Of a stretch of 64,000 nt of DNA, positions 1 through 64,000 are shown one piece after another. The position numbers and the translations under genes were made by a program. The stretch is from Spirochaetia bacterium (lineage in GTDB: Bacteria > Spirochaetota > Spirochaetia > UBA9216): the NCBI GenBank assembly GCA_963675665.1, contig OY776510.1:339467-403466 (forward strand), in the 5' to 3' direction. The notes beneath the pieces were generated by a model that was not told the origin of the DNA, did not search any database, and saw only the letters and a program-made list of their open reading frames with translations. The first letter of the stretch is position 1, and the number at the start of each line of letters is the position of its first letter.

Positions 1-151
1 CCAAGAGCCATGGATGGCGAGTATAAGGGATTGAAAAGCCGGGCTTTTCAATCCAAAACATAAAAAGGCATGAATGACTTTTTATGTTCGTCCTCATTAT
101 TATGCTTTGAGTATTTTAACATAAAATTTGTAATAATAGTCGAGGTTTTTA

Positions 152-1021
152 TTAACTTTTACGCGACGAGATTAAAAATATCGCAATGCCAATCCAGACT
201 GAAGCAAAACCGAAGATGTCAAAAACCGTCATATTTTCATGATATATAAAGATACCGAAGATAAGCATCATTGTAGGCGCAATAAACTGAAGAAAACCTA
301 TCCAGGTCAGCGGTATTCGCGTTGTTCCCTTGGCAAATAAAACAAGAGGAACAACCGTAATAATTCCTGTCGTAAAAAACATCAGTTTCATTCCCGGTCC
401 CGAAGAAAGGAAACTGGCTGTTCCGGCTATTTCAGTGAAAACAAGATAAAAAGCCGCAAGAGGAAGAAGGAGAAAACTTTCAATCGTCATGCCTACAATA
501 CTGCCGTCTGCACTCTTCTTCTTCATCAAGCCGTAAAATCCGAAACTGAACGCGAGGATTACCGATACAACCGGAAAACTGCCGACAAGCGCCGTTTTAA
601 GAATAACTCCAAAGGCGGCAAAACCGACGGCGGCCCACTGAAAACCGGTTAAATTCTCTTTCATAAAAACAAGTCCAAGAAATATGCTTACAAGGGGGTT
701 CAGATAATAACCCAGGCTTGCTTCAAGAACGCGGCCGTGGCTTATCGCCCAGACATAGGTATACCAGTTAAATCCAAGAAGGACCGTTCGCAGTATAATC
801 CAGCCCATCTGGCTGCGATCAGATAAAACTTTTTTGAATCTTGCGAAACCGCCTGTTATTCCCAGCATAAACAGCGACACAAAGAATGCCCAGAAAATTC
901 TGTGAGCAATAATTTCAAGCGAGCCGATTCCCGAAAAGAACTTCCAGTAAACAGGAGTGAAGCCCCACCAAAGGTAGGATGCGGCCGCATAAATAACCCC
1001 GGCAGTTCGTTTGTTTTCCAT
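152..1021 (-). CDS. rarD: EamA/RarD family permease (10-TM drug/metabolite transporter)
   Basis: 289 aa, highly hydrophobic. N-terminal AASYLWWGFTPVYWK motif is typical of RarD/EamA transporters. Confidence 0.7.
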   Translation of the reverse strand: MENKRTAGVIYAAASYLWWGFTPVYWKFFSGIGSLEIIAHRIFWAFFVSLFMLGITGGFARFKKVLSDRSQMGWIILRTVLLGFNWYTYVWAISHGRVLEASLGYYLNPLVSIFLGLVFMKENLTGFQWAAVGFAAFGVILKTALVGSFPVVSVILAFSFGFYGLMKKKSADGSIVGMTIESFLLLPLAAFYLVFTEIAGTASFLSSGPGMKLMFFTTGIITVVPLVLFAKGTTRIPLTWIGFLQFIAPTMMLIFGIFIYHENMTVFDIFGFASVWIGIAIFLISSRKS

Positions 1022-1241
1022 ATACTGATCGAGATTACTTTAGAATCGGGAAAATGACAACACAGCCGGGGGAAGATTACTCAATGATAACTATCCTACC
1101 CTGAGGTTGAGAATGGACAACCCCGGAGGTTTATTCTAAAAGATATTGATATCTTCAATTTGAAGATTGCCTTAATGTTTATTAAAAAGCAATATATTAA
1201 ATTGCAGATAGTTATTTTAAGAATATTGTGATTGTAATATT

Positions 1242-1892
1242 TTATATATTCTTGTTAAAATCTTCGAGAAATCCTAAAATGTTTTGTATGTGCTTTTTTA
1301 GACTTTCTTCCACACATCTTGCCTCACGGTTACGAATTAGATCTATTATCTCGATATGTTCCAAACGACTTTTATCGCTTCTTAGAAAAGAATATTCTTT
1401 CGTGTAATTTCTTATTCGATACACATGATCTGAAAAATTCGACAATATTGCTATCAGGTACTGGTTTCTACTGTTGTTTGCAATCAATCTGTGAAAATTA
1501 TTATCGATCGAAATATGTTCGTTTAATTCTATTTCATTGTTATAATCCGGGTTCTTCCATAAATCATAGTAGTAATCCAACTCTGTAAGATCGATATAGT
1601 TCGTTGCGAGTCGGGCTGCATACGGTTCTATAAGCAGACGAATTGAATAAAGATCCAGTATTTCGGTTTTATATATCGTTGTGGCAAATATCCCGCGCTT
1701 AGGAAAAAACTTGACGAGATTCTCATTTTCCAATCGAGTTAAAGCCTCTCTAATAGGAGTTCTTCCGATTCCGAGGTCCTCACCCAGTTCCTTATCCGAT
1801 ACAGGATCTCCAGGTTTTATAGTAAGATTTAGAAGTCTTTTTTTAATTTCATTATATGCAATTTCAGATAATTTCATCCTGTTTTTATTCAA
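1242..1892 (-). CDS. GntR family transcriptional regulator (N-terminal wHTH, C-terminal FCD)
   Basis: 216 aa. wHTH signature ...GRTPIREALTRLENENLV... followed by an all-helical FCD-like C-terminal domain. Confidence 0.8.
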   Translation of the reverse strand: MNKNRMKLSEIAYNEIKKRLLNLTIKPGDPVSDKELGEDLGIGRTPIREALTRLENENLVKFFPKRGIFATTIYKTEILDLYSIRLLIEPYAARLATNYIDLTELDYYYDLWKNPDYNNEIELNEHISIDNNFHRLIANNSRNQYLIAILSNFSDHVYRIRNYTKEYSFLRSDKSRLEHIEIIDLIRNREARCVEESLKKHIQNILGFLEDFNKNI

Positions 1893-2097
1893 GAATCTCC
1901 TTCTTCAAAATAAAGATCCGCATTCCATTGCTAAGTATATTTTACATGTTCACATCATTCTTGCCAATACATTTCGAAAGATACCCGTATTATCAATTTC
2001 AAGTAAAAAGTCAAGGCTTTTTTATATAACACTTTTTAATTATCAATCCTTTTTTCCCCAAGATTTATTAACATTGCCTACATTTGAAATAGTATTT

Positions 2098-3153
2098 TCA
2101 CAGCCTGACACTTGCGCCGACTCTCGAAGCCAGCGCATTCAATTCGTCTATAAAAGATTCTTGTAAAGTAATCCCTTCTATTCTTCTTTTAGCCGAAATT
2201 TCCGATTCCGGTTCCCCAGGCCATTTAACCGTAACTTCACTACAGTTCGACGGGGTTTCTTTAAGGATTTTCTTGAATTCATCTATACGTTTATAGAAGT
2301 CTTCCATTTCTATTAGAGCATCAATTTTAATAGCCATCATTAAATGAGCTGTAACACTCGGGTCTTTTGGATATTTATACATACCTTTCAGATGATGCAG
2401 GAATGCCCCACCAGTGAAAACACCGCATAAAATATCTATAATTAAAGCAAGACCAAATCCTTTATGCCCCGCTATCGGCAATAGATATCCCTTTACAGCC
2501 GCTGCAGGATCTGTTGTAGGAATACCGTCAACATCTGTCGCCCAGTCATCAGGAATAGATCCGCCCATTTTTTCCGCCAGGAGGATTTTACCCAAAGCAA
2601 CATTTGAAAGAGAAATATCAAGAACTATAGGATCTCCCGACCTGACAGGAACAGCTATAGCAAAGGGATTATTACCGATGATAGCTTTTGGAACTCCAGG
2701 GACCGTCATCAGTGGAGCAACATTTGTCATGCAGATACCTATCATCCCTTCTTCTACGGCCATACGTGCGAAAATCCCGGCTGCTCCGAAATGATTGCTG
2801 TTGATTGCCCCGCATAATCCAATTTGGAATTCCTTTGCAGTCTGAATCGCTTCCCGCATCCCCCTGTATCCGACAAGCATTCCCGGCGCATTATCACCGT
2901 CTATTAGCGATATGCCTCCATTCTTTTTTATAACCCGAACATTAGGTTCACAGTTCATCGCACCTGATAAAATACGTTCTAGATAGATAGGCAGTCTTAG
3001 TATTCCATGAGAATCAATTCCTAATAAATTCGCCGCAATTAGTTTATCCGCGATAATCTCTCCATTCTTTTTACTCATCCCCGCCGCTTTGAAAATCTCT
3101 GATGTGAATGCTATTAAATCTTCATATGATTTCTTTTTTGAACCTGTATTCAT
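2098..3153 (-). CDS. Ldh_2 family malate/L-lactate/sulfolactate-type NAD(P)H-dependent 2-oxoacid dehydrogenase
   Basis: Ldh_2 signatures (IDSHGILRLP, GHKGFGLALIIDILCG). The ORF track starts at 3243, but ATG at 3153 is preceded by AAAGGAG and matches family N-termini. Confidence 0.75.
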   Translation of the reverse strand: MNTGSKKKSYEDLIAFTSEIFKAAGMSKKNGEIIADKLIAANLLGIDSHGILRLPIYLERILSGAMNCEPNVRVIKKNGGISLIDGDNAPGMLVGYRGMREAIQTAKEFQIGLCGAINSNHFGAAGIFARMAVEEGMIGICMTNVAPLMTVPGVPKAIIGNNPFAIAVPVRSGDPIVLDISLSNVALGKILLAEKMGGSIPDDWATDVDGIPTTDPAAAVKGYLLPIAGHKGFGLALIIDILCGVFTGGAFLHHLKGMYKYPKDPSVTAHLMMAIKIDALIEMEDFYKRIDEFKKILKETPSNCSEVTVKWPGEPESEISAKRRIEGITLQESFIDELNALASRVGASVRL

Positions 3154-3291
3154 TAATTTCTCCTTTTTTTCTTTTGCGTACAATTCAGCCCGCATTTCGG
3201 ATTCTCGATACGCTTCCTGTTTAGTCCATATATTTCTTTTCACGTGAAAATATTCGATGTTTTGACATCTTCTTTTTTTACGATATTATAA

Positions 3292-5238
3292 TTAAGGTAA
3301 AACTTCTTGTTGCCGTGTCTTTATGGTTTTTTTCAGATTAATGATCACACAAATTACGAGTATCACCAATCCTGCAATATCCGTTTTGTAGCCGGGGATA
3401 ACCAGAAATAACCCTCCTGCCAATGACATGATTCTCTCATAGACAGTCTGTTTAGAAAAAAGGAATCCGGTTAATGCGGACGCAATCGTTATGACTCCGA
3501 TTACCGCAGTTGGAATATTAAGCAAAACCCAGAGGAACCCTCTATCAAACATAATAAATGAAGGTTTAAAAGCAAAAATAAAAGGGACAACAAATGCAGC
3601 AACAGCTAATCGCGTTGACTGTATTCCTGTTTTAATAGGTTCACCTTTTGCTATTCCTGCTCCCGCCACAGCGGCCAAACATACTGGAGGAGTAATATCA
3701 GCAATTATCCCGAAATAGAATGCAAACATGTGGGAAACCAGAATAGGCACACCGAGTAATAATAATGCCGGAGCTGCTATTGTTGATGTGATGACATAAT
3801 TTGCAGTTGTCGGGACTCCCATTCCAAGGATTATCGAAGCAATCATTGTAAAGAACAATGTCAGAAAAAGATTACCGTGAGCAATGCTTACCAAAGCCGA
3901 TCCAAGTTTCAGACCTACCCCGGTTTGAGTAATAACCCCAATAATAATTCCGGCACATGCACATGCTGCAAGTACACCCAGAGTATTCAATGCGCCGACT
4001 CTGAGGCATTCTATAATATCCCGTAGCGTTAGGCGTGTACTTTTCCTGAATTGTGAACAAATTATTGTGATGATAATGGCAAATAATCCTGCTTTAATTG
4101 GAGTATATCCCATTACCAAAATTACTATGATTGCAATGATGGGTATCAGCAGGTGCCCTCTCTCTTTTAGCGTTTCCTTTATTTTAGGCAATTCATCTTT
4201 TCGCATTCCACGAAGTTTCAGTTTTTTTGCTTCAAAATGAACACCTGCCCAAAGACCCAAATAATAAAGCAACGCCGGAATGAACGCCGTTACCGCTACT
4301 TTAAGGTATGGTGTGTTTGTAAACTCAGCTATTAGAAACGCAGCCGCACCCATGATAGGAGGCATAATCTGCCCTCCCGTAGAAGCTGCCGCTTCTACAG
4401 CACCAGCAAACTCCGGAGAATATCCCAGCCGCTTCATCATCGGGATCGTAAAACTTCCTGTACCTACAACATTAGCCGTTGTACTGCCGGTAATTGTACC
4501 CATAAATCCACTAGCCATTACAGAAACTTTTGCCGGACCTCCAGTCGCAGAGCCGGCTATTGAGTTTGCCAGATCTATGAATAGTTGACCCATGCCGGAT
4601 TTTTCCAGAAAAGCACCGAACAGAATAAATAAAAAAACGAATGTTGCCGAAACGGAAATGGGTATCCCCATAATTCCTTCAAGAGTAAAAAATTGGTGCT
4701 GTATCAGATTTATTAGCGATAACCCCTTGTGAGCTATCGCCTTTGGAAAGTATCTTCCGAAAAGACCATAAAAAATAAATAGAAGTGCCAATATTATCAT
4801 TGGCCAACCGACTACGCGTCTTGTAATTTCCAATACAAGGATAATCGCAATTATTCCGACAATCATATCAATATATGTTATACTGCCTGCCCTTCTTACG
4901 ATATTTTCAAAGTTAAATACGATGTACATCGGAACAGCTGCGCTTATAGTTGCCAGGGTTATATCCAACACATGAATTTTTTTCAGATTCCCTTTTTTAC
5001 TTCCTGGAAAAATTAAAAAAATAAGCATAAAGCCGAATGAAAGATGAATACACCGAATAATCATAGTCTCCAGAGTATAAAAAGCGTTTACATAGATTTC
5101 AAAAACTGAAAAAAGAATAGCAATAATCGCAACTATTTTATAGGAAACTCCCGTCAGTTCTCGACGGTTAGATTCCTTATCAACAGAGCGAAGCACCTCC
5201 TCAGTACTCATGTCTTGTATCTTTCTTTTAGCAAACAA
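3292..5238 (-). CDS. TRAP transporter fused permease subunit (TAXI-type, DctQ-DctM fusion)
   Basis: 648 aa polytopic membrane protein. Size and architecture are typical of fused 4TM/12TM TRAP permeases; the partner TAXI solute-binding gene lies upstream. Confidence 0.75.
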   Translation of the reverse strand: MFAKRKIQDMSTEEVLRSVDKESNRRELTGVSYKIVAIIAILFSVFEIYVNAFYTLETMIIRCIHLSFGFMLIFLIFPGSKKGNLKKIHVLDITLATISAAVPMYIVFNFENIVRRAGSITYIDMIVGIIAIILVLEITRRVVGWPMIILALLFIFYGLFGRYFPKAIAHKGLSLINLIQHQFFTLEGIMGIPISVSATFVFLFILFGAFLEKSGMGQLFIDLANSIAGSATGGPAKVSVMASGFMGTITGSTTANVVGTGSFTIPMMKRLGYSPEFAGAVEAAASTGGQIMPPIMGAAAFLIAEFTNTPYLKVAVTAFIPALLYYLGLWAGVHFEAKKLKLRGMRKDELPKIKETLKERGHLLIPIIAIIVILVMGYTPIKAGLFAIIITIICSQFRKSTRLTLRDIIECLRVGALNTLGVLAACACAGIIIGVITQTGVGLKLGSALVSIAHGNLFLTLFFTMIASIILGMGVPTTANYVITSTIAAPALLLLGVPILVSHMFAFYFGIIADITPPVCLAAVAGAGIAKGEPIKTGIQSTRLAVAAFVVPFIFAFKPSFIMFDRGFLWVLLNIPTAVIGVITIASALTGFLFSKQTVYERIMSLAGGLFLVIPGYKTDIAGLVILVICVIINLKKTIKTRQQEVLP

Positions 5239-5386
5239 GGCTTCCTCCTCATATATGACTTATATATATCTTATATATAAGTCATATATTTGTCAAGTTT
5301 TTTCTTTTATACAAATACTTAAATTCAAAAATGACTCGTATTAGAGTATCATAATAACATTTAAAAAATAATTTTAGATTTTATAT

Positions 5387-6661
5387 CATAGCTGTCCAAA
5401 ACAATCATAACAGCTCCATTTGAAGTTTTAAGCCTGGCTCATTTCTGCCGGGCGGCGGTAGTTTATTCAGAATATTCCAGAGATCTTTTCTGGTCGTCAG
5501 GATTGATGGAAGCAATTTCATAAGCGAATAATGAGTCCATCCACCGGAAGATAACATCTTCAGATATTGCAGCATCAGATGAGTTATCAATGCTATCCAG
5601 ATCTGAGTCATTACTGCATTTTTCGTCGTTCCAAAAAACTTCTTTATTTTCAGGTTCTGTTTGATTGTTTTGAAGAATATTTCTATCTGCCATCTGTCCT
5701 TATAGACAGCAGCAACTGTTGTAGGTGCCCAATCAAGCTGATTTGTAAGAATTACAATATATTTTCCTGTTTCCGGATCTTTTATTCTAATTCGCCGTAA
5801 TTGGAGTGGACACTTCTTGCTGGTGTAGTATCCTCGCATTTCAATTATTTGATCTGATGAAATATTTTCATATTTTGAAACATTATTTCTTTGAAAAACT
5901 TTATAATCTGCATTCTTTTTCATACGAGTAATAAAATAAATGCCTGCAATACAATAACTTGCAAATAATTTGAAATCTGTATAGGCCCGATCGAATGCAA
6001 CTACATCACCTTTATTGAATTTCATTTTCTTGAGTGAATTAAGCTCATGGGTTTGAGCTGTTGTAACAGATACAAAGTCCGGAATATATCCGCTGTGATC
6101 AAGTTTTACATTAAGTTTGATTCCGCCTTTATTCTTTCTAAACTTCGCCCATGGAAATACTGACAGGCATAAATCGATGGTTGTCGCATCAACACTGTAC
6201 AGCGGATTTTTAAATCTATGCTTATGAGACCTTTTCATTTTAAGGATCTTTGTCAGCAGGTTATTGAATACATTTTCATAAATTTCTGAGGGTCTGTTGT
6301 TATTTGCATAGGAAAGTGTTGAGCGTTTAATCTTTTTTACCCCCAAATGATAAAGCATGTTTTTAATCGAATCCAATGCTGTTTCTATGCCTCTAAGTCC
6401 GGTCTGTCCTGTAAATTGGGCAAACAGCATTGAAACAAATTGTTCCCAACAGGAGAATCCTTTTGAAGCAAAATCTCCTTTATACTTTCTGACAGATCTT
6501 TCAAATTCATGTCTCGGAATGATTTGAAGTATCTGATTTAAAATGCTATTCTTATAACTCATTGCCTGTTTTCCTTCCGTTGTAATGATTTAAGCTTGCC
6601 CGCTCAATTCATTATAACCAGGGATTCAGGCTATTAATAGTCCTTATTTTGGACAGCTATG
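5387..6661 (-). mobile_element. Intact IS4-family insertion sequence (1275 bp)
   Basis: Terminal inverted repeats CATAGCTGTCCAAAAC (5387-5402) and its reverse complement (6646-6661) match 15/16. They are flanked by the 9-bp direct repeat ATTTTATAT (5378-5386 and 6662-6670). The element carries a single DDE transposase ORF. Confidence 0.85.
5405..6562 (-). CDS. IS4-family DDE transposase
   Basis: 385 aa. N-terminal DUF4372-like region (ILNQILQIIPRHEFERSVRKYKGD) and a C-terminal DDE_Tnp_1 domain, typical of IS4/IS1634-type transposases. Confidence 0.85.
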   Translation of the reverse strand: MSYKNSILNQILQIIPRHEFERSVRKYKGDFASKGFSCWEQFVSMLFAQFTGQTGLRGIETALDSIKNMLYHLGVKKIKRSTLSYANNNRPSEIYENVFNNLLTKILKMKRSHKHRFKNPLYSVDATTIDLCLSVFPWAKFRKNKGGIKLNVKLDHSGYIPDFVSVTTAQTHELNSLKKMKFNKGDVVAFDRAYTDFKLFASYCIAGIYFITRMKKNADYKVFQRNNVSKYENISSDQIIEMRGYYTSKKCPLQLRRIRIKDPETGKYIVILTNQLDWAPTTVAAVYKDRWQIEIFFKTIKQNLKIKKFFGTTKNAVMTQIWIALITHLMLQYLKMLSSGGWTHYSLMKLLPSILTTRKDLWNILNKLPPPGRNEPGLKLQMELL

Positions 6662-6697
6662 ATTTTATATTAAAAAAGCCACACAAACCGCGCGCTT

Positions 6698-7153
6698 CTA
6701 TTTCATAGAAATCGCAATTAATTCACCCGGCATGAAATAATCTAACAAATAAAATTCATTTCCGCCTACGACCAGTTTATGTTTTGGAATATCAATAACA
6801 GGAAGACGTATCAAATAATTTTCGAAAACAATATTCGTATTATTAATACATTTCCCATCTCGAAAAGAAATAATATTCTCCGATGATGAATAACTTGCCA
6901 TCCCTGATCCATATGAGGAATATTCTGTTTCTGATAAAATAATCGTATTATCGTTATTTATAACTAATTTTTCTGTTACTTCCGATATAGTGACTGAGTT
7001 TATATAGATATGATAGAAGCTTTCGCCCTCAATTTTAATTTCTAACGTCTTTCCATTCTCATTCCGTATACAGATATTTTTCTGAGCATCCAAACTCGAA
7101 CAGGAAAAATAAAGTATTGCAAAAATAAAAATTAATAAAATTCTTCTATTCAT
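6698..7153 (-). CDS. hypothetical lipoprotein
   Basis: 151 aa. Signal peptide with lipobox-like LYFSCSS; no recognisable domain. Confidence 0.45.
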   Translation of the reverse strand: MNRRILLIFIFAILYFSCSSLDAQKNICIRNENGKTLEIKIEGESFYHIYINSVTISEVTEKLVINNDNTIILSETEYSSYGSGMASYSSSENIISFRDGKCINNTNIVFENYLIRLPVIDIPKHKLVVGGNEFYLLDYFMPGELIAISMK

Positions 7154-7224
7154 AAAACACTACAATCACTACCAATACGGGTACAAAATAATTTTGTACC
7201 CGTATAATTATATCATTTCCCTAA

Positions 7225-8184
7225 TTACTTCAGGATTCCAACTTCTTTGAAGTATCTGGCCGCACCGGGATGAAGGTCGACCGGCATCCCCTTGAGAGCG
7301 TTCTCTAAAGTAATCTGACTTCCAACCGCATGAGAAGCCTTGACCCGATCCAGATTTTCGAATATTGCTTTTACCAATTTATAAGCCACTTCTTCATCCA
7401 TACTCTTATCAACGCAGAGCATGGCCTTTACGCTTATCATTTCAACATCTTCTGTTTGTCCTCTATATGTATTAGCAGGCAGTACATATTCAGCAAAGAA
7501 AGGATATTCTTTGATAACTTGATCTCTTAATTCGCCATCGATAGGGACAACATGCAATTCATGTTGAGCAGCAATATCCTGCATAATAGCAGCAGGAGCG
7601 CCTATAGTATTCATGAATGCATCAATTACCCCGTCTTTCAATGCAGCTGCTGCATCGGTATGCTGAAGAGTATACTTCTTAATATCTTCATCGATATCCA
7701 TTCCAGCCACTCTGAAAAGTTGTTTACAGTTTTCAGTGATTATACTGCCAATTCCACCAACCGAAACCCTTTTACCTCTTAAATCATATATTGAATTGAT
7801 ATTTTTATCCAAGGTTACTACATGAAAAGGTTCTACATGCATTGTAAAAAGCCCTCTCACATCTTCATATTTGTTGATTCCCGCTTTTCCTTGTACCGCA
7901 TAGAATACAGCATCATTCTGATTCAAGCTGGCTTCAATTTGGCCTTCTTTCATAAGATTCAGATTGGCAACTGAACATCCAGTACTTTGTGCGGTTGCGT
8001 TGATTCCTTCTATACTTGTATTCCAAATATCCGCAAACCCTCCGCCGATTGGGAAATACGTACCTGATGTTCCGCATGTCCCGAGATTGATGAAAACAAC
8101 ATCATCCTGCTGTCCGGTAGAATGAACATACCCGATAAAAAGCATGAACATTAATGCCAAACATAATAAAAACCTCTTTTTCAT
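7225..8184 (-). CDS. TRAP transporter solute-binding subunit, TAXI family
   Basis: 319 aa with signal peptide. TAXI/Imp-like signature ...VFINLGTCGTSGTYFPIGGG... Confidence 0.8.
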   Translation of the reverse strand: MKKRFLLCLALMFMLFIGYVHSTGQQDDVVFINLGTCGTSGTYFPIGGGFADIWNTSIEGINATAQSTGCSVANLNLMKEGQIEASLNQNDAVFYAVQGKAGINKYEDVRGLFTMHVEPFHVVTLDKNINSIYDLRGKRVSVGGIGSIITENCKQLFRVAGMDIDEDIKKYTLQHTDAAAALKDGVIDAFMNTIGAPAAIMQDIAAQHELHVVPIDGELRDQVIKEYPFFAEYVLPANTYRGQTEDVEMISVKAMLCVDKSMDEEVAYKLVKAIFENLDRVKASHAVGSQITLENALKGMPVDLHPGAARYFKEVGILK

Positions 8185-8315
8185 TTTCCATCTCCTAATT
8201 AATATATTTTGGTATTACCAGATACCATATTATAACTTAAGAATATTTTCTTGACAAGTTCTTTATCAAACAGAAAAAACTCATTAACGCTGCCTTGAAG
8301 ATCCCTTATCACAAC

Positions 8316-9707
8316 CTATTTTAAAAGTTTGTCAGAAGCTGCGTTTAACCCTTCTTTCAGGATTTTTATCAAATTTAAAATCTCTTCTTCCGTAACATTT
8401 AAAGGTGGCGCGATCAACAGGTTATCTCCTCCAGCCCCCCTGTTTACCATACCCATATACGGATACACTATTAGTCCCCTTTCAGCACACTCTTGTGTTA
8501 CTACAGATGAAGCTTTTACTGAAATTGGAAATGTCTCTTTTGTCGAAGCATCAGCCACAATTTCTATTCCATACATCAAACCAATCCCACGAATATCACC
8601 AACGATTGGAATACTTTTTAGTTTTGAAAGTTCTTTGTTCAGTAATTGTCCCTGCACTTCAACATTCTCAATAATTTTATTAGCTCTAATGTACTTTACA
8701 ACTTCAACTATAGCTGCAGCCGTTACTGGATTCGCATTGTATGTGTGCCCATGCATAAAATGCCCACTTCCGATTTTAATTGCATTCATTATTTCATCAC
8801 GTATAATAACACCTCCGGCAGGCGAATATCCCGCTGTTATTCCTTTAGCAGAAGTGATAATGTCGGGAACAATATCCCAATGATTTACACAGAACTCTTT
8901 ACCTGTCCGTCCCATTCCTGTCATAATCTCGTCTGCAATCAGAAGAATATCGTTCTCAGTGCATATTTTTCTAACCAGTGGCCAGTATTCATCCGGAGGC
9001 CTTAAAGCACCGACAGCCGACCCTACAACAGGTTCGGCTATGAATGCTGCAATATTTTCTGACCCATAAGAGTTTATTGTTTTCTGAAGTTCCTCGGCAC
9101 ACATCAAATTACAGCCTGGATATTCTTTTTCATAAGGACATCTATAACAATAATGTTCAGGTATCTTCGGATGATCCATAAACATTGGAGAAAATATTTT
9201 TCTTCTGGGGATATTCCCGCTTACTGCCATACAGCCTATTGTTGAACCGTGATACGAATTCCATCTTCCTATAATCAGACGTTTTCCATATGACATTTTA
9301 TCCCGCTCACAGTAATATTGTCTTGCCAATTTTATAGCTGACTCAATCGCCTCACTCCCCCCACTTACAAACCATATATGATTCATGCCATCGGGAGCAA
9401 ATTCCGCTAACAGACTCGCCGCTTCTTCAGTCTTCTTGTTTCTCCATCTTGACGGATGAGCAAAGTTTATAGTTTTTAGTTGTTCATACATTGCTTCAAT
9501 AATTTCCGAAACGCCATAACCCAGATTGTTTACAAGAGCTCCGCTACATCCATCGAAATACCTTTTACCGTCTTCATCAATAATATATTTTCCTTCAGCA
9601 CGTATTGCCAATTTTATATCTGCGTTGTAGTTGCGCGGTATGTTCTGCCCTTTTTCTTTCAAATTAAACTCCTTAATCGTGTTTTTGGTATTACCGGATA
9701 CAATCAT
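8316..9707 (-). CDS. class III (omega/acetylornithine-type) PLP-dependent aminotransferase
   Basis: Aminotran_3 fold motifs (GCSGALVNNLGYG, DEIMTGMGRTG, PLP-lysine region TSAKGITAGY). Start uncertain between 9707 and 9740. Confidence 0.8.
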   Translation of the reverse strand: MIVSGNTKNTIKEFNLKEKGQNIPRNYNADIKLAIRAEGKYIIDEDGKRYFDGCSGALVNNLGYGVSEIIEAMYEQLKTINFAHPSRWRNKKTEEAASLLAEFAPDGMNHIWFVSGGSEAIESAIKLARQYYCERDKMSYGKRLIIGRWNSYHGSTIGCMAVSGNIPRRKIFSPMFMDHPKIPEHYCYRCPYEKEYPGCNLMCAEELQKTINSYGSENIAAFIAEPVVGSAVGALRPPDEYWPLVRKICTENDILLIADEIMTGMGRTGKEFCVNHWDIVPDIITSAKGITAGYSPAGGVIIRDEIMNAIKIGSGHFMHGHTYNANPVTAAAIVEVVKYIRANKIIENVEVQGQLLNKELSKLKSIPIVGDIRGIGLMYGIEIVADASTKETFPISVKASSVVTQECAERGLIVYPYMGMVNRGAGGDNLLIAPPLNVTEEEILNLIKILKEGLNAASDKLLK

Positions 9708-10241
9708 ACTACAATGCTTACATTTTATCAAGAAAAACATTATAAGATTTCACATAACTATAAAAAGTTTCAAATGCTGGGCAGGTCACTTATTTTCAGG
9801 ATGCAGCCTTATAGCATAAACCTAAATGAAATTATTTGTTTTTTTAAAAAAAGCATAAGAATTTCTACTTTTTGCAATCATTTCAACTCATTTAATGAAA
9901 ATGATCTTATCGTCCTTAGATAATTCAAAAAGAGTGTATGCAAACACATTAATGACGAATAAAGGGACATTAAAATATCTTCCGGGAAACATTTTGAAAT
10001 CAGGGTAGTGCCAAGTTTTTACATCTGAGAGAAATAAACTTTATAAAAAAAGTAACCCCGTTTTAAAAAGTTTTGACTGATAATGAAGCAAGCCTGCCGG
10101 ACAGCTCTTGCCCGGATTAACAAAGTGCCGGGTTTTTTATGATCTTCCTTGAAGAACAATCTGAAAATTATAAGTAACCAAAAGGAGCTCAATCAGCTGA
10201 CATAACTAGTTTTTTAAATTGTTATTAAATTTAAAATATAT

Positions 10242-10952
10242 TTATTTTTGTCTTTTTTTTGTCAGTAGAGAAATTCTTTCAAAATTCTTCATATGTTTCT
10301 CCATCTCAACTGCAGCGCCTTCAATATCCTTGTTTACAATCCGCTTCAGTATAGCTTTATGGCTTTTCGCTGAAGCTTCGGTTCTTCCGGGAAGGATATT
10401 GCTGAATTCAACAAAACTTTCTATCAAATTGGAAAATAGTGTATAAATCAATTCCAGGAAAGTATTCTGCGTTGAATGAATGATTTCCATATGAAATTCT
10501 ATATCAAGCTTTGAAATCTTTTTTCTATTCGTCACATTTTCATCCATTCCTTCGATGATTTCCTGAAGTTTTTTGACGTTCTCATCTGTTCTGTTCGCTG
10601 CGGCTAATTTTGCAGATTGTATTTCTATTATTCTCCGAAATTCTGCAATTTTCTCGATTTCGTATTTATCTTTATTCCTTGCATAATACAGTTTAAAAAC
10701 CTCAGAAATATTATCGACTTCTATTTGCTGTATATATGTTCCGCTGCCTGGCTGTGTCTCAAGCAGACCTTTTGCATTCAGTATATTAAGTGCCTCTCTA
10801 ATAACGGTTCGGCTGACATTGAATTTTTCACATAATTCTCTTTCAGTAGCCAGCCTGCTTCCAGTTGCCAATTCCCCTTTCAAATATAACTCTTCTATTT
10901 GATTTGCAACCTGATACGATAATTTATCCTGCCTGAAAACCGGTTCATACAT
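10242..10952 (-). CDS. GntR family transcriptional regulator (FadR/FCD subfamily)
   Basis: 236 aa. wHTH (ERELCEKFNVSRTVIREALNILNAKGLL) plus helical FCD domain. Confidence 0.8.
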   Translation of the reverse strand: MYEPVFRQDKLSYQVANQIEELYLKGELATGSRLATERELCEKFNVSRTVIREALNILNAKGLLETQPGSGTYIQQIEVDNISEVFKLYYARNKDKYEIEKIAEFRRIIEIQSAKLAAANRTDENVKKLQEIIEGMDENVTNRKKISKLDIEFHMEIIHSTQNTFLELIYTLFSNLIESFVEFSNILPGRTEASAKSHKAILKRIVNKDIEGAAVEMEKHMKNFERISLLTKKRQK

Positions 10953-11005
10953 TTATAGCTCCTTGAAAATCCTATCTTATTACACAAATAATGTTTCATA
11001 TAATT

Positions 11006-11023
11006 TGGTATTATATATTACCA
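11006..11023. promoter_or_regulatory. near-palindrome TGGTATTATATATTACCA in divergent GntR/HMGL promoter region (candidate FadR-type GntR operator)
   Basis: The TGGTA...TACCA arms fit the TGGT-N-ACCA logic of FadR-subfamily GntR operators. Position is 50 bp upstream of the GntR start and 180 bp upstream of the HMGL-like gene. Confidence 0.3.
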
Positions 11024-11204
11024 GAAACATGTTTATACTTCAACACTGAATTTTCTGCTTCTTGTACATATTAAAATTCAGCAAATCTAACCAATATTAT
11101 TCTATAACCGACACTTTTCATAAACCTTGTTTTTTAAATTGTTAATTGACAAATATATTACTTTTATATATGTTATATATAACAGAATAAGGAGGAAAAT
11201 CCAC

Positions 11205-12419
11205 ATGAAAAATTATTACCGTAAAAAGGACGCATGGTGGGTAAGCCCATACAATTACTACCATGAAGTAATCGGAGAATTCTCTATTCCTGACAAGGTT
11301 TCAATACACGATGCGACGCTAAGGGATGGTGAGCAAACACCGGGAGTGGTATTCAGACCCGAAGATAAAATTAGTATAGCAAAGAAGTTATCATCCGTCG
11401 GGGTTGAAAGAATAGAAGCCGGAATGCCTGCTGTTTCACAAGATGACTATAAATCAATACAGGAAATTACCAAGCTGGGTTTGAATTCAAAAATTTACTC
11501 ATTTGCCAGAGCTCTCAATTCAGATATTGACAAAGCCGTCGAATGCGGAGTTGACGGTGTGGTTCTTGAAGTGCCAATCGGTTATCCTAAACTAAAATAT
11601 CAATTCAACTGGACATGGGAGGATGTTTTTAAAAAGAGTGCCGATGTAATCAACTATGCGAAGAGTAAAAATCTTGAAGTTGTCTATTTCCCCTATGATA
11701 CAACAAGAGCAAGAGAAGAAGATATAGACCAGCTTCTGTATAACATTATGAAATTCTCACCTCCTGATTCTATAGGCGTAGTAGACACAATGGGCTGTGC
11801 TTTACCTCAAGCTATTGTTTACCTCGTAAAAAAATTCAAGGATATGACAAATCTCCCCATAGAGATACATACCCATAACGATTTCGGAATGGCGGTTGCT
11901 ACGGAACTCATGGCTGTCACCGCAGGTGCCGAGGTAATACATTCTTGTGTAAACGGGTTGGGAGAAAGAACCGGCAACGCTGCACTTGAAGAATTAATGA
12001 TCTGCCTTCATATCCTCCTGGGAATAAAAACCAATTACAAGTTCGATCAGCTGATGGAACTTTCCGATCTTGTCCGCAGGCTTAGTAAAACAGATTATGC
12101 AAAAAATAAACCGGTTGTTGGTGAACGAAATTTCACAAGAGAATCGGGAATAGGCATAGATCTCGTTATAAACCAACCCCTCGCAATGTTCGGCACTTCA
12201 CCAAGCTTTACAGGAAGAAAAGGCGATATAGTTCTGGGGAAAAAAAGCGGGAAATTATCAGTCGAATACTTTCTAAAGAAACATGGATATGAAAATGATA
12301 TCGATGATACTATAAAAAACACAATTTTAGAGGAAATAAAAAAACTCGGCATCAAGAAACAGGGGCTCTTAACTGATGGAGAATTCGACAGTATAGTAAA
12401 AAAAATTCTTGAAAAGTAA
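11205..12419 (+). CDS. HMGL-like DRE-TIM metallolyase (2-isopropylmalate/homocitrate/citramalate synthase-like)
   Basis: IHDATLRDGEQTPGV and HTHNDFGMAVA...GLGERTGNAALEE motifs. ATG at 11205 follows AAGGAGGA; the ORF track 5' extension from 11127 was rejected. Confidence 0.75.
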   Translation: MKNYYRKKDAWWVSPYNYYHEVIGEFSIPDKVSIHDATLRDGEQTPGVVFRPEDKISIAKKLSSVGVERIEAGMPAVSQDDYKSIQEITKLGLNSKIYSFARALNSDIDKAVECGVDGVVLEVPIGYPKLKYQFNWTWEDVFKKSADVINYAKSKNLEVVYFPYDTTRAREEDIDQLLYNIMKFSPPDSIGVVDTMGCALPQAIVYLVKKFKDMTNLPIEIHTHNDFGMAVATELMAVTAGAEVIHSCVNGLGERTGNAALEELMICLHILLGIKTNYKFDQLMELSDLVRRLSKTDYAKNKPVVGERNFTRESGIGIDLVINQPLAMFGTSPSFTGRKGDIVLGKKSGKLSVEYFLKKHGYENDIDDTIKNTILEEIKKLGIKKQGLLTDGEFDSIVKKILEK

Positions 12420-12644
12420 ATATATTGATTCTTCAATAATCGAACCAGGATTAATTGTATATACAGTTAAACAATTATATTTATCTTTTTTAATCAATTG
12501 TTCTGGTTCTAATTTTTATACGTTAGGGTTTTCGGTATCAGCTATATGTTATTACATCAGTATTTGAAAACGAAGTTCAATAAACCACTATTATCCATAC
12601 TTTCCGTTTGCCCAGCTTGTCGAAACCGTGGCCAGGAACCCTCC

Positions 12645-12685
12645 AAATAAAAGGACCGCCCTTTCGGACGGTCCTTTTATTTTAT
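12645..12685. terminator. bidirectional rho-independent terminator between convergent genes
   Basis: AAAAGGACCGCCC-TTTC-GGACGGTCCTTTTATTTT: a GC stem flanked by an A-run on one side and a T-run on the other. Confidence 0.5.
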
Positions 12686-12693
12686 CAATGCTA

Positions 12694-15201
12694 CTATTCA
12701 ATTCCCGAAACGGCAAATTCAACCCTTCGGTTCTTCCACCTGATGCTTCGATCGGTGACCGATACCATCGGGTATTTTCCGCCGAAAGCTTCCATCTGTA
12801 TCCGATCCGGATCCATTCCCATTTCAACAAGGGTTTTCCGAACTTCCTGCGCGCGGTTTTCAGTCAGCGGATAGAGGATTTCCTCTTCTTTTTCTTCACG
12901 GTCTCCGCCGCGATATATATTCAGAGCATGAGCATCGAGGATCAACCCGTATTCGGGAAAACGCTCCGAAAGTTCTATAATTCTACCGAGTGAAGAAATG
13001 TTTTCCTTATACTGTGCAGGCCCTGCGGAATCGAGCTTATATTTATAGGCCCCGAAAATTATATTCGGTACCATAACAAAATACTTGCCGTCTTTCTTTA
13101 TAAGCATTACATCAATAGGAATCCTCTCCTGGAGGGTTGATGTATTGCCGGACTTGTCCGTTACCCTGAGCTTAATTGTATACTTCTCGCCGCTGACGAT
13201 GTTTATTCCGTTATCGGAGGTACTCCAGGTTATATCACCGCTCGGATTTCCTTCGCCGGCATATGTTCTGATATTATTGCCGTGCTCATCATAGATATCC
13301 ATCATCCAGCCGCGAACCGCCTGATCTTCTTCAACATCAACCGAGATAAAAACCGATCCTTCAAGGCCCTTTTCCGTTTCGGCGAAAGCATTGGTCCTGA
13401 CAACCATCCTGATTTTCGGCGGCTTGTTATCAAGAACAAAAAGATCAGATTCGGTTTTAACAAAATCTCCTTTCAGGTAATCTACATAAAGCACCGCCTG
13501 GTAAACGCCCTCAAGCGCCGGGGCAACATTACCTTCCTGAAGTATCATGCCGTCCCAGGACAGTTCGGCAGGAAGAGTATCGGTTCCCCTGAACGAGGTC
13601 AGAACCTCGCCGGAATCATCGATTACTACTATCTTCCATTCCTTGACATCGGTATGCAGATCAGATTCAATCTGAACATGAAGCTTGTCTTCAAATCCGT
13701 CCCCGTTGGGTGAAAAACCTGCCGGAACTTTCAGGACTGTTGAGACCGGGCGCCGATCAATTTTAAACGTTAAGGGTTCGGCATATGTAACATTTCCGGC
13801 AAGATCGGTAAATACTCCCAAAACAAGATACTCTCCGTCGGGTACTTCTTTACCGTCAGGGGCCCTGCCGTCCCATTTTACAAGCGACGTTGTTCTTGAA
13901 TAATCCGTTTCCATTACCACCTTGCCGGTCATATCGATGATACTGCCTTCCCAGGTAACAACTTCATTTGCCCGGTATCGTACGGAAACGGTATCTCCCA
14001 GGCCGTCGCCGTTGGGAGAGAACGCAAGGCGTTCGGGTATTATTTCAACATTGGGCGCGGTTATATCGATTATTATGTCCTTCTCTGCTACCGGGCGCCA
14101 TGAGTTTTCATATTGAACAGACATGGAAAACAGATAGTTTCCGGGGTAAAGCGGCAGCCCCGATTCATTCAGGCCGTCCAGAACAACTGTTTCAGGCAAA
14201 CCGTCGGATGCAGCGCCCTTTTTCTGCATTACCACGCCGCCGCCGTCTGCAAGCGACCAGCTCCATGAAACAATATCTTCCTTCAATTCATAGGCCGGGG
14301 TTATAACCACTTTGTCTTTTACACCGTCGGCATTGGGAGAAAAAACAGAAGTATCCGTTTCAAGAACAAGGCGGGGCGACATTCCGTTAATCACAATTCC
14401 CTGAATCTGATATTTATCAGACTTGTTTCCTGCAAGGTCGGTCGTTTGAATTTCATAACTGTATTTACCGTCGGAAAGCATCTTTCCGTCGTCATTCAGG
14501 CCGTCCCAGAGGACATCTCCCGGTGCTTCATTGCTCCAGTCAAAGGTTTTTACAGGTTTACCGGCGCTGTCTTTAAAAACGCCCTTCCATTCCTTTTCTA
14601 CGGTTCCGTCCGCCTGCAGAATAATCAGCACATCGCCGTTTCCGTCATTATTCGGAGAAAACAACAGCGACTCAGGCTTCTTAACCGATACGGACGGTTT
14701 TTTCGTATCGACAATAAAATCATCAACATCTATCTCTGTAATCTGGTCGGAAGCGTCCATAACCCAGACGGTAACTTTATAAACTCCGTCGGCAACCAGA
14801 TTGCCGTCGGGGTCGGTTCCGTCCCACGTAATCTTTTTCTCCAGATTAAACTCATCATATCCGCGAAAAATCTGAAAAAGCCAGAAAACATCGCTTTTTT
14901 CGGTCTCTATTTTTTCTGCTACGACATTTCCGGCGGAATCAGTAATTCTCAGACCATATTCGGGAACATACCCTTCTTCACTCTTTACATAAATCTTTAC
15001 GCTGAATTTAAGGGTAGCATCATCCATAACACCGTCTCCGTTGGGAGACAGGTACTGTGTTCCGGAGGTTACCGGCGGTATTTCGGGAACTTCCGCGGAT
15101 CCGAACGCAAACAGCGATAATCCTGATACTGATAAAAACAGCACTGTTAAAAGGGCCGCTTTTTTAAATACAGACATGAACTTCCTCCAAATATGCTTCA
15201 A
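12694..15201 (-). CDS. OmpA-family outer-membrane/cell-surface protein with multiple FlgD-Ig-like repeats
   Basis: 835 aa with signal peptide. At least six repeats carrying SPNGDGxxD motifs (FlgD_ig-like). C-terminal OmpA-like peptidoglycan-binding domain (...NRRVEFAVSGIE). Confidence 0.65.
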   Translation of the reverse strand: MKHIWRKFMSVFKKAALLTVLFLSVSGLSLFAFGSAEVPEIPPVTSGTQYLSPNGDGVMDDATLKFSVKIYVKSEEGYVPEYGLRITDSAGNVVAEKIETEKSDVFWLFQIFRGYDEFNLEKKITWDGTDPDGNLVADGVYKVTVWVMDASDQITEIDVDDFIVDTKKPSVSVKKPESLLFSPNNDGNGDVLIILQADGTVEKEWKGVFKDSAGKPVKTFDWSNEAPGDVLWDGLNDDGKMLSDGKYSYEIQTTDLAGNKSDKYQIQGIVINGMSPRLVLETDTSVFSPNADGVKDKVVITPAYELKEDIVSWSWSLADGGGVVMQKKGAASDGLPETVVLDGLNESGLPLYPGNYLFSMSVQYENSWRPVAEKDIIIDITAPNVEIIPERLAFSPNGDGLGDTVSVRYRANEVVTWEGSIIDMTGKVVMETDYSRTTSLVKWDGRAPDGKEVPDGEYLVLGVFTDLAGNVTYAEPLTFKIDRRPVSTVLKVPAGFSPNGDGFEDKLHVQIESDLHTDVKEWKIVVIDDSGEVLTSFRGTDTLPAELSWDGMILQEGNVAPALEGVYQAVLYVDYLKGDFVKTESDLFVLDNKPPKIRMVVRTNAFAETEKGLEGSVFISVDVEEDQAVRGWMMDIYDEHGNNIRTYAGEGNPSGDITWSTSDNGINIVSGEKYTIKLRVTDKSGNTSTLQERIPIDVMLIKKDGKYFVMVPNIIFGAYKYKLDSAGPAQYKENISSLGRIIELSERFPEYGLILDAHALNIYRGGDREEKEEEILYPLTENRAQEVRKTLVEMGMDPDRIQMEAFGGKYPMVSVTDRSIRWKNRRVEFAVSGIE

Positions 15202-15235
15202 CTTATAAATTATCTCATTCTACCATATAAAACAT

Positions 15236-16417
15236 TCATGAGGCAAAGAAGTTACCTCTTTTAAATGTTGTCACCCCAAAAAATGACGTCAAATTCCGTG
15301 GAAGATCGGTAAAAGATGCTCTGATTCCCAGATTCTGCGCCTTTTTTCCTTTTACGTAATAAAGAAGAGGAACATATTCACGTGTATGGTCTGTCCCCTT
15401 AAAAGTCGGATCACATCCGTGGTCGGCTGTAATAACAAGAAGGTCGCCTTCATCCATAAGTTCAATCATTTCGGGCAGTCTGTCGTCTACAGCCCTGACA
15501 GCATCATGATACCCCTGAACATCGCGCCTGTGCCCGTAGACCATATCGGTATCAACCAGATTCACAAAAATAAACTCGGCCTTTTCCGGTTTTACGGAAA
15601 GCAGCTTCAACGTCCTGTCGATACATGCGGGATTTCCTTTATCAGGCCAGGTTTCATCTATGCCCTGTCCATTGAATATATCGCCTATCTTGCCTACGGC
15701 TATGGTTTTAACTCCTTCCGTCCGCAGATGGTCAAGAATTGATTCTTCCGGCAGCGCAATGCTGTAATCATGGCGCCGGCTGGTTCGACTGAAAGCTCCC
15801 GGACGGCCTTCAAAAGGTCTGGCGATTATACGGCCGACCATGTAAGAATCACATAACCGGCGCGTAATTTCACAAATGCGGTAAAGTTCATCAATCGGAA
15901 TAATGTCTTCATGCGCAGCAATCTGAAAAACCGAATCGGCTGATGTGTAACAGATGGGCGCACCTGTTTTCATATGTTCTTCGCCCAGTTCTTCTATTAT
16001 AGCGGTGCCCGACGCAGCTTTATTTCCGAGAATGGTCCGACCGGTTTCTCTTTCAAAAGCATCAACCAGCTCAGACGGAAAAGACGGATATTCCGGCGGA
16101 AAGACAGGAAAAGGTTTATCCAGAACAATACCGGCAAGTTCCCAGTGACCCGTCGTCGTATCCTTTCCGGGAGAAGATTCGTTCATAACGCCGTATGAAG
16201 CAAGCGGGGCGTCGACCGGGGGGCAGCCTTTCAGCTCGTTCCCAAGCAGCATGGACGCGTTGCCGAGTCCGAGTTTCTGTAAACTGGACCAGTCGGCTCC
16301 GCCGGGTACATTTTCACTTATGTGCAGTGCTGTATTCGAACCGACATCCCCGTATCTGTCGGCATCCGGCAGCTCTCCGATCCCGAAACTGTCTATTACA
16401 AGTACTGTCGCACGCAT
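15236..16417 (-). CDS. deoB: phosphopentomutase
   Basis: 393 aa. Alkaline-phosphatase-superfamily DeoB N-terminus MRATVLVIDSFGIGELPDA and conserved metal-binding regions. Confidence 0.85.
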   Translation of the reverse strand: MRATVLVIDSFGIGELPDADRYGDVGSNTALHISENVPGGADWSSLQKLGLGNASMLLGNELKGCPPVDAPLASYGVMNESSPGKDTTTGHWELAGIVLDKPFPVFPPEYPSFPSELVDAFERETGRTILGNKAASGTAIIEELGEEHMKTGAPICYTSADSVFQIAAHEDIIPIDELYRICEITRRLCDSYMVGRIIARPFEGRPGAFSRTSRRHDYSIALPEESILDHLRTEGVKTIAVGKIGDIFNGQGIDETWPDKGNPACIDRTLKLLSVKPEKAEFIFVNLVDTDMVYGHRRDVQGYHDAVRAVDDRLPEMIELMDEGDLLVITADHGCDPTFKGTDHTREYVPLLYYVKGKKAQNLGIRASFTDLPRNLTSFFGVTTFKRGNFFAS

Positions 16418-16557
16418 TATATTAACCTCCGAACTTTGCTGCCGGGGAGGGCAGCTCTACAAAAATATCGGCAAATGCCCTGTTAATATCAATATACTCC
16501 ATTTTCAGCCTTATTCAAAAAAGATTTGCCGTCGGACAGGCTTATGTTATAATTTTC

Positions 16558-18101
16558 TTATGAATACCCATTTCGCTCTTGAAAATCCGATAGAAGTTCT
16601 TACCGGTAAAAAAAGGTCGGAACTTACCAGAGACGATCTTATCAATATTATCAATAAAAAACAGATCGAACGAATTACGTTTCACTACACTGCCATAGAC
16701 GGCAGGGTGAAAGAACTCAGGCTGCCGATTACCGGCCATGAGCAGGCTGAAATAATTCTGGCTGAGGGAGAACGCGTCGACGGCTCTTCGCTTTTCAAGG
16801 GAGTTGTGGACGCCGGTAAATCCGATCTTTACGTAATTCCCGTTTATAAATCCGCTTTCATAAACCCCTTTGATCAGACAAGCCTGGATTTTATCTGCCG
16901 GTTCGTCACAGGCGACGGCGAACTTGCTCCGTTTGCACCGGACAATCTGCTCTCTATTACTCACCAGATACTGAAAGAAGAATTCGACGTGGAATTCAAC
17001 GCGCTTGGAGAACTTGAGTTTTATCTTATCGGGAACCAGGATGTTAATCTTTACCCGCTGCCGAACCAGAAGGGCTATCACGGAAGCAGCCCCTACGTTA
17101 AAACAACCGACATTGTAAACGAAATGCTCCGGGTTATGACCAATATTACAAGCGAAATAAAGTATGCACATAATGAAGTGGGACTCATCAACCGGCTTGA
17201 GAGCGACAACCCCCTTCTCAACGGCAAGCTTGCCGAGCAGGTTGAGATTGAGTTTCTTCCCGCCCCGATTGAAGATGCTGCTGATGTAGTTGTTCTCGGC
17301 AAGTGGCTGTGCCAGAGCATTGCGAACCAGTACGGACTGATTGCCACTTTTTATCCGAAGATTCAGATAGGAGATGCCGGAAGCGGGCTCCATTTTCACA
17401 CAATGCTGAGAAGAAACAATAAGAACATAATGCTGAATGCCGATCAGGAACTTTCCGAGGAAGCGCTGAAACTTATAGGCGGGTTATGCAGATACGCGCC
17501 TACGCTTTCGGCATTCGGTAATATGACCGCAGGTTCTTTTCTCAGACTGGTTCCTCACCAGGAAGCGCCGACAAAGGTCTGCTGGGGATATTCAAACCGC
17601 AGCGCCCTGATAAGGGTACCGCTGGGCTGGCGCAATCTTGACAACCTTGCAATGAAGGTCAATCCGCAGCAGAGACTGAAGGCTGATATCAAGGACAGCC
17701 GGCAGACCGTCGAGTTACGAAGCGCCGACGGAAGCGCAAATACCCACCTGCTGCTTGCCGCCATGACTACCGCCGTGCTATGGGCCTTCCGCAATCCCGA
17801 AGAATCCCTTAAACTGGCGAAGAAAAACTTTGTTGCGGGAAATATTCACAGCGATCCTGAAATGGAAAAGAAACTTATCGATATTGCGACCAGCTGCGTT
17901 GAAACGTCTGAAACCCTTAATGAGCACCGGTCCTATTACGAAGAAGACGGATATTTTACCGAAACACTAATCAACAAGGTTATAGAACTGCTCGAGGCCG
18001 AAAACGACAGGGGTCTTAATAAAAAAATAATATCACTGCCGCCGGAAGACGGCAGGATGCTGGCTGAAGACTTTATAAAAAAAGGATTCAGCAAGTATTA
18101 A
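16558..18101 (+). CDS. glutamine synthetase family protein (divergent GS / gamma-glutamyl ligase)
   Basis: GS-family motifs FDGSS-like (VDGSSLF), GELEFYLI, GSGLHFH and NRSALIRVP. The ORF track 5' extension to 16251 overlaps deoB and is rejected; start taken at ATG 16558. Confidence 0.65.
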
Positions 18102-19325
18102 TCAGCGTAACGGCACCTCAATTTCAATATCGCTCAGCGGATACGAAGAACACGTATGGATATACCCGAATTTTTTGTCGGCTGCCCTGCGCCCGTCGGT
18201 ATTTTCAGGAATAAAAACGTCGCCGCTGATGAGACGGCTGCGACAGAACCCGCATTCGCCGCTTCTGCACCTCGAAGGCGCCTTTACGCCGCCGCGTTCA
18301 AGAGAGGTCAGCAGACTCTCGGTTGCTGCCGCTTCAAGCTGATACGTTTCCCCGTTTATATGGACCTTCAAATTGAATGTTTTACTTTCATAACCGGCCG
18401 GATATTTTTCGTCCGCAGAGACGTTATCCGCCTCTCCGAATAATTCTCTCCGGATAAATTTCTTCTGAATCTGCATTTGAACAAGCTCTTTTTCAACAAA
18501 ATTGTACATCGCCTGCGGACCGCACATAAATACCGAGAACGGTTTATCCGAATGCGCATATCTGCTTATCAGTTCCCTGGTTATAAAGCCTGTCTCAACG
18601 TTACCGCCCGGGTTCTCATCCGAAATAACATTAATCAGCTGGATTTTGCCGTCGGTTCTTTTCATCAGTTCGTCAAATTCATTCCGGAAGATAATATCCT
18701 TTTCGCGGCGATTTCCGAACAGAACAATCAGATTAAAATCCTCAGTTCCCTCCGCTATCGCTCTTGCCATTGCCCGAAAGGGCGTGATTCCGCATCCGCC
18801 GGCAATTCCTATAACCGTATCGGAATCGCGCAGAGATTCATAATAAAAATCGCCTTCGGGGCCGGAAACTTCAACACCGGTCCCTTTTTTCCAGTTGCCC
18901 TGAATAAAAGGAGAGACAAAACCGTCGGCCTGCTTCTTAATGCTTATGATATAAAAACCTGAAAGGGCGTCTTTCGGCGAGGAGCTTATGGATACGGGAC
19001 GGGTAACGAATGCGCCGTCAATCTCAAGGCTGACGCTCAGGTACTGTCCCGCCCTGAAATACGCACATTTTTCCGTACCCTTACCGGTGTCGGGAACCAG
19101 CCTGTAGGAAATTATATCGCCGCCTTCATCAATTACTTCGCTTACAATCATATACTGGACCTTCGGATGCAGCGACCTTGCCAGAAGATTCATCGGCAAA
19201 TCAACCGTTAAAGGCGAAGCCTCTGCCGCTTCAATCCTCTTCCTTCTTTCCGGCACCAGGTTTTTAAACGCAAGAAGATCAAGAAATCCGAAAGCTTTTA
19301 CCTTTACATTCAATCTATTATCCAT
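18102..19325 (-). CDS. flavodoxin/ferredoxin-NAD(P) reductase-like oxidoreductase with C-terminal 2Fe-2S ferredoxin domain
   Basis: FAD/NAD-binding FNR-like core (GIAGGCGITP) and C-terminal CRSGECGFCRS cysteine cluster typical of plant-type 2Fe-2S domains. Confidence 0.6.
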   Translation of the reverse strand: MDNRLNVKVKAFGFLDLLAFKNLVPERRKRIEAAEASPLTVDLPMNLLARSLHPKVQYMIVSEVIDEGGDIISYRLVPDTGKGTEKCAYFRAGQYLSVSLEIDGAFVTRPVSISSSPKDALSGFYIISIKKQADGFVSPFIQGNWKKGTGVEVSGPEGDFYYESLRDSDTVIGIAGGCGITPFRAMARAIAEGTEDFNLIVLFGNRREKDIIFRNEFDELMKRTDGKIQLINVISDENPGGNVETGFITRELISRYAHSDKPFSVFMCGPQAMYNFVEKELVQMQIQKKFIRRELFGEADNVSADEKYPAGYESKTFNLKVHINGETYQLEAAATESLLTSLERGGVKAPSRCRSGECGFCRSRLISGDVFIPENTDGRRAADKKFGYIHTCSSYPLSDIEIEVPLR

Positions 19326-20848
19326 CAGTTTTTCTCCATTCTGTCTTTCAATGTAAGAAGCGCAGCTGTTTCCCCCGAAAGATACGAGGAGCTGTACCCG
19401 AACAATCTGAACGCAAAGCCTCCGCAGAACCTCAGCCCCTGAAGCCTGTGATCTTCATCCATCATCATCATCCGCGGAAGAAGCGAATCCCAGGAATCGG
19501 CTTCATACCCGTATATGCTTCCGTTATTCGCCCCGGTATATCGGGCAAAGGTAGCGGGACTTGCAACCGATATTTCTTCTATCGCATCCCTGATATGAAT
19601 ACCGGTGGTTTTTTCAAAATTATCAATTACTTCACCGGCTATTTCGTTCTTGGTCCGATAGTACTTCTCAGCTGAAATGTCCGACCATGCGTCATCGGTG
19701 TACAGTGTGGTGAACGACATTATGGATGTTCCCGGGGGAGAACAGTCCGGGATGGCCTTGTTCAGACAGACGGTGGCCTGTATCGGTTTCTTGTCTATCT
19801 TTTTCAAATCCGAATAAAGCTTCCCGGTGTCCATCGACGGATATATAAAGTAGCTGTAATCGGTAATACCCAGTTCCTCAGGGGTTTTGTTTAATCCCAG
19901 GTAGAGCACCCACCCCTGGGCCCCTGATCTTCGCGCGTTACCGGCCCTGATTTCTATTTCCGGGACTGCTTCTGGCGGCGTTACCATTGATGAAAAAACT
20001 ACATGCCGCGGAATGTTTGCTATCACATGTTCGGTCTTAAACTCGCCCTTATCGGTCAGAACGCTCTTAACCGCCCCGTTTTGCGTGTTTATTTTTTCGG
20101 CCTTCGTATTAAACATTACAGTGCCGCCGAGCTTTTGGAATTCATCAATGAGCGCCGAAGAAATTTCATGCGAACGGAGTTTCGGGATATATGCTCCCTT
20201 ATCCATGTATTTATATACCATTGCGGCGAAAATTGTAAAATTCAGCCTGCTGACGGGAAGCCCTATATAACACCAGTATGCGTTCAGTATCCTGCGCGCT
20301 TTTGCCGGAATTTTCAGTGATTTTTCAACCTGCTCAACCGAATAGGATGCCGTTTTAAGAAAATTTGGATATTCTTTCATAAGGACTTTTTTATCCGGAT
20401 GCCCCTTTGACGCACCAAGATAGTTTAATCCGGCCAGAATTTCTTCCGCAAGCGCGAAAAAACTCTCAATCGACACCCTTGAGCCCGGCACCTGCTTCTC
20501 CATCTCGTCTACATACTCTTTAAGGCCGAACGGCATTCTTACGTCAAGAATTCCTTCCGGGTCGTCGGTTGTTATCAGGCGGTAAGCCTCGGGAACGGGA
20601 ACAAAATCCACCTCAATATTCAGCCTTTTAAAAAGCTCCCCTACGCCTCCCGGATTATCAGCCGAACCGACATCGCAAAGTTCATGCAGGGACGGCTCAA
20701 ACTCAAAACGCCCCCTGATAAAACTGGAAGCAAATCCTCCCGGCAAATTATGCTGTTCAACAAGAAGCGTTTTCAGACCTTTTTGAGCTGCTGTAACGGC
20801 AGCCGTAAGCCCGCCGTTACCGGCTCCCAAAACAACTACATCATACAT
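19325..20848 (-). CDS. FAD-dependent oxidoreductase, phytoene-desaturase (CrtI)-like / COG1233 family
   Basis: N-terminal dinucleotide-binding motif MYDVVVLGAGNGGLTAA. Start set at ATG 20848, which is preceded by GGAGAG. Confidence 0.7.
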   Translation of the reverse strand: MYDVVVLGAGNGGLTAAVTAAQKGLKTLLVEQHNLPGGFASSFIRGRFEFEPSLHELCDVGSADNPGGVGELFKRLNIEVDFVPVPEAYRLITTDDPEGILDVRMPFGLKEYVDEMEKQVPGSRVSIESFFALAEEILAGLNYLGASKGHPDKKVLMKEYPNFLKTASYSVEQVEKSLKIPAKARRILNAYWCYIGLPVSRLNFTIFAAMVYKYMDKGAYIPKLRSHEISSALIDEFQKLGGTVMFNTKAEKINTQNGAVKSVLTDKGEFKTEHVIANIPRHVVFSSMVTPPEAVPEIEIRAGNARRSGAQGWVLYLGLNKTPEELGITDYSYFIYPSMDTGKLYSDLKKIDKKPIQATVCLNKAIPDCSPPGTSIMSFTTLYTDDAWSDISAEKYYRTKNEIAGEVIDNFEKTTGIHIRDAIEEISVASPATFARYTGANNGSIYGYEADSWDSLLPRMMMMDEDHRLQGLRFCGGFAFRLFGYSSSYLSGETAALLTLKDRMEKN

Positions 20849-20993
20849 ATTTCTCTCCAGATTTGTGGTATGGCCAGAGACCACTAGAACTATAAACTGT
20901 ATTTCTTTATTTTGTAAAGAAAAATATTTTTATACAAAGTTTATATTCCAATTTACCGGCTGTGGTATATAATATGTCCACAAAGGAGCGCTG

Positions 20994-21716
20994 ATGAACA
21001 ACAAGAATTTCAGGGAATTGAAGTCTCCCAGCCTGAAGGAATTATTTGTACAGGAAATTGAATCAATGATTATATCCGGGCAGCTGCAGACGGGCGAACG
21101 CCTTCCCCCGGAAAGGGAGCTTTCCGAAAAAATGCATGTCAGCCGCAGTGTTATAAATTCAGGCGTTTCAGAGCTTGCAGCAAAGGGATTTCTTGAAGTT
21201 GTACCCAGACAGGGGACCTTTATTTCCGATTATAAACGTAAAGGCTCTTTTGGAATTCTCTCATCAATCATGAATTATCACGGGGGCAAGCTTGACCATG
21301 AAATATTTCAGTCGCTGATGGCAATCCGCCAATTAATTGAAATAGAAAGCGCCAGCCTTGCGGCCGTCAAGAGAACGGATGAAGATCTGAAAGAACTTGA
21401 AGAGATAGTAAACAATAAAATGCTCCTGGATATCAGTAACCCCGATTATATTGCGGAACAGAATTTCCTGTTTCACTACAAAATTACCCTTGCGTCGGGG
21501 AATATCCTTTATGCGCTGTTGATGGGATCTTTCGAGCCGCTCTGTATTGAATTGATTCGGAAATATTTTCATGCCGGGGAGAATTCAGAAATATCAGTCC
21601 ACAGGCATAAAAAACTGTTTAATGCGATAAAGGCCCGCGACCCTGAAAAGGCAGCACAGCAAATGAAGGAAATTCTGACGCACGGGGCTTCAATACTGTC
21701 ACGTATAGCCCAATAG
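20994..21716 (+). CDS. GntR family transcriptional regulator (FCD subfamily)
   Basis: 240 aa. wHTH (ERELSEKMHVSRSVINSGVSELAAKGFL) plus FCD domain. Divergent from the oxidoreductase pair. Confidence 0.8.
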   Translation: MNNKNFRELKSPSLKELFVQEIESMIISGQLQTGERLPPERELSEKMHVSRSVINSGVSELAAKGFLEVVPRQGTFISDYKRKGSFGILSSIMNYHGGKLDHEIFQSLMAIRQLIEIESASLAAVKRTDEDLKELEEIVNNKMLLDISNPDYIAEQNFLFHYKITLASGNILYALLMGSFEPLCIELIRKYFHAGENSEISVHRHKKLFNAIKARDPEKAAQQMKEILTHGASILSRIAQ

Positions 21717-21749
21717 TCCGTTTATGCTTCGAACTGCTTCCGTTCTGAT

Positions 21750-23105
21750 TTAAATCACAAGCATTATCTGAACGTCGCAGACATTTGTATTTGTCGGACC
21801 TGTTACAAGGAGTCCCCCGGTCTGTCTGAAGTAATTGTATGAATCGTTATTGTCCAGGTAATCCTGAATGCTCAGCCCGGCAGCCCTTCCGGCGGCGGCT
21901 ATGTCGTCCGCGGCGAATGCTCCGGCGGCATCGGTCGGCCCGTCGTTACCGTCGGTACCGCCTGAAAGAAAATAAATCTGCGGCGTATCTTTCAGTTCAT
22001 TCAGAAACGCCAGCGCCATCTCCTGATTTCGGCCGCCCAGGCCTTTACCCTTTATCGTAACGGTTGTTTCGCCGCCGCCGATTATACAGGCAGGCCGCGG
22101 AAGCATACCCTGATCTCGAAGGATGTCGCGGCCTATACCCAGGTAGAACTTCGCCGCTTCGGATGCTTCTCCGGTTATCTGTGACGACAGGATTTTTGTG
22201 TTATAACCCAATTCAACAGCCTTGTTCTCCGCAGAGCGGAGCGCCGCGAGGTTTGTCCCGATAAGGATATTCTTTACCCGCTGAAAAACCCCGGAGCCTG
22301 ATTTCGGCGTTTCCGGGACTTCACCGGCAACACCTTTTTCGATAAGTTCGCGGACGGCAGCGGGAAGACGTTCCCCGATTTTGTATTTGGAAATTATCGC
22401 GGCGGCATCGGAAAAGAAGGACCCGTCGGGCACTGTCAGGCCCGATGCTATCGAATCAAGCCTGTCGCCGATTACATCGGACAGAATCAGGTTCAGGACC
22501 TCGGCAGGGAACATTGCCTCGGCAAGCCGGCCGCCCTTGATCCCGGAGAGATGCTTTCTGATGGTATTTATTTCTGCGATTTCAGCTCCGCATTCAAGAA
22601 GCAGTTTCGTTGTCTGCTGTTTTTCATCAAGGCTGAGATTAATTCCGCCGGAAGCATAGGGTTTACACAAAAGGGCTGAGCCCCCGCCCGAGATAAGGTT
22701 GATTACAAGCGACTTTTCATCGGCGGAAGACACGAGCTTCAGAATTTCGGAGGCGGCCCGGCTGCTTTGATCATCGGGTACGGGGTGTCCGGCCTCGATT
22801 GTTTTTATATATTCCAGCCTCTCGGTATGTCCGTATTTTACAGAGATAAGCCCGGCGGTAATCCGTTCACCAAGAATTGCCTCCAGCCCCTTTGCCATCC
22901 TGGCCGTGGCCTTGCCGGCCCCGGTTACAATTATCCGGTTGAACGCAGACAAGTCGTATTCCGCCTTCTGATCCGGCAGAGTTACAGAAAAACGATCTCC
23001 GTCAAGCCTACACTGCTGAAGAAGCATGGCTTCCGGGTCAACCCGTCTTACCGAGGCGTTGAATATCGCCTTAAGATCCTCTCTATACTCTCTGCCTTTA
23101 GTCAT
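21750..23105 (-). CDS. glycerate 2-kinase, MOFRL family (DUF4147 + MOFRL)
   Basis: 451 aa. GckA/TtuD-like architecture; glycine-rich GGGETTV and GGTDGNDGPTD motifs. Confidence 0.7.
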   Translation of the reverse strand: MTKGREYREDLKAIFNASVRRVDPEAMLLQQCRLDGDRFSVTLPDQKAEYDLSAFNRIIVTGAGKATARMAKGLEAILGERITAGLISVKYGHTERLEYIKTIEAGHPVPDDQSSRAASEILKLVSSADEKSLVINLISGGGSALLCKPYASGGINLSLDEKQQTTKLLLECGAEIAEINTIRKHLSGIKGGRLAEAMFPAEVLNLILSDVIGDRLDSIASGLTVPDGSFFSDAAAIISKYKIGERLPAAVRELIEKGVAGEVPETPKSGSGVFQRVKNILIGTNLAALRSAENKAVELGYNTKILSSQITGEASEAAKFYLGIGRDILRDQGMLPRPACIIGGGETTVTIKGKGLGGRNQEMALAFLNELKDTPQIYFLSGGTDGNDGPTDAAGAFAADDIAAAGRAAGLSIQDYLDNNDSYNYFRQTGGLLVTGPTNTNVCDVQIMLVI

Positions 23106-23137
23106 ATATTTCTCCCGTCCGTTCTGATCTTGATATT

Positions 23138-24496
23138 CTAGTGATACGACGGACCTATCAGCTTTTCAGGAAGCCAGGTTATAATCTCCGGAAAAACTAT
23201 ACAAAGTACCAGCACCAGCATGATAATAAGAACAAAAGGAATAACTCCTTTTATTATATCACCCATGGTAAGCCCCAGTTTGGGATCAGCTGTCCCTTTA
23301 AGCACAAATATCGACATGGCCATAGGCGGCGTCTGAAAAGCCATCTGAAGGTTTATACAAATCATCATTCCCGCCCACAGGGGATTAAAACCAAGCTGAG
23401 TAAGTATCGGGGAAAAAATCGGAACAATGATAAATACAATACCTATCCATTCTATGAACATCCCAAGCAGAAATACAATAAGCATAATAACCGCAAAAGA
23501 GGCCCATTTGCCGCCGGGAACTGCAAGGATGAGCTTTGTTACAACATCTCCTGATCCGGCGCTCATAAATATTCCGACAAAAGCATAACATAAAGCAGCT
23601 ATTATAACAACAAAGGAACTTACCCTAAGGGTTTCGATCGCGGCATGCTTAATAAGGCTCCAGCTGAATTTCCTGTATATTATCGCCAGAATAACTGCTG
23701 CAAGACTTCCTACAGCGGCAGCCTCGGTAGGAGGCGCCATTCCTGAAAAAATTGTACCCAAAACAGCAATAATCAGGGCAACCGGAGGAACAAGGGATTT
23801 CATAAGTTTTACGAATTTGGCCATAGAAAACGGAGTTATTTCACTTTCAGACATTGCAGGTCCCGCTTCCGGCTGCAGACGGCACCTTATTGCAATATAT
23901 GCAACATAGAGCGCCGAAAGCAGCAGTCCGGGGAAAATAGCGCCCATGAACATCTGGCCGATCGAAAGCCCGGCCTGGGGTCCGTAGACTACAAGCATTA
24001 TACTCGGAGGAATAAGAATCCCCAGGGTTCCGGAGGCTACTATGGTACCTGCTGCAAGCGGCTTGTTATATCCGCGTGTTATCATGGGACCTAACGCTAT
24101 AAGCGTAAGTATGGTAACGGAAGCCGCAATTACCCCCAGGCAAGCAGCAAGGATAGTCCCGAATATAACGGTAACTATGGCAAGTCCGCCCTTAAGACCT
24201 CCGAGCGATTCGTACAGACTTTCATACAGCGTTTTCGTTATTCCCGAATGCTGGAGTATTACCCCCATAAAAGTGAACAGAGGTACCGCCAGATAAGGAT
24301 AATTAAGCGAAAGGCCGTAAAAACGGCTGTAAAGAATGTGAAAAGTTGTTTCAGGCCCGAAAACGAGAAATCCGACAATGAACGAAACACTTCCGATTAC
24401 AAAAGCGATGGGGAAACCGGTTAAGACCAGTGCAAAAACTCCCCCGAGCATTAAAAAGGTTACGAGTTCTGCGCTTATATCAATCAATTTTCTCAC
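23138..24496 (-). CDS. dctM: TRAP transporter large permease subunit
   Basis: 452 aa, 12-TM DctM family. Confidence 0.85.
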   Translation of the reverse strand: MRKLIDISAELVTFLMLGGVFALVLTGFPIAFVIGSVSFIVGFLVFGPETTFHILYSRFYGLSLNYPYLAVPLFTFMGVILQHSGITKTLYESLYESLGGLKGGLAIVTVIFGTILAACLGVIAASVTILTLIALGPMITRGYNKPLAAGTIVASGTLGILIPPSIMLVVYGPQAGLSIGQMFMGAIFPGLLLSALYVAYIAIRCRLQPEAGPAMSESEITPFSMAKFVKLMKSLVPPVALIIAVLGTIFSGMAPPTEAAAVGSLAAVILAIIYRKFSWSLIKHAAIETLRVSSFVVIIAALCYAFVGIFMSAGSGDVVTKLILAVPGGKWASFAVIMLIVFLLGMFIEWIGIVFIIVPIFSPILTQLGFNPLWAGMMICINLQMAFQTPPMAMSIFVLKGTADPKLGLTMGDIIKGVIPFVLIIMLVLVLCIVFPEIITWLPEKLIGPSYH

Positions 24497-24998
24497 CCCT
24501 TATCAAAAAATAAAAATCTCGAATAAATTTAGCCAATCCCTGCAGAATCAGCATCAACAACCCCAGGGCGAATATAATTCTGTACGGAGCCGCCGGAGGA
24601 TACCAGAAGCTGTTGAACATCACCTCATTAACCATCACAGCCTTTACAGACCACTTCACCGCAAGCTTAAACATGATGATCATCAGCGGAAAAAACAGAA
24701 TCAATGAACAGATTACATCCATAAGTGCCTGTTTTCTCTCAGACAGCTGGCTGTAGATAAGATCAACTCTGGTATGAGAATCTTTCAGATAAGTGTATGA
24801 GGCTCCGAGCAGATACAGGGCGCCTCCGGCCATACAGAGGCTGTCATAGGCCCAGATTGTAGGAGCGTTAAAGAAATGTCTGGATATGGTTTCGTACGAT
24901 CCTATCAGAACAAGGAGCACAGCAAACCACTTACCCACCTGCCCGGCTTTTTCACTTATCATATCAATCGTTTTTATCAATATTCTTAAAAAGGTCAT
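24480..24998 (-). CDS. dctQ: TRAP transporter small permease subunit
   Basis: 172 aa, 4-TM protein. Lies immediately upstream of dctM and overlaps it. Confidence 0.7.
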   Translation of the reverse strand: MTFLRILIKTIDMISEKAGQVGKWFAVLLVLIGSYETISRHFFNAPTIWAYDSLCMAGGALYLLGASYTYLKDSHTRVDLIYSQLSERKQALMDVICSLILFFPLMIIMFKLAVKWSVKAVMVNEVMFNSFWYPPAAPYRIIFALGLLMLILQGLAKFIRDFYFLIRGEKID

Positions 24999-25068
24999 GC
25001 TATGACTCCTTATAAAACAGGCCCCCGCTGCCGTTTTGACAGTAGGGACCCGTATTAAAAATAGTTAA

Positions 25069-26142
25069 TTAATGAACTGCGTCGTATGCTTCACCATATT
25101 CTTTCATCGACTGGTAGATTTTGCCGAAAATAGGATCTTCCGTAGCAGACTTCTCTTTATAGAAGGCTGCAGCTTCTGCTGTAAGAGCTTCTTCAATGTC
25201 GGACGGTACCTTGTATACTTCTACACCCGCTCCCCTGAATTTCTCAATAGCGTTTACTGATTCATAAACAAGGTATTCATGCTGGGCCTGGGTCCATCTG
25301 TCTATTTCACTCTGAACAATTTCCTTCAGATCATCCGGAAGTTCATTCCATGCGTCCTTGTTAACAAAGAACACCTGCGGATCACTGGGAGCTCTTGTCG
25401 GTGAGATGTAAAGATAAGGCGCTACTTCATTAAAATGCATGTTCCAGTTTGTCGCCAGGGTTGAGTATTCAAAGGCGTCGATAGTACCACGCTGCATGGC
25501 TTCATAACATTCGCTGCCCGGGATTATAACGGTTGCCGCACCCATTCTCTTAAGTACTTCACCTCCGTCGCCCATACATCTTGCCTTAAGACCTTTAATA
25601 TCCGCAAGACTTTCAAGCTTGACTTTGGAATGAAAGAAAACTTCTTCCGGGAGCGGAGACAGCGCTCCGGGGAACGTGATTACATCATAGCCTTCCATCA
25701 TTTCATTCATCAGGTCAGCTCCGCCGCCGTAGTTGAACCAGGTTCTAAGCGATTCTCCCGGTAGTCCGCCCGGACGGGAGCTTATAAGGCCGGCTGCAGG
25801 CCATTTATCCAGATTGTACATCGGACAGGTATAACCCATCTGAAGAACACCTTCGTTAATGGCATCAAGTTCTTTGTATGCCGGAACAATCGAACCTCCG
25901 ACAAACGGTTTAACCTCAAGTCTTCCGCCGCTGGCAAGCGTGATGGCTTCACAGCATTTATCATGAAAAATCTGTGACGGATCAGTTGCCGGTCCATGTC
26001 CTGAAGATTTCCAGACAATCTTTTCAACCTTCTTTACAGGTTCATCACCTGCCGCTGCAGTTTCTTTTTCTGCACAAGAAGTCATCCCGAACACAAGAAG
26101 CACAGCAAGCAGAATTAATACAGCTTTTTGTCTTTTAAACAT
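25069..26142 (-). CDS. dctP: TRAP transporter solute-binding subunit, DctP family (lipoprotein)
   Basis: 357 aa. Signal peptide with lipobox (GMTSC); DctP-family fold motifs. Confidence 0.8.
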   Translation of the reverse strand: MFKRQKAVLILLAVLLVFGMTSCAEKETAAAGDEPVKKVEKIVWKSSGHGPATDPSQIFHDKCCEAITLASGGRLEVKPFVGGSIVPAYKELDAINEGVLQMGYTCPMYNLDKWPAAGLISSRPGGLPGESLRTWFNYGGGADLMNEMMEGYDVITFPGALSPLPEEVFFHSKVKLESLADIKGLKARCMGDGGEVLKRMGAATVIIPGSECYEAMQRGTIDAFEYSTLATNWNMHFNEVAPYLYISPTRAPSDPQVFFVNKDAWNELPDDLKEIVQSEIDRWTQAQHEYLVYESVNAIEKFRGAGVEVYKVPSDIEEALTAEAAAFYKEKSATEDPIFGKIYQSMKEYGEAYDAVH

Positions 26143-26190
26143 CTATTCCCTCCTGAATAATTAATAATGAGCTGCGGGATTTCCGCCGAC

Positions 26191-27024
26191 TCAATAATCC
26201 AAAAAAATACTGCTTCCGGTGCTGTTATGAAAAAAACTGCTGCCTTCACGTTCAAGCCTCTTCATTCCATCAACACCGGTACAGTGAGAAACTCCCAGTA
26301 TTTTAATATTGTCGTTGCTGAGATATTTAATGGACATCTCAAGGTTCTCACCAGAAGCCTCAACCAGGTGAGTTCCCCCGAGAACCGCATATACAGGCTT
26401 ATCAAACTCTGCATATACAGTATCAATCATATTTTTAACCCCCGGATGAGAGCATCCAAGCAACACGACCATGCCCAGAGGAGTTTCTATTGCGATTAAA
26501 ATTTCATCGTTAAAAGGATCGCTTACAAACCGGTTGTTTTTTTTCAGTTTAAAGCGGGAATTAATTGTTTCGTCTGTATTACTGCGAATAAAATCCGTAA
26601 TTATAAAGATTCCGTTCCCAAGATCTGTCTTCCGGCTTTCAATAAAGCTGTGTTTGATATTTTTTTCCGTCAAATCCGCTTCAATGAAATTGTTTCCAAG
26701 GTATTCATATGAATTGTTCCGGTATCCGTATTTTTCTTCGAAAAAACCGTTTCCTAGAAAAAGTTTAAAATCATCGTTTATATCAGCCAAAGCCATCAGA
26801 CCGCCGGTGTGATCATAGTGACCGTGGCTGAGTATAACCTTCTCAACCCTTCTCAAATCCAAATTGAGCTGGGCAGCATTGTATAAAAAAGCATCAGTCT
26901 GCCCTGCATCGAACAACAGCATCGAACCATCCTTTTCGATGCAGAATGAAATGCCATGCTCGGTTTTTAACCCAAGGTGTTCACCCCGGCTGTTTTCAAT
27001 CAACGTAGTAATCTTCAATGGCAT
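26191..27024 (-). CDS. MBL-fold metallo-hydrolase
   Basis: HxHxDH motif (SHGHYDHTGG) and downstream His/Asp ligands. Confidence 0.7.
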   Translation of the reverse strand: MPLKITTLIENSRGEHLGLKTEHGISFCIEKDGSMLLFDAGQTDAFLYNAAQLNLDLRRVEKVILSHGHYDHTGGLMALADINDDFKLFLGNGFFEEKYGYRNNSYEYLGNNFIEADLTEKNIKHSFIESRKTDLGNGIFIITDFIRSNTDETINSRFKLKKNNRFVSDPFNDEILIAIETPLGMVVLLGCSHPGVKNMIDTVYAEFDKPVYAVLGGTHLVEASGENLEMSIKYLSNDNIKILGVSHCTGVDGMKRLEREGSSFFHNSTGSSIFLDY

Positions 27025-27046
27025 AATGCTTTTTATTCTCCTCTTT

Positions 27047-27745
27047 TCAGTTGCTTTGCATTGACCTCCTGATATCCTCTACGGCATTATTCAGATGCTC
27101 CAGCATCGCCGCTTCCGCTTTTTCAGGATTGCCGGCCTTTATGGCCTTTACAATGGCTTTATGCTCACCAACGGTTTTCTCTATTCTTCCCGGAACATGC
27201 AGACTTGAAATCCACCCTTCCGGAAGCGATTTGGTCATCGCTTTCATTATGAAATAAAGGGTCCTGTTTTTGGTTGATTTCGCGAGCAGTTCATGGAACC
27301 TCTCATCACACTTTATAAGGCTCCCGGTGCTTCCCCCCGGCATTTCCGCCTCAAAATCGCTACAGGCTTTCTCCAGCTTTTCGATATCATGATCATCAGC
27401 TTTCATAGCGGAGTGCGCAGCAGCTTTCGGATCGATAATCAGCCTTACTTCAAAATGATCAAAAATAGATTCTTCATTTGATCTAAGCCATTCCTGAAAA
27501 GCCGCCAGCTCATGCTGGATCGAATCAGCTATAAAGATTCCCTTTCCGTGCTTAACGGAAACATACCCGGTTGCTTCAAGAATCCTGACAGCTTCCCTTA
27601 TTGAAGACCTGCTGACTTCAAGTTTTTTTGTCAGTTCATTCTCTGAGTAAAATTTATCGCCCGGGGAAAAGCCGTCTTCGCTAATCATCTGCTTGATTGC
27701 TTCGATAACCCGATCCGACAGTCTGATTTTTTTTATCGGTTCCAT
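27047..27745 (-). CDS. GntR family transcriptional regulator (FCD subfamily)
   Basis: wHTH (ENELTKKLEVSRSSIREAVRILEATGYV) plus FCD domain. ATG at 27745 is preceded by AAGGTGG; the track's GTG at 27754 is less likely. Confidence 0.8.
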   Translation of the reverse strand: MEPIKKIRLSDRVIEAIKQMISEDGFSPGDKFYSENELTKKLEVSRSSIREAVRILEATGYVSVKHGKGIFIADSIQHELAAFQEWLRSNEESIFDHFEVRLIIDPKAAAHSAMKADDHDIEKLEKACSDFEAEMPGGSTGSLIKCDERFHELLAKSTKNRTLYFIMKAMTKSLPEGWISSLHVPGRIEKTVGEHKAIVKAIKAGNPEKAEAAMLEHLNNAVEDIRRSMQSN

Positions 27746-27759
27746 TTTTACCACCTTAT

Positions 27760-27782
27760 AGATATCTTATCATCAGATATCT
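27760..27782. promoter_or_regulatory. twin self-complementary AGATATCT octamers (7-bp spacing) just upstream of the GntR start
   Basis: AGATATCT at 27760-27767 and 27775-27782; each is its own reverse complement. Candidate operator. Confidence 0.3.
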
Positions 27783-27873
27783 ACTCATCAGACAAGTTGA
27801 TTCTACACCTGCCTGAATAATATGTCAAGATTTATTGAATACATTTTAAGTCCTTTTTTGGAGATACTAACTG

Positions 27874-27907
27874 TTAGCAGCATGTATGCTCATCAGACAT
27901 GCTGCTA
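27874..27907. promoter_or_regulatory. perfect 11-bp inverted repeat TTAGCAGCATG(12)CATGCTGCTAA in deoC-GntR intergenic region
   Basis: Stem-loop or operator. No T-tract follows, so it is not a canonical terminator. Confidence 0.3.
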
Positions 27908-28052
27908 ATGATAATGAAATTAAATCCGTGAGTCAATTCAACTTTTTATTCAGTGATTAGTTATCAAATCCGCATGTAAATAAAAAATAAACCCCGAATC
28001 AACTCTTTCGAATTCACCCGGGGCTGTCGGTATGCAGGAAAACCGAATCTGC

Positions 28053-28832
28053 CTAATACCCGCTCTCAATCGTCTGGCCGCTGATTATTTTTATTCCGCC
28101 GCTGGTGCCCAGCCTTGTAGCTCCGGCTTTGATCATTGCAACAGCATCATCAAATGTCCGGACCCCTCCGGCAGCCTTTACTTCGGCATGTGCACCTACA
28201 GTCTTTTTCATCAGCGCAACATGTTCGGGTTTTGCACCGGCAGTTGAGAACCCGGTTGAGGTTTTTACAAAGTGCGCCCCCGTTTCCTTGCAGATCTGAC
28301 AGGCAAGAATAATTTCCTCTTCCGTAAGAAGGGCGGTTTCTATTATGACTTTCAGTTTCGCCCTCTGGCCGCATGCCCGAAGGACCCAAAGCACATCGTC
28401 TTTAACAAGTTTCAGGTCCCGTGATTTAAGGGCGCCGATATTCATTACCATATCGATTTCGTTTGCCCCGTCCTCAATAGCATGACGTGCTTCAAAATGT
28501 TTGCTTCGACTGTTCATGGCGCCGAGAGGAAAGCCTACAACGGAACAAACCTTTACATCCGTTCCCCGAAGGTTCCCGGCACAGCGTTCAACCCAGGTTG
28601 TATTCACGCATACTGAATAAAACCCGTACTCTTTAGCCTCGCTGCAGAGCTTGTCTATATCCTCAGCTGTCGCCTCAGGCTTCAGCAATGTATGATCTAT
28701 ATATTTGGCCAGTTCCGAAGGCCTAATGCTCAAGCTATCTCCGGTGTTTTTCCCGGTAGAAAAAGCCGGTTCAGCTTTCAGCCTGCTGACAACCTCTTTG
28801 GTTATGCTCTCAATCAGTTCATTTTCATCCAT
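28053..28832 (-). CDS. deoC: deoxyribose-phosphate aldolase with ~40-aa N-terminal extension (putative encapsulation peptide)
   Basis: Short-type DeoC core (KYIDHTLLKPEAT, VCVNTTWV, KVCSVVGFPLGA, FVKTSTGF). It is preceded by the amphipathic helix MDENELIESITKEVVSRLKAE and a low-complexity linker that free-standing DeoC lacks. Confidence 0.85.
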   Translation of the reverse strand: MDENELIESITKEVVSRLKAEPAFSTGKNTGDSLSIRPSELAKYIDHTLLKPEATAEDIDKLCSEAKEYGFYSVCVNTTWVERCAGNLRGTDVKVCSVVGFPLGAMNSRSKHFEARHAIEDGANEIDMVMNIGALKSRDLKLVKDDVLWVLRACGQRAKLKVIIETALLTEEEIILACQICKETGAHFVKTSTGFSTAGAKPEHVALMKKTVGAHAEVKAAGGVRTFDDAVAMIKAGATRLGTSGGIKIISGQTIESGY

Positions 28833-28837
28833 AATTT

Positions 28838-29338
28838 TTATCCGTTTCCCCTTTCCACAGCCATCATTTTATTAATCCTCGGCCAGTGCCTGCCGCCTTC
28901 GAAGCGTGTCTCAAGCCATATTTTTACCATTTCGCACAGCTCCCGGGGCTGGTGCAGCGGTCCTCCGAGTGTTAATACATTTGCGTTATTGTGTAATCGG
29001 CTGTTTTTCACCGTTACTATATCATAACACAGAGCGGCGCGTATACCTCTTACCTTGTTGCAGACCATCGACGATCCTATTCCGGCGCCGTCTATCATTA
29101 TTCCGCGCGAATCATCTTCAGCGGCCACCTTTCTGGCAACCTTCACCGCATAATCAGGGTAATCCACGCTTTCTTTTGAAAAAGTGCCTACGTCCTCCAC
29201 CCTGTAACCGAGCGTTTCAATATATCTTTTCAGGATTTCCTTGGATTCGAAACCTCCGTGGTCCGAGCCGATATATATCTTTGTAATCTTATCGGTACTG
29301 TTCTTTTCACTGAAATCAACACTGTTATACATAATCAC
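28838..29338 (-). CDS. rpiB: RpiB/LacA/LacB family sugar-phosphate isomerase
   Basis: 166 aa. IGSDHGGFE and GxGxG motifs of ribose-5-phosphate isomerase B. Confidence 0.8.
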   Translation of the reverse strand: MIMYNSVDFSEKNSTDKITKIYIGSDHGGFESKEILKRYIETLGYRVEDVGTFSKESVDYPDYAVKVARKVAAEDDSRGIMIDGAGIGSSMVCNKVRGIRAALCYDIVTVKNSRLHNNANVLTLGGPLHQPRELCEMVKIWLETRFEGGRHWPRINKMMAVERGNG

Positions 29339-29607
29339 CCCGCTGTTGTAATTTCATCAATTATTCCGACAATTACCGTCCGTATCGGTAGCCCCGACGA
29401 GTTTAAAACCAGGTTTGCCGAACCGCCCTCGTCAATAACAAGCACCCTGTCTCCCGTGCCGGCCTGCACCGTATCCACTGCGATAAAAGACGCTCCGGCC
29501 CTGCCGCCGTCCGGGGCTTCCGGCGTTACGATCAATAATTTCAGATTCTTCAGAGCTCCAATTTTCGCATCGGCGACAACAGTTCCGGTAACCCTGCCTG
29601 CAATCAT
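29335..29607 (-). CDS. BMC vertex protein (BMC-P, EutN/CcmL/PduN family)
   Basis: 90 aa. MIAGRVTGTVVA... GxVxxT motif and EutN_CcmL fold. Confidence 0.85.
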   Translation of the reverse strand: MIAGRVTGTVVADAKIGALKNLKLLIVTPEAPDGGRAGASFIAVDTVQAGTGDRVLVIDEGGSANLVLNSSGLPIRTVIVGIIDEITTAG

Positions 29608-29876
29608 ACTTCCGCCTTTTCCAGCTGATCAATAATACCGATTACCGCGGCATCAGCCGGATTAAACTGATTTCTCATCGACATCGCGGCCTCTCTGCCG
29701 CCCTCGTAAATCACCAAATCGCCGGGACCCGCCTGGACCGTATCGCAGGCAACTATCGGAGGGCCCTTTTCTTTCATTTCATCATCAAGCGGCTGGATAA
29801 GAAGCAGGATTTCTCCTTCAAAAGATTCCACCTTGACGGAACATACAACCGAACCCGTTACTCTTGCTATCTTCAT
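29604..29876 (-). CDS. BMC vertex protein (BMC-P, EutN/CcmL/PduN family)
   Basis: 90 aa. MKIARVTGSVVC...DTVQAGPGD; paralog of the adjacent BMC-P. Confidence 0.85.
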   Translation of the reverse strand: MKIARVTGSVVCSVKVESFEGEILLLIQPLDDEMKEKGPPIVACDTVQAGPGDLVIYEGGREAAMSMRNQFNPADAAVIGIIDQLEKAEV

Positions 29877-29888
29877 ATCTCAACCGCC

Positions 29889-31307
29889 TCAGACTATCCT
29901 GAAATTATCAACCAGAACGCACCGCCGTTCCCTGGTAAATGTCCTTGCCCTGGTGAACCCTTCCCCGGTAGGGCTGGCTATCGTAAAAGACGTGAACCCT
30001 GAACCGCCGTAACCCATACCGTTGAAATTCGAACCGTTTTTAACAAACAGCGAACAGTTCATAATTCTGGCCATTTTTGAGAGCTTGTCGATGTTGGTTG
30101 AATGTATCGACGCGCTGTGCCTGAAACCGTGTTCAACTTCAAAAGCAAAATCAATCGCTTCGTCTACATTGTTCATTCTTACAAGCGGGATTACGGGCAT
30201 CAGCTGCTCGGTCCATACCAGGGGATGAGAACCGTCGACTTCGCACAGCAGGATTCGCGTTTCCTCCGGAATATCAAGCCCTATCATTCCGGCAATTACC
30301 GATGCGTTTTTACCAACATATTTTTTGTTTATCGCACCTTCATCGCCTTTTCTTCCGGGCCGTTCGATAACCATATCCGTAACCGCCTTAATCTGTTCCG
30401 AACCCAGTTCAAAAGCTCCCTGTCTGCACATTTCCGTTTTCAGAAGGTCGGCCACCTGCCTGACGACAAAGATTTCCTTTTCGCAGATACAAACGATATT
30501 GTTGTCAAAACCTGTGCCGGCAACTATGTCCCTTGCGGCTTTAGGAATATCAGCTGTTTCATCAACAACTACCGGCGGATTTCCGGGACCGGCGGCTATT
30601 ACTTTTTTTGAGGACTGCCGCGCAAGGTTAACCACTGCCGGACCGCCCGTAACCGTAAGCAAGTCTACCAGCGGGTGCTTCATAAGCATCTGACCGGACT
30701 CTATTGTAGGTGCATCAACAGTAGTTATTACGTTATCAGGGCCCCCGGCTTCGGCAATTGCCCTGTTCAATATGCCTACCGTAAAAACCGATACCTTTTT
30801 AGCCGCCGGATGCGGGTTAAAAACCACCGTATTGCCGGCGGCAAGCATACTGATGGAATTATTGATTATGGTTTCGGTCGGATTAGTACTGGGCGCAATT
30901 GCCCCTATTACGCCGTACGGCGCATTTTCCACCAGCGTCAGCCCGTGATCATCGGTAAAACTCTGCGGCTCCAGGTCTTCCACGCCGGGAGTTAAATCGG
31001 CGGCAAGGGCGTTCTTTTTTAATTTATCTTCATACCGCCCCATTCCTGTTTCTTCCACAGCCATGGCGGCCAGTTTTTCCACGTTGGCATGAACTGCTGC
31101 TCGCATTTCCTTTATCATCTTTCGCCGGACTTCCAGACTTGTCTTCCGGTAAACGCCGAATGCTTTCGAGGCCTCATAGACGGCCTTGTTGATATCAGGA
31201 AAGACTCCGGGCACACTGTAAGCCGCCGCTTCTTTCCTGCCGTCGGTATTTAATTCCTCAATTACATTTTTCACTATCTCACTGACAGCTTTTTCATCAA
31301 TTTCCAT
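29889..31307 (-). CDS. CoA-acylating aldehyde dehydrogenase (EutE/PduP-like) with N-terminal encapsulation helix
   Basis: 472 aa ALDH fold with catalytic-Cys region NNIVCICEKE and AAGPGNPP. N-terminal amphipathic helix EKAVSEIVKNVIEEL. Confidence 0.85.
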   Translation of the reverse strand: MEIDEKAVSEIVKNVIEELNTDGRKEAAAYSVPGVFPDINKAVYEASKAFGVYRKTSLEVRRKMIKEMRAAVHANVEKLAAMAVEETGMGRYEDKLKKNALAADLTPGVEDLEPQSFTDDHGLTLVENAPYGVIGAIAPSTNPTETIINNSISMLAAGNTVVFNPHPAAKKVSVFTVGILNRAIAEAGGPDNVITTVDAPTIESGQMLMKHPLVDLLTVTGGPAVVNLARQSSKKVIAAGPGNPPVVVDETADIPKAARDIVAGTGFDNNIVCICEKEIFVVRQVADLLKTEMCRQGAFELGSEQIKAVTDMVIERPGRKGDEGAINKKYVGKNASVIAGMIGLDIPEETRILLCEVDGSHPLVWTEQLMPVIPLVRMNNVDEAIDFAFEVEHGFRHSASIHSTNIDKLSKMARIMNCSLFVKNGSNFNGMGYGGSGFTSFTIASPTGEGFTRARTFTRERRCVLVDNFRIV

Positions 31308-31860
31308 TGAAAAACCCCTTAAGGTCCGGATGCGGGCCCGGTATTATCACTCTGCTGTAAAGCATGCCCTTGCTGAAAAGCGGTTCTGCCGCTGCGTCAA
31401 CCGCAGGCTGTACATCGCTTACCGGCCCGTTTATCATCAAAATTCCCCGGCCGCCTGTTTCGTTCCCTGCCTTGATGGATACTATGTCGATTTCAGCCTT
31501 CTTTGCGGCCCTGTCAGCGGCTTCTATGGCGCCGGCAACGGACACTGATTCGACTATACCCAGCGCGTCGGGGGCCCGGGGGGCGCGGAACGTCTGCAGG
31601 GCCGGCAGAATACTACCGTCCAGAGCAGTGAGCAGCAGATGATCAAGTATCATGCTGCTGTTTTCAACAGCCCCGATTCCGGCATCAAGCGCTATTTCCG
31701 TCGACGCGACATCGCCGGTAACAAGAATCAGGAATTTACCCGGATTGACAATGTCCGCCTTCAATACTGAAACCGGAGCCGACTTTATCATTGCATCAAG
31801 GCACACATAACCGTCTGCGATGCTGAGCAGTTCAAGAACACCAAGAATTTCAGCATTCAT
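31297..31860 (-). CDS. BMC-T shell protein, tandem-BMC-domain PduT-like
   Basis: 187 aa with two PF00936 repeats. Alignable end-to-end with PduT (ILGVLELLSIADG...PGKFLILV...). Confidence 0.75.
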   Translation of the reverse strand: MNAEILGVLELLSIADGYVCLDAMIKSAPVSVLKADIVNPGKFLILVTGDVASTEIALDAGIGAVENSSMILDHLLLTALDGSILPALQTFRAPRAPDALGIVESVSVAGAIEAADRAAKKAEIDIVSIKAGNETGGRGILMINGPVSDVQPAVDAAAEPLFSKGMLYSRVIIPGPHPDLKGFFNGN

Positions 31861-32144
31861 TTTCTGTATACTTCCCTTCCGTTTTCAACTACAGAATCGA
31901 CAATTCCTACTATGAGCGCATCAACGGGTTTGTCGATCGTAGAGGGCGTCTGCCTTGTTGACGAGCCCTGTGAAACCATAACAATCTCGTCTTTACCGGC
32001 GCCGATTATATCCAGCGCTATCATGTCGCCGCCTGCCGTTTTGCCTTCGGGCGTCAGCGGGGACACAACCAGATACGCCGGCGAATCAAGTCCGTCCGCT
32101 CTGACTGCCGCAACAACCGTGCCGCTTACTTTTGCCAGCAGCAT
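31857..32144 (-). CDS. BMC vertex protein (BMC-P)
   Basis: 95 aa EutN/CcmL-like (MLLAKVSGTVVAAV...DIIGAGKDE). Confidence 0.8.
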   Translation of the reverse strand: MLLAKVSGTVVAAVRADGLDSPAYLVVSPLTPEGKTAGGDMIALDIIGAGKDEIVMVSQGSSTRQTPSTIDKPVDALIVGIVDSVVENGREVYRK

Positions 32145-32446
32145 TATTTTAAGCCCGCCTTTGAATAAACGATCTTTCCGTCGATTTCCAGATTATCAAC
32201 TATGGCTGTTATTGTCGCGTCGCTCGGTTTTCCACTTGTAACATCAGTCTGCCGGCTGCTGCTTCCGGTCACATAGAATACTATCTCGCCCATCCCTGCG
32301 CCTACGGCATCCATTGCGACAATAAAATCGTTTTTACCTTTCATTGTCTTCGGATCCAGTTTTTCAACCAGAAGGAATTTAATTCCGTCAAGCCTCGGCT
32401 CTTTCATAGTCGAGACTACCGTGCCGACCACTTTTGAAAGTACCAT
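32144..32446 (-). CDS. BMC vertex protein (BMC-P)
   Basis: 100 aa EutN/CcmL-like (MVLSKVVGTVVST...DAVGAGMGE). Confidence 0.8.
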   Translation of the reverse strand: MVLSKVVGTVVSTMKEPRLDGIKFLLVEKLDPKTMKGKNDFIVAMDAVGAGMGEIVFYVTGSSSRQTDVTSGKPSDATITAIVDNLEIDGKIVYSKAGLK

Positions 32447-32449
32447 CGG

Positions 32450-32749
32450 TTACTTCTTGCCTTCGGCTCTTCCAAGCGGATAGACAGCGTCAACGCTTTC
32501 ATGGGGCCTGGGTATAATACTCACTGAAATAATTTCGCCCACACGCTCTGCTGCGCGGTTGCCCGCATCAAGAGCAGCCCTGACTGCCGCCACATCTCCC
32601 CTTATCACGGACGTTGTATACCCGCCGCCGATTTTAACCTGGCCGATGAGTTCAACATTGGCCGCTTTTACCATTGCATCCGAGGCTTCAACCATTGCGG
32701 CGAATCCTCGTGTCTCTATCATTCCCAAAGCATTTTCAGTTATTGCCAT
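32450..32749 (-). CDS. BMC-H hexameric shell protein (PduA/EutM-like)
   Basis: 99 aa. ALGMIETRGFAAMVEASDAMVKAANV...GGGYTTSVIRGDVAAV. Confidence 0.9.
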   Translation of the reverse strand: MAITENALGMIETRGFAAMVEASDAMVKAANVELIGQVKIGGGYTTSVIRGDVAAVRAALDAGNRAAERVGEIISVSIIPRPHESVDAVYPLGRAEGKK

Positions 32750-33376
32750 TTATTCCTCCCTTCCGTTTATATCAGCAAGCCTTGCTTCGACCACATCCTT
32801 GCTTACAAGCACTTCGGCCTCTTCACCCGCGATATAAACTCTTCCGTATTTACCATACCCAGTTACATTTATAATCTTGATAGTGGACGCTTTCTCTGCT
32901 TCATTAGCCGCATAAAAAGCATATCCGGCCGGTTCGATCTCAAGAACAAACAGGGTATCTCCCCTCAGCACCATATTCCCATACCGGACTTTATTTACAA
33001 GCTGTGCATGGTGATCACTGACGTTTTTGATAAGCTGGCTTGTAAGAACGCGGGGTTTCATCCTGCTGGCCTCTTCCAGTTTCAGCTCTTCAAGGACGGC
33101 ACTCCCGGCCTGCCTTACATCGGCCTGACTGTCTGAATGGACCTCCAGCAGGCCGAAGGAGCGCTCAACTATCTGTATACCCGGGACCACATTCGTGGCC
33201 TTCAGGGCAATATCGGTAAGCCTGTTTATTTCTATTCCCGGTGAGATCTCAATAAACGCGCAGGCCTGGCCTCCCACAGGGAAATACCCCCGTGAAATAG
33301 TGCACATATACGACGCCATCTGAAGCTGCAGCGAATCAATAAAATTATAAGTTCGAAGATCTACGTTGTTCATCAT
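32750..33376 (-). CDS. BMC-T shell protein, circularly permuted tandem BMC (EutL/PduB-like)
   Basis: 208 aa; permuted BMC-domain signatures. Lacks the RHxH motifs of PduL, which excludes a phosphotransacylase. Confidence 0.55.
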   Translation of the reverse strand: MMNNVDLRTYNFIDSLQLQMASYMCTISRGYFPVGGQACAFIEISPGIEINRLTDIALKATNVVPGIQIVERSFGLLEVHSDSQADVRQAGSAVLEELKLEEASRMKPRVLTSQLIKNVSDHHAQLVNKVRYGNMVLRGDTLFVLEIEPAGYAFYAANEAEKASTIKIINVTGYGKYGRVYIAGEEAEVLVSKDVVEARLADINGREE

Positions 33377-33382
33377 TCACAC

Positions 33383-33670
33383 TCAGCCGTTCAGCGGCAG
33401 TTTCGCGTCTACAGAAGAATCCGGCCGGGGTATCAGGTGTACTGAAATAACCTCCCCAATTTTTTCGCCGGCCCTGCTTCCTGCATCAAGAGCAGCCTTT
33501 ACAGCGGCAACGTCTCCCCGGATTACGGCGGTAACGTATCCCCCGCCGGTTTTTTCCCAGCCTTTCAAATCGACTTTCGCAGCTTTTACCATCGCATCCG
33601 AAGCTTCAACAAGAGCGGCGAACCCCTTTGTTTCTATCATACCTAATGCTTCCGTCTGTATGTCAGCCAT
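33383..33670 (-). CDS. BMC-H hexameric shell protein (PduA/EutM-like)
   Basis: 95 aa. ALGMIETKGFAALVEASDAMVKAAKV...GGGYVTAVIRGDVAAV. Confidence 0.9.
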   Translation of the reverse strand: MADIQTEALGMIETKGFAALVEASDAMVKAAKVDLKGWEKTGGGYVTAVIRGDVAAVKAALDAGSRAGEKIGEVISVHLIPRPDSSVDAKLPLNG

Positions 33671-33681
33671 ACAACCTCCTG

Positions 33682-34461
33682 TTAAACAGTAAATAATTCT
33701 ATGCCATAATCCCTGATAATACGTTCATATTCTTCAGGAATACCGGTATCCGTTATAATTGCACTGAAATCTTCAAGTGAAGCAAAATAATTGGTCTGGA
33801 CCTTTCCGAATTTACTCGAATCAATCAGCAGAATCCTTTTCTGGCTGGATTCCATTATCGCTTCCTTTACAGCCCTCTCGTGGTGAATCTTTGTCGTCAC
33901 TCCCAGCTCTGCGGTTGCTCCGCTGGCCGAGACAAAGGCTGTAACCGCCCGTGTCCGCCTGATAAGAGACAAACCCTCGGGACTTTCAAACATCTGGGAA
34001 CGTTCATGAAACAACCCCCCGGCAAACAGCACCTGGCAGTTTTTCTTTCTGGTCATTTCATTCAGCACATTAAGCGAGTAGCAGAGTACTGTCAGGGGAA
34101 AATCAGCCGGAATCAGCCTGGAAACCAGTTCCATCGTCGAACCGGAATCGAGAGTGATAACATCGTCGGGGTCGATAAGGGAAACAGCTTTTTCGGCTAT
34201 CCTCTTTTTTTCGGCCATCCTGATCGTTCCCGCGACAGGCAGAGTATAATCCGCTTCCGGGTTTCTGCCTGTCGTTCCGGAATTGTAAAATACCCCTCCG
34301 TGCCTTGAAAGAACAAGATTCTGATCTTCAAGGATTCTCAGATCACGGCGTATCGTCATCTCTGATACCTGCAGCTTCCCGGAAAGATACTTTACATCCG
34401 CTGATTTGTTTTCTTCGAGATATTCAACTATCGAATTCAGCCGCCTGATTTTCTTGTTCAT
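33682..34461 (-). CDS. DeoR/GlpR family transcriptional regulator (first gene of BMC operon)
   Basis: 259 aa. N-terminal HTH (ADVKYLSGKLQVSEMTIRRDLRILE) plus DeoR C-terminal sugar-phosphate sensor domain. Stop lies 11 bp from the first shell gene. Confidence 0.8.
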   Translation of the reverse strand: MNKKIRRLNSIVEYLEENKSADVKYLSGKLQVSEMTIRRDLRILEDQNLVLSRHGGVFYNSGTTGRNPEADYTLPVAGTIRMAEKKRIAEKAVSLIDPDDVITLDSGSTMELVSRLIPADFPLTVLCYSLNVLNEMTRKKNCQVLFAGGLFHERSQMFESPEGLSLIRRTRAVTAFVSASGATAELGVTTKIHHERAVKEAIMESSQKRILLIDSSKFGKVQTNYFASLEDFSAIITDTGIPEEYERIIRDYGIELFTV

Positions 34462-34656
34462 TGCAATAAGTCAGTGTAGATCCGGAAGTGTTATTTGTCA
34501 AACATTTTATCATTTTTTGTTATTATTTTGTTACTTTTAACATTTTGAGTTTTGAACTGATCCAATAAAAAAGGAGGCTGTCGCCCCCTTATATCCAATA
34601 ACGCAAATCCTGCTCAAATTACTAATCCAAGCAAGACTTCGAGAACTGATTTTTTT

Positions 34657-34678
34657 AACTGCAGTTTTTAGAAGTCTC
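34657..34678. repeat. partial copy of the palindromic repeat family (AACTGCAGTTTTTAGAAGTCTC) at the galE 3' end
   Basis: Shares 20 bp with the perfect palindrome at 46929-46958. GACTTC...GAAGTC arms form a hairpin at the gal/BMC operon boundary. Confidence 0.4.
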
Positions 34679-35668
34679 CTATTTAAGAAGCTCGTCCAGT
34701 TTGTCCCTGTAAACTTCCCATGAAGTTGCGATAAGTGTCTCACAGTCGCTGTATTCGGCAACCCAGCCGAGCTTCTCTTTGGCCATTGCAGACGATGCAA
34801 CAAGTTTTGCAGGGTCCCCGGGTCGTCTGCCTACAATTTCGGAAGGAATCTCGCGTCCTGAAATTCTGCGTGCTTCTTCCAGCAGTTCCAGCACCGACAG
34901 CCCGTTTTCAGAACCAAGGTTAACGGTAAGGCTCTCGTCTTTCTCATTAATATATTTCAGGGCCCTGACATGGGCATCGGCCAGGTCAGTCACATGAACG
35001 TAATCACGCACCCCGGTTCCGTCTTTTGTGTCGTAGTCGTTACCGAAAATCTGGAGCTTTTCACGTATCCCCGCGGCAGTCTCCATTATCACAGGAAGCA
35101 GATTAGCCGGGTTGCGTTCAAGGCCCCTGATTTCACCGTCAACATCGTAGCCGGCTGCATTGAAGTATCTTAAAGCTGCATATTTCAAGCCCTTAAGTTT
35201 ATCATACCAGGAAAGGAACCGTTCAATCTCAAGCTTGGTGAAACCGTAGTAGTTTTCCGGGTTTTTAGGGTGCTCTTCGTCTACCGGAAGCCTTTTCGGT
35301 TCACCGAAAATAGCTGCTGACGAGGAAAAAACAAGCTTTTTCACACCGGCATCACAAAGAGCGTTAAGAATATTAATGGTGCCTGAGATATTGTTAACCG
35401 AATACTTCTCCGGATGAATCATCGACTCGCCTGCGGCTTTGAAGGCGGCAAGATGCACTGCCGCATCAAACTTATCAGACTGGAATGCATCTGAAAGTTC
35501 CAGCTGATTCAGAATATCCCCCTCAATAAACCCGGCTTCACTGAAAAGATTTTCTTCACGGCCCGAGGAAAGGTTGTCGAATACGGTTATTTTATGTCCC
35601 GCGTTTAAAAAAGCCTTTACAACATGGCTGCCGATATACCCGGCGCCGCCTATTACCATTACTTTCAT
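34679..35668 (-). CDS. galE: UDP-glucose 4-epimerase
   Basis: 329 aa SDR family. N-terminal MKVMVIGGAGYIGSHVV and YxxxK active site. Confidence 0.85.
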   Translation of the reverse strand: MKVMVIGGAGYIGSHVVKAFLNAGHKITVFDNLSSGREENLFSEAGFIEGDILNQLELSDAFQSDKFDAAVHLAAFKAAGESMIHPEKYSVNNISGTINILNALCDAGVKKLVFSSSAAIFGEPKRLPVDEEHPKNPENYYGFTKLEIERFLSWYDKLKGLKYAALRYFNAAGYDVDGEIRGLERNPANLLPVIMETAAGIREKLQIFGNDYDTKDGTGVRDYVHVTDLADAHVRALKYINEKDESLTVNLGSENGLSVLELLEEARRISGREIPSEIVGRRPGDPAKLVASSAMAKEKLGWVAEYSDCETLIATSWEVYRDKLDELLK

Positions 35669-35688
35669 TTAATACTCCCGTCCCTGCA

Positions 35689-36966
35689 CTACAATACTCT
35701 GCAGGCAGGTTTATTTCTGATTCCGAGCTCTGCGCAACATCCTTCTCCAAAAATACGCTCCATGTAAACAGTATACTCGTTTACACGGTTTACTGGAATA
35801 TATGCCTGGACAGTTCCGGCAAATCCTCCGCCCTGCACACGGCAGGCGCCGTCGCCGGATAGAAACTGCTCACTGAATGCGAGTCCGATACTCAAAGCCT
35901 GTTCAGCCGGCCTTCTTCCGATATATATGTTCTGAAGATATTTAAACGACGAATTACCCGATTCATTTACCAGCCTTAAATATTCGGCAAAATCATCATT
36001 TTCAAGAGCCTTAAACTGGGCAACTGTCCTTTTGTTTTCGTTGATAAAATGAAAAGCCCGAAGAACGGCCCTGTCTCCGCAGCTTTCGCGAATACCCCGG
36101 ATATTATCCGACAGCTGGTCCATTGTGATTCCGCGGCAGACATCCCTTCCGAGCCTCCCGGCTGCACAGCGCATTTCTTTCGGTATTGCGCTGTATTCAT
36201 CCGACAAATCTGCGTGGCTCGATCCGACTGCGGTGACCATCAGGCTGTAGCCTTTCGCGGCAAAACTGTAGCTGATCGGTTTTATAACAGGCGCTTCCGG
36301 ATTTTTAAAATCGATGCCCACTACACCGCCTGCAGCACAGGCTACCTGGTCCATCAGGCCGCAGGCCTTGCCGAAATATTGGTTTTCGGCAAACTGACCT
36401 ATCTGTGATACCTCGACATAGCCGACTTTTCCGTTGTTATACAATTCGCTCAACACCGTTCCAATCAGAACTTCTATTGATGCCGAAGAGCTTAACCCGG
36501 ATCCGGGCAGGACCTTTGAATCCATATTGCAGTTAAACCCGCCGGTTTTATAACCAAGCTCTTTGAAGCGGAAAAGAATGCCTCTGAGCAAAGCTGTAGT
36601 TGTGTCTTTTTCGCCTGCACGCACCGAAAGATCTGCCGTATCGAGCGTTACGGGATCATAGCCTTCGGAGATAAACCTAACCTTGCTTCCATCCGTTTTG
36701 GAAGCAACACATACTGAATCAAGCTCTACACTTCCTGCCAGTACATTTCCATGATTGTGATCCGTATGGTTTCCTCCCAGTTCAGTACGTCCCGGAGTAC
36801 TGATCACCATTGCTTCCGTATCGCCGAATAACTCATTATGCATATTCAACAATTTAAGATACCGTTCTCTTTGGGCCGGAAGCGCAGCCTCATTGTAGAT
36901 TTCACCAAGAACGACATCGGCTGAACAGGTTGTTACATCCCTGATAAGTTCTTTAATCGTCTTCAT
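35689..36966 (-). CDS. galK: galactokinase (GHMP kinase)
   Basis: Galactokinase signature PGRTELGGNHTDHN, PGSGLSSSASIEV and GGGFAG motifs. Confidence 0.75.
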   Translation of the reverse strand: MKTIKELIRDVTTCSADVVLGEIYNEAALPAQRERYLKLLNMHNELFGDTEAMVISTPGRTELGGNHTDHNHGNVLAGSVELDSVCVASKTDGSKVRFISEGYDPVTLDTADLSVRAGEKDTTTALLRGILFRFKELGYKTGGFNCNMDSKVLPGSGLSSSASIEVLIGTVLSELYNNGKVGYVEVSQIGQFAENQYFGKACGLMDQVACAAGGVVGIDFKNPEAPVIKPISYSFAAKGYSLMVTAVGSSHADLSDEYSAIPKEMRCAAGRLGRDVCRGITMDQLSDNIRGIRESCGDRAVLRAFHFINENKRTVAQFKALENDDFAEYLRLVNESGNSSFKYLQNIYIGRRPAEQALSIGLAFSEQFLSGDGACRVQGGGFAGTVQAYIPVNRVNEYTVYMERIFGEGCCAELGIRNKPACRVL

Positions 36967-38006
36967 TCTGCTGCCTCCCTGCTGAAGTGGATTTCCGGTA
37001 CTGCCCGGAGGGTTGAAGCCGCACCTTCCGCGCTGATATCCCTTTGCGGCATTGCAAGAAGCTCATACCCAACCATAAATTTCCTTATTTCGGCGGATCG
37101 CAGCAGCGGAGGGAAATAGTGAAAGTGAAAATGTACTTCAGGATACTCGCCGCCGTCGGTAGGTTTCTGATGGATTCCCATCGAATACGGAAATCTTGTC
37201 TGAAAAAGATTATCGTATTTGATGCCGAGCAAACGCAGAACGACTGCAAGATCCGTCTTCTCTTTATCATTCATAAGCGAAATACTGCCCATATGCCGTT
37301 TCGGCAGGATCATTGTTTCATATGGCCAGACGGCCCAGAACGGAACCAGAACTACGAAGCTTTCATTTTCATGAATTACCCTGCTGCCGTCTTCAAGTTC
37401 CTGCTTCAGATAATCGCATAGCATACATGAATTCTTCTCTTCATAATGCATTTTTTGATTTAAAAGTTCCATAGCCGGAAGCACCGGTATTTCACGCTCG
37501 GCCCATATCTGGCCGTGGGGGTGCGGATTTGAGCAGCCCATCATCGAGCCCCGGTTTTCAAAAATCTGTACATGATTTATGAATTCCATTGAACCGAGTT
37601 CTATATACTGGTCAACCCAAAGCTGAACTACATTTTTTATATCTTCTGTTTTCATCAATGCAAGGGTAAGATCATGCCTGGGAGAAAAACAGATTACACG
37701 GCATAAACCCTGTTCGGTTTTAGCCTGCAGAAGTCCGTTCTTATACACGCCTTCTTCTGTTTTCGGGAGAATGGCCATAAAATCATTATCAAAAACAAAA
37801 GTCCCGCTATAGTCGGGGTTCTTTATATCTCCGGCCCTTTTATTCCCCGGACAAAGATAACAGCCCGGATCATATTCCGGTAATCTTTCAGTAACGCTCT
37901 TGTCGACCTGTCCGTTCCACGGTCTTCTTGTCCGGTGCGGCGACACCTTTACCCATTCTCCCGTCAGGATATTCAGTCTGCGGTGAGGGTCTTCATTGAA
38001 ATTCAA
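36963..38006 (-). CDS. galT: galactose-1-phosphate uridylyltransferase
   Basis: HPHGQ active-site motif; N-terminus aligns with E. coli GalT (NFNEDPHRRLNILTGEWV). Likely TTG start at 38006 behind GGAGG gives 347 aa. The track's 38066 start falls inside the operator palindrome and was rejected. Confidence 0.8.
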   Translation of the reverse strand: MNFNEDPHRRLNILTGEWVKVSPHRTRRPWNGQVDKSVTERLPEYDPGCYLCPGNKRAGDIKNPDYSGTFVFDNDFMAILPKTEEGVYKNGLLQAKTEQGLCRVICFSPRHDLTLALMKTEDIKNVVQLWVDQYIELGSMEFINHVQIFENRGSMMGCSNPHPHGQIWAEREIPVLPAMELLNQKMHYEEKNSCMLCDYLKQELEDGSRVIHENESFVVLVPFWAVWPYETMILPKRHMGSISLMNDKEKTDLAVVLRLLGIKYDNLFQTRFPYSMGIHQKPTDGGEYPEVHFHFHYFPPLLRSAEIRKFMVGYELLAMPQRDISAEGAASTLRAVPEIHFSREAAE

Positions 38007-38039
38007 ATTTCTGCCTCCGGTTTGAATATAAATAAATGC

Positions 38040-38067
38040 TTGACAATAATATGTACACGTGTACAAT
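38040..38067 (+). promoter_or_regulatory. sigma70-like promoter (TTGACA-16-TACAAT) overlapped by perfect 14-bp palindrome TGTACACGTGTACA (38052-38065), a putative LacI-family operator
   Basis: -35 at 38040-38045 and -10 at 38062-38067, upstream of the LacI-family gene. The palindrome fits the LacI/GalR-family operator architecture and lies between the divergent regulator and galTKE. Confidence 0.45.
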
Positions 38068-38092
38068 ACTATGAGATGAGGCGCAGGTCAAT

Positions 38093-39088
38093 ATGAAAAA
38101 AGCTGATTCAGATAAATCAGTCCCGCTCAGGGACCAGGTTGCCGCGGCAGCAAATGTCAGCAGCGCAACGGTTTCCAGGGTTTATAATAATCCTTCAAGT
38201 GTAAGCAGGGAAAAATGCGAAGCAGTCAGAAATGCCGCAGAAGCTCTGGGCTATGTTCCGAACAAGTCGGCAAGTGCTCTCAGACGTAACGGCAGCGGTA
38301 TAATCACCCTTGTTGAACTTAAAAAAAAGCAAAGACAATACTACTGGGCAGATCTGCCGATTTTCAAATGGTTTTATGCCGATGTTCTTCACTCGGTAAA
38401 AAATGTAATTGACGGCAGTATGTACCAGCTGAATATAGCCTCGGTCAAAGGCCCGGATGATTTGAAAGCATTAAAAGCCGGAACAGACGGTCTTATCTGC
38501 TATGATGTTGACGAGCCCGCAGAGGCTGAAATGATCGCGGAGGCCGGCATTCCTTACGTTATAGGCCACCACACAAAATCGTTCGCCGGCTTTTCAAGAT
38601 GCAGTACCGATAATTTTGAGGGGGGCCGTATCCAGGCCTTAATGCTTAAAGATGTCGGCTGCAACCGGCCGGCCTATATAACAGCTCATCTTGATATGGT
38701 CCGGCCCCACCGGGAGCGGCTTGAAGGATTTTTATCGGTATATTCCGAACAGAATGTGATAATTACCGGAGACGGAGTTGGCCGTGAAGCCGGATACAAA
38801 GCGGTGCATAATCTTGCAGACACTGTAGACGGCATTGCTGCAGTAAACGACATTACAGCTGCCGGCGCAGGATACGCATTAATGGAATCCGGGCTAAAGG
38901 TGCAGCAGGATATTCCGCTGGCAGGCTATGATAATATGCCTTTAAGCATTGCTCTTCCGTTCAGGCTTTTATCCGTTGATCTGAAACCGTCCATTATATA
39001 TGAAAAAGCGGCCGATAAACTTTTGGAACTTCTATTAGGAAAAAAACCGGAAGAAAATTCAACTGTACTTCCTGAAAAAATAATTTAA
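38093..39088 (+). CDS. LacI family transcriptional regulator (GalR-like)
   Basis: 331 aa. N-terminal HTH (VAAAANVSSATVSRVYNN) plus periplasmic-binding-protein-like sugar-binding domain. Confidence 0.85.
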   Translation: MKKADSDKSVPLRDQVAAAANVSSATVSRVYNNPSSVSREKCEAVRNAAEALGYVPNKSASALRRNGSGIITLVELKKKQRQYYWADLPIFKWFYADVLHSVKNVIDGSMYQLNIASVKGPDDLKALKAGTDGLICYDVDEPAEAEMIAEAGIPYVIGHHTKSFAGFSRCSTDNFEGGRIQALMLKDVGCNRPAYITAHLDMVRPHRERLEGFLSVYSEQNVIITGDGVGREAGYKAVHNLADTVDGIAAVNDITAAGAGYALMESGLKVQQDIPLAGYDNMPLSIALPFRLLSVDLKPSIIYEKAADKLLELLLGKKPEENSTVLPEKII

Positions 39089-39154
39089 TCTTCTTTTCAT
39101 GATCTTGACAAATTTCCATGATAATTATATATTTACATATGAACAATTGCTCAT

Positions 39155-39529
39155 ATGTTCAAGCATGGAGGCGAAATGACTGAGAATGAAATTAAAATAT
39201 CATGCAACCTGACGGAAAATGATGCCGGAGAACTGAGAAAAAAATTTCCCATAGAAGAGGAAATCCAGGATCTTTCAGAGTTCTTCAAGGTTTTCGGTGA
39301 TTCGACCCGCCTCAGAATTCTTTTCCTGCTTAAAGAAGGAGAATTCTGCGTTCATGACATATCAATAATGGTTGACATGAACCAGACGGCAGTAAGCCAT
39401 CAGCTGAAATCACTCAGACAGGCGCGACTGGTAAAATACCGGAAAGACGGGAAACAGGTTTTTTATTCGCTTAATGATGAGCATATCAACGAGATACTGG
39501 CCATCGGACTCCGTCATATAAATGAATAA
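39155..39529 (+). CDS. ArsR/SmtB family metalloregulatory transcriptional repressor
   Basis: 124 aa. FKVFGDSTRLRILFLL...CVHDIS...VSHQLKSL wHTH. Confidence 0.8.
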   Translation: MFKHGGEMTENEIKISCNLTENDAGELRKKFPIEEEIQDLSEFFKVFGDSTRLRILFLLKEGEFCVHDISIMVDMNQTAVSHQLKSLRQARLVKYRKDGKQVFYSLNDEHINEILAIGLRHINE

Positions 39530-39559
39530 TATAACGGCTGATTTTTACAGGAGAAACTG

Positions 39560-40912
39560 GTGATAATTACTTATATAAAACTTTTTTTAAGCGAAGCAGT
39601 GTCGCTCTTCTTCGATATGGCTCCATATATCATGCTTGGCATAGGTATTGCCGGACTGCTGCATGTAATTCTGAGCAAGGATTTTGTAGCCCGGCATATC
39701 GGAGGCAATAATATTGCTTCTGTTTTTAAGGCTGCTCTTTTCGGCGTTCCTCTGCCGTTATGCTCATGCGGAGTGGTTCCTACTGCAGTCTATCTGAAAA
39801 ACTCGGGCGCCTCAAAAGCCGCTGTTACATCATTTCTTATATCAACGCCTCAGACGGGGATAGACAGTATCTCCGCAACCTGGGGAATGCTGGGCCCGGT
39901 ATTCGCCGTATTCAAAGCCTTTGCAGCCCTGATAATAGGAATGGCCGGAGGAATGGCCGATTATCTGCTGGACAGGAAGGCGGAAACAAAAGGCCCTGTT
40001 TCCGGCGCCCCAACAGCAAACAACCGCAGCGTTGTAGATACTGAAGGGATAACTCAATACAAGGGAGCAGGCGGAAAGATAAAAGAAGCCTTTAATTATG
40101 CTTTCTTTGAGCTTCTCGATGATATTGCTGTAAACTTTATTATCGGCCTTGCAATAGCCGCAGTTATATCAATTGTAATTCCTGATAACTTCTTCGAAGG
40201 ATCTTTTCTTTCAAATCCGCTGGTGAGCATGGCTGCAATGGTAATAATCGGGATACCCATGTATATCTGCTCAACCTCAAGCATTCCGATTGCCGTTGCA
40301 TTGATTGTGAAAGGAATATCTCCCGGCGCCGCCTATGTCTTCCTGGTGGCGGGACCGGCAACAAACGCTGCTTCCCTGGCAATAATTGGCAGGGCGCTAG
40401 GAAGAAAGACGACGATCAGGTATCTTATAACAATAATTTCCGGTTCGCTTGTATTCGGCTTTACCATGGACCTTATCTATACACAACTCGGGATATCCCC
40501 GTTCGGCGCTGCCATGGCCCACCATCACGGCGAAACGGCTCCGGGGCCTTTTCTGACGGCAGTATCCGTTTTCTTTCTGATAATGCTGATTGTACTGTTT
40601 TATCGAAGGATAAGAACAAAAATTAAAGGAGACCGATCGAAATGCGAATGCGGCGGGGAAGAAAGCTGTGAAACTGATAAATCCGTTAAGGAGAAAATAA
40701 TGACGAGAATAAATATTGAAGGAATGAGCTGCAGCCACTGCACTGCAAGCGTTGAAAAGGCCCTGAGTACGGTAAGCGGAATAAATGCAATAGCTGTCAG
40801 CCTCTCGGGCAAATATGCTGATATCGACGGAGAATTTGATCAGTCAGCTGCCGAAGCTGCAATCAGAAACGCAGGCTATGAGGTTGCAGGAAGCAGGGAA
40901 CAACCTTTTTAA
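39560..40912 (+). CDS. PF03773 (DUF318/ArsP-like) permease fused to C-terminal heavy-metal-associated (HMA) domain
   Basis: Membrane core with LPLCSCGVVP motif. C-terminal GMSCSHCTASVEKAL HMA fold and a Cys-rich linker (KCECGGEESCE). Confidence 0.7.
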   Translation: MIITYIKLFLSEAVSLFFDMAPYIMLGIGIAGLLHVILSKDFVARHIGGNNIASVFKAALFGVPLPLCSCGVVPTAVYLKNSGASKAAVTSFLISTPQTGIDSISATWGMLGPVFAVFKAFAALIIGMAGGMADYLLDRKAETKGPVSGAPTANNRSVVDTEGITQYKGAGGKIKEAFNYAFFELLDDIAVNFIIGLAIAAVISIVIPDNFFEGSFLSNPLVSMAAMVIIGIPMYICSTSSIPIAVALIVKGISPGAAYVFLVAGPATNAASLAIIGRALGRKTTIRYLITIISGSLVFGFTMDLIYTQLGISPFGAAMAHHHGETAPGPFLTAVSVFFLIMLIVLFYRRIRTKIKGDRSKCECGGEESCETDKSVKEKIMTRINIEGMSCSHCTASVEKALSTVSGINAIAVSLSGKYADIDGEFDQSAAEAAIRNAGYEVAGSREQPF

Positions 40913-40941
40913 GCGAACGTTTATATAATGATTCGGAACCA

Positions 40942-42552
40942 TCAATATACACTTTTTCTGTATTCAGTCGGGGTTACGCCGAAGTACTTCTTGTATACCC
41001 TGAAAAAATAATCGGGTTCGTTGTATCCGACTTTATAACAAATCTCAGAGACATTTATTTCGGTTTCTTCCAATAGCCTGTTGGCTTCCTTCATTCTCAC
41101 CTTCGTGAGGTATTTAACAAAGTTAACTCCCGTCTTTTCCTTGAAAATCTTGCTGAAATACTGCGGGCTCAGCAACACGCTCTCGGCCAGATCTTCAAGT
41201 GAAATCTCGGTATAGTAATGACTGTTTATATACTTTTTCACCCTGTCCATTATTCGTTCAATCTTGTCTTCATGACTGCTGCCCAGCAGATCTATAGCTT
41301 CATCAACAGATTTCTGTATTATCTTTTTCAGCCTTACAATACCGTCAAGCGATTTAATTTCTTCATAGACATTAATATTGAGGATGTCATATTCCCGGGT
41401 TATTTTTAACTTGTCGATAATCAGCTTCTGAATATCGGTTATCATTGAATTCATATAGACCCGGGTATTGACCAGATTATCCGATTCCCGGTTTATCAGG
41501 ATAAACCAGTTGAATATATCCTCAATATAATTATGACAAGATTCTTTATCTCCCATTTTAATCGCGAATATCAGGCCCTCTTCTTTATGGGCCGGATATC
41601 TGTCAATATCTCTCAACTCAATAGCAATATCGTTACACTGCCTGATGGATTTTGTATTTTCCAGCGACATTAGATCCTTGTTGGCTTCTTCATATGCGAA
41701 GACAAGGTTATTAATGCCCTTGTAGGGATTGCTCATTCCCATGTCTACTTTCTCTTTATATAAATTCCCGATTCTTGTACATAACCGGGAACCGGTTTTC
41801 ATTGAATAGGTTCTTACGGAATATTCTTTTTTAAAATCTTTTGTTGAGATAATTAATGCTATTTTATTTGAGGAAATTATCGATAACGCACATTTGAACT
41901 CTTTATGCAATTCGCCTGATAAGAAATTGAAAATTTGTTTTATCGTCGGCTCTCGTTTATTGTTATTATCAACGACAAAATCAATTTGCTCATGTATTCT
42001 GAACAGAATTACAATACCACTTGAAAAATCTTTATCCATTATTTTGAAATAACTGGACATTTCTTCTTTAAAAATATTTCCCTCAACTGCCAGTGTCGTA
42101 AACTGACTTTCCACCAGAGGAAGAGCTACTTTTAATTTATTGTCTAATAACTGTTTTGTTTTTCGTTCCTGCTCTTCTTTCTCTATCTTGAGTATTGTAT
42201 TATCCAGAGCTTTTTTTAACTGTTCCAGGGTATAAGGTTTTAAGAGATAATTATCTATACCCAACACAATAGCATTATTCATATAATCAAAATCACTATA
42301 AGCGCTTGAAATAATTACATGTATTTCTTTTTCATTTCCCTTGATAAATCTTGAAGCTTCAATTCCATTTAATATAGGCATTTTAATATCCATTATGACT
42401 ATATCAGGAAGTTTCTGTTCGCACAATTTAACCGCATCTCTGCCGTTTTCGACTTCTCCGATTAATTCTATTTCGGGAAAATAATCTTCTATTAATTTTC
42501 TTAAACCGTTTCTTTCTATTTTTTCATCATCGGCAATTATTATGCTATACAT
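40942..42552 (-). CDS. two-component response regulator, REC + AraC-type HTH (YesN-like)
   Basis: 536 aa. N-terminal receiver (IIADDE...D at IMDIKMP) and C-terminal HTH_AraC (ISLEDLAESVLLSPQYFSKIFKE). Confidence 0.85.
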   Translation of the reverse strand: MYSIIIADDEKIERNGLRKLIEDYFPEIELIGEVENGRDAVKLCEQKLPDIVIMDIKMPILNGIEASRFIKGNEKEIHVIISSAYSDFDYMNNAIVLGIDNYLLKPYTLEQLKKALDNTILKIEKEEQERKTKQLLDNKLKVALPLVESQFTTLAVEGNIFKEEMSSYFKIMDKDFSSGIVILFRIHEQIDFVVDNNNKREPTIKQIFNFLSGELHKEFKCALSIISSNKIALIISTKDFKKEYSVRTYSMKTGSRLCTRIGNLYKEKVDMGMSNPYKGINNLVFAYEEANKDLMSLENTKSIRQCNDIAIELRDIDRYPAHKEEGLIFAIKMGDKESCHNYIEDIFNWFILINRESDNLVNTRVYMNSMITDIQKLIIDKLKITREYDILNINVYEEIKSLDGIVRLKKIIQKSVDEAIDLLGSSHEDKIERIMDRVKKYINSHYYTEISLEDLAESVLLSPQYFSKIFKEKTGVNFVKYLTKVRMKEANRLLEETEINVSEICYKVGYNEPDYFFRVYKKYFGVTPTEYRKSVY

Positions 42553-42567
42553 TTCCCGCCCGCCGGA

Positions 42568-44046
42568 TCATATTGCTTCAACATTCCTGTTTGTATATGG
42601 GATCAATATTTTCACGAAAGTTCCATGTTTCTTTAAATTATTAATATGAAATAAATCTTTTCGTCCAAAAAAATATTCTATCCTCTTTTTTACATTATTA
42701 ATTCCTATTCCCCCGTTATCGCTTGAGAGGATGTCCTGCAGTTTACGTTCATCAATTCCAACACCGTTATCGATAATTTCTATTACCGCCACATCTTCAT
42801 CACAAAAACAGTCCGGATACACGTTTATCTCAAGGGTCCCCTTCTCCGGCATGGGTTCAATTCCGTGAATTATTGCATTCTCGACCAAAGGCTGCAGAAT
42901 AAAATAAGGAACCCTGATATCCAGAAGCGAATTCTCAATATTAAATTTATAATCAAAATTTTCAAGAAACCTTGTTTTATAGATCAGGATATATTCTTTA
43001 ATATTCTCAATTTCATCGCGTAAAAAAATTCTTTCCTTTCTTTCATTTTCCAGATTATACCTGAGCAGCTGTGATGTGGACTGGATTAAGCTGTTCGTGG
43101 TCATTGCATTTTCAATCATTGATATCTTTGATATTGTATTCAGGGTATTAAAAAGAAAATGCGGGTTCATCTGTGATCTCAGCATTTTTATTTCCGCTTC
43201 CTTGATCATGTTTACATTTCTGAGGTTCTTCATCTCTTCTTCTTTAAGTTTCTTTTCAAGTTCAGACTGATCTATTATTTTCTGTATTAGTAACCTGATC
43301 TTTCGCAACATTTCGTTAAAGGAATTTGCCAGTACTGAAATTTCATCATTGGATTTGACGATTACCTCGGACACATTAATATCTCCTGAAGCAAATCGTT
43401 CAGCTTTTTTTGATAAATTCATTACCGGAGTTGATATATGTTCCGAGAACTTGTAAATATAAAATACCAATAATGAAATCAACATTATCAAAGAGAAAAC
43501 CAGCATAATATTGAGTTTTTCACCCAGGCTGCTCATTTTTTCATATAAAGCGGAACTGTCGTCAAGAAGCGTTGAGACAATAAGATCTATTCTTTTATTA
43601 ATATATACCGCAACACTTCTGTTGTACTTGAGCGCATCATAATACGGCTCGCCTTTGCCGATCAGTATAAACAGCTTGTTTATATTATTTTCGTATGTCC
43701 CCAGCATATTCCCAAGACCATATATCTCCGACCATCCCGCAGAATAATAAACCTTTTCAGCATAACGATTGACTTCAGAATGAAGATCTTGAAGTTCAAT
43801 AATCTTTTCATTCCTTTTCTCCAACTCTTTCGATCGTACAAATAATGAATTAAAGTCGTAATCCAGCCTGTTGAAAGATGCGGACAACTCTTTATAAAAA
43901 AACAAATTGTCCAGGATTTCCTTGTGTTCATTAACAATATAATCATTATATATCATTACCCCGAACACAATTACGGTCATAACCGCAAAAGGTATAATTG
44001 ACAATATAATCAGTTTCTTCTTTAAAGTCTTAATTTGTAAAAACAA
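42568..44046 (-). CDS. sensor histidine kinase (YesM-like: TM-periplasmic sensor-TM-HAMP-His_kinase-HATPase_c)
   Basis: 492 aa. Phospho-His region (MNPHFLFNTL) and ATPase G-boxes (DNGVGID). Confidence 0.85.
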   Translation of the reverse strand: MFLQIKTLKKKLIILSIIPFAVMTVIVFGVMIYNDYIVNEHKEILDNLFFYKELSASFNRLDYDFNSLFVRSKELEKRNEKIIELQDLHSEVNRYAEKVYYSAGWSEIYGLGNMLGTYENNINKLFILIGKGEPYYDALKYNRSVAVYINKRIDLIVSTLLDDSSALYEKMSSLGEKLNIMLVFSLIMLISLLVFYIYKFSEHISTPVMNLSKKAERFASGDINVSEVIVKSNDEISVLANSFNEMLRKIRLLIQKIIDQSELEKKLKEEEMKNLRNVNMIKEAEIKMLRSQMNPHFLFNTLNTISKISMIENAMTTNSLIQSTSQLLRYNLENERKERIFLRDEIENIKEYILIYKTRFLENFDYKFNIENSLLDIRVPYFILQPLVENAIIHGIEPMPEKGTLEINVYPDCFCDEDVAVIEIIDNGVGIDERKLQDILSSDNGGIGINNVKKRIEYFFGRKDLFHINNLKKHGTFVKILIPYTNRNVEAI

Positions 44047-44096
44047 TTCCGCCCCTGTTAATGCTATTAATGATATTTAAAATTTTAAAGATTTAA

Positions 44097-45620
44097 TTAA
44101 ACAACCCCCGTAGCAGCAGCCATTATCAATTCTTCAGTAGCTTCATCAGAATCAAATTCACGTACAATTGTGCCGTTATTTAAAACGACGAACCTGTCGC
44201 AAATGCCGAGCAGCTCCGGTAATTCGGAAGAAATAATGATAAATGATACCCCGTCGCTTGTCAATTTGTTAATGATGTTGTAGATTTCGTATTTCGCCCC
44301 TACATCGATACCCCTGGTCGGTTCATCCAGGATCATTATACGGGGCTGCTGCAGAAGCCATCTTGCCATGATTACTTTCTGTTGGTTGCCTCCGCTCAGG
44401 TTTTTGATCTTCGTCTCAACATCCGGCGCTTTAATATTTAACTTATCCATAAGTTCATTAACAATCCCGGTTTCTTCTTTTCTTTTAATCACACCGGTTT
44501 TAAACATCCTGTTAAGCATTACTATGGTTGCGTTTTCCCTGATACTTAAAGCCGGAATTATTCCTGAAGCCCTTCGATCTTCAGTAAGCAAGGCTATACC
44601 ACCGGAAATGGCCTTGCGTATGGAGTTTATTTTCTCCTTGTTTTTATTTACATAAATACTATAACCTGCTTCAATATCAAGATTCCCGAAAATTGCGTTT
44701 ACCAGTTCGCTTCGTCCGGAGCCGACCAAACCAGCTATTCCCAGTATCTCGCCTTTTTTAAGTACAAAAGAAGCCGAATCAATAATTTTTTTACCGTCAA
44801 TGTATTTATGCATAACAGTTAAATTCTCAATTTTTAAAACCTCGTCTCCAATATCACGATTTCGCTTTGGATACCGGTTTTCCAGAGATCTTCCGACCAT
44901 CATTTTTATTACAAGATCTACATCAAAGTCTTTCTTCTCCAGAGTTCCAATCTTACACCCGTCCCTCATAACCGTTATACGATCGCTTATTTCCATAACC
45001 TCTTCAATCTTGTGGGATATATAAATACAGGAAAGCCCTGAATTTCTAAGCTCATTGATTATATTGAAAAGATATTCCTTTTCATTCTCAGTAAGAGATG
45101 ATGTCGGTTCATCCAGAACCAGCAACCTGGGTTTTTTTATAACGGCCTTTGCAATTGCAACCATCTGTTGTCTGCTGGTGCTTAGATTCTTTATTTTTTC
45201 ATGAACATCGGCATCCAGGCCAACTTTATCCAAAATCTTCTCAGCATCGTCATACATTTTTTTCCAGTCGACCAGAACCCTGTTCTTTCTTCTGATATTA
45301 CCCACAAGCACATTCTCACATACGCTTAAATCAGGAATAAGATCTATTTCCTGATAAATCATTTCTATCCCGGCGGCCTGGGCCTGACCAGGATTGTTAA
45401 AACTTACATTCTTCCCGTCGATAATTATTTCTCCCGAATAGGAAGATGAAGGGTAAGCACCGCTCAGTATTTTCATCAGGGTTGTTTTACCGGCCCCGTT
45501 TTCACCCACAATGGCATGAACTTCACCCTTCCTGACATCCATGGATATCGAATCAAGAGCTTTCACTCCGATAAAACATTTATCAATGTTCTTTAATTCA
45601 AGTATAACTTTCTCAGCCAC
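44097..45620 (-). CDS. sugar ABC transporter ATP-binding protein (duplicated ABC domains, CUT2/MglA-RbsA type)
   Basis: 507 aa. Two Walker A/ABC signature sets (GENGAGKTT; LSGGNQQK). Confidence 0.85.
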   Translation of the reverse strand: MAEKVILELKNIDKCFIGVKALDSISMDVRKGEVHAIVGENGAGKTTLMKILSGAYPSSSYSGEIIIDGKNVSFNNPGQAQAAGIEMIYQEIDLIPDLSVCENVLVGNIRRKNRVLVDWKKMYDDAEKILDKVGLDADVHEKIKNLSTSRQQMVAIAKAVIKKPRLLVLDEPTSSLTENEKEYLFNIINELRNSGLSCIYISHKIEEVMEISDRITVMRDGCKIGTLEKKDFDVDLVIKMMVGRSLENRYPKRNRDIGDEVLKIENLTVMHKYIDGKKIIDSASFVLKKGEILGIAGLVGSGRSELVNAIFGNLDIEAGYSIYVNKNKEKINSIRKAISGGIALLTEDRRASGIIPALSIRENATIVMLNRMFKTGVIKRKEETGIVNELMDKLNIKAPDVETKIKNLSGGNQQKVIMARWLLQQPRIMILDEPTRGIDVGAKYEIYNIINKLTSDGVSFIIISSELPELLGICDRFVVLNNGTIVREFDSDEATEELIMAAATGVV

Positions 45621-45648
45621 GATGCTTCTCCTTATATTACTTCCGCAT

Positions 45649-46914
45649 TTACTCTGCTGTAACCGCTACTAAAAACTGTCCGGCCGTTTCAAGATGCGAG
45701 TTAATGTCAATTGAAGCAATTTTCCTGTCCACATGGGGGTTGCTCCAGCTGAATTTCAGTAACTGCACTTTAACCCCGAGATTATGACAAAAGGAATTGT
45801 CTCCCTTCCATACAACCTCTGTGTTCTCGTCAAAATCATTATCGGGAGTTTCCCACCAGTCAGCCGTGTTTCGTCCGTATACCAGCGGAATAATCTCTTT
45901 TTCGACGTCGGTGTAATTAATAACATATTCTCCTATCTCTACATCCATATCCGTAAACCACCCGCAAGCGTGAAGGAAATGCAGCTTGTTACAACACTGT
46001 TCAACCTTTATCCCCCTGATACTCTCCGGATAAATTGAACCGGTTCTTCTGAGAGAAATATTTCCTGCTGCAACCTGGATTAGTCCCCTGACATCAAAAG
46101 CAACGTCACCGAAAACCTGTATGCCTTTGGGAACATTCTGAAGATCATGACCTTCATGGTTGTGCCAGTCGTCGTCCAGCGATGCGGTATAATAATCAGA
46201 TAAATCAACCAGCCTTTTATCAGCCCATTGATTTCTCGGCATTACAGTGTTTACAGGTTTCGAACCATCGGAAAAATTCAAATAAATAGTTTCAACCGGT
46301 TCAACAGTAACGGCCAGAAGGAAGGGCGCAGCCCCTGTTAACTCTGATATAAAATCAATGGTGTTAAGTTCCGCATCCGGAAGCGGATTATTTACAGTAT
46401 ATTTATAAAATATCAACTCGCAATCTGAAGAATTATTCTTATAACCTTTCCAGGCAACATCTGCGTCGGTAAGACTTAAATCACCCGTATCCGCCGTTAC
46501 TGTTTTTGTGTTTTTTCCGTAAATAATCGGGACTGTTCTTTTTCGGCCGTCTTTATAATTAAGTAAATAATACCCGATTTTCATCCCCTCTTCTTCCACG
46601 CCGGCTGAACCGTGAAGAAAATGCAGTTTGCGAAAATCGGTATTTACGCTAATACCGGTTACCGATACCGGATAATCGGTATTATTCTTTATATATTTTT
46701 TATTGCCCGCAAGCTGAATTATTCCTCTCACATCAAATGCAACATTTGAATATATTTGCAGTCCGGACGGGATGTTGCTGAAACTCAAATCGTCAGTCCC
46801 GTATATATTCTCATCGAGGTATCCGTTATAATATTCCGATAAATCCAGTAAATCCGGAAATGCCTGCTTGCTTCTTTTTAAAATCTCCATAGTTTTCCTC
46901 CGTTCCAATATCAA
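45649..46914 (-). CDS. hypothetical cytoplasmic protein with internal tandem duplication of a ~200-aa domain (paralog of 48144-49409)
   Basis: Both halves begin DLS[ED]YY..LD[ED][ND]W...P.G[IL]Q.F..V.FD.RG.IQ.A and end NP.PD.E...IDF/I.S.L...PFL.A.T. No signal peptide and no recognised domain. Confidence 0.5.
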   Translation of the reverse strand: MILERRKTMEILKRSKQAFPDLLDLSEYYNGYLDENIYGTDDLSFSNIPSGLQIYSNVAFDVRGIIQLAGNKKYIKNNTDYPVSVTGISVNTDFRKLHFLHGSAGVEEEGMKIGYYLLNYKDGRKRTVPIIYGKNTKTVTADTGDLSLTDADVAWKGYKNNSSDCELIFYKYTVNNPLPDAELNTIDFISELTGAAPFLLAVTVEPVETIYLNFSDGSKPVNTVMPRNQWADKRLVDLSDYYTASLDDDWHNHEGHDLQNVPKGIQVFGDVAFDVRGLIQVAAGNISLRRTGSIYPESIRGIKVEQCCNKLHFLHACGWFTDMDVEIGEYVINYTDVEKEIIPLVYGRNTADWWETPDNDFDENTEVVWKGDNSFCHNLGVKVQLLKFSWSNPHVDRKIASIDINSHLETAGQFLVAVTAE

Positions 46915-46928
46915 CTCTCTATTATGGG

Positions 46929-46958
46929 GACTTCTAAAAACTGCAGTTTTTAGAAGTC
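46929..46958. repeat. perfect 30-bp palindrome GACTTCTAAAAACTGCAGTTTTTAGAAGTC
   Basis: Self-complementary over all 30 bp. A related 8-bp-arm inverted repeat (TACTTATT...AATAAGTA) lies 23 bp away, and a partial copy sits at 34657-34678. Confidence 0.6.
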
Positions 46959-47016
46959 TACTTCAGATGTAATGGATGTTTACTTATTGACTGATAAGGA
47001 AATAAGTAAACTCCAA

Positions 47017-47057
47017 GCAACCTCTAAAAACCCCAGTTTAGGATTTTTAGAGGTTGC
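47017..47057. terminator. hairpin GCAACCTCTAAAAA-(13)-TTTTTAGAGGTTGC immediately 3' of the ABC permease gene
   Basis: Perfect 14-bp stem sharing the CTAAAAA/TTTTTAG core with the 46929 palindrome. Likely an intra-operon terminator/attenuator. Confidence 0.45.
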
Positions 47058-47058
47058 C

Positions 47059-48021
47059 TTATTCTATATCCCCGGTTTTTCTTCTTTTATAATGATCTAT
47101 TCCAACAGCCAGGATTATGATTATTCCCGTTACAATATTTTGCCAATAGGTTGAAATTCCCATGAGAACTATACCGTTCGATATTACGCTCAACAGTACA
47201 GCCCCTATCACCGTGCCGAGTATTGTTCCGGTTCCTCCGAACATGCTTGTTCCGCCTATTATTACAGCTGCTATTATCGTCATCTCCCAGCCCAGTCCCA
47301 ACGAAATCTGGGCTGAGGTAATTCTTGATGTCATAATAATTCCGGAAAAAGTTGCACATACAGCCGAAAGAACATATACCGAGATCTTAACCATATCAAC
47401 ATTTATTCCGGACAATCTCGAAGCTTCATTGTTCCCGCCCACGCAATAGACATAACGCCCGTAAACTGTATGGTTCAGCACAAAGACCGCCAATAGAGCA
47501 AGAGCTGCCGCAAACCAGACCGAATAAGGTATTCTTAAAAAAGCCCCGCTGCCGATCAGATTAAACCCGGCCGGCAACGGAAACACAGGTTTGCCTTTTG
47601 TAACAACATTCATAATACCTCTTGCGATATACATACTTCCAAGCGTAACTATCATTGCGGGTATTTTAAGTTTTACAATTATAACCCCGTTAAAAACACC
47701 GAACAGGGCCCCGACAAAAACACCCGCGGCTATTGATAAAGGTACCGGCATATTAAAATGCTTCATACAGATTGCGGTTATTAATCCTCCAAGACCGATT
47801 AATGAACCGACGGTAAGATCCAGACCTCCTGAAATAAAAACAAAGGTCACGGCTATTCCGACAATTACCAGATACGAGCTTGTTCGTAAAATATTTACAA
47901 TATTTATCCAGGAATAAAACGACTGATTGACCAATGCTATTAATACACATATTGCCGCCAGCACAATAATTATTCCCAATTCATTTATTGTTTTTATATT
48001 TAGCATAATTTTCTTTTGCAT
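47059..48021 (-). CDS. sugar ABC transporter permease (BPD_transp_2, RbsC/AraH-like)
   Basis: 320 aa polytopic membrane protein of the ribose/monosaccharide ABC permease type. Confidence 0.8.
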   Translation of the reverse strand: MQKKIMLNIKTINELGIIIVLAAICVLIALVNQSFYSWINIVNILRTSSYLVIVGIAVTFVFISGGLDLTVGSLIGLGGLITAICMKHFNMPVPLSIAAGVFVGALFGVFNGVIIVKLKIPAMIVTLGSMYIARGIMNVVTKGKPVFPLPAGFNLIGSGAFLRIPYSVWFAAALALLAVFVLNHTVYGRYVYCVGGNNEASRLSGINVDMVKISVYVLSAVCATFSGIIMTSRITSAQISLGLGWEMTIIAAVIIGGTSMFGGTGTILGTVIGAVLLSVISNGIVLMGISTYWQNIVTGIIIILAVGIDHYKRRKTGDIE

Positions 48022-48143
48022 AATTTTCCCTTTTTCTGAACATAAACCTGACGATATTTTTCTGTTATTATTCCCGCACTATCCTTCAGTGTTTCAGACA
48101 AATTATCGGGGAGGGAATAATACCCTCCCCTGTCAATCTCCTT

Positions 48144-49409
48144 CTATACAACTGTAATAGCAAATAAAATCGGCGCGGAATTTTCAAGTTTGGAGATATA
48201 GTCTATTTTTGTAATCTCAACATCCGGATAAGGATTCTGCCATGCATATTTAATTACCCTTGTTCTTAATCCGAACCTTCTGCTTGCGGCATTTGAGCCG
48301 AACCATGCTTCTTCAGCATCGCTGACCCTCCCTTCTTCAACGCGTTCCCACCAGTCCATTACGTTGACTCCGTATTCTACGGGAATAACCTCCTGCTTAT
48401 TATTGGCATAATGCACAATGTATTCCGCTATTCTTGTTCCGCGTTCCGAATCGAAAGCGCAGGCATGCAGAAAATTAACGGTTTTTCCGGATCTGTTGAT
48501 TTTGATACCCTTAAGCTCTTCAGGTAATGCAAGACCTGTAATTTTCAGGGAGGTTTTTCCTCCCGCAAGTACCAGCAGTCCCCTCACATCAAATTTTACT
48601 CCGCCGAATTCCTGAATTCCCTTGGGCAGATCATGCAGGTCGTGCCCGGCATGATTAAACCAGTCGTCATCAGGCGAAGCGGCAAAATAGTCAGACAGAT
48701 CTATCTGTTCAGGCCTTGCTTCGGGACTTCTCGGAATTATATCGTTGTAGATCCTGATGGAATCAAACCACTCATGCTCCATTGTTGTCTGGAATGTTTC
48801 CATTGTCAGGGCGATCAGGAAAGGAGCCGATTCGGTTAAATCTGAGATAAAATCAATCTCTTTAATTTCCAAATCCGGAAGCGGATTGTTTACTGTATAT
48901 TTATAGATCTTTCGGCCGTCGGTTATGCTAACAACATCTGAACCCAGGGGCTGAAAACCCTTTTTCTCTACTGTAAAATCCAGCACATTTTGATTGTAAA
49001 CAATGGGAATTCTTTCCGCTGCCCCGTTTTCATAATGAATAATATATTCACCAATTTTTGTGTCGTCGGCAACGGAACCTGCCGTCCCCTGAAGGAAATC
49101 TATTTTTTCCGCTTTAAAGTTTACTTTAATTCCCTTAACAGATTCAGGATAATCATACCCCGTTATTTCGGCTGTATTTTTCCCGGCCAGCTGAATCATT
49201 CCCCTGAGGTCAAAGGCCCCCCGGAAATATGCATGAATTCCTTTAGGCAGCAGGGAAAGATTAACGCCGGGCCGGCCGGTCCAGTCATCATCAAGGGCTG
49301 TTGTATAGTAATCCGACAGATCTACAAGATCATCTATAGCCTGCCTGCTGCGCGCAGGGATTTTATTTACAGGTTCAGCCTTGTTTAAATTTGTATCAGA
49401 GTTTTTCAT
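48144..49409 (-). CDS. hypothetical cytoplasmic protein with internal tandem duplication (paralog of 45649-46914)
   Basis: 421 aa, the same length as its paralog. Same two-repeat architecture and conserved motifs (DLSDYY, LDDDW, FDxRG, NPxPD). Confidence 0.5.
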   Translation of the reverse strand: MKNSDTNLNKAEPVNKIPARSRQAIDDLVDLSDYYTTALDDDWTGRPGVNLSLLPKGIHAYFRGAFDLRGMIQLAGKNTAEITGYDYPESVKGIKVNFKAEKIDFLQGTAGSVADDTKIGEYIIHYENGAAERIPIVYNQNVLDFTVEKKGFQPLGSDVVSITDGRKIYKYTVNNPLPDLEIKEIDFISDLTESAPFLIALTMETFQTTMEHEWFDSIRIYNDIIPRSPEARPEQIDLSDYFAASPDDDWFNHAGHDLHDLPKGIQEFGGVKFDVRGLLVLAGGKTSLKITGLALPEELKGIKINRSGKTVNFLHACAFDSERGTRIAEYIVHYANNKQEVIPVEYGVNVMDWWERVEEGRVSDAEEAWFGSNAASRRFGLRTRVIKYAWQNPYPDVEITKIDYISKLENSAPILFAITVV

Positions 49410-49508
49410 TGTAATTACCTCAAGTAAAATATTTAATTTTTGATTGTAAAATCAGGAATAATATATGAAGAAAATCTTCTTATATTATTCCTGTAAGAGT
49501 TAAACCAT

Positions 49509-50510
49509 TTATTTATTTTTATATGTATCGATATTCTCTTTGGTTACAAGCGTAACTCCTGAATCCACAATATCCGGAACGGAATTGCCGTTTAAATGCT
49601 CAATAATGTTCTTTGCTCCAAGATATCCCATTTTATAAAAATCCTGGGCCATTACTCCGTATATCGTGCCTTCTTTAACCGGAGCAAGATTTGTCTCAAC
49701 ATCATCCATTCCTATTGCCATAACTTTTTCCGTTAAACCCATCTCCTTCAGAACAATTCCATAGCTTGCCGGGCCCGCTCCTTCTGTTCCAAAGATTGCG
49801 TTTATCTGGGGGTTTGCTGTCAGCATTGCCGTTAAAACCTCAATAGTCTTTACAGCATCTGCATCGTTATCCTGAACATCAACTATTTCAGCTTTATCAA
49901 GATTTTTCTCTGCAAGATATTTTTTTAAACCTTCTACCTGCAGGATCTGATCCTGAGCATCAAGGTTGCTCATTATAACCCCGATTTTTAATTCTTCACC
50001 GACTTTCTCATGCAGCGCAGCGGCTTCAGCCATTCCGCATGCAATCTTGTCAGTTCCTATAAAAGATATCCTCTGAGACGGATCTTCTGCATCACAACAT
50101 ACGCATGTAACTACTATTCCGGCCTCTTTTGCTCTTTTTAACGCTTCAGTAAAAGCGCTCGGAGCAAACGGGTCTACAATTATACCGTCAGGTCTCTCGG
50201 CAATGGCGGTTTCCAGAGCTTCCAGTGTTTTTTCAAGGCCATGGTCATCGGCACCTATCCACCTTCCGTCAAAACCGAATTCCTCAATGGCTGCGTCCAT
50301 TCCGTATTTTGCTCCCAGCCATACCGGATGGGCCGTCATCGGCGTTACGAAAATAATTCTTACAGGTTTTTCGTCCGCTGCTTTCTGTGATACAGCGCTG
50401 CTTTTTTCTTTTGAGCAACCCGACAATCCCATAAAAAGAACCATGCTAATGCAGATCGCAAACAGAAATAATCTTGTAATCCCCTTCTTCATTCTTTTTC
50501 TCCTGTTCAT
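49509..50510 (-). CDS. sugar ABC transporter substrate-binding lipoprotein (periplasmic-binding-protein type I, RbsB-like)
   Basis: 333 aa. Signal peptide and lipobox LSGCSKEK; PBP1 fold motifs. Confidence 0.8.
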   Translation of the reverse strand: MNRRKRMKKGITRLFLFAICISMVLFMGLSGCSKEKSSAVSQKAADEKPVRIIFVTPMTAHPVWLGAKYGMDAAIEEFGFDGRWIGADDHGLEKTLEALETAIAERPDGIIVDPFAPSAFTEALKRAKEAGIVVTCVCCDAEDPSQRISFIGTDKIACGMAEAAALHEKVGEELKIGVIMSNLDAQDQILQVEGLKKYLAEKNLDKAEIVDVQDNDADAVKTIEVLTAMLTANPQINAIFGTEGAGPASYGIVLKEMGLTEKVMAIGMDDVETNLAPVKEGTIYGVMAQDFYKMGYLGAKNIIEHLNGNSVPDIVDSGVTLVTKENIDTYKNK

Positions 50511-50899
50511 ACAGACTCCCTTTTTGATAAACGGGAACGCCTGCTTATTTTAATACTATTTATAGTATTCTGTTTATGAAATCGAATTTTATTTAATTAT
50601 CAAAAAGATAACTGTTAAAACCGATTTTGTAATTGTATTTTAATATGTAAAATTTCACTCTGCATCATGAGATTCTTAGTATTAACTGTAATTTTTTAAT
50701 ATGTAATTTTAATTATTTAATTGTTTTCGATATTAATAATCAAACTGGTCCTGATTCTGTTTACCATTTTGTTGCCTGAATATTGGTATTAATTTTTTAC
50801 AGCAAATGAGAAAAATCTCATGATGTCCGTGCAGCAGTTAACCGTTATAATTTAGACAACAAAATCATTTTTAATCTAAATAAATAACAGAGGTACCCA

Positions 50900-52081
50900 A
50901 TGAGAGCATTTAATTATTATTCACCTACAAATATTGTATTTGGAAACGGTCGTATAAGTGAAATCGGAAATCTAATCAACAGTGAATGCAGAAAACCGCT
51001 GCTTGTCATGAATAAAGGTCCTTTCAGACAGAATGGAATTTATGATCAAATCAAAAAGTATATTGTTTCAAGTGGTCGTGAATTAATAGAGATGAATGAT
51101 ATAGATTCCAATCCCAGACTTTCAAGCGCAAGAGAAGGAACAAGAATCTGTAAAGAGAAAAAAGCCGACTGCATTATTGCAGTCGGCGGAGGAAGCGCAA
51201 TGGACTGCGCCAAGGTCATTGGAGCTTCGGCTGCATCGGGAACAGATCCTTACGAACTTCTCTGGGGGTCCAAACCTGAAGTAACTGTATCGCTGCCCGT
51301 CATAGCTGTTCCAACTATTGCCGCAACAGGTTCTGAATGCAACCCCACTGCCGTAATTGTTAATGATGAAACAAAAGAAAAGTATTTCTGCAACTGCATT
51401 CATCCTGTAACAACTATTCTTGATCCGGAACTGACCTTAACTGTTCCTCTCAAACTGGCAATATGGGGCACAATGGACATCTTAAGCCATACATTTGAAT
51501 ACTACTTTAACGGAGATACAAATTCGGAATCACAGCTGCGTTTATCAGAATCGATTATACATGCGACAATGAAAGCGCTTGATGATCTTGTTAAAAATCC
51601 CGATGACGTACAGGCCCGTGGAGAATTAATCTGGTGTTCAATCATGGCCTGGGGCGGACTTACAAAAATCGGCCGCGGCGAACCGGACATGGCCTGTCAC
51701 GGACTGGAGGAATCATTCTCAGGCTGGTTTGATACTCACCACGGAGCATGCCTCGGTGTGTTGACTCCGAGATGGATGGATATTGTAAGCAAAAAAATAC
51801 CGGAGCCGTTTGCCAGGTTCGGCCGGAATATTTTTTACATAGAAGAAAAAGATAACATAAAAGCGGCTGCCGCGGCTGTTGCCGAATATAAAACATGGCT
51901 TAAACAGGTTGGAGCCCCCGACACATATTTTGATATAGGGTCAAAAGATTTCTCTGATGAAGATCTAAAACATGTAGCAGAAACAAGCTGCAGAATATAT
52001 AACGGTGCTGTCGGAAGGTTATATAAATTTGATAAAGAAGAATCCCTCAACCTTCTTAAAAGTGGAAAGGTAAAGCTATAA
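50900..52081 (+). CDS. iron-containing alcohol dehydrogenase (Fe-ADH family)
   Basis: 393 aa. N-terminal Fe-ADH Rossmann region (GGGSAMDCAKVIG) and His-rich metal site. Confidence 0.85.
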   Translation: MRAFNYYSPTNIVFGNGRISEIGNLINSECRKPLLVMNKGPFRQNGIYDQIKKYIVSSGRELIEMNDIDSNPRLSSAREGTRICKEKKADCIIAVGGGSAMDCAKVIGASAASGTDPYELLWGSKPEVTVSLPVIAVPTIAATGSECNPTAVIVNDETKEKYFCNCIHPVTTILDPELTLTVPLKLAIWGTMDILSHTFEYYFNGDTNSESQLRLSESIIHATMKALDDLVKNPDDVQARGELIWCSIMAWGGLTKIGRGEPDMACHGLEESFSGWFDTHHGACLGVLTPRWMDIVSKKIPEPFARFGRNIFYIEEKDNIKAAAAAVAEYKTWLKQVGAPDTYFDIGSKDFSDEDLKHVAETSCRIYNGAVGRLYKFDKEESLNLLKSGKVKL

Positions 52082-52236
52082 CTCCATCCTTACAACTTAA
52101 TAAAATTCTGATTCCGCCTGATCAGGGAAGACTCCTGTTAACCTGATTTCGGCGGGGTCTTTTCCCCAGCCTTTTAACCGTTTCTTTTTATACCGAAGGA
52201 GATTGGTTTGCAGAGCATACAAACAGTCCCGGAAGT

Positions 52237-52953
52237 TTACCGTAACCCTTTAAGTCTGCCGCGCAGTAGACCCACTCTCTCTTCCGTTGGAGGAAGAACT
52301 CCGTCAAGGGGATACTCCTTCCCGCAATTCGCCCACTTGTTTTTTCCCATATCGTGATACGGAAGAAGTTCCACCCTTTCGGGAGGGTTATCTGATTCAA
52401 GTATTTCAGCCAGATGATCTACCTGTTCAACAGTATCTGTATAACCCTCAACAATTACCTGTCTTACCCGGTATCTTATGTTGCTGTTCTGCAGATACTC
52501 CAGGCAGCAGAATGCCGAATCCCCTGAAAATGAGCAAATGCGCCCGTATTGGTTCATGTCGGAATGCTTGATGTCCAGAATTACAAGATCAACCAGGCGA
52601 AACAGCTCGGCGACTTTCCTGTTAAAAACGGATCCGGAAGTATCGACAGCCGTGCTGATTCCGTATTTCTTCAAGGACGCTGCCGCTTCGAAAAGAAAAT
52701 CTCCCTGCAGCAGCGGCTCGCCGCCGGAAAATGTAACTCCGCCGTCCTCTCCGTAGTACTCCCGGTAAGACAGGGCCGTAGAAACCACCTTACCAACAGT
52801 ATAGAGTTCACCGCCGTTGAGACTCCAGCTGTCGCGGTTATGGCAGTAAACGCACTGCATGTTACAGCCCTGAAGAAAAAAAACGGTTCTTATCCCGGGC
52901 CCGTCCAGGGTTCCCATGGTTTCTATAGAATGAATTCGACCCTGAATCATCAT
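52237..52953 (-). CDS. pflA: pyruvate formate-lyase activating enzyme (radical SAM glycyl-radical activase)
   Basis: 238 aa. CxxxCxxC cluster ([11 protein letters not shown]) and SAM-binding motifs. Overlaps pflB. Confidence 0.85.
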
Positions 52954-55178
52954 ATTCTCTCAAAATAGGTTCTGGCGATAATTTCTTCCTTCTGAATTTT
53001 TGTAAGCTTGTGAAAATTTACGGCATAGCCGGAAACCCTGACAGTCAGGTTCGGATACTTTCCCGGATTCTCCATTGCATCTTTTAACGTCTGCCTGTCC
53101 AGTACATTCACATTAAGATGATGCCCTGATTTTTTAAAATATCCGTTGATAATGTTGACAAGGTTCTTTTCCGACGACTGCTCATCCGGACCAAGCGTCC
53201 GCGGTGAAACCGAGAAAGTGCAGGAGATACCGTCGCGACAGCAGTCGAATGGAATCTTGGATACCGAGTTAAGCGAAGCAAGGGCCCCCATCTTTTCCCT
53301 GTTATGCATCGGGTTTGCTCCCGGAGCAAATGGTTCGCCGCGCTTCCTGCCGTCCGGGGTTGAACCTGTTTTTCTGCCGTAAACAACATTAGACGTAATA
53401 GTGAGAATTGACAGGCTGTGTTCGGCTTCTCTGTATGTCTCCGTTTCCCTCAACAGGGAAATAAACTCCCCGGTCAGTTCGGCTGCAATTGTGTCTACCC
53501 TGTCGTCATCATTACCGAACTTCGGGAAATCGCCCTCTATCGAGTAATCGGTAATCAGCCCGGTTTTATCGGTAACCGGAGTAACCCTGGCATATTTAAC
53601 AGCCGAAAGGGAATCGGCGGCGACCGACAGCCCGGCTATACCGAAGGCCATAAAGCGTTTTACATCGGTATTGTGCAGGGCCATCTGGGTTTTCTCGTAG
53701 GCGTATTTGTCATGCATATAATGAATAATATTCATCGTGTTGACATATTTTTCACATAACCACTTCAGGTAGAAGGAAAACCGGCTGCGAACCCTGTCAT
53801 AGTCAAGCGGACCCTGGTTCAGCGGCTCCCGGGCCGGGGCGATATATTCCCCGTCCAGTTCATCTCTGCCGCCGTTAAGCGAAACCAGCAGGGTTTTGGC
53901 CAGGTTGCAGCGGGCTCCGAAAAACTGCATTTCTTTTCCTATTTTCATGGCCGATACGCAGCAGGCTATGGCGTAATCATCGCCGTAATCGCTGCGCATA
54001 AGATCATCGTTTTCATACTGGATTGAATCAGTATCGATTGACACCCTTGCGCAGAATTCCTTGAACCCGGAAGGAAGATCTTCCGACCACAGCACAGTAA
54101 GGTTCGGTTCTGCCGAGCTTCCGAGATTGTAAAGGGTCTGAAGCATTCTGTAGGAGGTTCTTGTTACCATAGGAACACCTTCTTCGGTCATTCCACCTAT
54201 AACCTCGGTAATCCACATCGGATCTCCTGCAAAAAGCTCATTGTAATCCGGCGTGCGCAGCTGACGGGCACAGCGCAGTTTCAGAACAAAATCATCGACA
54301 ATCTCCTGGATCCGGCTTTCAGTAATAACACCCTCGCTGAGGTCCCGTTCAAAATAGACGTCGAAGAAGGTACTGACCCGTCCGAGAGACATAGCCGCCC
54401 CGTTCTGCTCCTTGATTGCGCCGAGGTACGCAAAATAAGTCCACTGCACGGCCTCTTTCCCGTTTGCAGCCGGCCTCGATATATCGATTCCGTAGAGCAG
54501 CGCCATTTTTTTCAGCTTTTCAAGAAAATCTATCTGTCTGTACAGTTCCTCAAGCAGACGGATAATTTCGTCGTTCATCTGCTTCTTCGACAGGTTGTCC
54601 TTGTCGCTGATTTTTTCGCCGATAAGCCTGTCGACACCGTAAAGCGCTACTCTTCGATAATCGCCGATTATACGTCCCCGGCCGTAGGCATCCGGCAGCC
54701 CGGTAATAAGCCCCGAACGCCTGAGGGTTTTGATTTCGTCGTCATAAACACGGAAAACCCCGTCGTTATGCGTGGTCCTGAACCGGAAATGGTTCTCAAT
54801 CTCTTCCGAAAGGACCGCCCCGTAGGAAGCGCAGGCGTCCCGGGCCATCCGTATTCCGCCGAAAGGGTTTACACCTCTCTTCAAAGGTTCGTCGGTCTGA
54901 AGTCCGACGATAATTTCGTTGTCTTTATCAATGTATCCTGCCGGATAACTGAGCAGCGACGAGACCTTTTCGGTGTCGATGGACAGCACCCCGTTGTTTT
55001 CGCTTTCAGTCTGCAACAGCTTATCAAGCCGGGCATTTAACAATTCGGTTCGTCGGGTCGGGCCGCACAGGAAATTGCCGTCTTCATAATAGGGGGTATA
55101 ATTAGTTTTAATGAAATTCCGGACATCGATTTCTTCAGTCCAAAGTCCTGCATTGAAATTTCGCCATTCTTTTCGCAT
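52950..55178 (-). CDS. pflB: formate C-acetyltransferase (pyruvate formate-lyase)
   Basis: 742 aa. C-terminal glycyl-radical motif RVSGYAVNF and PFL N-terminus similar to E. coli PflB. Confidence 0.9.
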
Positions 55179-55400
55179 CGGTGACTCCTTTAATAAGTCT
55201 GCCCGGCAAAAAAAACGTCCGGACAGATACTAAAATCTGCCCAGACGGTCGGCATTAAACTTCAACTCCTGATCCCCTGCGGTTTACCCGCTGATCCGTC
55301 AGTCTCAGGATGTTTATATGATAACGGATAATATTCTTTTAGTCCAGTTTCAATCCGGATGCTTCTTGATTTTTACAAATGGTATCATTATAATACCAGT

Positions 55401-55631
55401 ATGAGTTCAATACACATTCGAAACATTGATGAAAAAACACTATCATCGCTGAAAAACCTCGCCGCCCGGCATCACAGGTCCCTGCAGGGAGAGCTGCATT
55501 TCATCCTGGATAGAGCAGCAGAACTGGATATTGAAGAAGATTCCGATGAGGAGCTGAATCTGATAACAGTCAATTCAGGACTTGATTCTTCATGGAGCAG
55601 AGAGGACATATATGACAATAACAGCAGGTGA
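55401..55631 (+). CDS. ribbon-helix-helix antitoxin (VapB/FitA-like)
   Basis: MSSIHIRNIDEKTLSSLKNLAARHHRSLQGE, a typical RHH antitoxin N-terminus. Overlaps the downstream PIN gene by 20 bp. Confidence 0.55.
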   Translation: MSSIHIRNIDEKTLSSLKNLAARHHRSLQGELHFILDRAAELDIEEDSDEELNLITVNSGLDSSWSREDIYDNNSR

Positions 55632-56079
55632 GCTGATATTCATTGATACGAATATCCTTCTTTCAGCCACAGACAGCTCAAGAAAAAACCATGACGAGGC
55701 AAGAAAGCTGCTGAGGGTTATACCGGAAGCGGGATTCAATCCTATATTCTGCGGACAGGTTATCAGGGAATATCTTGTTGTTGCTACCCGCCCCGTCGAA
55801 GCAAACGGCTTCGGCATGTCTGCAGGAGATGCCATCCATAATATTAAACAATTTCAAAAAAGAATTGTTGTCTATGAAGAAAAACGCTCTTCAACTGAAA
55901 TTCTGCAGCATCTGGTAATAAAACATCAGCTGAACGGAAAACGAATACATGATGCAAACATCGCGGCGGTGATGATTACAAACGGAATCAAATACATCCT
56001 AACCGATAATCCTTCGGATTTCAGCTGTTTTGAGGATATAACAGCCGTCAGCTGCATGGAGGCAGTCAAAATCTTTTAG
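55612..56079 (+). CDS. PIN-domain ribonuclease toxin (VapC-like)
   Basis: 155 aa. PIN acidic residues in ELIFIDTNILL... context; translationally coupled to the upstream RHH gene. Confidence 0.7.
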   Translation: MTITAGELIFIDTNILLSATDSSRKNHDEARKLLRVIPEAGFNPIFCGQVIREYLVVATRPVEANGFGMSAGDAIHNIKQFQKRIVVYEEKRSSTEILQHLVIKHQLNGKRIHDANIAAVMITNGIKYILTDNPSDFSCFEDITAVSCMEAVKIF

Positions 56080-56099
56080 TAGTATAAATATTACCTGAC

Positions 56100-56495
56100 T
56101 TATTCATCCTTACAGCAGTTGTCCAGAAGAATATTCAGCGCCCCGATTGATATCGTAATCTCATAGATTGAAAGCCCCAGCGACAACAGCAGAAGGGCCA
56201 GGCTGGCTCCGAAAATAATTTCTCCTGCAAAGGTCAGCCCAAGGAAGATAAGCAGCATTGTTAGAACGCAGCAAAAAAAGCTCAGGACCCCGAGTATCTG
56301 CATATTTTTTATAATATTGATTCGCTTTCTGAGATTGGATATCTGATCTGAAAACAGGCTGCTTCTGTTCTCTTCATACCTGGAATACAGGTCCCTAATC
56401 AGTCCCGCAAGAGTCAGATACCTGTTGGTATATGCAAGAAGCAGCAAAGATATTGCCGGAAAGAGGAGCGCCGGCGTGGTTAAAGTGAAGTTCAT
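56100..56495 (-). CDS. hypothetical small membrane protein
   Basis: 131 aa; three or four predicted TM helices and no recognised motif. Confidence 0.4.
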   Translation of the reverse strand: MNFTLTTPALLFPAISLLLLAYTNRYLTLAGLIRDLYSRYEENRSSLFSDQISNLRKRINIIKNMQILGVLSFFCCVLTMLLIFLGLTFAGEIIFGASLALLLLSLGLSIYEITISIGALNILLDNCCKDE

Positions 56496-56498
56496 AAA

Positions 56499-57803
56499 CT
56501 ACTCCACAACCCTGTAGATGAGCGGCAGTTTTTCCGGTGCTTTTCCACTGATTTTTACAGCCGCTTTAAAGCGACTTACAGCTTCACCAAGATTTTTTTC
56601 ATCATTTACATGGAATACTGCTGTTTCTTCTCCTGCCGAAACCTTGTCGCCCAGCCTTTTTTTCATCCACAACCCCACCGCCGGATCTATCACATCGGAT
56701 TTTGTCTGCCGTCCGGCGCCCAGCAGCATTGCCGATATGCCGATCTCGGTATTATCCATTTCTGAAATCCATCCGTCCGCATCGGCCTTTACCGGTACAA
56801 GCTTTTCCGCCTGCGGCAGTTTTAAAACATCCCTGCAGACTGCCTCATCTCCACCCTGCGCCTTTATCATCTTCGACAGCGCTTCAAGCGCAGCGCCACT
56901 TTCAAGAGCCTTCGTCAGCATAGACATGGCGTCTACCTCGGTTTCGGCAATATCCGCAAACCTCAACATCCAGGCCGATAGCGCGAATGCCACATCCTTC
57001 AGGTCTCCGGGATGCCCGCCGCGCAGTATTTCAATCGCTTCCTGTACTTCAAGCGCATTGCCGACGGCATTGCCGAGCGGCTGGTTCATATCGGTCACAA
57101 GAGCCACCGTTCTGCGGCCGGCAAGTTTTCCGATATCGACCATGGCGCGGGCAAGTTCATATGATTCTTCAGCGGTTTTCATAAACGCGCCGCTGCCTGT
57201 TTTAACATCAAGAACAATGGCGTCAGCACCGGATGCGATCTTTTTGCTCATAATGCTCGCCGCGATGAGCGACATATTATCAACTGTTACTGTTACGTCA
57301 CGCAGCGCATACAGCTTTTTATCGGCCGGCACAAGGTTGCCGGTCTGTCCAATTACCGACAAACCGATTGAGTTGACGAGGTCCTGAAACGCATTCATCG
57401 TCTGTTCAATCGAAAGCCCCGGAATCGATTCGAGCTTGTCGAGGGTTCCTCCGGTGTGCCCAAGTCCCCTTCCCGACATCTTTGCCACCCTTCCGCCGCA
57501 TGCGGCTACCAGGGGCGCCGCCACAAGGGTCGTGGTATCGGCGACACCGCCGGTTGAATGTTTGTCGACCTTTATACCCTTGATGCCGGACAGATCAATC
57601 GTATCGCCGGAGGCAACCATTGAAAGGGTCAAATCAGTTGTTTCCTGCGGGTCCATCCCGTTAAACCAGATTGCCATCAGCAAAGCCGAAGCCTGGTAAT
57701 CGGGAATGCTTCCGTCTACATAACCTTTTATAAAAAAATCAATTTCTTCCTTATCGAGCGCTTCTCCGCTCCTTTTTTTCAGGATTATATCGGTAACGTG
57801 CAT
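56499..57803 (-). CDS. deoA: thymidine/pyrimidine-nucleoside phosphorylase
   Basis: Aligns with E. coli DeoA from MHVTDIILKKRSGEAL... (KHSTGGVADTTTL, SGRGLGHTGGTLDKLESIPG). ATG at 57803 preceded by GGAGGG; the track's 5' extension was rejected. Confidence 0.85.
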   Translation of the reverse strand: MHVTDIILKKRSGEALDKEEIDFFIKGYVDGSIPDYQASALLMAIWFNGMDPQETTDLTLSMVASGDTIDLSGIKGIKVDKHSTGGVADTTTLVAAPLVAACGGRVAKMSGRGLGHTGGTLDKLESIPGLSIEQTMNAFQDLVNSIGLSVIGQTGNLVPADKKLYALRDVTVTVDNMSLIAASIMSKKIASGADAIVLDVKTGSGAFMKTAEESYELARAMVDIGKLAGRRTVALVTDMNQPLGNAVGNALEVQEAIEILRGGHPGDLKDVAFALSAWMLRFADIAETEVDAMSMLTKALESGAALEALSKMIKAQGGDEAVCRDVLKLPQAEKLVPVKADADGWISEMDNTEIGISAMLLGAGRQTKSDVIDPAVGLWMKKRLGDKVSAGEETAVFHVNDEKNLGEAVSRFKAAVKISGKAPEKLPLIYRVVE

Positions 57804-57877
57804 AGGGCCCTCCTGCATTGTTTCAGTATAATCCATATCGGCTGCAAGATCGAATCTTATCATTATTTTTGGAAGTT

Positions 57878-58633
57878 TCAGTTGTCAAGCCTGATCTTTA
57901 CCGATGAGACAATCTCCAATGCCGATGTTAAACCGTCCAGCTCATTTACAAGATCACCGTCACTTCCGTCCGCCGAACTCCTGCCTATAAGCTTCAACTC
58001 AACAGCGCCGGAATCGATTTCGGACGGGACAAATTCAGCCGCATAAACAACCGCGGGTTGACCGCTGCCGTATTCACCTCCGGACCAGTTAGACGCTCTC
58101 GGAACTGCATCTGCAGGCCAGTTTTCATTGAAATCGGTGGAATGATTAAATTCCGCGACTATCCTTACAGGAATGTTTTCGTCCGCCTGAGCCGGATTAT
58201 AATAGACAGTTGAGCTTTTTGTTGCCGTTGCGGAAGTTACAGAATCGGGCAACGGCTCGTTACCACTCGGTAACATCAGGCCGTCGGAATAGCTGATACC
58301 TCTTCGAAACATCCAGTACGGCAACGCCTCTACGCGCCTGTTGCCTCCGTTAAAAATCCATTTCTCTTTTGCTATCTTTTCACTGACAACAACTGTATCA
58401 AGGTAGTTGCCGTCAAGATCTTCAATCCAGACTGCATACTGCGGAGGGTTTTTGGAATGGAATCCCGCAAAAAGCCGAAAGTCGTGAAGCCAGGCCTCAC
58501 CGGCTTCTATTTCAATCATATATTTCCCTTCAGGAACACTTATAAGATCCCTGTTCCCGGCACAACTGCCTGCCAGCAGGCTGAAGATTGCCGTATTTAC
58601 CAGCAATACCAAAATTAATTTCCTATTTTTCAT
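57878..58633 (-). CDS. hypothetical lipoprotein
   Basis: 251 aa. Signal peptide with lipobox LLAGSCAG; no recognised domain. Confidence 0.4.
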   Translation of the reverse strand: MKNRKLILVLLVNTAIFSLLAGSCAGNRDLISVPEGKYMIEIEAGEAWLHDFRLFAGFHSKNPPQYAVWIEDLDGNYLDTVVVSEKIAKEKWIFNGGNRRVEALPYWMFRRGISYSDGLMLPSGNEPLPDSVTSATATKSSTVYYNPAQADENIPVRIVAEFNHSTDFNENWPADAVPRASNWSGGEYGSGQPAVVYAAEFVPSEIDSGAVELKLIGRSSADGSDGDLVNELDGLTSALEIVSSVKIRLDN

Positions 58634-59273
58634 TATTGTCCTCCATTGTTCTGAAAATCATTTCCATCAGTTCTGTCCTGAAAATCATTTCCATCAGTTC
58701 CCCTACCGATTTTTTTATTCTGGACCACCCTTCTTCCGTTTCAAGACTGACTCCGTTGTACACCGGAGCATAATCCGCCTGTAAAGCCAGATAATATATT
58801 CCGGAGGTAATTACAGCTATGGTTGCGTGAATATCTATTTCGGTAGAAGTTCCTTCGGCAAGAGCATTCGTCAGCATCAACCCCTGCTCTTCCGCTTTTT
58901 CCATTATCTTTTTACAGATCTTGTTTCCGGAAGATATCTGCCATCTCAATAATTCTCTCATAACAGCAGAACTTCGGATTTCGTCAATCTGATCAGTTAA
59001 AACCGAAATCGCCGTTTCCCTTTTTTGTTGCAGACTCATACGGTTCTTCAGTAATTCATCCATACCGCCTACCTTCTTAATCCAGTAGTTGTTATCTTCA
59101 GCCCAGCGCTGTATCAGGCCGTCAAAATCTCCGAAATAGCGGTAGATAAGCATCTTTGAGCATCCGGCTTTCTCAGCCACCCTGTTCACCCCTATCCCGG
59201 AAATTCCCGATTCAACCATCACGGAAGTAACGGCGTCAATCAGTCTTTGTTCAGTCTCGGTTCTGTTTTTCAT
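58623..59273 (-). CDS. TetR/AcrR family transcriptional regulator
   Basis: N-terminal TetR HTH (GISGIGVNRVAEKAGCSKMLIYRYF). C-terminus carries an in-frame 27-bp tandem duplication. Confidence 0.8.
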   Translation of the reverse strand: MKNRTETEQRLIDAVTSVMVESGISGIGVNRVAEKAGCSKMLIYRYFGDFDGLIQRWAEDNNYWIKKVGGMDELLKNRMSLQQKRETAISVLTDQIDEIRSSAVMRELLRWQISSGNKICKKIMEKAEEQGLMLTNALAEGTSTEIDIHATIAVITSGIYYLALQADYAPVYNGVSLETEEGWSRIKKSVGELMEMIFRTELMEMIFRTMEDNNEK

Positions 59274-59373
59274 GGATCTCCTCCGGTAACAGGCTCATGT
59301 TACCATTCGGTAACATTAATGTCAACTGAAAAGCGAATAATGATGGAAAAGATTTAGAGTTAACAGGATTTAT

Positions 59374-60522
59374 TCAGCTGAACAGCTCAAGCTGTTCAAA
59401 ATTTACGGGCCGGCGGTTGTCTTCAAGCGTCCGTGTAATATATTCGATATCAAGATGCAGCTCTTCTGAAAGACGTTTCAGCTGGTCCTCGGCCAGCAGA
59501 TTTTCTTCGGCAAACAGGTAGATCAGAGCCTTCTCGGCTATACACGGAACATTAAGCGAATTCATACAGATAGGCTGGGCAGGTTCCGTATCAATGAAAG
59601 CCTCTTTCAAAACCTGATACAGCCGGGAACGCTCCATTTCATTCTTAATTGAAAACAGCTCCTGCTTCAGCGGATCAATATCACCCCGCGAGGCTGCCTG
59701 CCCAAGGGGTTTTAGCACAAGAAAGGTATAATCCTTGCCCGGCAGGTAATGGTGTTCATCACAACGCGTACAGTAATTCGGCTCAAGCGGGTTTTCCTTT
59801 ACCGAATCACCGCCTATTACGATAAGCGGATCGAAATAAAGCGCCGGACATTCTTTTCCGTCAACAAGATAATAGCGGTATGTATAAAATGAATCTGCAA
59901 TGCAGTCGTCATGTTCACAGTAGGCCGTCAGGGTAAAAACATCGGTTGAAACGCCGAGCAGAAACCTGGCTGCAGCATTGAAAATATCACGTCTGAAGTT
60001 CAAAATAAGAGTGGGAAAGATGAAATTCATACCGTACTGCTCGGAATAGCGGTTTACGACGTAGGCTATACGTTCGTCGTAGAAAGATGCTTCATCTATT
60101 ATCCAGGTGCCTGTTTCGAGATGCTTTTCAATAAGCGCCTCAAGTTCAAAAGAGTCCCGGATTGCCGCGATGCTGCCTCCGCAGCGCTCATAGCCCCCTC
60201 GGTATGCAAGAGCATCTTCCGGGTAATCGGGAAAACGTCCGGAATCAAGCGATGAACGGACAAAAAAGACACGGCGCCGGTCCGCTCCGGCAGTGGTCGT
60301 CAGTTCTGCTACTTCCTCGGATTTCATAAGCGCAACACGTGAATCACGCCAGACACGGGAGGAAAATTCCGTTTTCCCTGATCCCATCGGACCTATAACC
60401 AGAATCCGTCGGGATGGGCGTGTGAAATCATGGTGATTGTTCGAATTATGAACATTAACAACCGGAAAGCCTAGGCTCTTTAAAAAACGTTCGGTTTCCG
60501 GGTTCCGTTTCGATTCAACCAA
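59374..60522 (-). CDS. thymidine kinase (TK1) family P-loop protein with ~140-aa C-terminal extension
   Basis: GPMGSGKTE (TK1 GPMFSGKS), IIDEASFYDE (TK1 IDEAQFF) and Cys pairs CEHDDC / CTRCDEHH at TK1 zinc-ribbon positions. Length is 382 aa, against ~200 for typical Tdk. Confidence 0.5.
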   Translation of the reverse strand: MVESKRNPETERFLKSLGFPVVNVHNSNNHHDFTRPSRRILVIGPMGSGKTEFSSRVWRDSRVALMKSEEVAELTTTAGADRRRVFFVRSSLDSGRFPDYPEDALAYRGGYERCGGSIAAIRDSFELEALIEKHLETGTWIIDEASFYDERIAYVVNRYSEQYGMNFIFPTLILNFRRDIFNAAARFLLGVSTDVFTLTAYCEHDDCIADSFYTYRYYLVDGKECPALYFDPLIVIGGDSVKENPLEPNYCTRCDEHHYLPGKDYTFLVLKPLGQAASRGDIDPLKQELFSIKNEMERSRLYQVLKEAFIDTEPAQPICMNSLNVPCIAEKALIYLFAEENLLAEDQLKRLSEELHLDIEYITRTLEDNRRPVNFEQLELFS

Positions 60523-61393
60523 TTTCTACTCCGTTATACCCTTTCAAAAAATCTATCAGAACCCTGTCGCGATCGCCGGATTCCGCATAGTCATTTATAA
60601 ATTTATCATACCATATTCTAACATGTTTACGGACTTTATCTACTTCTTTAATTCCCTTGGCGTCATCAACAAACATCTCATCGATAAAACGATCAGCCCA
60701 TTCTTTCCGAAAGCTTTCAAAAAGAACTGAATTCATATAGTAGCCGGCGGGGATGCAGTTTACGCTGTGCTGCTTAACCAGAAGCACCGATTCAATAATC
60801 TCAAGGGCGTTTTTAAAAACCCAGCCGGTTTCAGCGGTGAAATCTGCCGGATTATCAGCGTGTTTTTCAATAAGCTCGCAGGCTATAAAAGCGGTATAGG
60901 CGCATACCATGACGTGAAGACTCGGAACACAGTGCAGATGCGGGTCAAAAGCATGGATGACAATAAAATGAAAATTAGCAGTTACTGGCGGCCGGCTTGT
61001 AGTCGACTGGCACCTTTTGTATACATCCCCGGCGGCGTTGTACATCAACGCCATATCATTAACAAAAGCAGCTACGTCTAAAACAGCCTTTCTTCCGAAC
61101 GTTTTAAGAAGCCACCCGGCGGTCTGCATCCAGAAAACGGTAAATGTATTATAAAGCCCCACCCATGAAGGATCAAAAGGAATATTCCGGTCCAGCTGAT
61201 GATCAACATTAACAACAGGCCTTGTTTTGGGAAAAAGAACCGTCTGTATCTGCAGAAAAAAGAATTTTGTAAAAATAGCGGCTAAAGTTTTGCCGAGCCC
61301 TGCCAGTATTCGGGGCATGAATAAAGCGGATATCCATAAAAAAACCGGAGTAGTTTTCAGTATTCCATTTTTATTCTGGTTTCTTTTTTTCAT
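60515..61393 (-). CDS. hypothetical protein (His/Cys-rich; co-operonic with the TK-like gene)
   Basis: 292 aa with no recognised family. Stop overlaps the TK-like start by 8 bp. Confidence 0.35.
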   Translation of the reverse strand: MKKRNQNKNGILKTTPVFLWISALFMPRILAGLGKTLAAIFTKFFFLQIQTVLFPKTRPVVNVDHQLDRNIPFDPSWVGLYNTFTVFWMQTAGWLLKTFGRKAVLDVAAFVNDMALMYNAAGDVYKRCQSTTSRPPVTANFHFIVIHAFDPHLHCVPSLHVMVCAYTAFIACELIEKHADNPADFTAETGWVFKNALEIIESVLLVKQHSVNCIPAGYYMNSVLFESFRKEWADRFIDEMFVDDAKGIKEVDKVRKHVRIWYDKFINDYAESGDRDRVLIDFLKGYNGVEIG

Positions 61394-61481
61394 TCCATCA
61401 GATTTATAGCCCGCAACCGGTAAAAAATCAAGGCTTTTTGATCCATTGACTATACGCCGGGCAATTGTTATTTTCTAATTC

Positions 61482-62423
61482 ATGATAGCAGAGAAACTTA
61501 CTGAACCCGTCTTCTGGGTGCTTGCAGCCACAGCCATTCTTAATATAATGCAAAGAAGACACCATAAACACTGTGTTAAGAAGAGAACCTCCACCCTTAT
61601 ATGGGCTGTAATGGTGTTCGCTTTTTATGTAATTGTAATAGTAGTCGCTTCGAACGAAAAGATATCGGACTATTTTCTCATCGCCGGTGTAGCCGGTGTG
61701 GGAATAGCGCTATATTTTCTTCGTGAAAAAGCATTGCCGTACAAGATCAAATGTACATCCTGCGGGGAAAGAATGAACTTCGACAGGATCCTGTACTACG
61801 ATTCGAATATGTGCGAGAAATGCGATCCTCCCGTTGAAGAGGAAGAACCGAAACCCGGTTTCCTTTCGAAATTCATGAAGCCGCCCGAAGCTCCCGAACC
61901 GGAACCGGAAGAACCGGTTGTCGTTCCCGATACCGTCGATGAGGTTGACTGGGACAGCTGGAAATTCACCGAACAGGCAGTGATTTGTTATATCAAGGAT
62001 CCTGGCAAAAACCAGGTTCTGCTAATCAACAAAAAAACCGGCCTGGGCGCGGGCAAGGTAAATGCCCCCGGCGGAAGAATTGAACCCGGTGAAATGCCTC
62101 TTGAAGCGGTTGTCCGTGAATGTCAGGAAGAAGTAGGCCTTACCCCGACAGATCCTGTTCATATCGGAGATCTCTATTTCATATTCAAAAACGGCCATTC
62201 GCTTCGCGGCTTTGTATATACCGCCGAGGCCTTCGAGGGAGAATTGATCGAAACGGATGAAGCCGAGCCGTTCTGGTGTGAGATGGACAGAATACCGTAC
62301 GATAAAATGTGGGCAGACGATGAATTGTGGCTTGAAAAAGCCCTCAGCGGAGTCAGCATCAGCGGACGTTTCATCTTTGATGAAGACGAAATGCTCAGCG
62401 ATGACGTTAAGATTGAAGAATAA
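61482..62423 (+). CDS. NUDIX hydrolase with N-terminal membrane anchor, zinc-ribbon and Pro/Glu-rich linker
   Basis: Two N-terminal TM helices; CTSCGERMN...CEKCD zinc ribbon; linker PPVEEEEPKPG...PEAPEPEPEEP. Nudix box GGRIEPGEMPLEAVVRECQEEVGL. Confidence 0.7.
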   Translation: MIAEKLTEPVFWVLAATAILNIMQRRHHKHCVKKRTSTLIWAVMVFAFYVIVIVVASNEKISDYFLIAGVAGVGIALYFLREKALPYKIKCTSCGERMNFDRILYYDSNMCEKCDPPVEEEEPKPGFLSKFMKPPEAPEPEPEEPVVVPDTVDEVDWDSWKFTEQAVICYIKDPGKNQVLLINKKTGLGAGKVNAPGGRIEPGEMPLEAVVRECQEEVGLTPTDPVHIGDLYFIFKNGHSLRGFVYTAEAFEGELIETDEAEPFWCEMDRIPYDKMWADDELWLEKALSGVSISGRFIFDEDEMLSDDVKIEE

Positions 62424-62446
62424 CATGCAACATTGCAGGAGAAGAA

Positions 62447-63619
62447 ATGTACTGTATTAAAACTCTGAATAAAATTTCCAAAAAAGGCCTGAATCTTTTT
62501 GATTACAGCAAGTATTCCGTTGACGGTACCGAAGATTTCACAGACGCAATAATTTTACGCAGCTTTAAAATGCACGATATGGAAATACCCGCAGGGTTGA
62601 AAACGGTTGCGCGTGCCGGGGCAGGCACCAATAATATTCCGGTATCTGATTATACCGAAAAAGGTATTGTAGTTTTCAATACCCCCGGGGCAAACGCCAA
62701 CAGCGTCAAGGAACTGGTTCTGATGAGCCTTTTCATATCTTCCCGCAAGATCATCCGCGGCGTTTCCTGGGCCAATGAGCTACTCGGCAAGGGCGAGGAA
62801 GTTCCAAAACTTATTGAAAAGGGCAAATCCAATTTCAGCGGCAGCGAAATCAAAGGGAAAACACTGGGGGTTATCGGACTTGGGGCGATAGGCGTAATGG
62901 TTGCAAATGATGCTATCGCTCTGGGAATGAACGTAATCGGGTATGATCCCTATATTTCAATTGACGCGGCCTGGGGACTTTCACGACAGGTGAAAAAATC
63001 CGAAAATCTGGAATCTCTTCTTTCCAAATGTGATTACCTTACAATGCACATGCCCCTGAACGATTCGACAATAGATTTTCTTAACGATGATACTCTTGCA
63101 ATGATGAAAAAGGGCGTTAAAATTCTTAACTTTTCGCGCGGAGGGCTGGTCGACAATAAAGCAATAAAACGGGCCATCGACAACGGGACTGTAGATCGTT
63201 ACGTTACTGACTTTCCCGAAGAAGAACTGCTCGGTATTGAAAATGTAATCCCGATTCCCCATCTTGGAGCATCTACACCTGAAGCCGAGGAAAACTGTGC
63301 CGTAATGGCTGTCAACCAGTTGATGGACTTTCTTGAAACCGGAAACATTAAAAATTCCGTGAATTTCCCTGACTGCCGGATGGATATGAACGGAGAAACC
63401 AGGATAACAATAGGGAACCGCAATGTACCCAACATGGTAGGCCAGATATCTTCGGTACTTGCCGATGCGGGCCTTAATATTGCCAATATGATTAATCGCA
63501 ATAAAGGTAATTATGCCTACAATATAATCGATATCGACGGGAAGGTTCAGGAGAACGTTATTAAAAAAATTGAAGATATCGACGGTGTTATTTTTACCAG
63601 AATAATAAACGGAAAATAG
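62447..63619 (+). CDS. serA: D-3-phosphoglycerate dehydrogenase (D-isomer-specific 2-hydroxyacid DH plus C-terminal ACT domain)
   Basis: 390 aa. NAD-binding GLGAIG and catalytic His/Glu region, with C-terminal ACT-like ~70 aa. Confidence 0.75.
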   Translation: MYCIKTLNKISKKGLNLFDYSKYSVDGTEDFTDAIILRSFKMHDMEIPAGLKTVARAGAGTNNIPVSDYTEKGIVVFNTPGANANSVKELVLMSLFISSRKIIRGVSWANELLGKGEEVPKLIEKGKSNFSGSEIKGKTLGVIGLGAIGVMVANDAIALGMNVIGYDPYISIDAAWGLSRQVKKSENLESLLSKCDYLTMHMPLNDSTIDFLNDDTLAMMKKGVKILNFSRGGLVDNKAIKRAIDNGTVDRYVTDFPEEELLGIENVIPIPHLGASTPEAEENCAVMAVNQLMDFLETGNIKNSVNFPDCRMDMNGETRITIGNRNVPNMVGQISSVLADAGLNIANMINRNKGNYAYNIIDIDGKVQENVIKKIEDIDGVIFTRIINGK

Positions 63620-63634
63620 ACAAGGGGAGGATAA

Positions 63635-64000
63635 ATGCTGAAAAGAAAAAATACAGCCGTCCTGTTGGTTGTTCTTTCATTTTTTATTATTTCCTGCGCC
63701 GCCGCTGATAAGGGAAAAACATCAGTTGCGACAGAAAAAACAACCAAAACAGAAAAGGAGGCGCAAATGGCGCTTAACGACGGTCTTTATGCTGAAATGA
63801 AAACAAGCAGAGGAACTATTTTGCTTGAACTGGAGTTTGAGAAAACCCCGATGACGGTAACAAACTTTGTGGGTCTGGCTGAAGGCACTATCAAAAACTC
63901 AAAGGGCGACGGGCCTTTTTACGACGGACTTAAATTTCACAGGGTTATAGACAACTTTATGATTCAGGGCGGATGCCCACTTGGAACAGGGACCGGCGAT
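63635..64000 (+). CDS. cyclophilin-type peptidyl-prolyl cis-trans isomerase lipoprotein (partial; runs off the window end)
   Basis: Signal peptide with lipobox (IISCAAA). Cyclophilin motifs [15 protein letters not shown] present; the 3' end is truncated by the window. Confidence 0.7.

Follow-up and report, generated by a model that had tools for sequence, protein, structure and literature searches.

Four BMC-P orthogroups in a probable SPU2-type metabolosome operon

Gene content and organization of the locus

The window, a stretch of DNA of 64,000 nucleotides, contains a compact microcompartment cluster in the order DeoR, BMC-H, CcmP-like BMC-Tdp, BMC-H, P1, P2, PduT-like BMC-Ts, aldehyde dehydrogenase, P3, P4, RpiB and DERA, in which P1 to P4 are BMC-P paralogs. 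All of these genes lie on the minus strand, and from DeoR to DERA they overlap or are separated by gaps of no more than 12 nt throughout. The first gene (33682..34461) encodes a DeoR-family regulator with matches to PF08220 and PF00455. Just upstream of it lie a promoter-like site (34501-34473) and a terminator-like hairpin (34590-34571), both consensus matches only. A sister genome, 96% identical in DNA, has the same genes, which were called independently.

The two BMC-H shell hexamer proteins have 95 residues (33383..33670; KAAK ... PRPD; PF00936, 99.8 bits) and 99 residues (32450..32749; KAAN ... PRPH; PF00936, 97.8 bits). The gene between them (32750..33376) encodes the BMC-Tdp, a double-stacking trimer protein of 208 residues with a weak Pfam BMC match, which resembles CcmP (4HT5, E = 2.7e-65) and HO-5816 (E = 1e-64); its counterpart in the sister genome matches PF27545 CsoS1D_N. 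The BMC-Ts (31297..31860; 187 residues) is a tandem-domain trimer protein with two PF00936 domains that resembles PduT (3N79, E = 1.4e-32).

The acylating aldehyde dehydrogenase (AldDh; 29889..31307; 472 residues; PF00171, 142 bits) is a metabolosome core enzyme. It is accompanied by two signature enzymes of sugar-phosphate-utilisation (SPU) loci, an RpiB-type ribose-5-phosphate isomerase (28838..29338; PF02502, 173.8 bits) and a DeoC-type deoxyribose-5-phosphate aldolase (DERA; 28053..28832; PF01791, 67.4 bits over residues 42-248). About 35 residues, starting MEIDEKAVSEIVKNVIEELN, precede the Pfam domain of AldDh, and DERA has an N-terminal extension of about 40 residues, ELIESITKEVVSRLK; judged by eye only, both have the look of an amphipathic helix. 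Homologues of AldDh are named EutE or propionaldehyde dehydrogenase in their sources, which are mostly Spirochaetales MAGs, and the closest named homologues and loci, at up to 84% identity, come from Spirochaetales and Spirochaetia MAGs. No gene for PTAC, PduS, TPI or alcohol dehydrogenase was found between DeoR and DERA, nor was a PduS homologue found in the window as a whole.

This inventory corresponds to the second SPU subtype, SPU2, for which Sutter et al. 2021 list 53 loci, mainly from Bacteroidetes and Spirochaetes (PMC8217296, Supplementary Data 2). According to that catalogue, SPU2 loci encode only AldDh, a pfam01791 DERA and a pfam02502 RpiB as enzymes, with one or two BMC-H in the shell alongside a CcmP-like BMC-Tdp, a BMC-Ts and a BMC-P triplet that is supplemented by a further copy from the green clade (PMC8217296). 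The window has the same three enzymes and no others in the locus, the same shell set with two BMC-H, the CcmP-like BMC-Tdp and the PduT-like BMC-Ts, and the same BMC-P complement; nothing of substance differs. The range of SPU2 (Bacteroidetes, Spirochaetes and several candidate phyla) also fits the closest named relatives. One deviation concerns the BMC-Ts: whereas 80% of SPU2 BMC-Ts proteins keep a pore cysteine (PMC8217296), the protein of the window has an Asn aligned opposite the Cys of wild-type PduT 'TICPGKF'.

Four conserved BMC-P orthogroups

The four BMC-P genes form two tandem pairs, as the preliminary description had reported, and each coincides exactly with an open reading frame whose start and stop codons are intact. 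P1 (32144..32446; 100 residues) and P2 (31857..32144; 95 residues) overlap by 1 nt (TAATG); P3 (29604..29876) and P4 (29335..29607), both of 90 residues, overlap by 4 nt (ATGA), so that the P4 start lies over the P3 stop. All four proteins match PF03319 EutN_CcmL over profile positions 1-83 of 83, with scores of 87.1 (P1), 80.7 (P2), 90.8 (P3) and 77.8 bits (P4) and E-values of 1e-22 to 8e-26, where the gathering cut-off is 25 bits; chance matches can be dismissed at such scores. An HMM built from them recovers exactly these four among the 251 ORFs of at least 50 residues in the window.

Pairwise identities in a MAFFT alignment are only 30.0-44.2%, so the four genes are not recent duplicates, and they fall into four orthogroups. 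None is more than 90% identical to another and none misses PF03319, which bears out their description as distinct paralogs. The motif DDEMKEKG, previously taken for a long acidic insert in one of them, is not an insert: the central loop is of equal length in all four proteins (DPKTMKGKND / TPEGKTAGGD / DDEMKEKGPP / APDGGRAGAS), and in this paralog it is diverged and richer in acidic residues. AlphaFold2 monomer models of the two most divergent proteins, P3 (pLDDT 84.1) and P4 (pLDDT 92.7), have a compact fold free of extra domains or extensions. In Foldseek searches of the PDB the P3 model matches pentameric BMC-P structures with TM scores of 0.78-0.86, and the P4 model matches GrpN, CcmL, EutN and the Haliangium ochraceum (HO) BMC-P with 0.83-0.88. 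A single domain of about 90-100 residues with a five-strand barrel plus helix is thus predicted for P3 and P4 by the models and for P1 and P2 from their sequences only.

For comparison across loci, 80 related loci were collected via AldDh, a sample that excludes the window's own genome, which may accordingly be uncatalogued. Their 221 BMC-P ORFs and three reference pentamers group into cluster A, which includes P1, P2, the HO BMC-P and CcmL, cluster B with P3, and cluster C with P4; cluster A splits further into A1 (P1) and A2 (P2). Exactly one complement of A1, A2, B and C is present in 30 of the 80 loci, arranged A1-A2-B-C in all but one of them (29/30), while 12 loci have the A1-B-C triplet alone and 18 have A1 alone. 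The exact order of the window, H>Tdp>H>A1>A2>Ts>AldDh>B>C>RpiB>DERA, recurs in 12 other loci. Loci with one member of each orthogroup span at least five phyla, and the taxa named in the record titles are Spirochaetota, Bacteroidota, Atribacterota, Moduliflexus, KSB3, Planctomycetaceae and Leptospiraceae.

Identity is 0.50-0.64 within orthogroups versus 0.31-0.41 between them, and all four orthogroups co-diverge with AldDh (r = 0.61-0.77). In two informative pairs of close loci, dN/dS is 0.01-0.12 for all four genes, which are under purifying selection in these pairs. The tandem arrangement is the single feature that would fit trivially redundant recent duplicates or decaying copies. This explanation can be discarded with near certainty, given the 30-44% identity, the orthologues in the same order across several phyla, the dN/dS of at most 0.12 in the informative pairs, the full-length Pfam matches and the intact starts and stops. 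The four pentamer-family genes are real, old and non-redundant. The locus as a whole is probably a canonical SPU2 operon, most likely of a spirochaete, in which the four BMC-P genes are the standard complement of ancient, separately conserved orthogroups and not a local oddity.

Relationship of the four proteins to vertex pentamers

P1 has the BMC-P of the HO shell, a defined vertex pentamer (5V74, 6MZX), as its best solved relative (5V74; E = 2.7e-26; 51 of 96 aligned positions identical). The likeness extends over the full length and includes VGAGxGE, GSSxRQT and AIVD. P1 also clusters with the HO BMC-P and CcmL; it is the orthologue of the HO protein and of the canonical vertex-pentamer type. 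The catalogued SPU2 locus of Spirochaeta sp. LUC14_002_19_P3 has orthologues of all four BMC-P genes of the window; there, the P1 counterpart is 'viridian1', in the green-shaded clade, and the P2 counterpart (95 residues) is 'kermit', also shaded green, with P_kermit_spu2like as its best HMM.

P2 is more distant from the HO protein (5V74, E = 1.3e-16). It falls into a cluster of 36 proteins that is monophyletic and almost confined to loci with four BMC-P genes, and group A2 evolves about 1.7 times faster than A1. P2, the extra fourth BMC-P of the locus, is a faster-evolving member of the major clade to which P1 belongs, and SPU2-type loci are nearly the only ones to have it.

P3 and P4 lie considerably further from the HO protein and lack its GSSAR or D75. 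Group B, to which P3 belongs, is marked by Q48 and by G-R-E-A-A in place of G-S-S-A-R; group C, to which P4 belongs, by Q48, E59 and R75, the last of these instead of D75. The P4 of the window has N at position 64, where 88% of group C has R64. Together, P3 and P4 make up the B-C gene pair, which triplet loci have as well. The catalogue defines the BMC-P triplet of SPU, HO, ACI, PVM, MIC and FRAG loci as one green, blue or purple member plus one grey and one orange member, and reports that grey and orange always co-occur (PMC8217296), with which the pairing of B and C in the 80 loci agrees. P1, P3 and P4 reproduce this triplet, to which the window adds P2; by elimination only, P3 and P4 would correspond to the grey and orange clades.

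All four groups keep the BMC-P fold and the hexamer-contact residues, G-x-G-[D/E] and I-[V/I]-D. Each of the orthogroups retains G8, D45, G50/G52 followed by an acidic position 53, and I81-[VI]82-D83, and the window proteins read GAGMGE/IVD (P1), GAGKDE/IVD (P2), QAGPGD/IID (P3) and QAGTGD/IID (P4). The contact loop is less conserved in A2, with G52 in 47% and G50 in 67% of its members. I-[V/I]-D reportedly has a role in contact with the hexamer. According to a review, Arg and Lys of the hexamer are contacted by a glycine and the acidic residue of the CsoS4A loop GCxPGD, which it treats as equivalent to the GAGxGE motif.

This conservation bears on whether any of the paralogs, with P2, P3 and P4 the likeliest candidates, might have a role other than capping vertices, for instance in chaperoning assembly, in organising cargo on the lumen side, in regulating capping or as a hexamer-like tile of the kind seen in EutN crystals. 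The GSSAR helix, which canonical pentamers retain, is indeed altered in group B and D75 in group C, and the best solved match of both P3 (E = 4.7e-12) and P4 (E = 1.2e-9) is EutN (2HD3), marginally ahead of the HO BMC-P (5V74; E = 1.5e-10 and 3.9e-9, respectively). However, for each protein these E-values lie within two orders of magnitude of one another, a gap that says nothing on oligomeric state, and the retained contact motifs and the common compact fold are as expected of shell-integrated subunits. We consider such a non-vertex role unlikely.

Pairing of P3 and P4 and a model for the shell

B and C genes are adjacent and co-occur in almost every locus that has either of them, and their 4-nt overlap of stop and start is found in 35 of 49 adjacent pairs, compared with 7 of 34 for A1-A2. 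This raises the possibility that P3 and P4, instead of each forming a pentamer by itself, co-assemble into a hetero-oligomer that sits at some of the vertices or ties the shell to its cargo, which would be why the genes travel together. The overlap favours coupled translation. Q48 and the acidic residue 53 (D) are common to both proteins and distinguish them from A1 and A2, while helix 59-64 and position 75 (D in B, R in C) set the two apart. In SPU2 loci, moreover, B and C sit among the enzyme genes (AldDh>B>C>RpiB>DERA), apart from the other shell genes.

A precedent exists in CsoS4A and CsoS4B, BMC-P paralogs of the alpha-carboxysome that form heteropentamers when co-expressed and whose separate roles are unknown. 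They are likewise adjacent and always co-occur, but they are distant from the window proteins (E of 2e-4 or worse), belong to another clade (PMC8217296) and serve an anabolic organelle. Adjacency and overlap are, however, common in operons without heteromers, and a mirror-tree test gave no special signal of B-C co-evolution: the partial r for B-C (0.44) is no higher than that for A2-B (0.44) or A1-C (0.41). Co-assembly of P3 and P4 is therefore a possibility that we hold with considerable doubt.

The separation of the BMC-P genes into two pairs, together with weak promoter-like matches inside the cluster, might instead indicate that two gene blocks, each with its own BMC-P set, give rise to alternative shells that differ, for example, in size or permeability according to conditions; alternative shell sizes were among the proposals of the preliminary description. 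Against this, genes from DeoR to DERA are continuous, with overlaps or gaps of at most 12 nt, no terminator-like site was found between the blocks, and a BMC-H is missing from the second block. The promoter-like matches inside the cluster score 9/12, and their number exceeds that in shuffled sequence only modestly (16 versus 9.0, sd 3.0). Alternative shells are thus very improbable.

We propose that all four BMC-P proteins are built into one shell as vertex-type subunits. P1 would supply the ordinary caps, whereas P3 and P4 would be made together by translational coupling and act as a pair, with the GSSAR helix, which P1 and P2 retain, being replaced in both. The paralogs would therefore be chemically different vertex units and not redundant ones. 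[quoted passage not shown] HO itself carries three BMC-P genes. Only one BMC-P sequence in the solved HO shell entry matched queries from the window, so vertex placement of B-type or C-type proteins is without structural precedent.

Significance for SPU2 metabolosomes

A set of four BMC-P genes is the published standard for SPU2 loci, and the locus is ordinary in this respect; the unusualness implied by the preliminary description does not apply, four being the norm. For annotation, the locus should be labelled an SPU2 metabolosome with the standard four BMC-P genes, not an anomaly. The point made in the preliminary description that multiplicity in SPU loci is catalogued yet unexplained is correct: a 2024 SPU paper states that the reason 'remains unknown'. 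The wider question, why many metabolosomes have three or four vertex paralogs although 12 pentamers cap a shell, is recognised as open in the field.

The locus lies on a 5.15 Mb contig and its 96%-identical sister on one of 5.38 Mb, whereas SPU2 loci come for the most part from MAG fragments. Provided that the organism is cultured, it would offer a compact 12-gene system for paralog-by-paralog deletion. The four orthogroup-specific motif sets, the conserved B-C translational overlap and the faster evolution of A2 relative to A1 provide experimental handles.

As a tentative and rather unlikely reading, P3 and P4 may form an obligate two-protein unit of coupled synthesis, either a mixed pentamer or a specialised cap between shell and enzyme core, and not a pair of additional ordinary caps, with P2 as an SPU2-associated variant cap. 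The conserved 4-nt overlap, the constant co-occurrence, the shared Q48 and D53, the complementary differences at 59-64 and 75 and the place among the enzyme genes are compatible with such a unit. Were it real, shells of the SPU, HO, ACI and PVM kind would have at least two functionally different vertex classes.

The SPU2 operon and its four BMC-P genes

The microcompartment operon runs on the minus strand. It opens with a DeoR-type regulator (33682-34461; PF08220 and PF00455), followed by a first shell hexamer (BMC-H; 33383-33670; PF00936, edge motifs KAAK...PRPD), a double-stacking trimer of 208 residues (BMC-Tdp; 32750-33376; E=2.7e-65 to CcmP 4HT5 and 1e-64 to HO-5816 of Haliangium ochraceum) and a second BMC-H (32450-32749; PF00936, KAAN...PRPH). 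A block of two vertex-protein genes, P1 and P2 (31857-32446; PF03319), precedes the PduT-like trimer (BMC-Ts; 31297-31860; E=1.4e-32 to PduT) and an aldehyde dehydrogenase (AldDh; 29889-31307; PF00171). The second block, P3 and P4 (29335-29876; PF03319), is followed by RpiB (28838-29338; PF02502) and a DeoC-type aldolase (DERA; 28053-28832; PF01791). From DeoR to DERA, neighbouring genes on this one strand overlap or are separated by gaps of at most 12 nt. Ahead of DeoR lie a terminator-like hairpin (34590-34571) and a promoter-like site (34501-34473), both identified only as consensus matches; consensus matching found no terminator-like site within the BMC cluster.

The preliminary description placed four BMC-P genes in these two blocks, exactly where we find four minus-strand reading frames with full-length matches to the EutN_CcmL profile. 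All four matches span the whole profile, whose gathering score is 25: P1 (32144-32446, 100 aa, 87.1 bits), P2 (31857-32144, 95 aa, 80.7 bits), P3 (29604-29876, 90 aa, 90.8 bits) and P4 (29335-29607, 90 aa, 77.8 bits). An HMM built from P1-P4 matches only these four among the 251 ORFs of at least 50 aa in the window. P1 and P2 overlap by one base, P3 and P4 by four (ATGA).

The enzyme set and the shell set of the window equal those of the sugar-phosphate-utilisation microcompartment, subtype 2 (SPU2), catalogued by Sutter et al. 2021 (PMC8217296). There, SPU2 comprises 53 loci, mainly from Bacteroidetes and Spirochaetes, with AldDh, pfam01791 and pfam02502 as the only enzymes (Supplementary Data 2), and BMC-P occurs most commonly as a single gene or as three paralogs. 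A 2024 SPU study states that every SPU locus has at least a BMC-P triplet, for a reason that "remains unknown" (PMC11585597). Four BMC-P genes are thus the documented norm for SPU2; the initial observation was correct and raised a genuine puzzle of multiplicity that the field recognizes, but the feature has been described before, as canonical SPU2 architecture, and the locus does not stand out in this respect. In the literature on SPU, DERA cleaves deoxyribose-5-phosphate and the acetaldehyde is oxidized to acetyl-CoA within the shell, a role that is putative here.

Conservation and descent of the paralogs

We retrieved 80 loci from species-representative genomes (GTDB) by alignment of AldDh homologues, the best match being 71% identical, called their ORFs and searched these with the P1-P4 HMM. 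Four BMC-P genes were found in 32 sources (window included) and three in 20; many of the others are truncated contigs. By record titles, the loci belong to Spirochaetota, Bacteroidota, Atribacterota, Ca. Moduliflexus, KSB3, Planctomycetaceae and Leptospiraceae. Clustering of 221 BMC-P ORFs with three reference pentamers gave three major groups: A, with P1, P2, the H. ochraceum shell BMC-P (5V74) and two CcmL sequences; B (P3-like, 53-56 members); and C (P4-like, 51-53 members). A finer clustering divides A into A1, holding P1 and the reference pentamers, and A2 (P2-like, 36 members), which is monophyletic in a neighbour-joining tree. Midpoint rooting places the root of this tree on the long branch leading to A2, and the tree therefore cannot say whether A2 is a duplicate of A1.

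Exactly one member each of A1, A2, B and C occurs in 30 loci, in the order A1-A2-B-C in 29 of them, while 12 loci hold A1-B-C triplets and 18 hold A1 alone. The full order of the window (H>Tdp>H>A1>A2>Ts>AldDh>B>C>RpiB>DERA) recurs in 12 other loci, and in 7 more apart from the first BMC-H. Several loci, L036, L045 and L057 among them, instead carry a tandem B-like pair or small additional BMC-P clusters (other5, other7) in place of B or C; these sets may represent further BMC-P subclades or assignment noise of our simple clustering.

Among the retrieved loci, L043 from Spirochaeta sp. LUC14_002_19_P3 is listed in the catalogue as SPU2. Its A1 protein (101 aa) corresponds to B0D92_03575, labelled 'viridian1', and its second gene (95 aa) to B0D92_03570, labelled 'kermit' with best HMM P_kermit_spu2like, both green shades in the catalogue. 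By elimination, the counterparts of P3 and P4 would be its grey and orange clades.

Pairwise identity among P1-P4 is 30.0-44.2%, highest for P1-P2 (44.2%) and 38.6% for P3-P4, so that no pair comes near the >90% expected of recent duplicates in the preliminary description. This divergence and the conservation of the orthogroups rule out redundancy through recent duplication, and trivial redundancy or decay of the four genes is refuted. Within groups, identity averages 0.64 (A1), 0.50 (A2), 0.55 (B) and 0.52 (C), compared with 0.31-0.41 between groups. In all four groups distances follow those of AldDh (r=0.61-0.77), with rates relative to AldDh that are equal for A1, about 1.7x for A2, 1.4x for B and 1.5x for C. 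Twelve pairs passed the dS filter for dN/dS, ten of them too diverged to trust (dN 0.18-0.56); in the two informative pairs (L025/L026 and L024/L015) all four genes give ratios of 0.01-0.12. Taken together, the within- and between-group identities, the tracking of AldDh and the low dN/dS indicate that the four paralogs are old, have been inherited together with the locus and are each under purifying selection.

Fold, hexamer-contact motifs and the P3/P4 pair

P1 is orthologous to a proven vertex pentamer, that of the H. ochraceum shell (5V74; E=2.7e-26, 51 of 96 aligned positions identical), and would be the main cap. P2 is the next closest to this protein (E=1.3e-16). No solved BMC-P is close to P3 or P4; the best solved match of both is EutN (4.7e-12 and 1.2e-9, respectively). 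AF2 monomer models of these two, built on alignments of database homologues, are confident (pLDDT 84.1 for P3 and 92.7 for P4), adopt the BMC-P fold and superpose on GrpN, CcmL, EutN and the H. ochraceum BMC-P at TM 0.78-0.88, with no additional elements. The stretch DDEMKEKG of P3, earlier described as a long acidic insert, is a diverged loop equal in length to that of the other three paralogs.

The residues compared here are those taken to make the pentamer-hexamer contact. In a review the CsoS4A loop GCxPGD is equated with GAGxGE; its acidic residue forms a salt bridge and a glycine of the loop a hydrogen bond to the hexamer, where the partners are an Arg (PRPH motif) and a Lys (KAA motif). 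Both BMC-H proteins of the window have the KAA and PRP[H/D] motifs, and contact motifs are present in all four BMC-P. Orthogroup column statistics show G8, D45, G50/G52 with acidic 53, and I81-[V/I]82-D83 kept in A1, A2, B and C, the A2 loop being looser (G52 47%). Position 48 is G in A1 and A2 and Q in B and C, T66 and T69 are kept in A1 and A2 and not in B and C, and position 75 is D in A1, A2 and B and R in C. Helix 59-64 reads GSSAR in A1 and A2 and G-R-E-A-A in B, where R64 is lost; C has E59 and G60, with R64 in 88%. Arg64 is retained in most loci by A1, A2 and C. P4 itself has Asn at residue 65 (alignment column 64) and reads EGGSAN, against the EGNSAR, with Arg64, found in 88% of group C. 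Non-vertex roles for some of the paralogs are unlikely; we favour incorporation of all four into one shell, and a division among alternative shells appears highly improbable.

A 4-nt overlap between the stop codon of B and the start codon of C is seen in 35 of the 49 adjacent pairs, those of triplet loci among them, and joins A1 to A2 in no more than 7 of 34. Within SPU2 loci, B and C are flanked by AldDh on one side and the two signature enzymes on the other, while A1 and A2 keep company with the other shell genes. Such an arrangement would fit joint production and use of P3 and P4, and they may act as a pair. The overlap, the siting among enzyme genes and the precedent of mixed pentamers in CsoS4A/CsoS4B would also fit an obligate P3/P4 heteromer. 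However, a mirror-tree analysis controlled for AldDh distance gave no specific B-C signal (B-C 0.44, A2-B 0.44, A1-C 0.41, A2-C 0.40), and we regard an obligate heteromer as rather doubtful.

Shell partners, candidate cargo and genomic setting

In the BMC-Ts (31297-31860, minus strand), Asn (IVNPGKF) stands at the position of the Fe-S-binding pore cysteine of wild-type PduT (TICPGKF), and no PduS homologue was found within the 64-kb window. The cysteine is retained in 80% of SPU2 BMC-Ts (PMC8217296), placing this protein, as judged from its sequence, in the cysteine-less minority with a pore that is presumably purely structural. PRPD instead of the usual PRPH in the first BMC-H is unusual and might affect its choice of neighbours, BMC-P included; charge-complementary interface residues between two BMC-H paralogs are reported for another SPU subtype (PMC8217296).

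AldDh (29889-31307; MEIDEKAVSEIVKNVIEELN...) and DERA (28053-28832; about 40 extra residues, ...ELIESITKEVVSRLK...) are extended at the N-terminus by stretches resembling amphipathic encapsulation peptides, such as the catalogue describes for SPU2 (PMC8217296). RpiB has an extension of about 20 residues from a GTG start, non-helical in appearance.

Directly upstream of the operon, on the same strand, is a complete Leloir set of galT, galK and galE (34679-38066), divergent from a LacI-family regulator (38093-39088, plus strand). The hairpin at 34590-34571 sits between the Leloir block and the DeoR gene, an arrangement shared with the sister genome. Downstream (21750-27754, minus strand) are genes for a GntR/FCD regulator, a metallo-beta-lactamase-fold protein, a TRAP transporter (DctP, DctQ, DctM) and a DUF4147/MOFRL glycerate-kinase-like protein, which could form an uptake and salvage module. 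The GC content drops to 0.33-0.40 at positions 1-12000 and 42000-44000 of the window, whereas the BMC region (28-38 kb) has 0.45-0.50. Genes for a histidine kinase and an AraC-type response regulator lie in the 42-44 kb stretch.

Among named homologues of AldDh, the nearest are from Spirochaetales/Spirochaetia MAGs. The exact proteins are found on a 5.15 Mb contig, and the sister genome (5.38 Mb contig) has the same genes, independently called, at 96.2% DNA identity over the locus. Our data are best read as an ordinary SPU2 operon, in which the four BMC-P are standard, non-redundant components of the vertex family. The one practical attraction of the locus is that its contig spans several megabases and has a near relative in the sister genome, where most SPU2 examples are MAG fragments.
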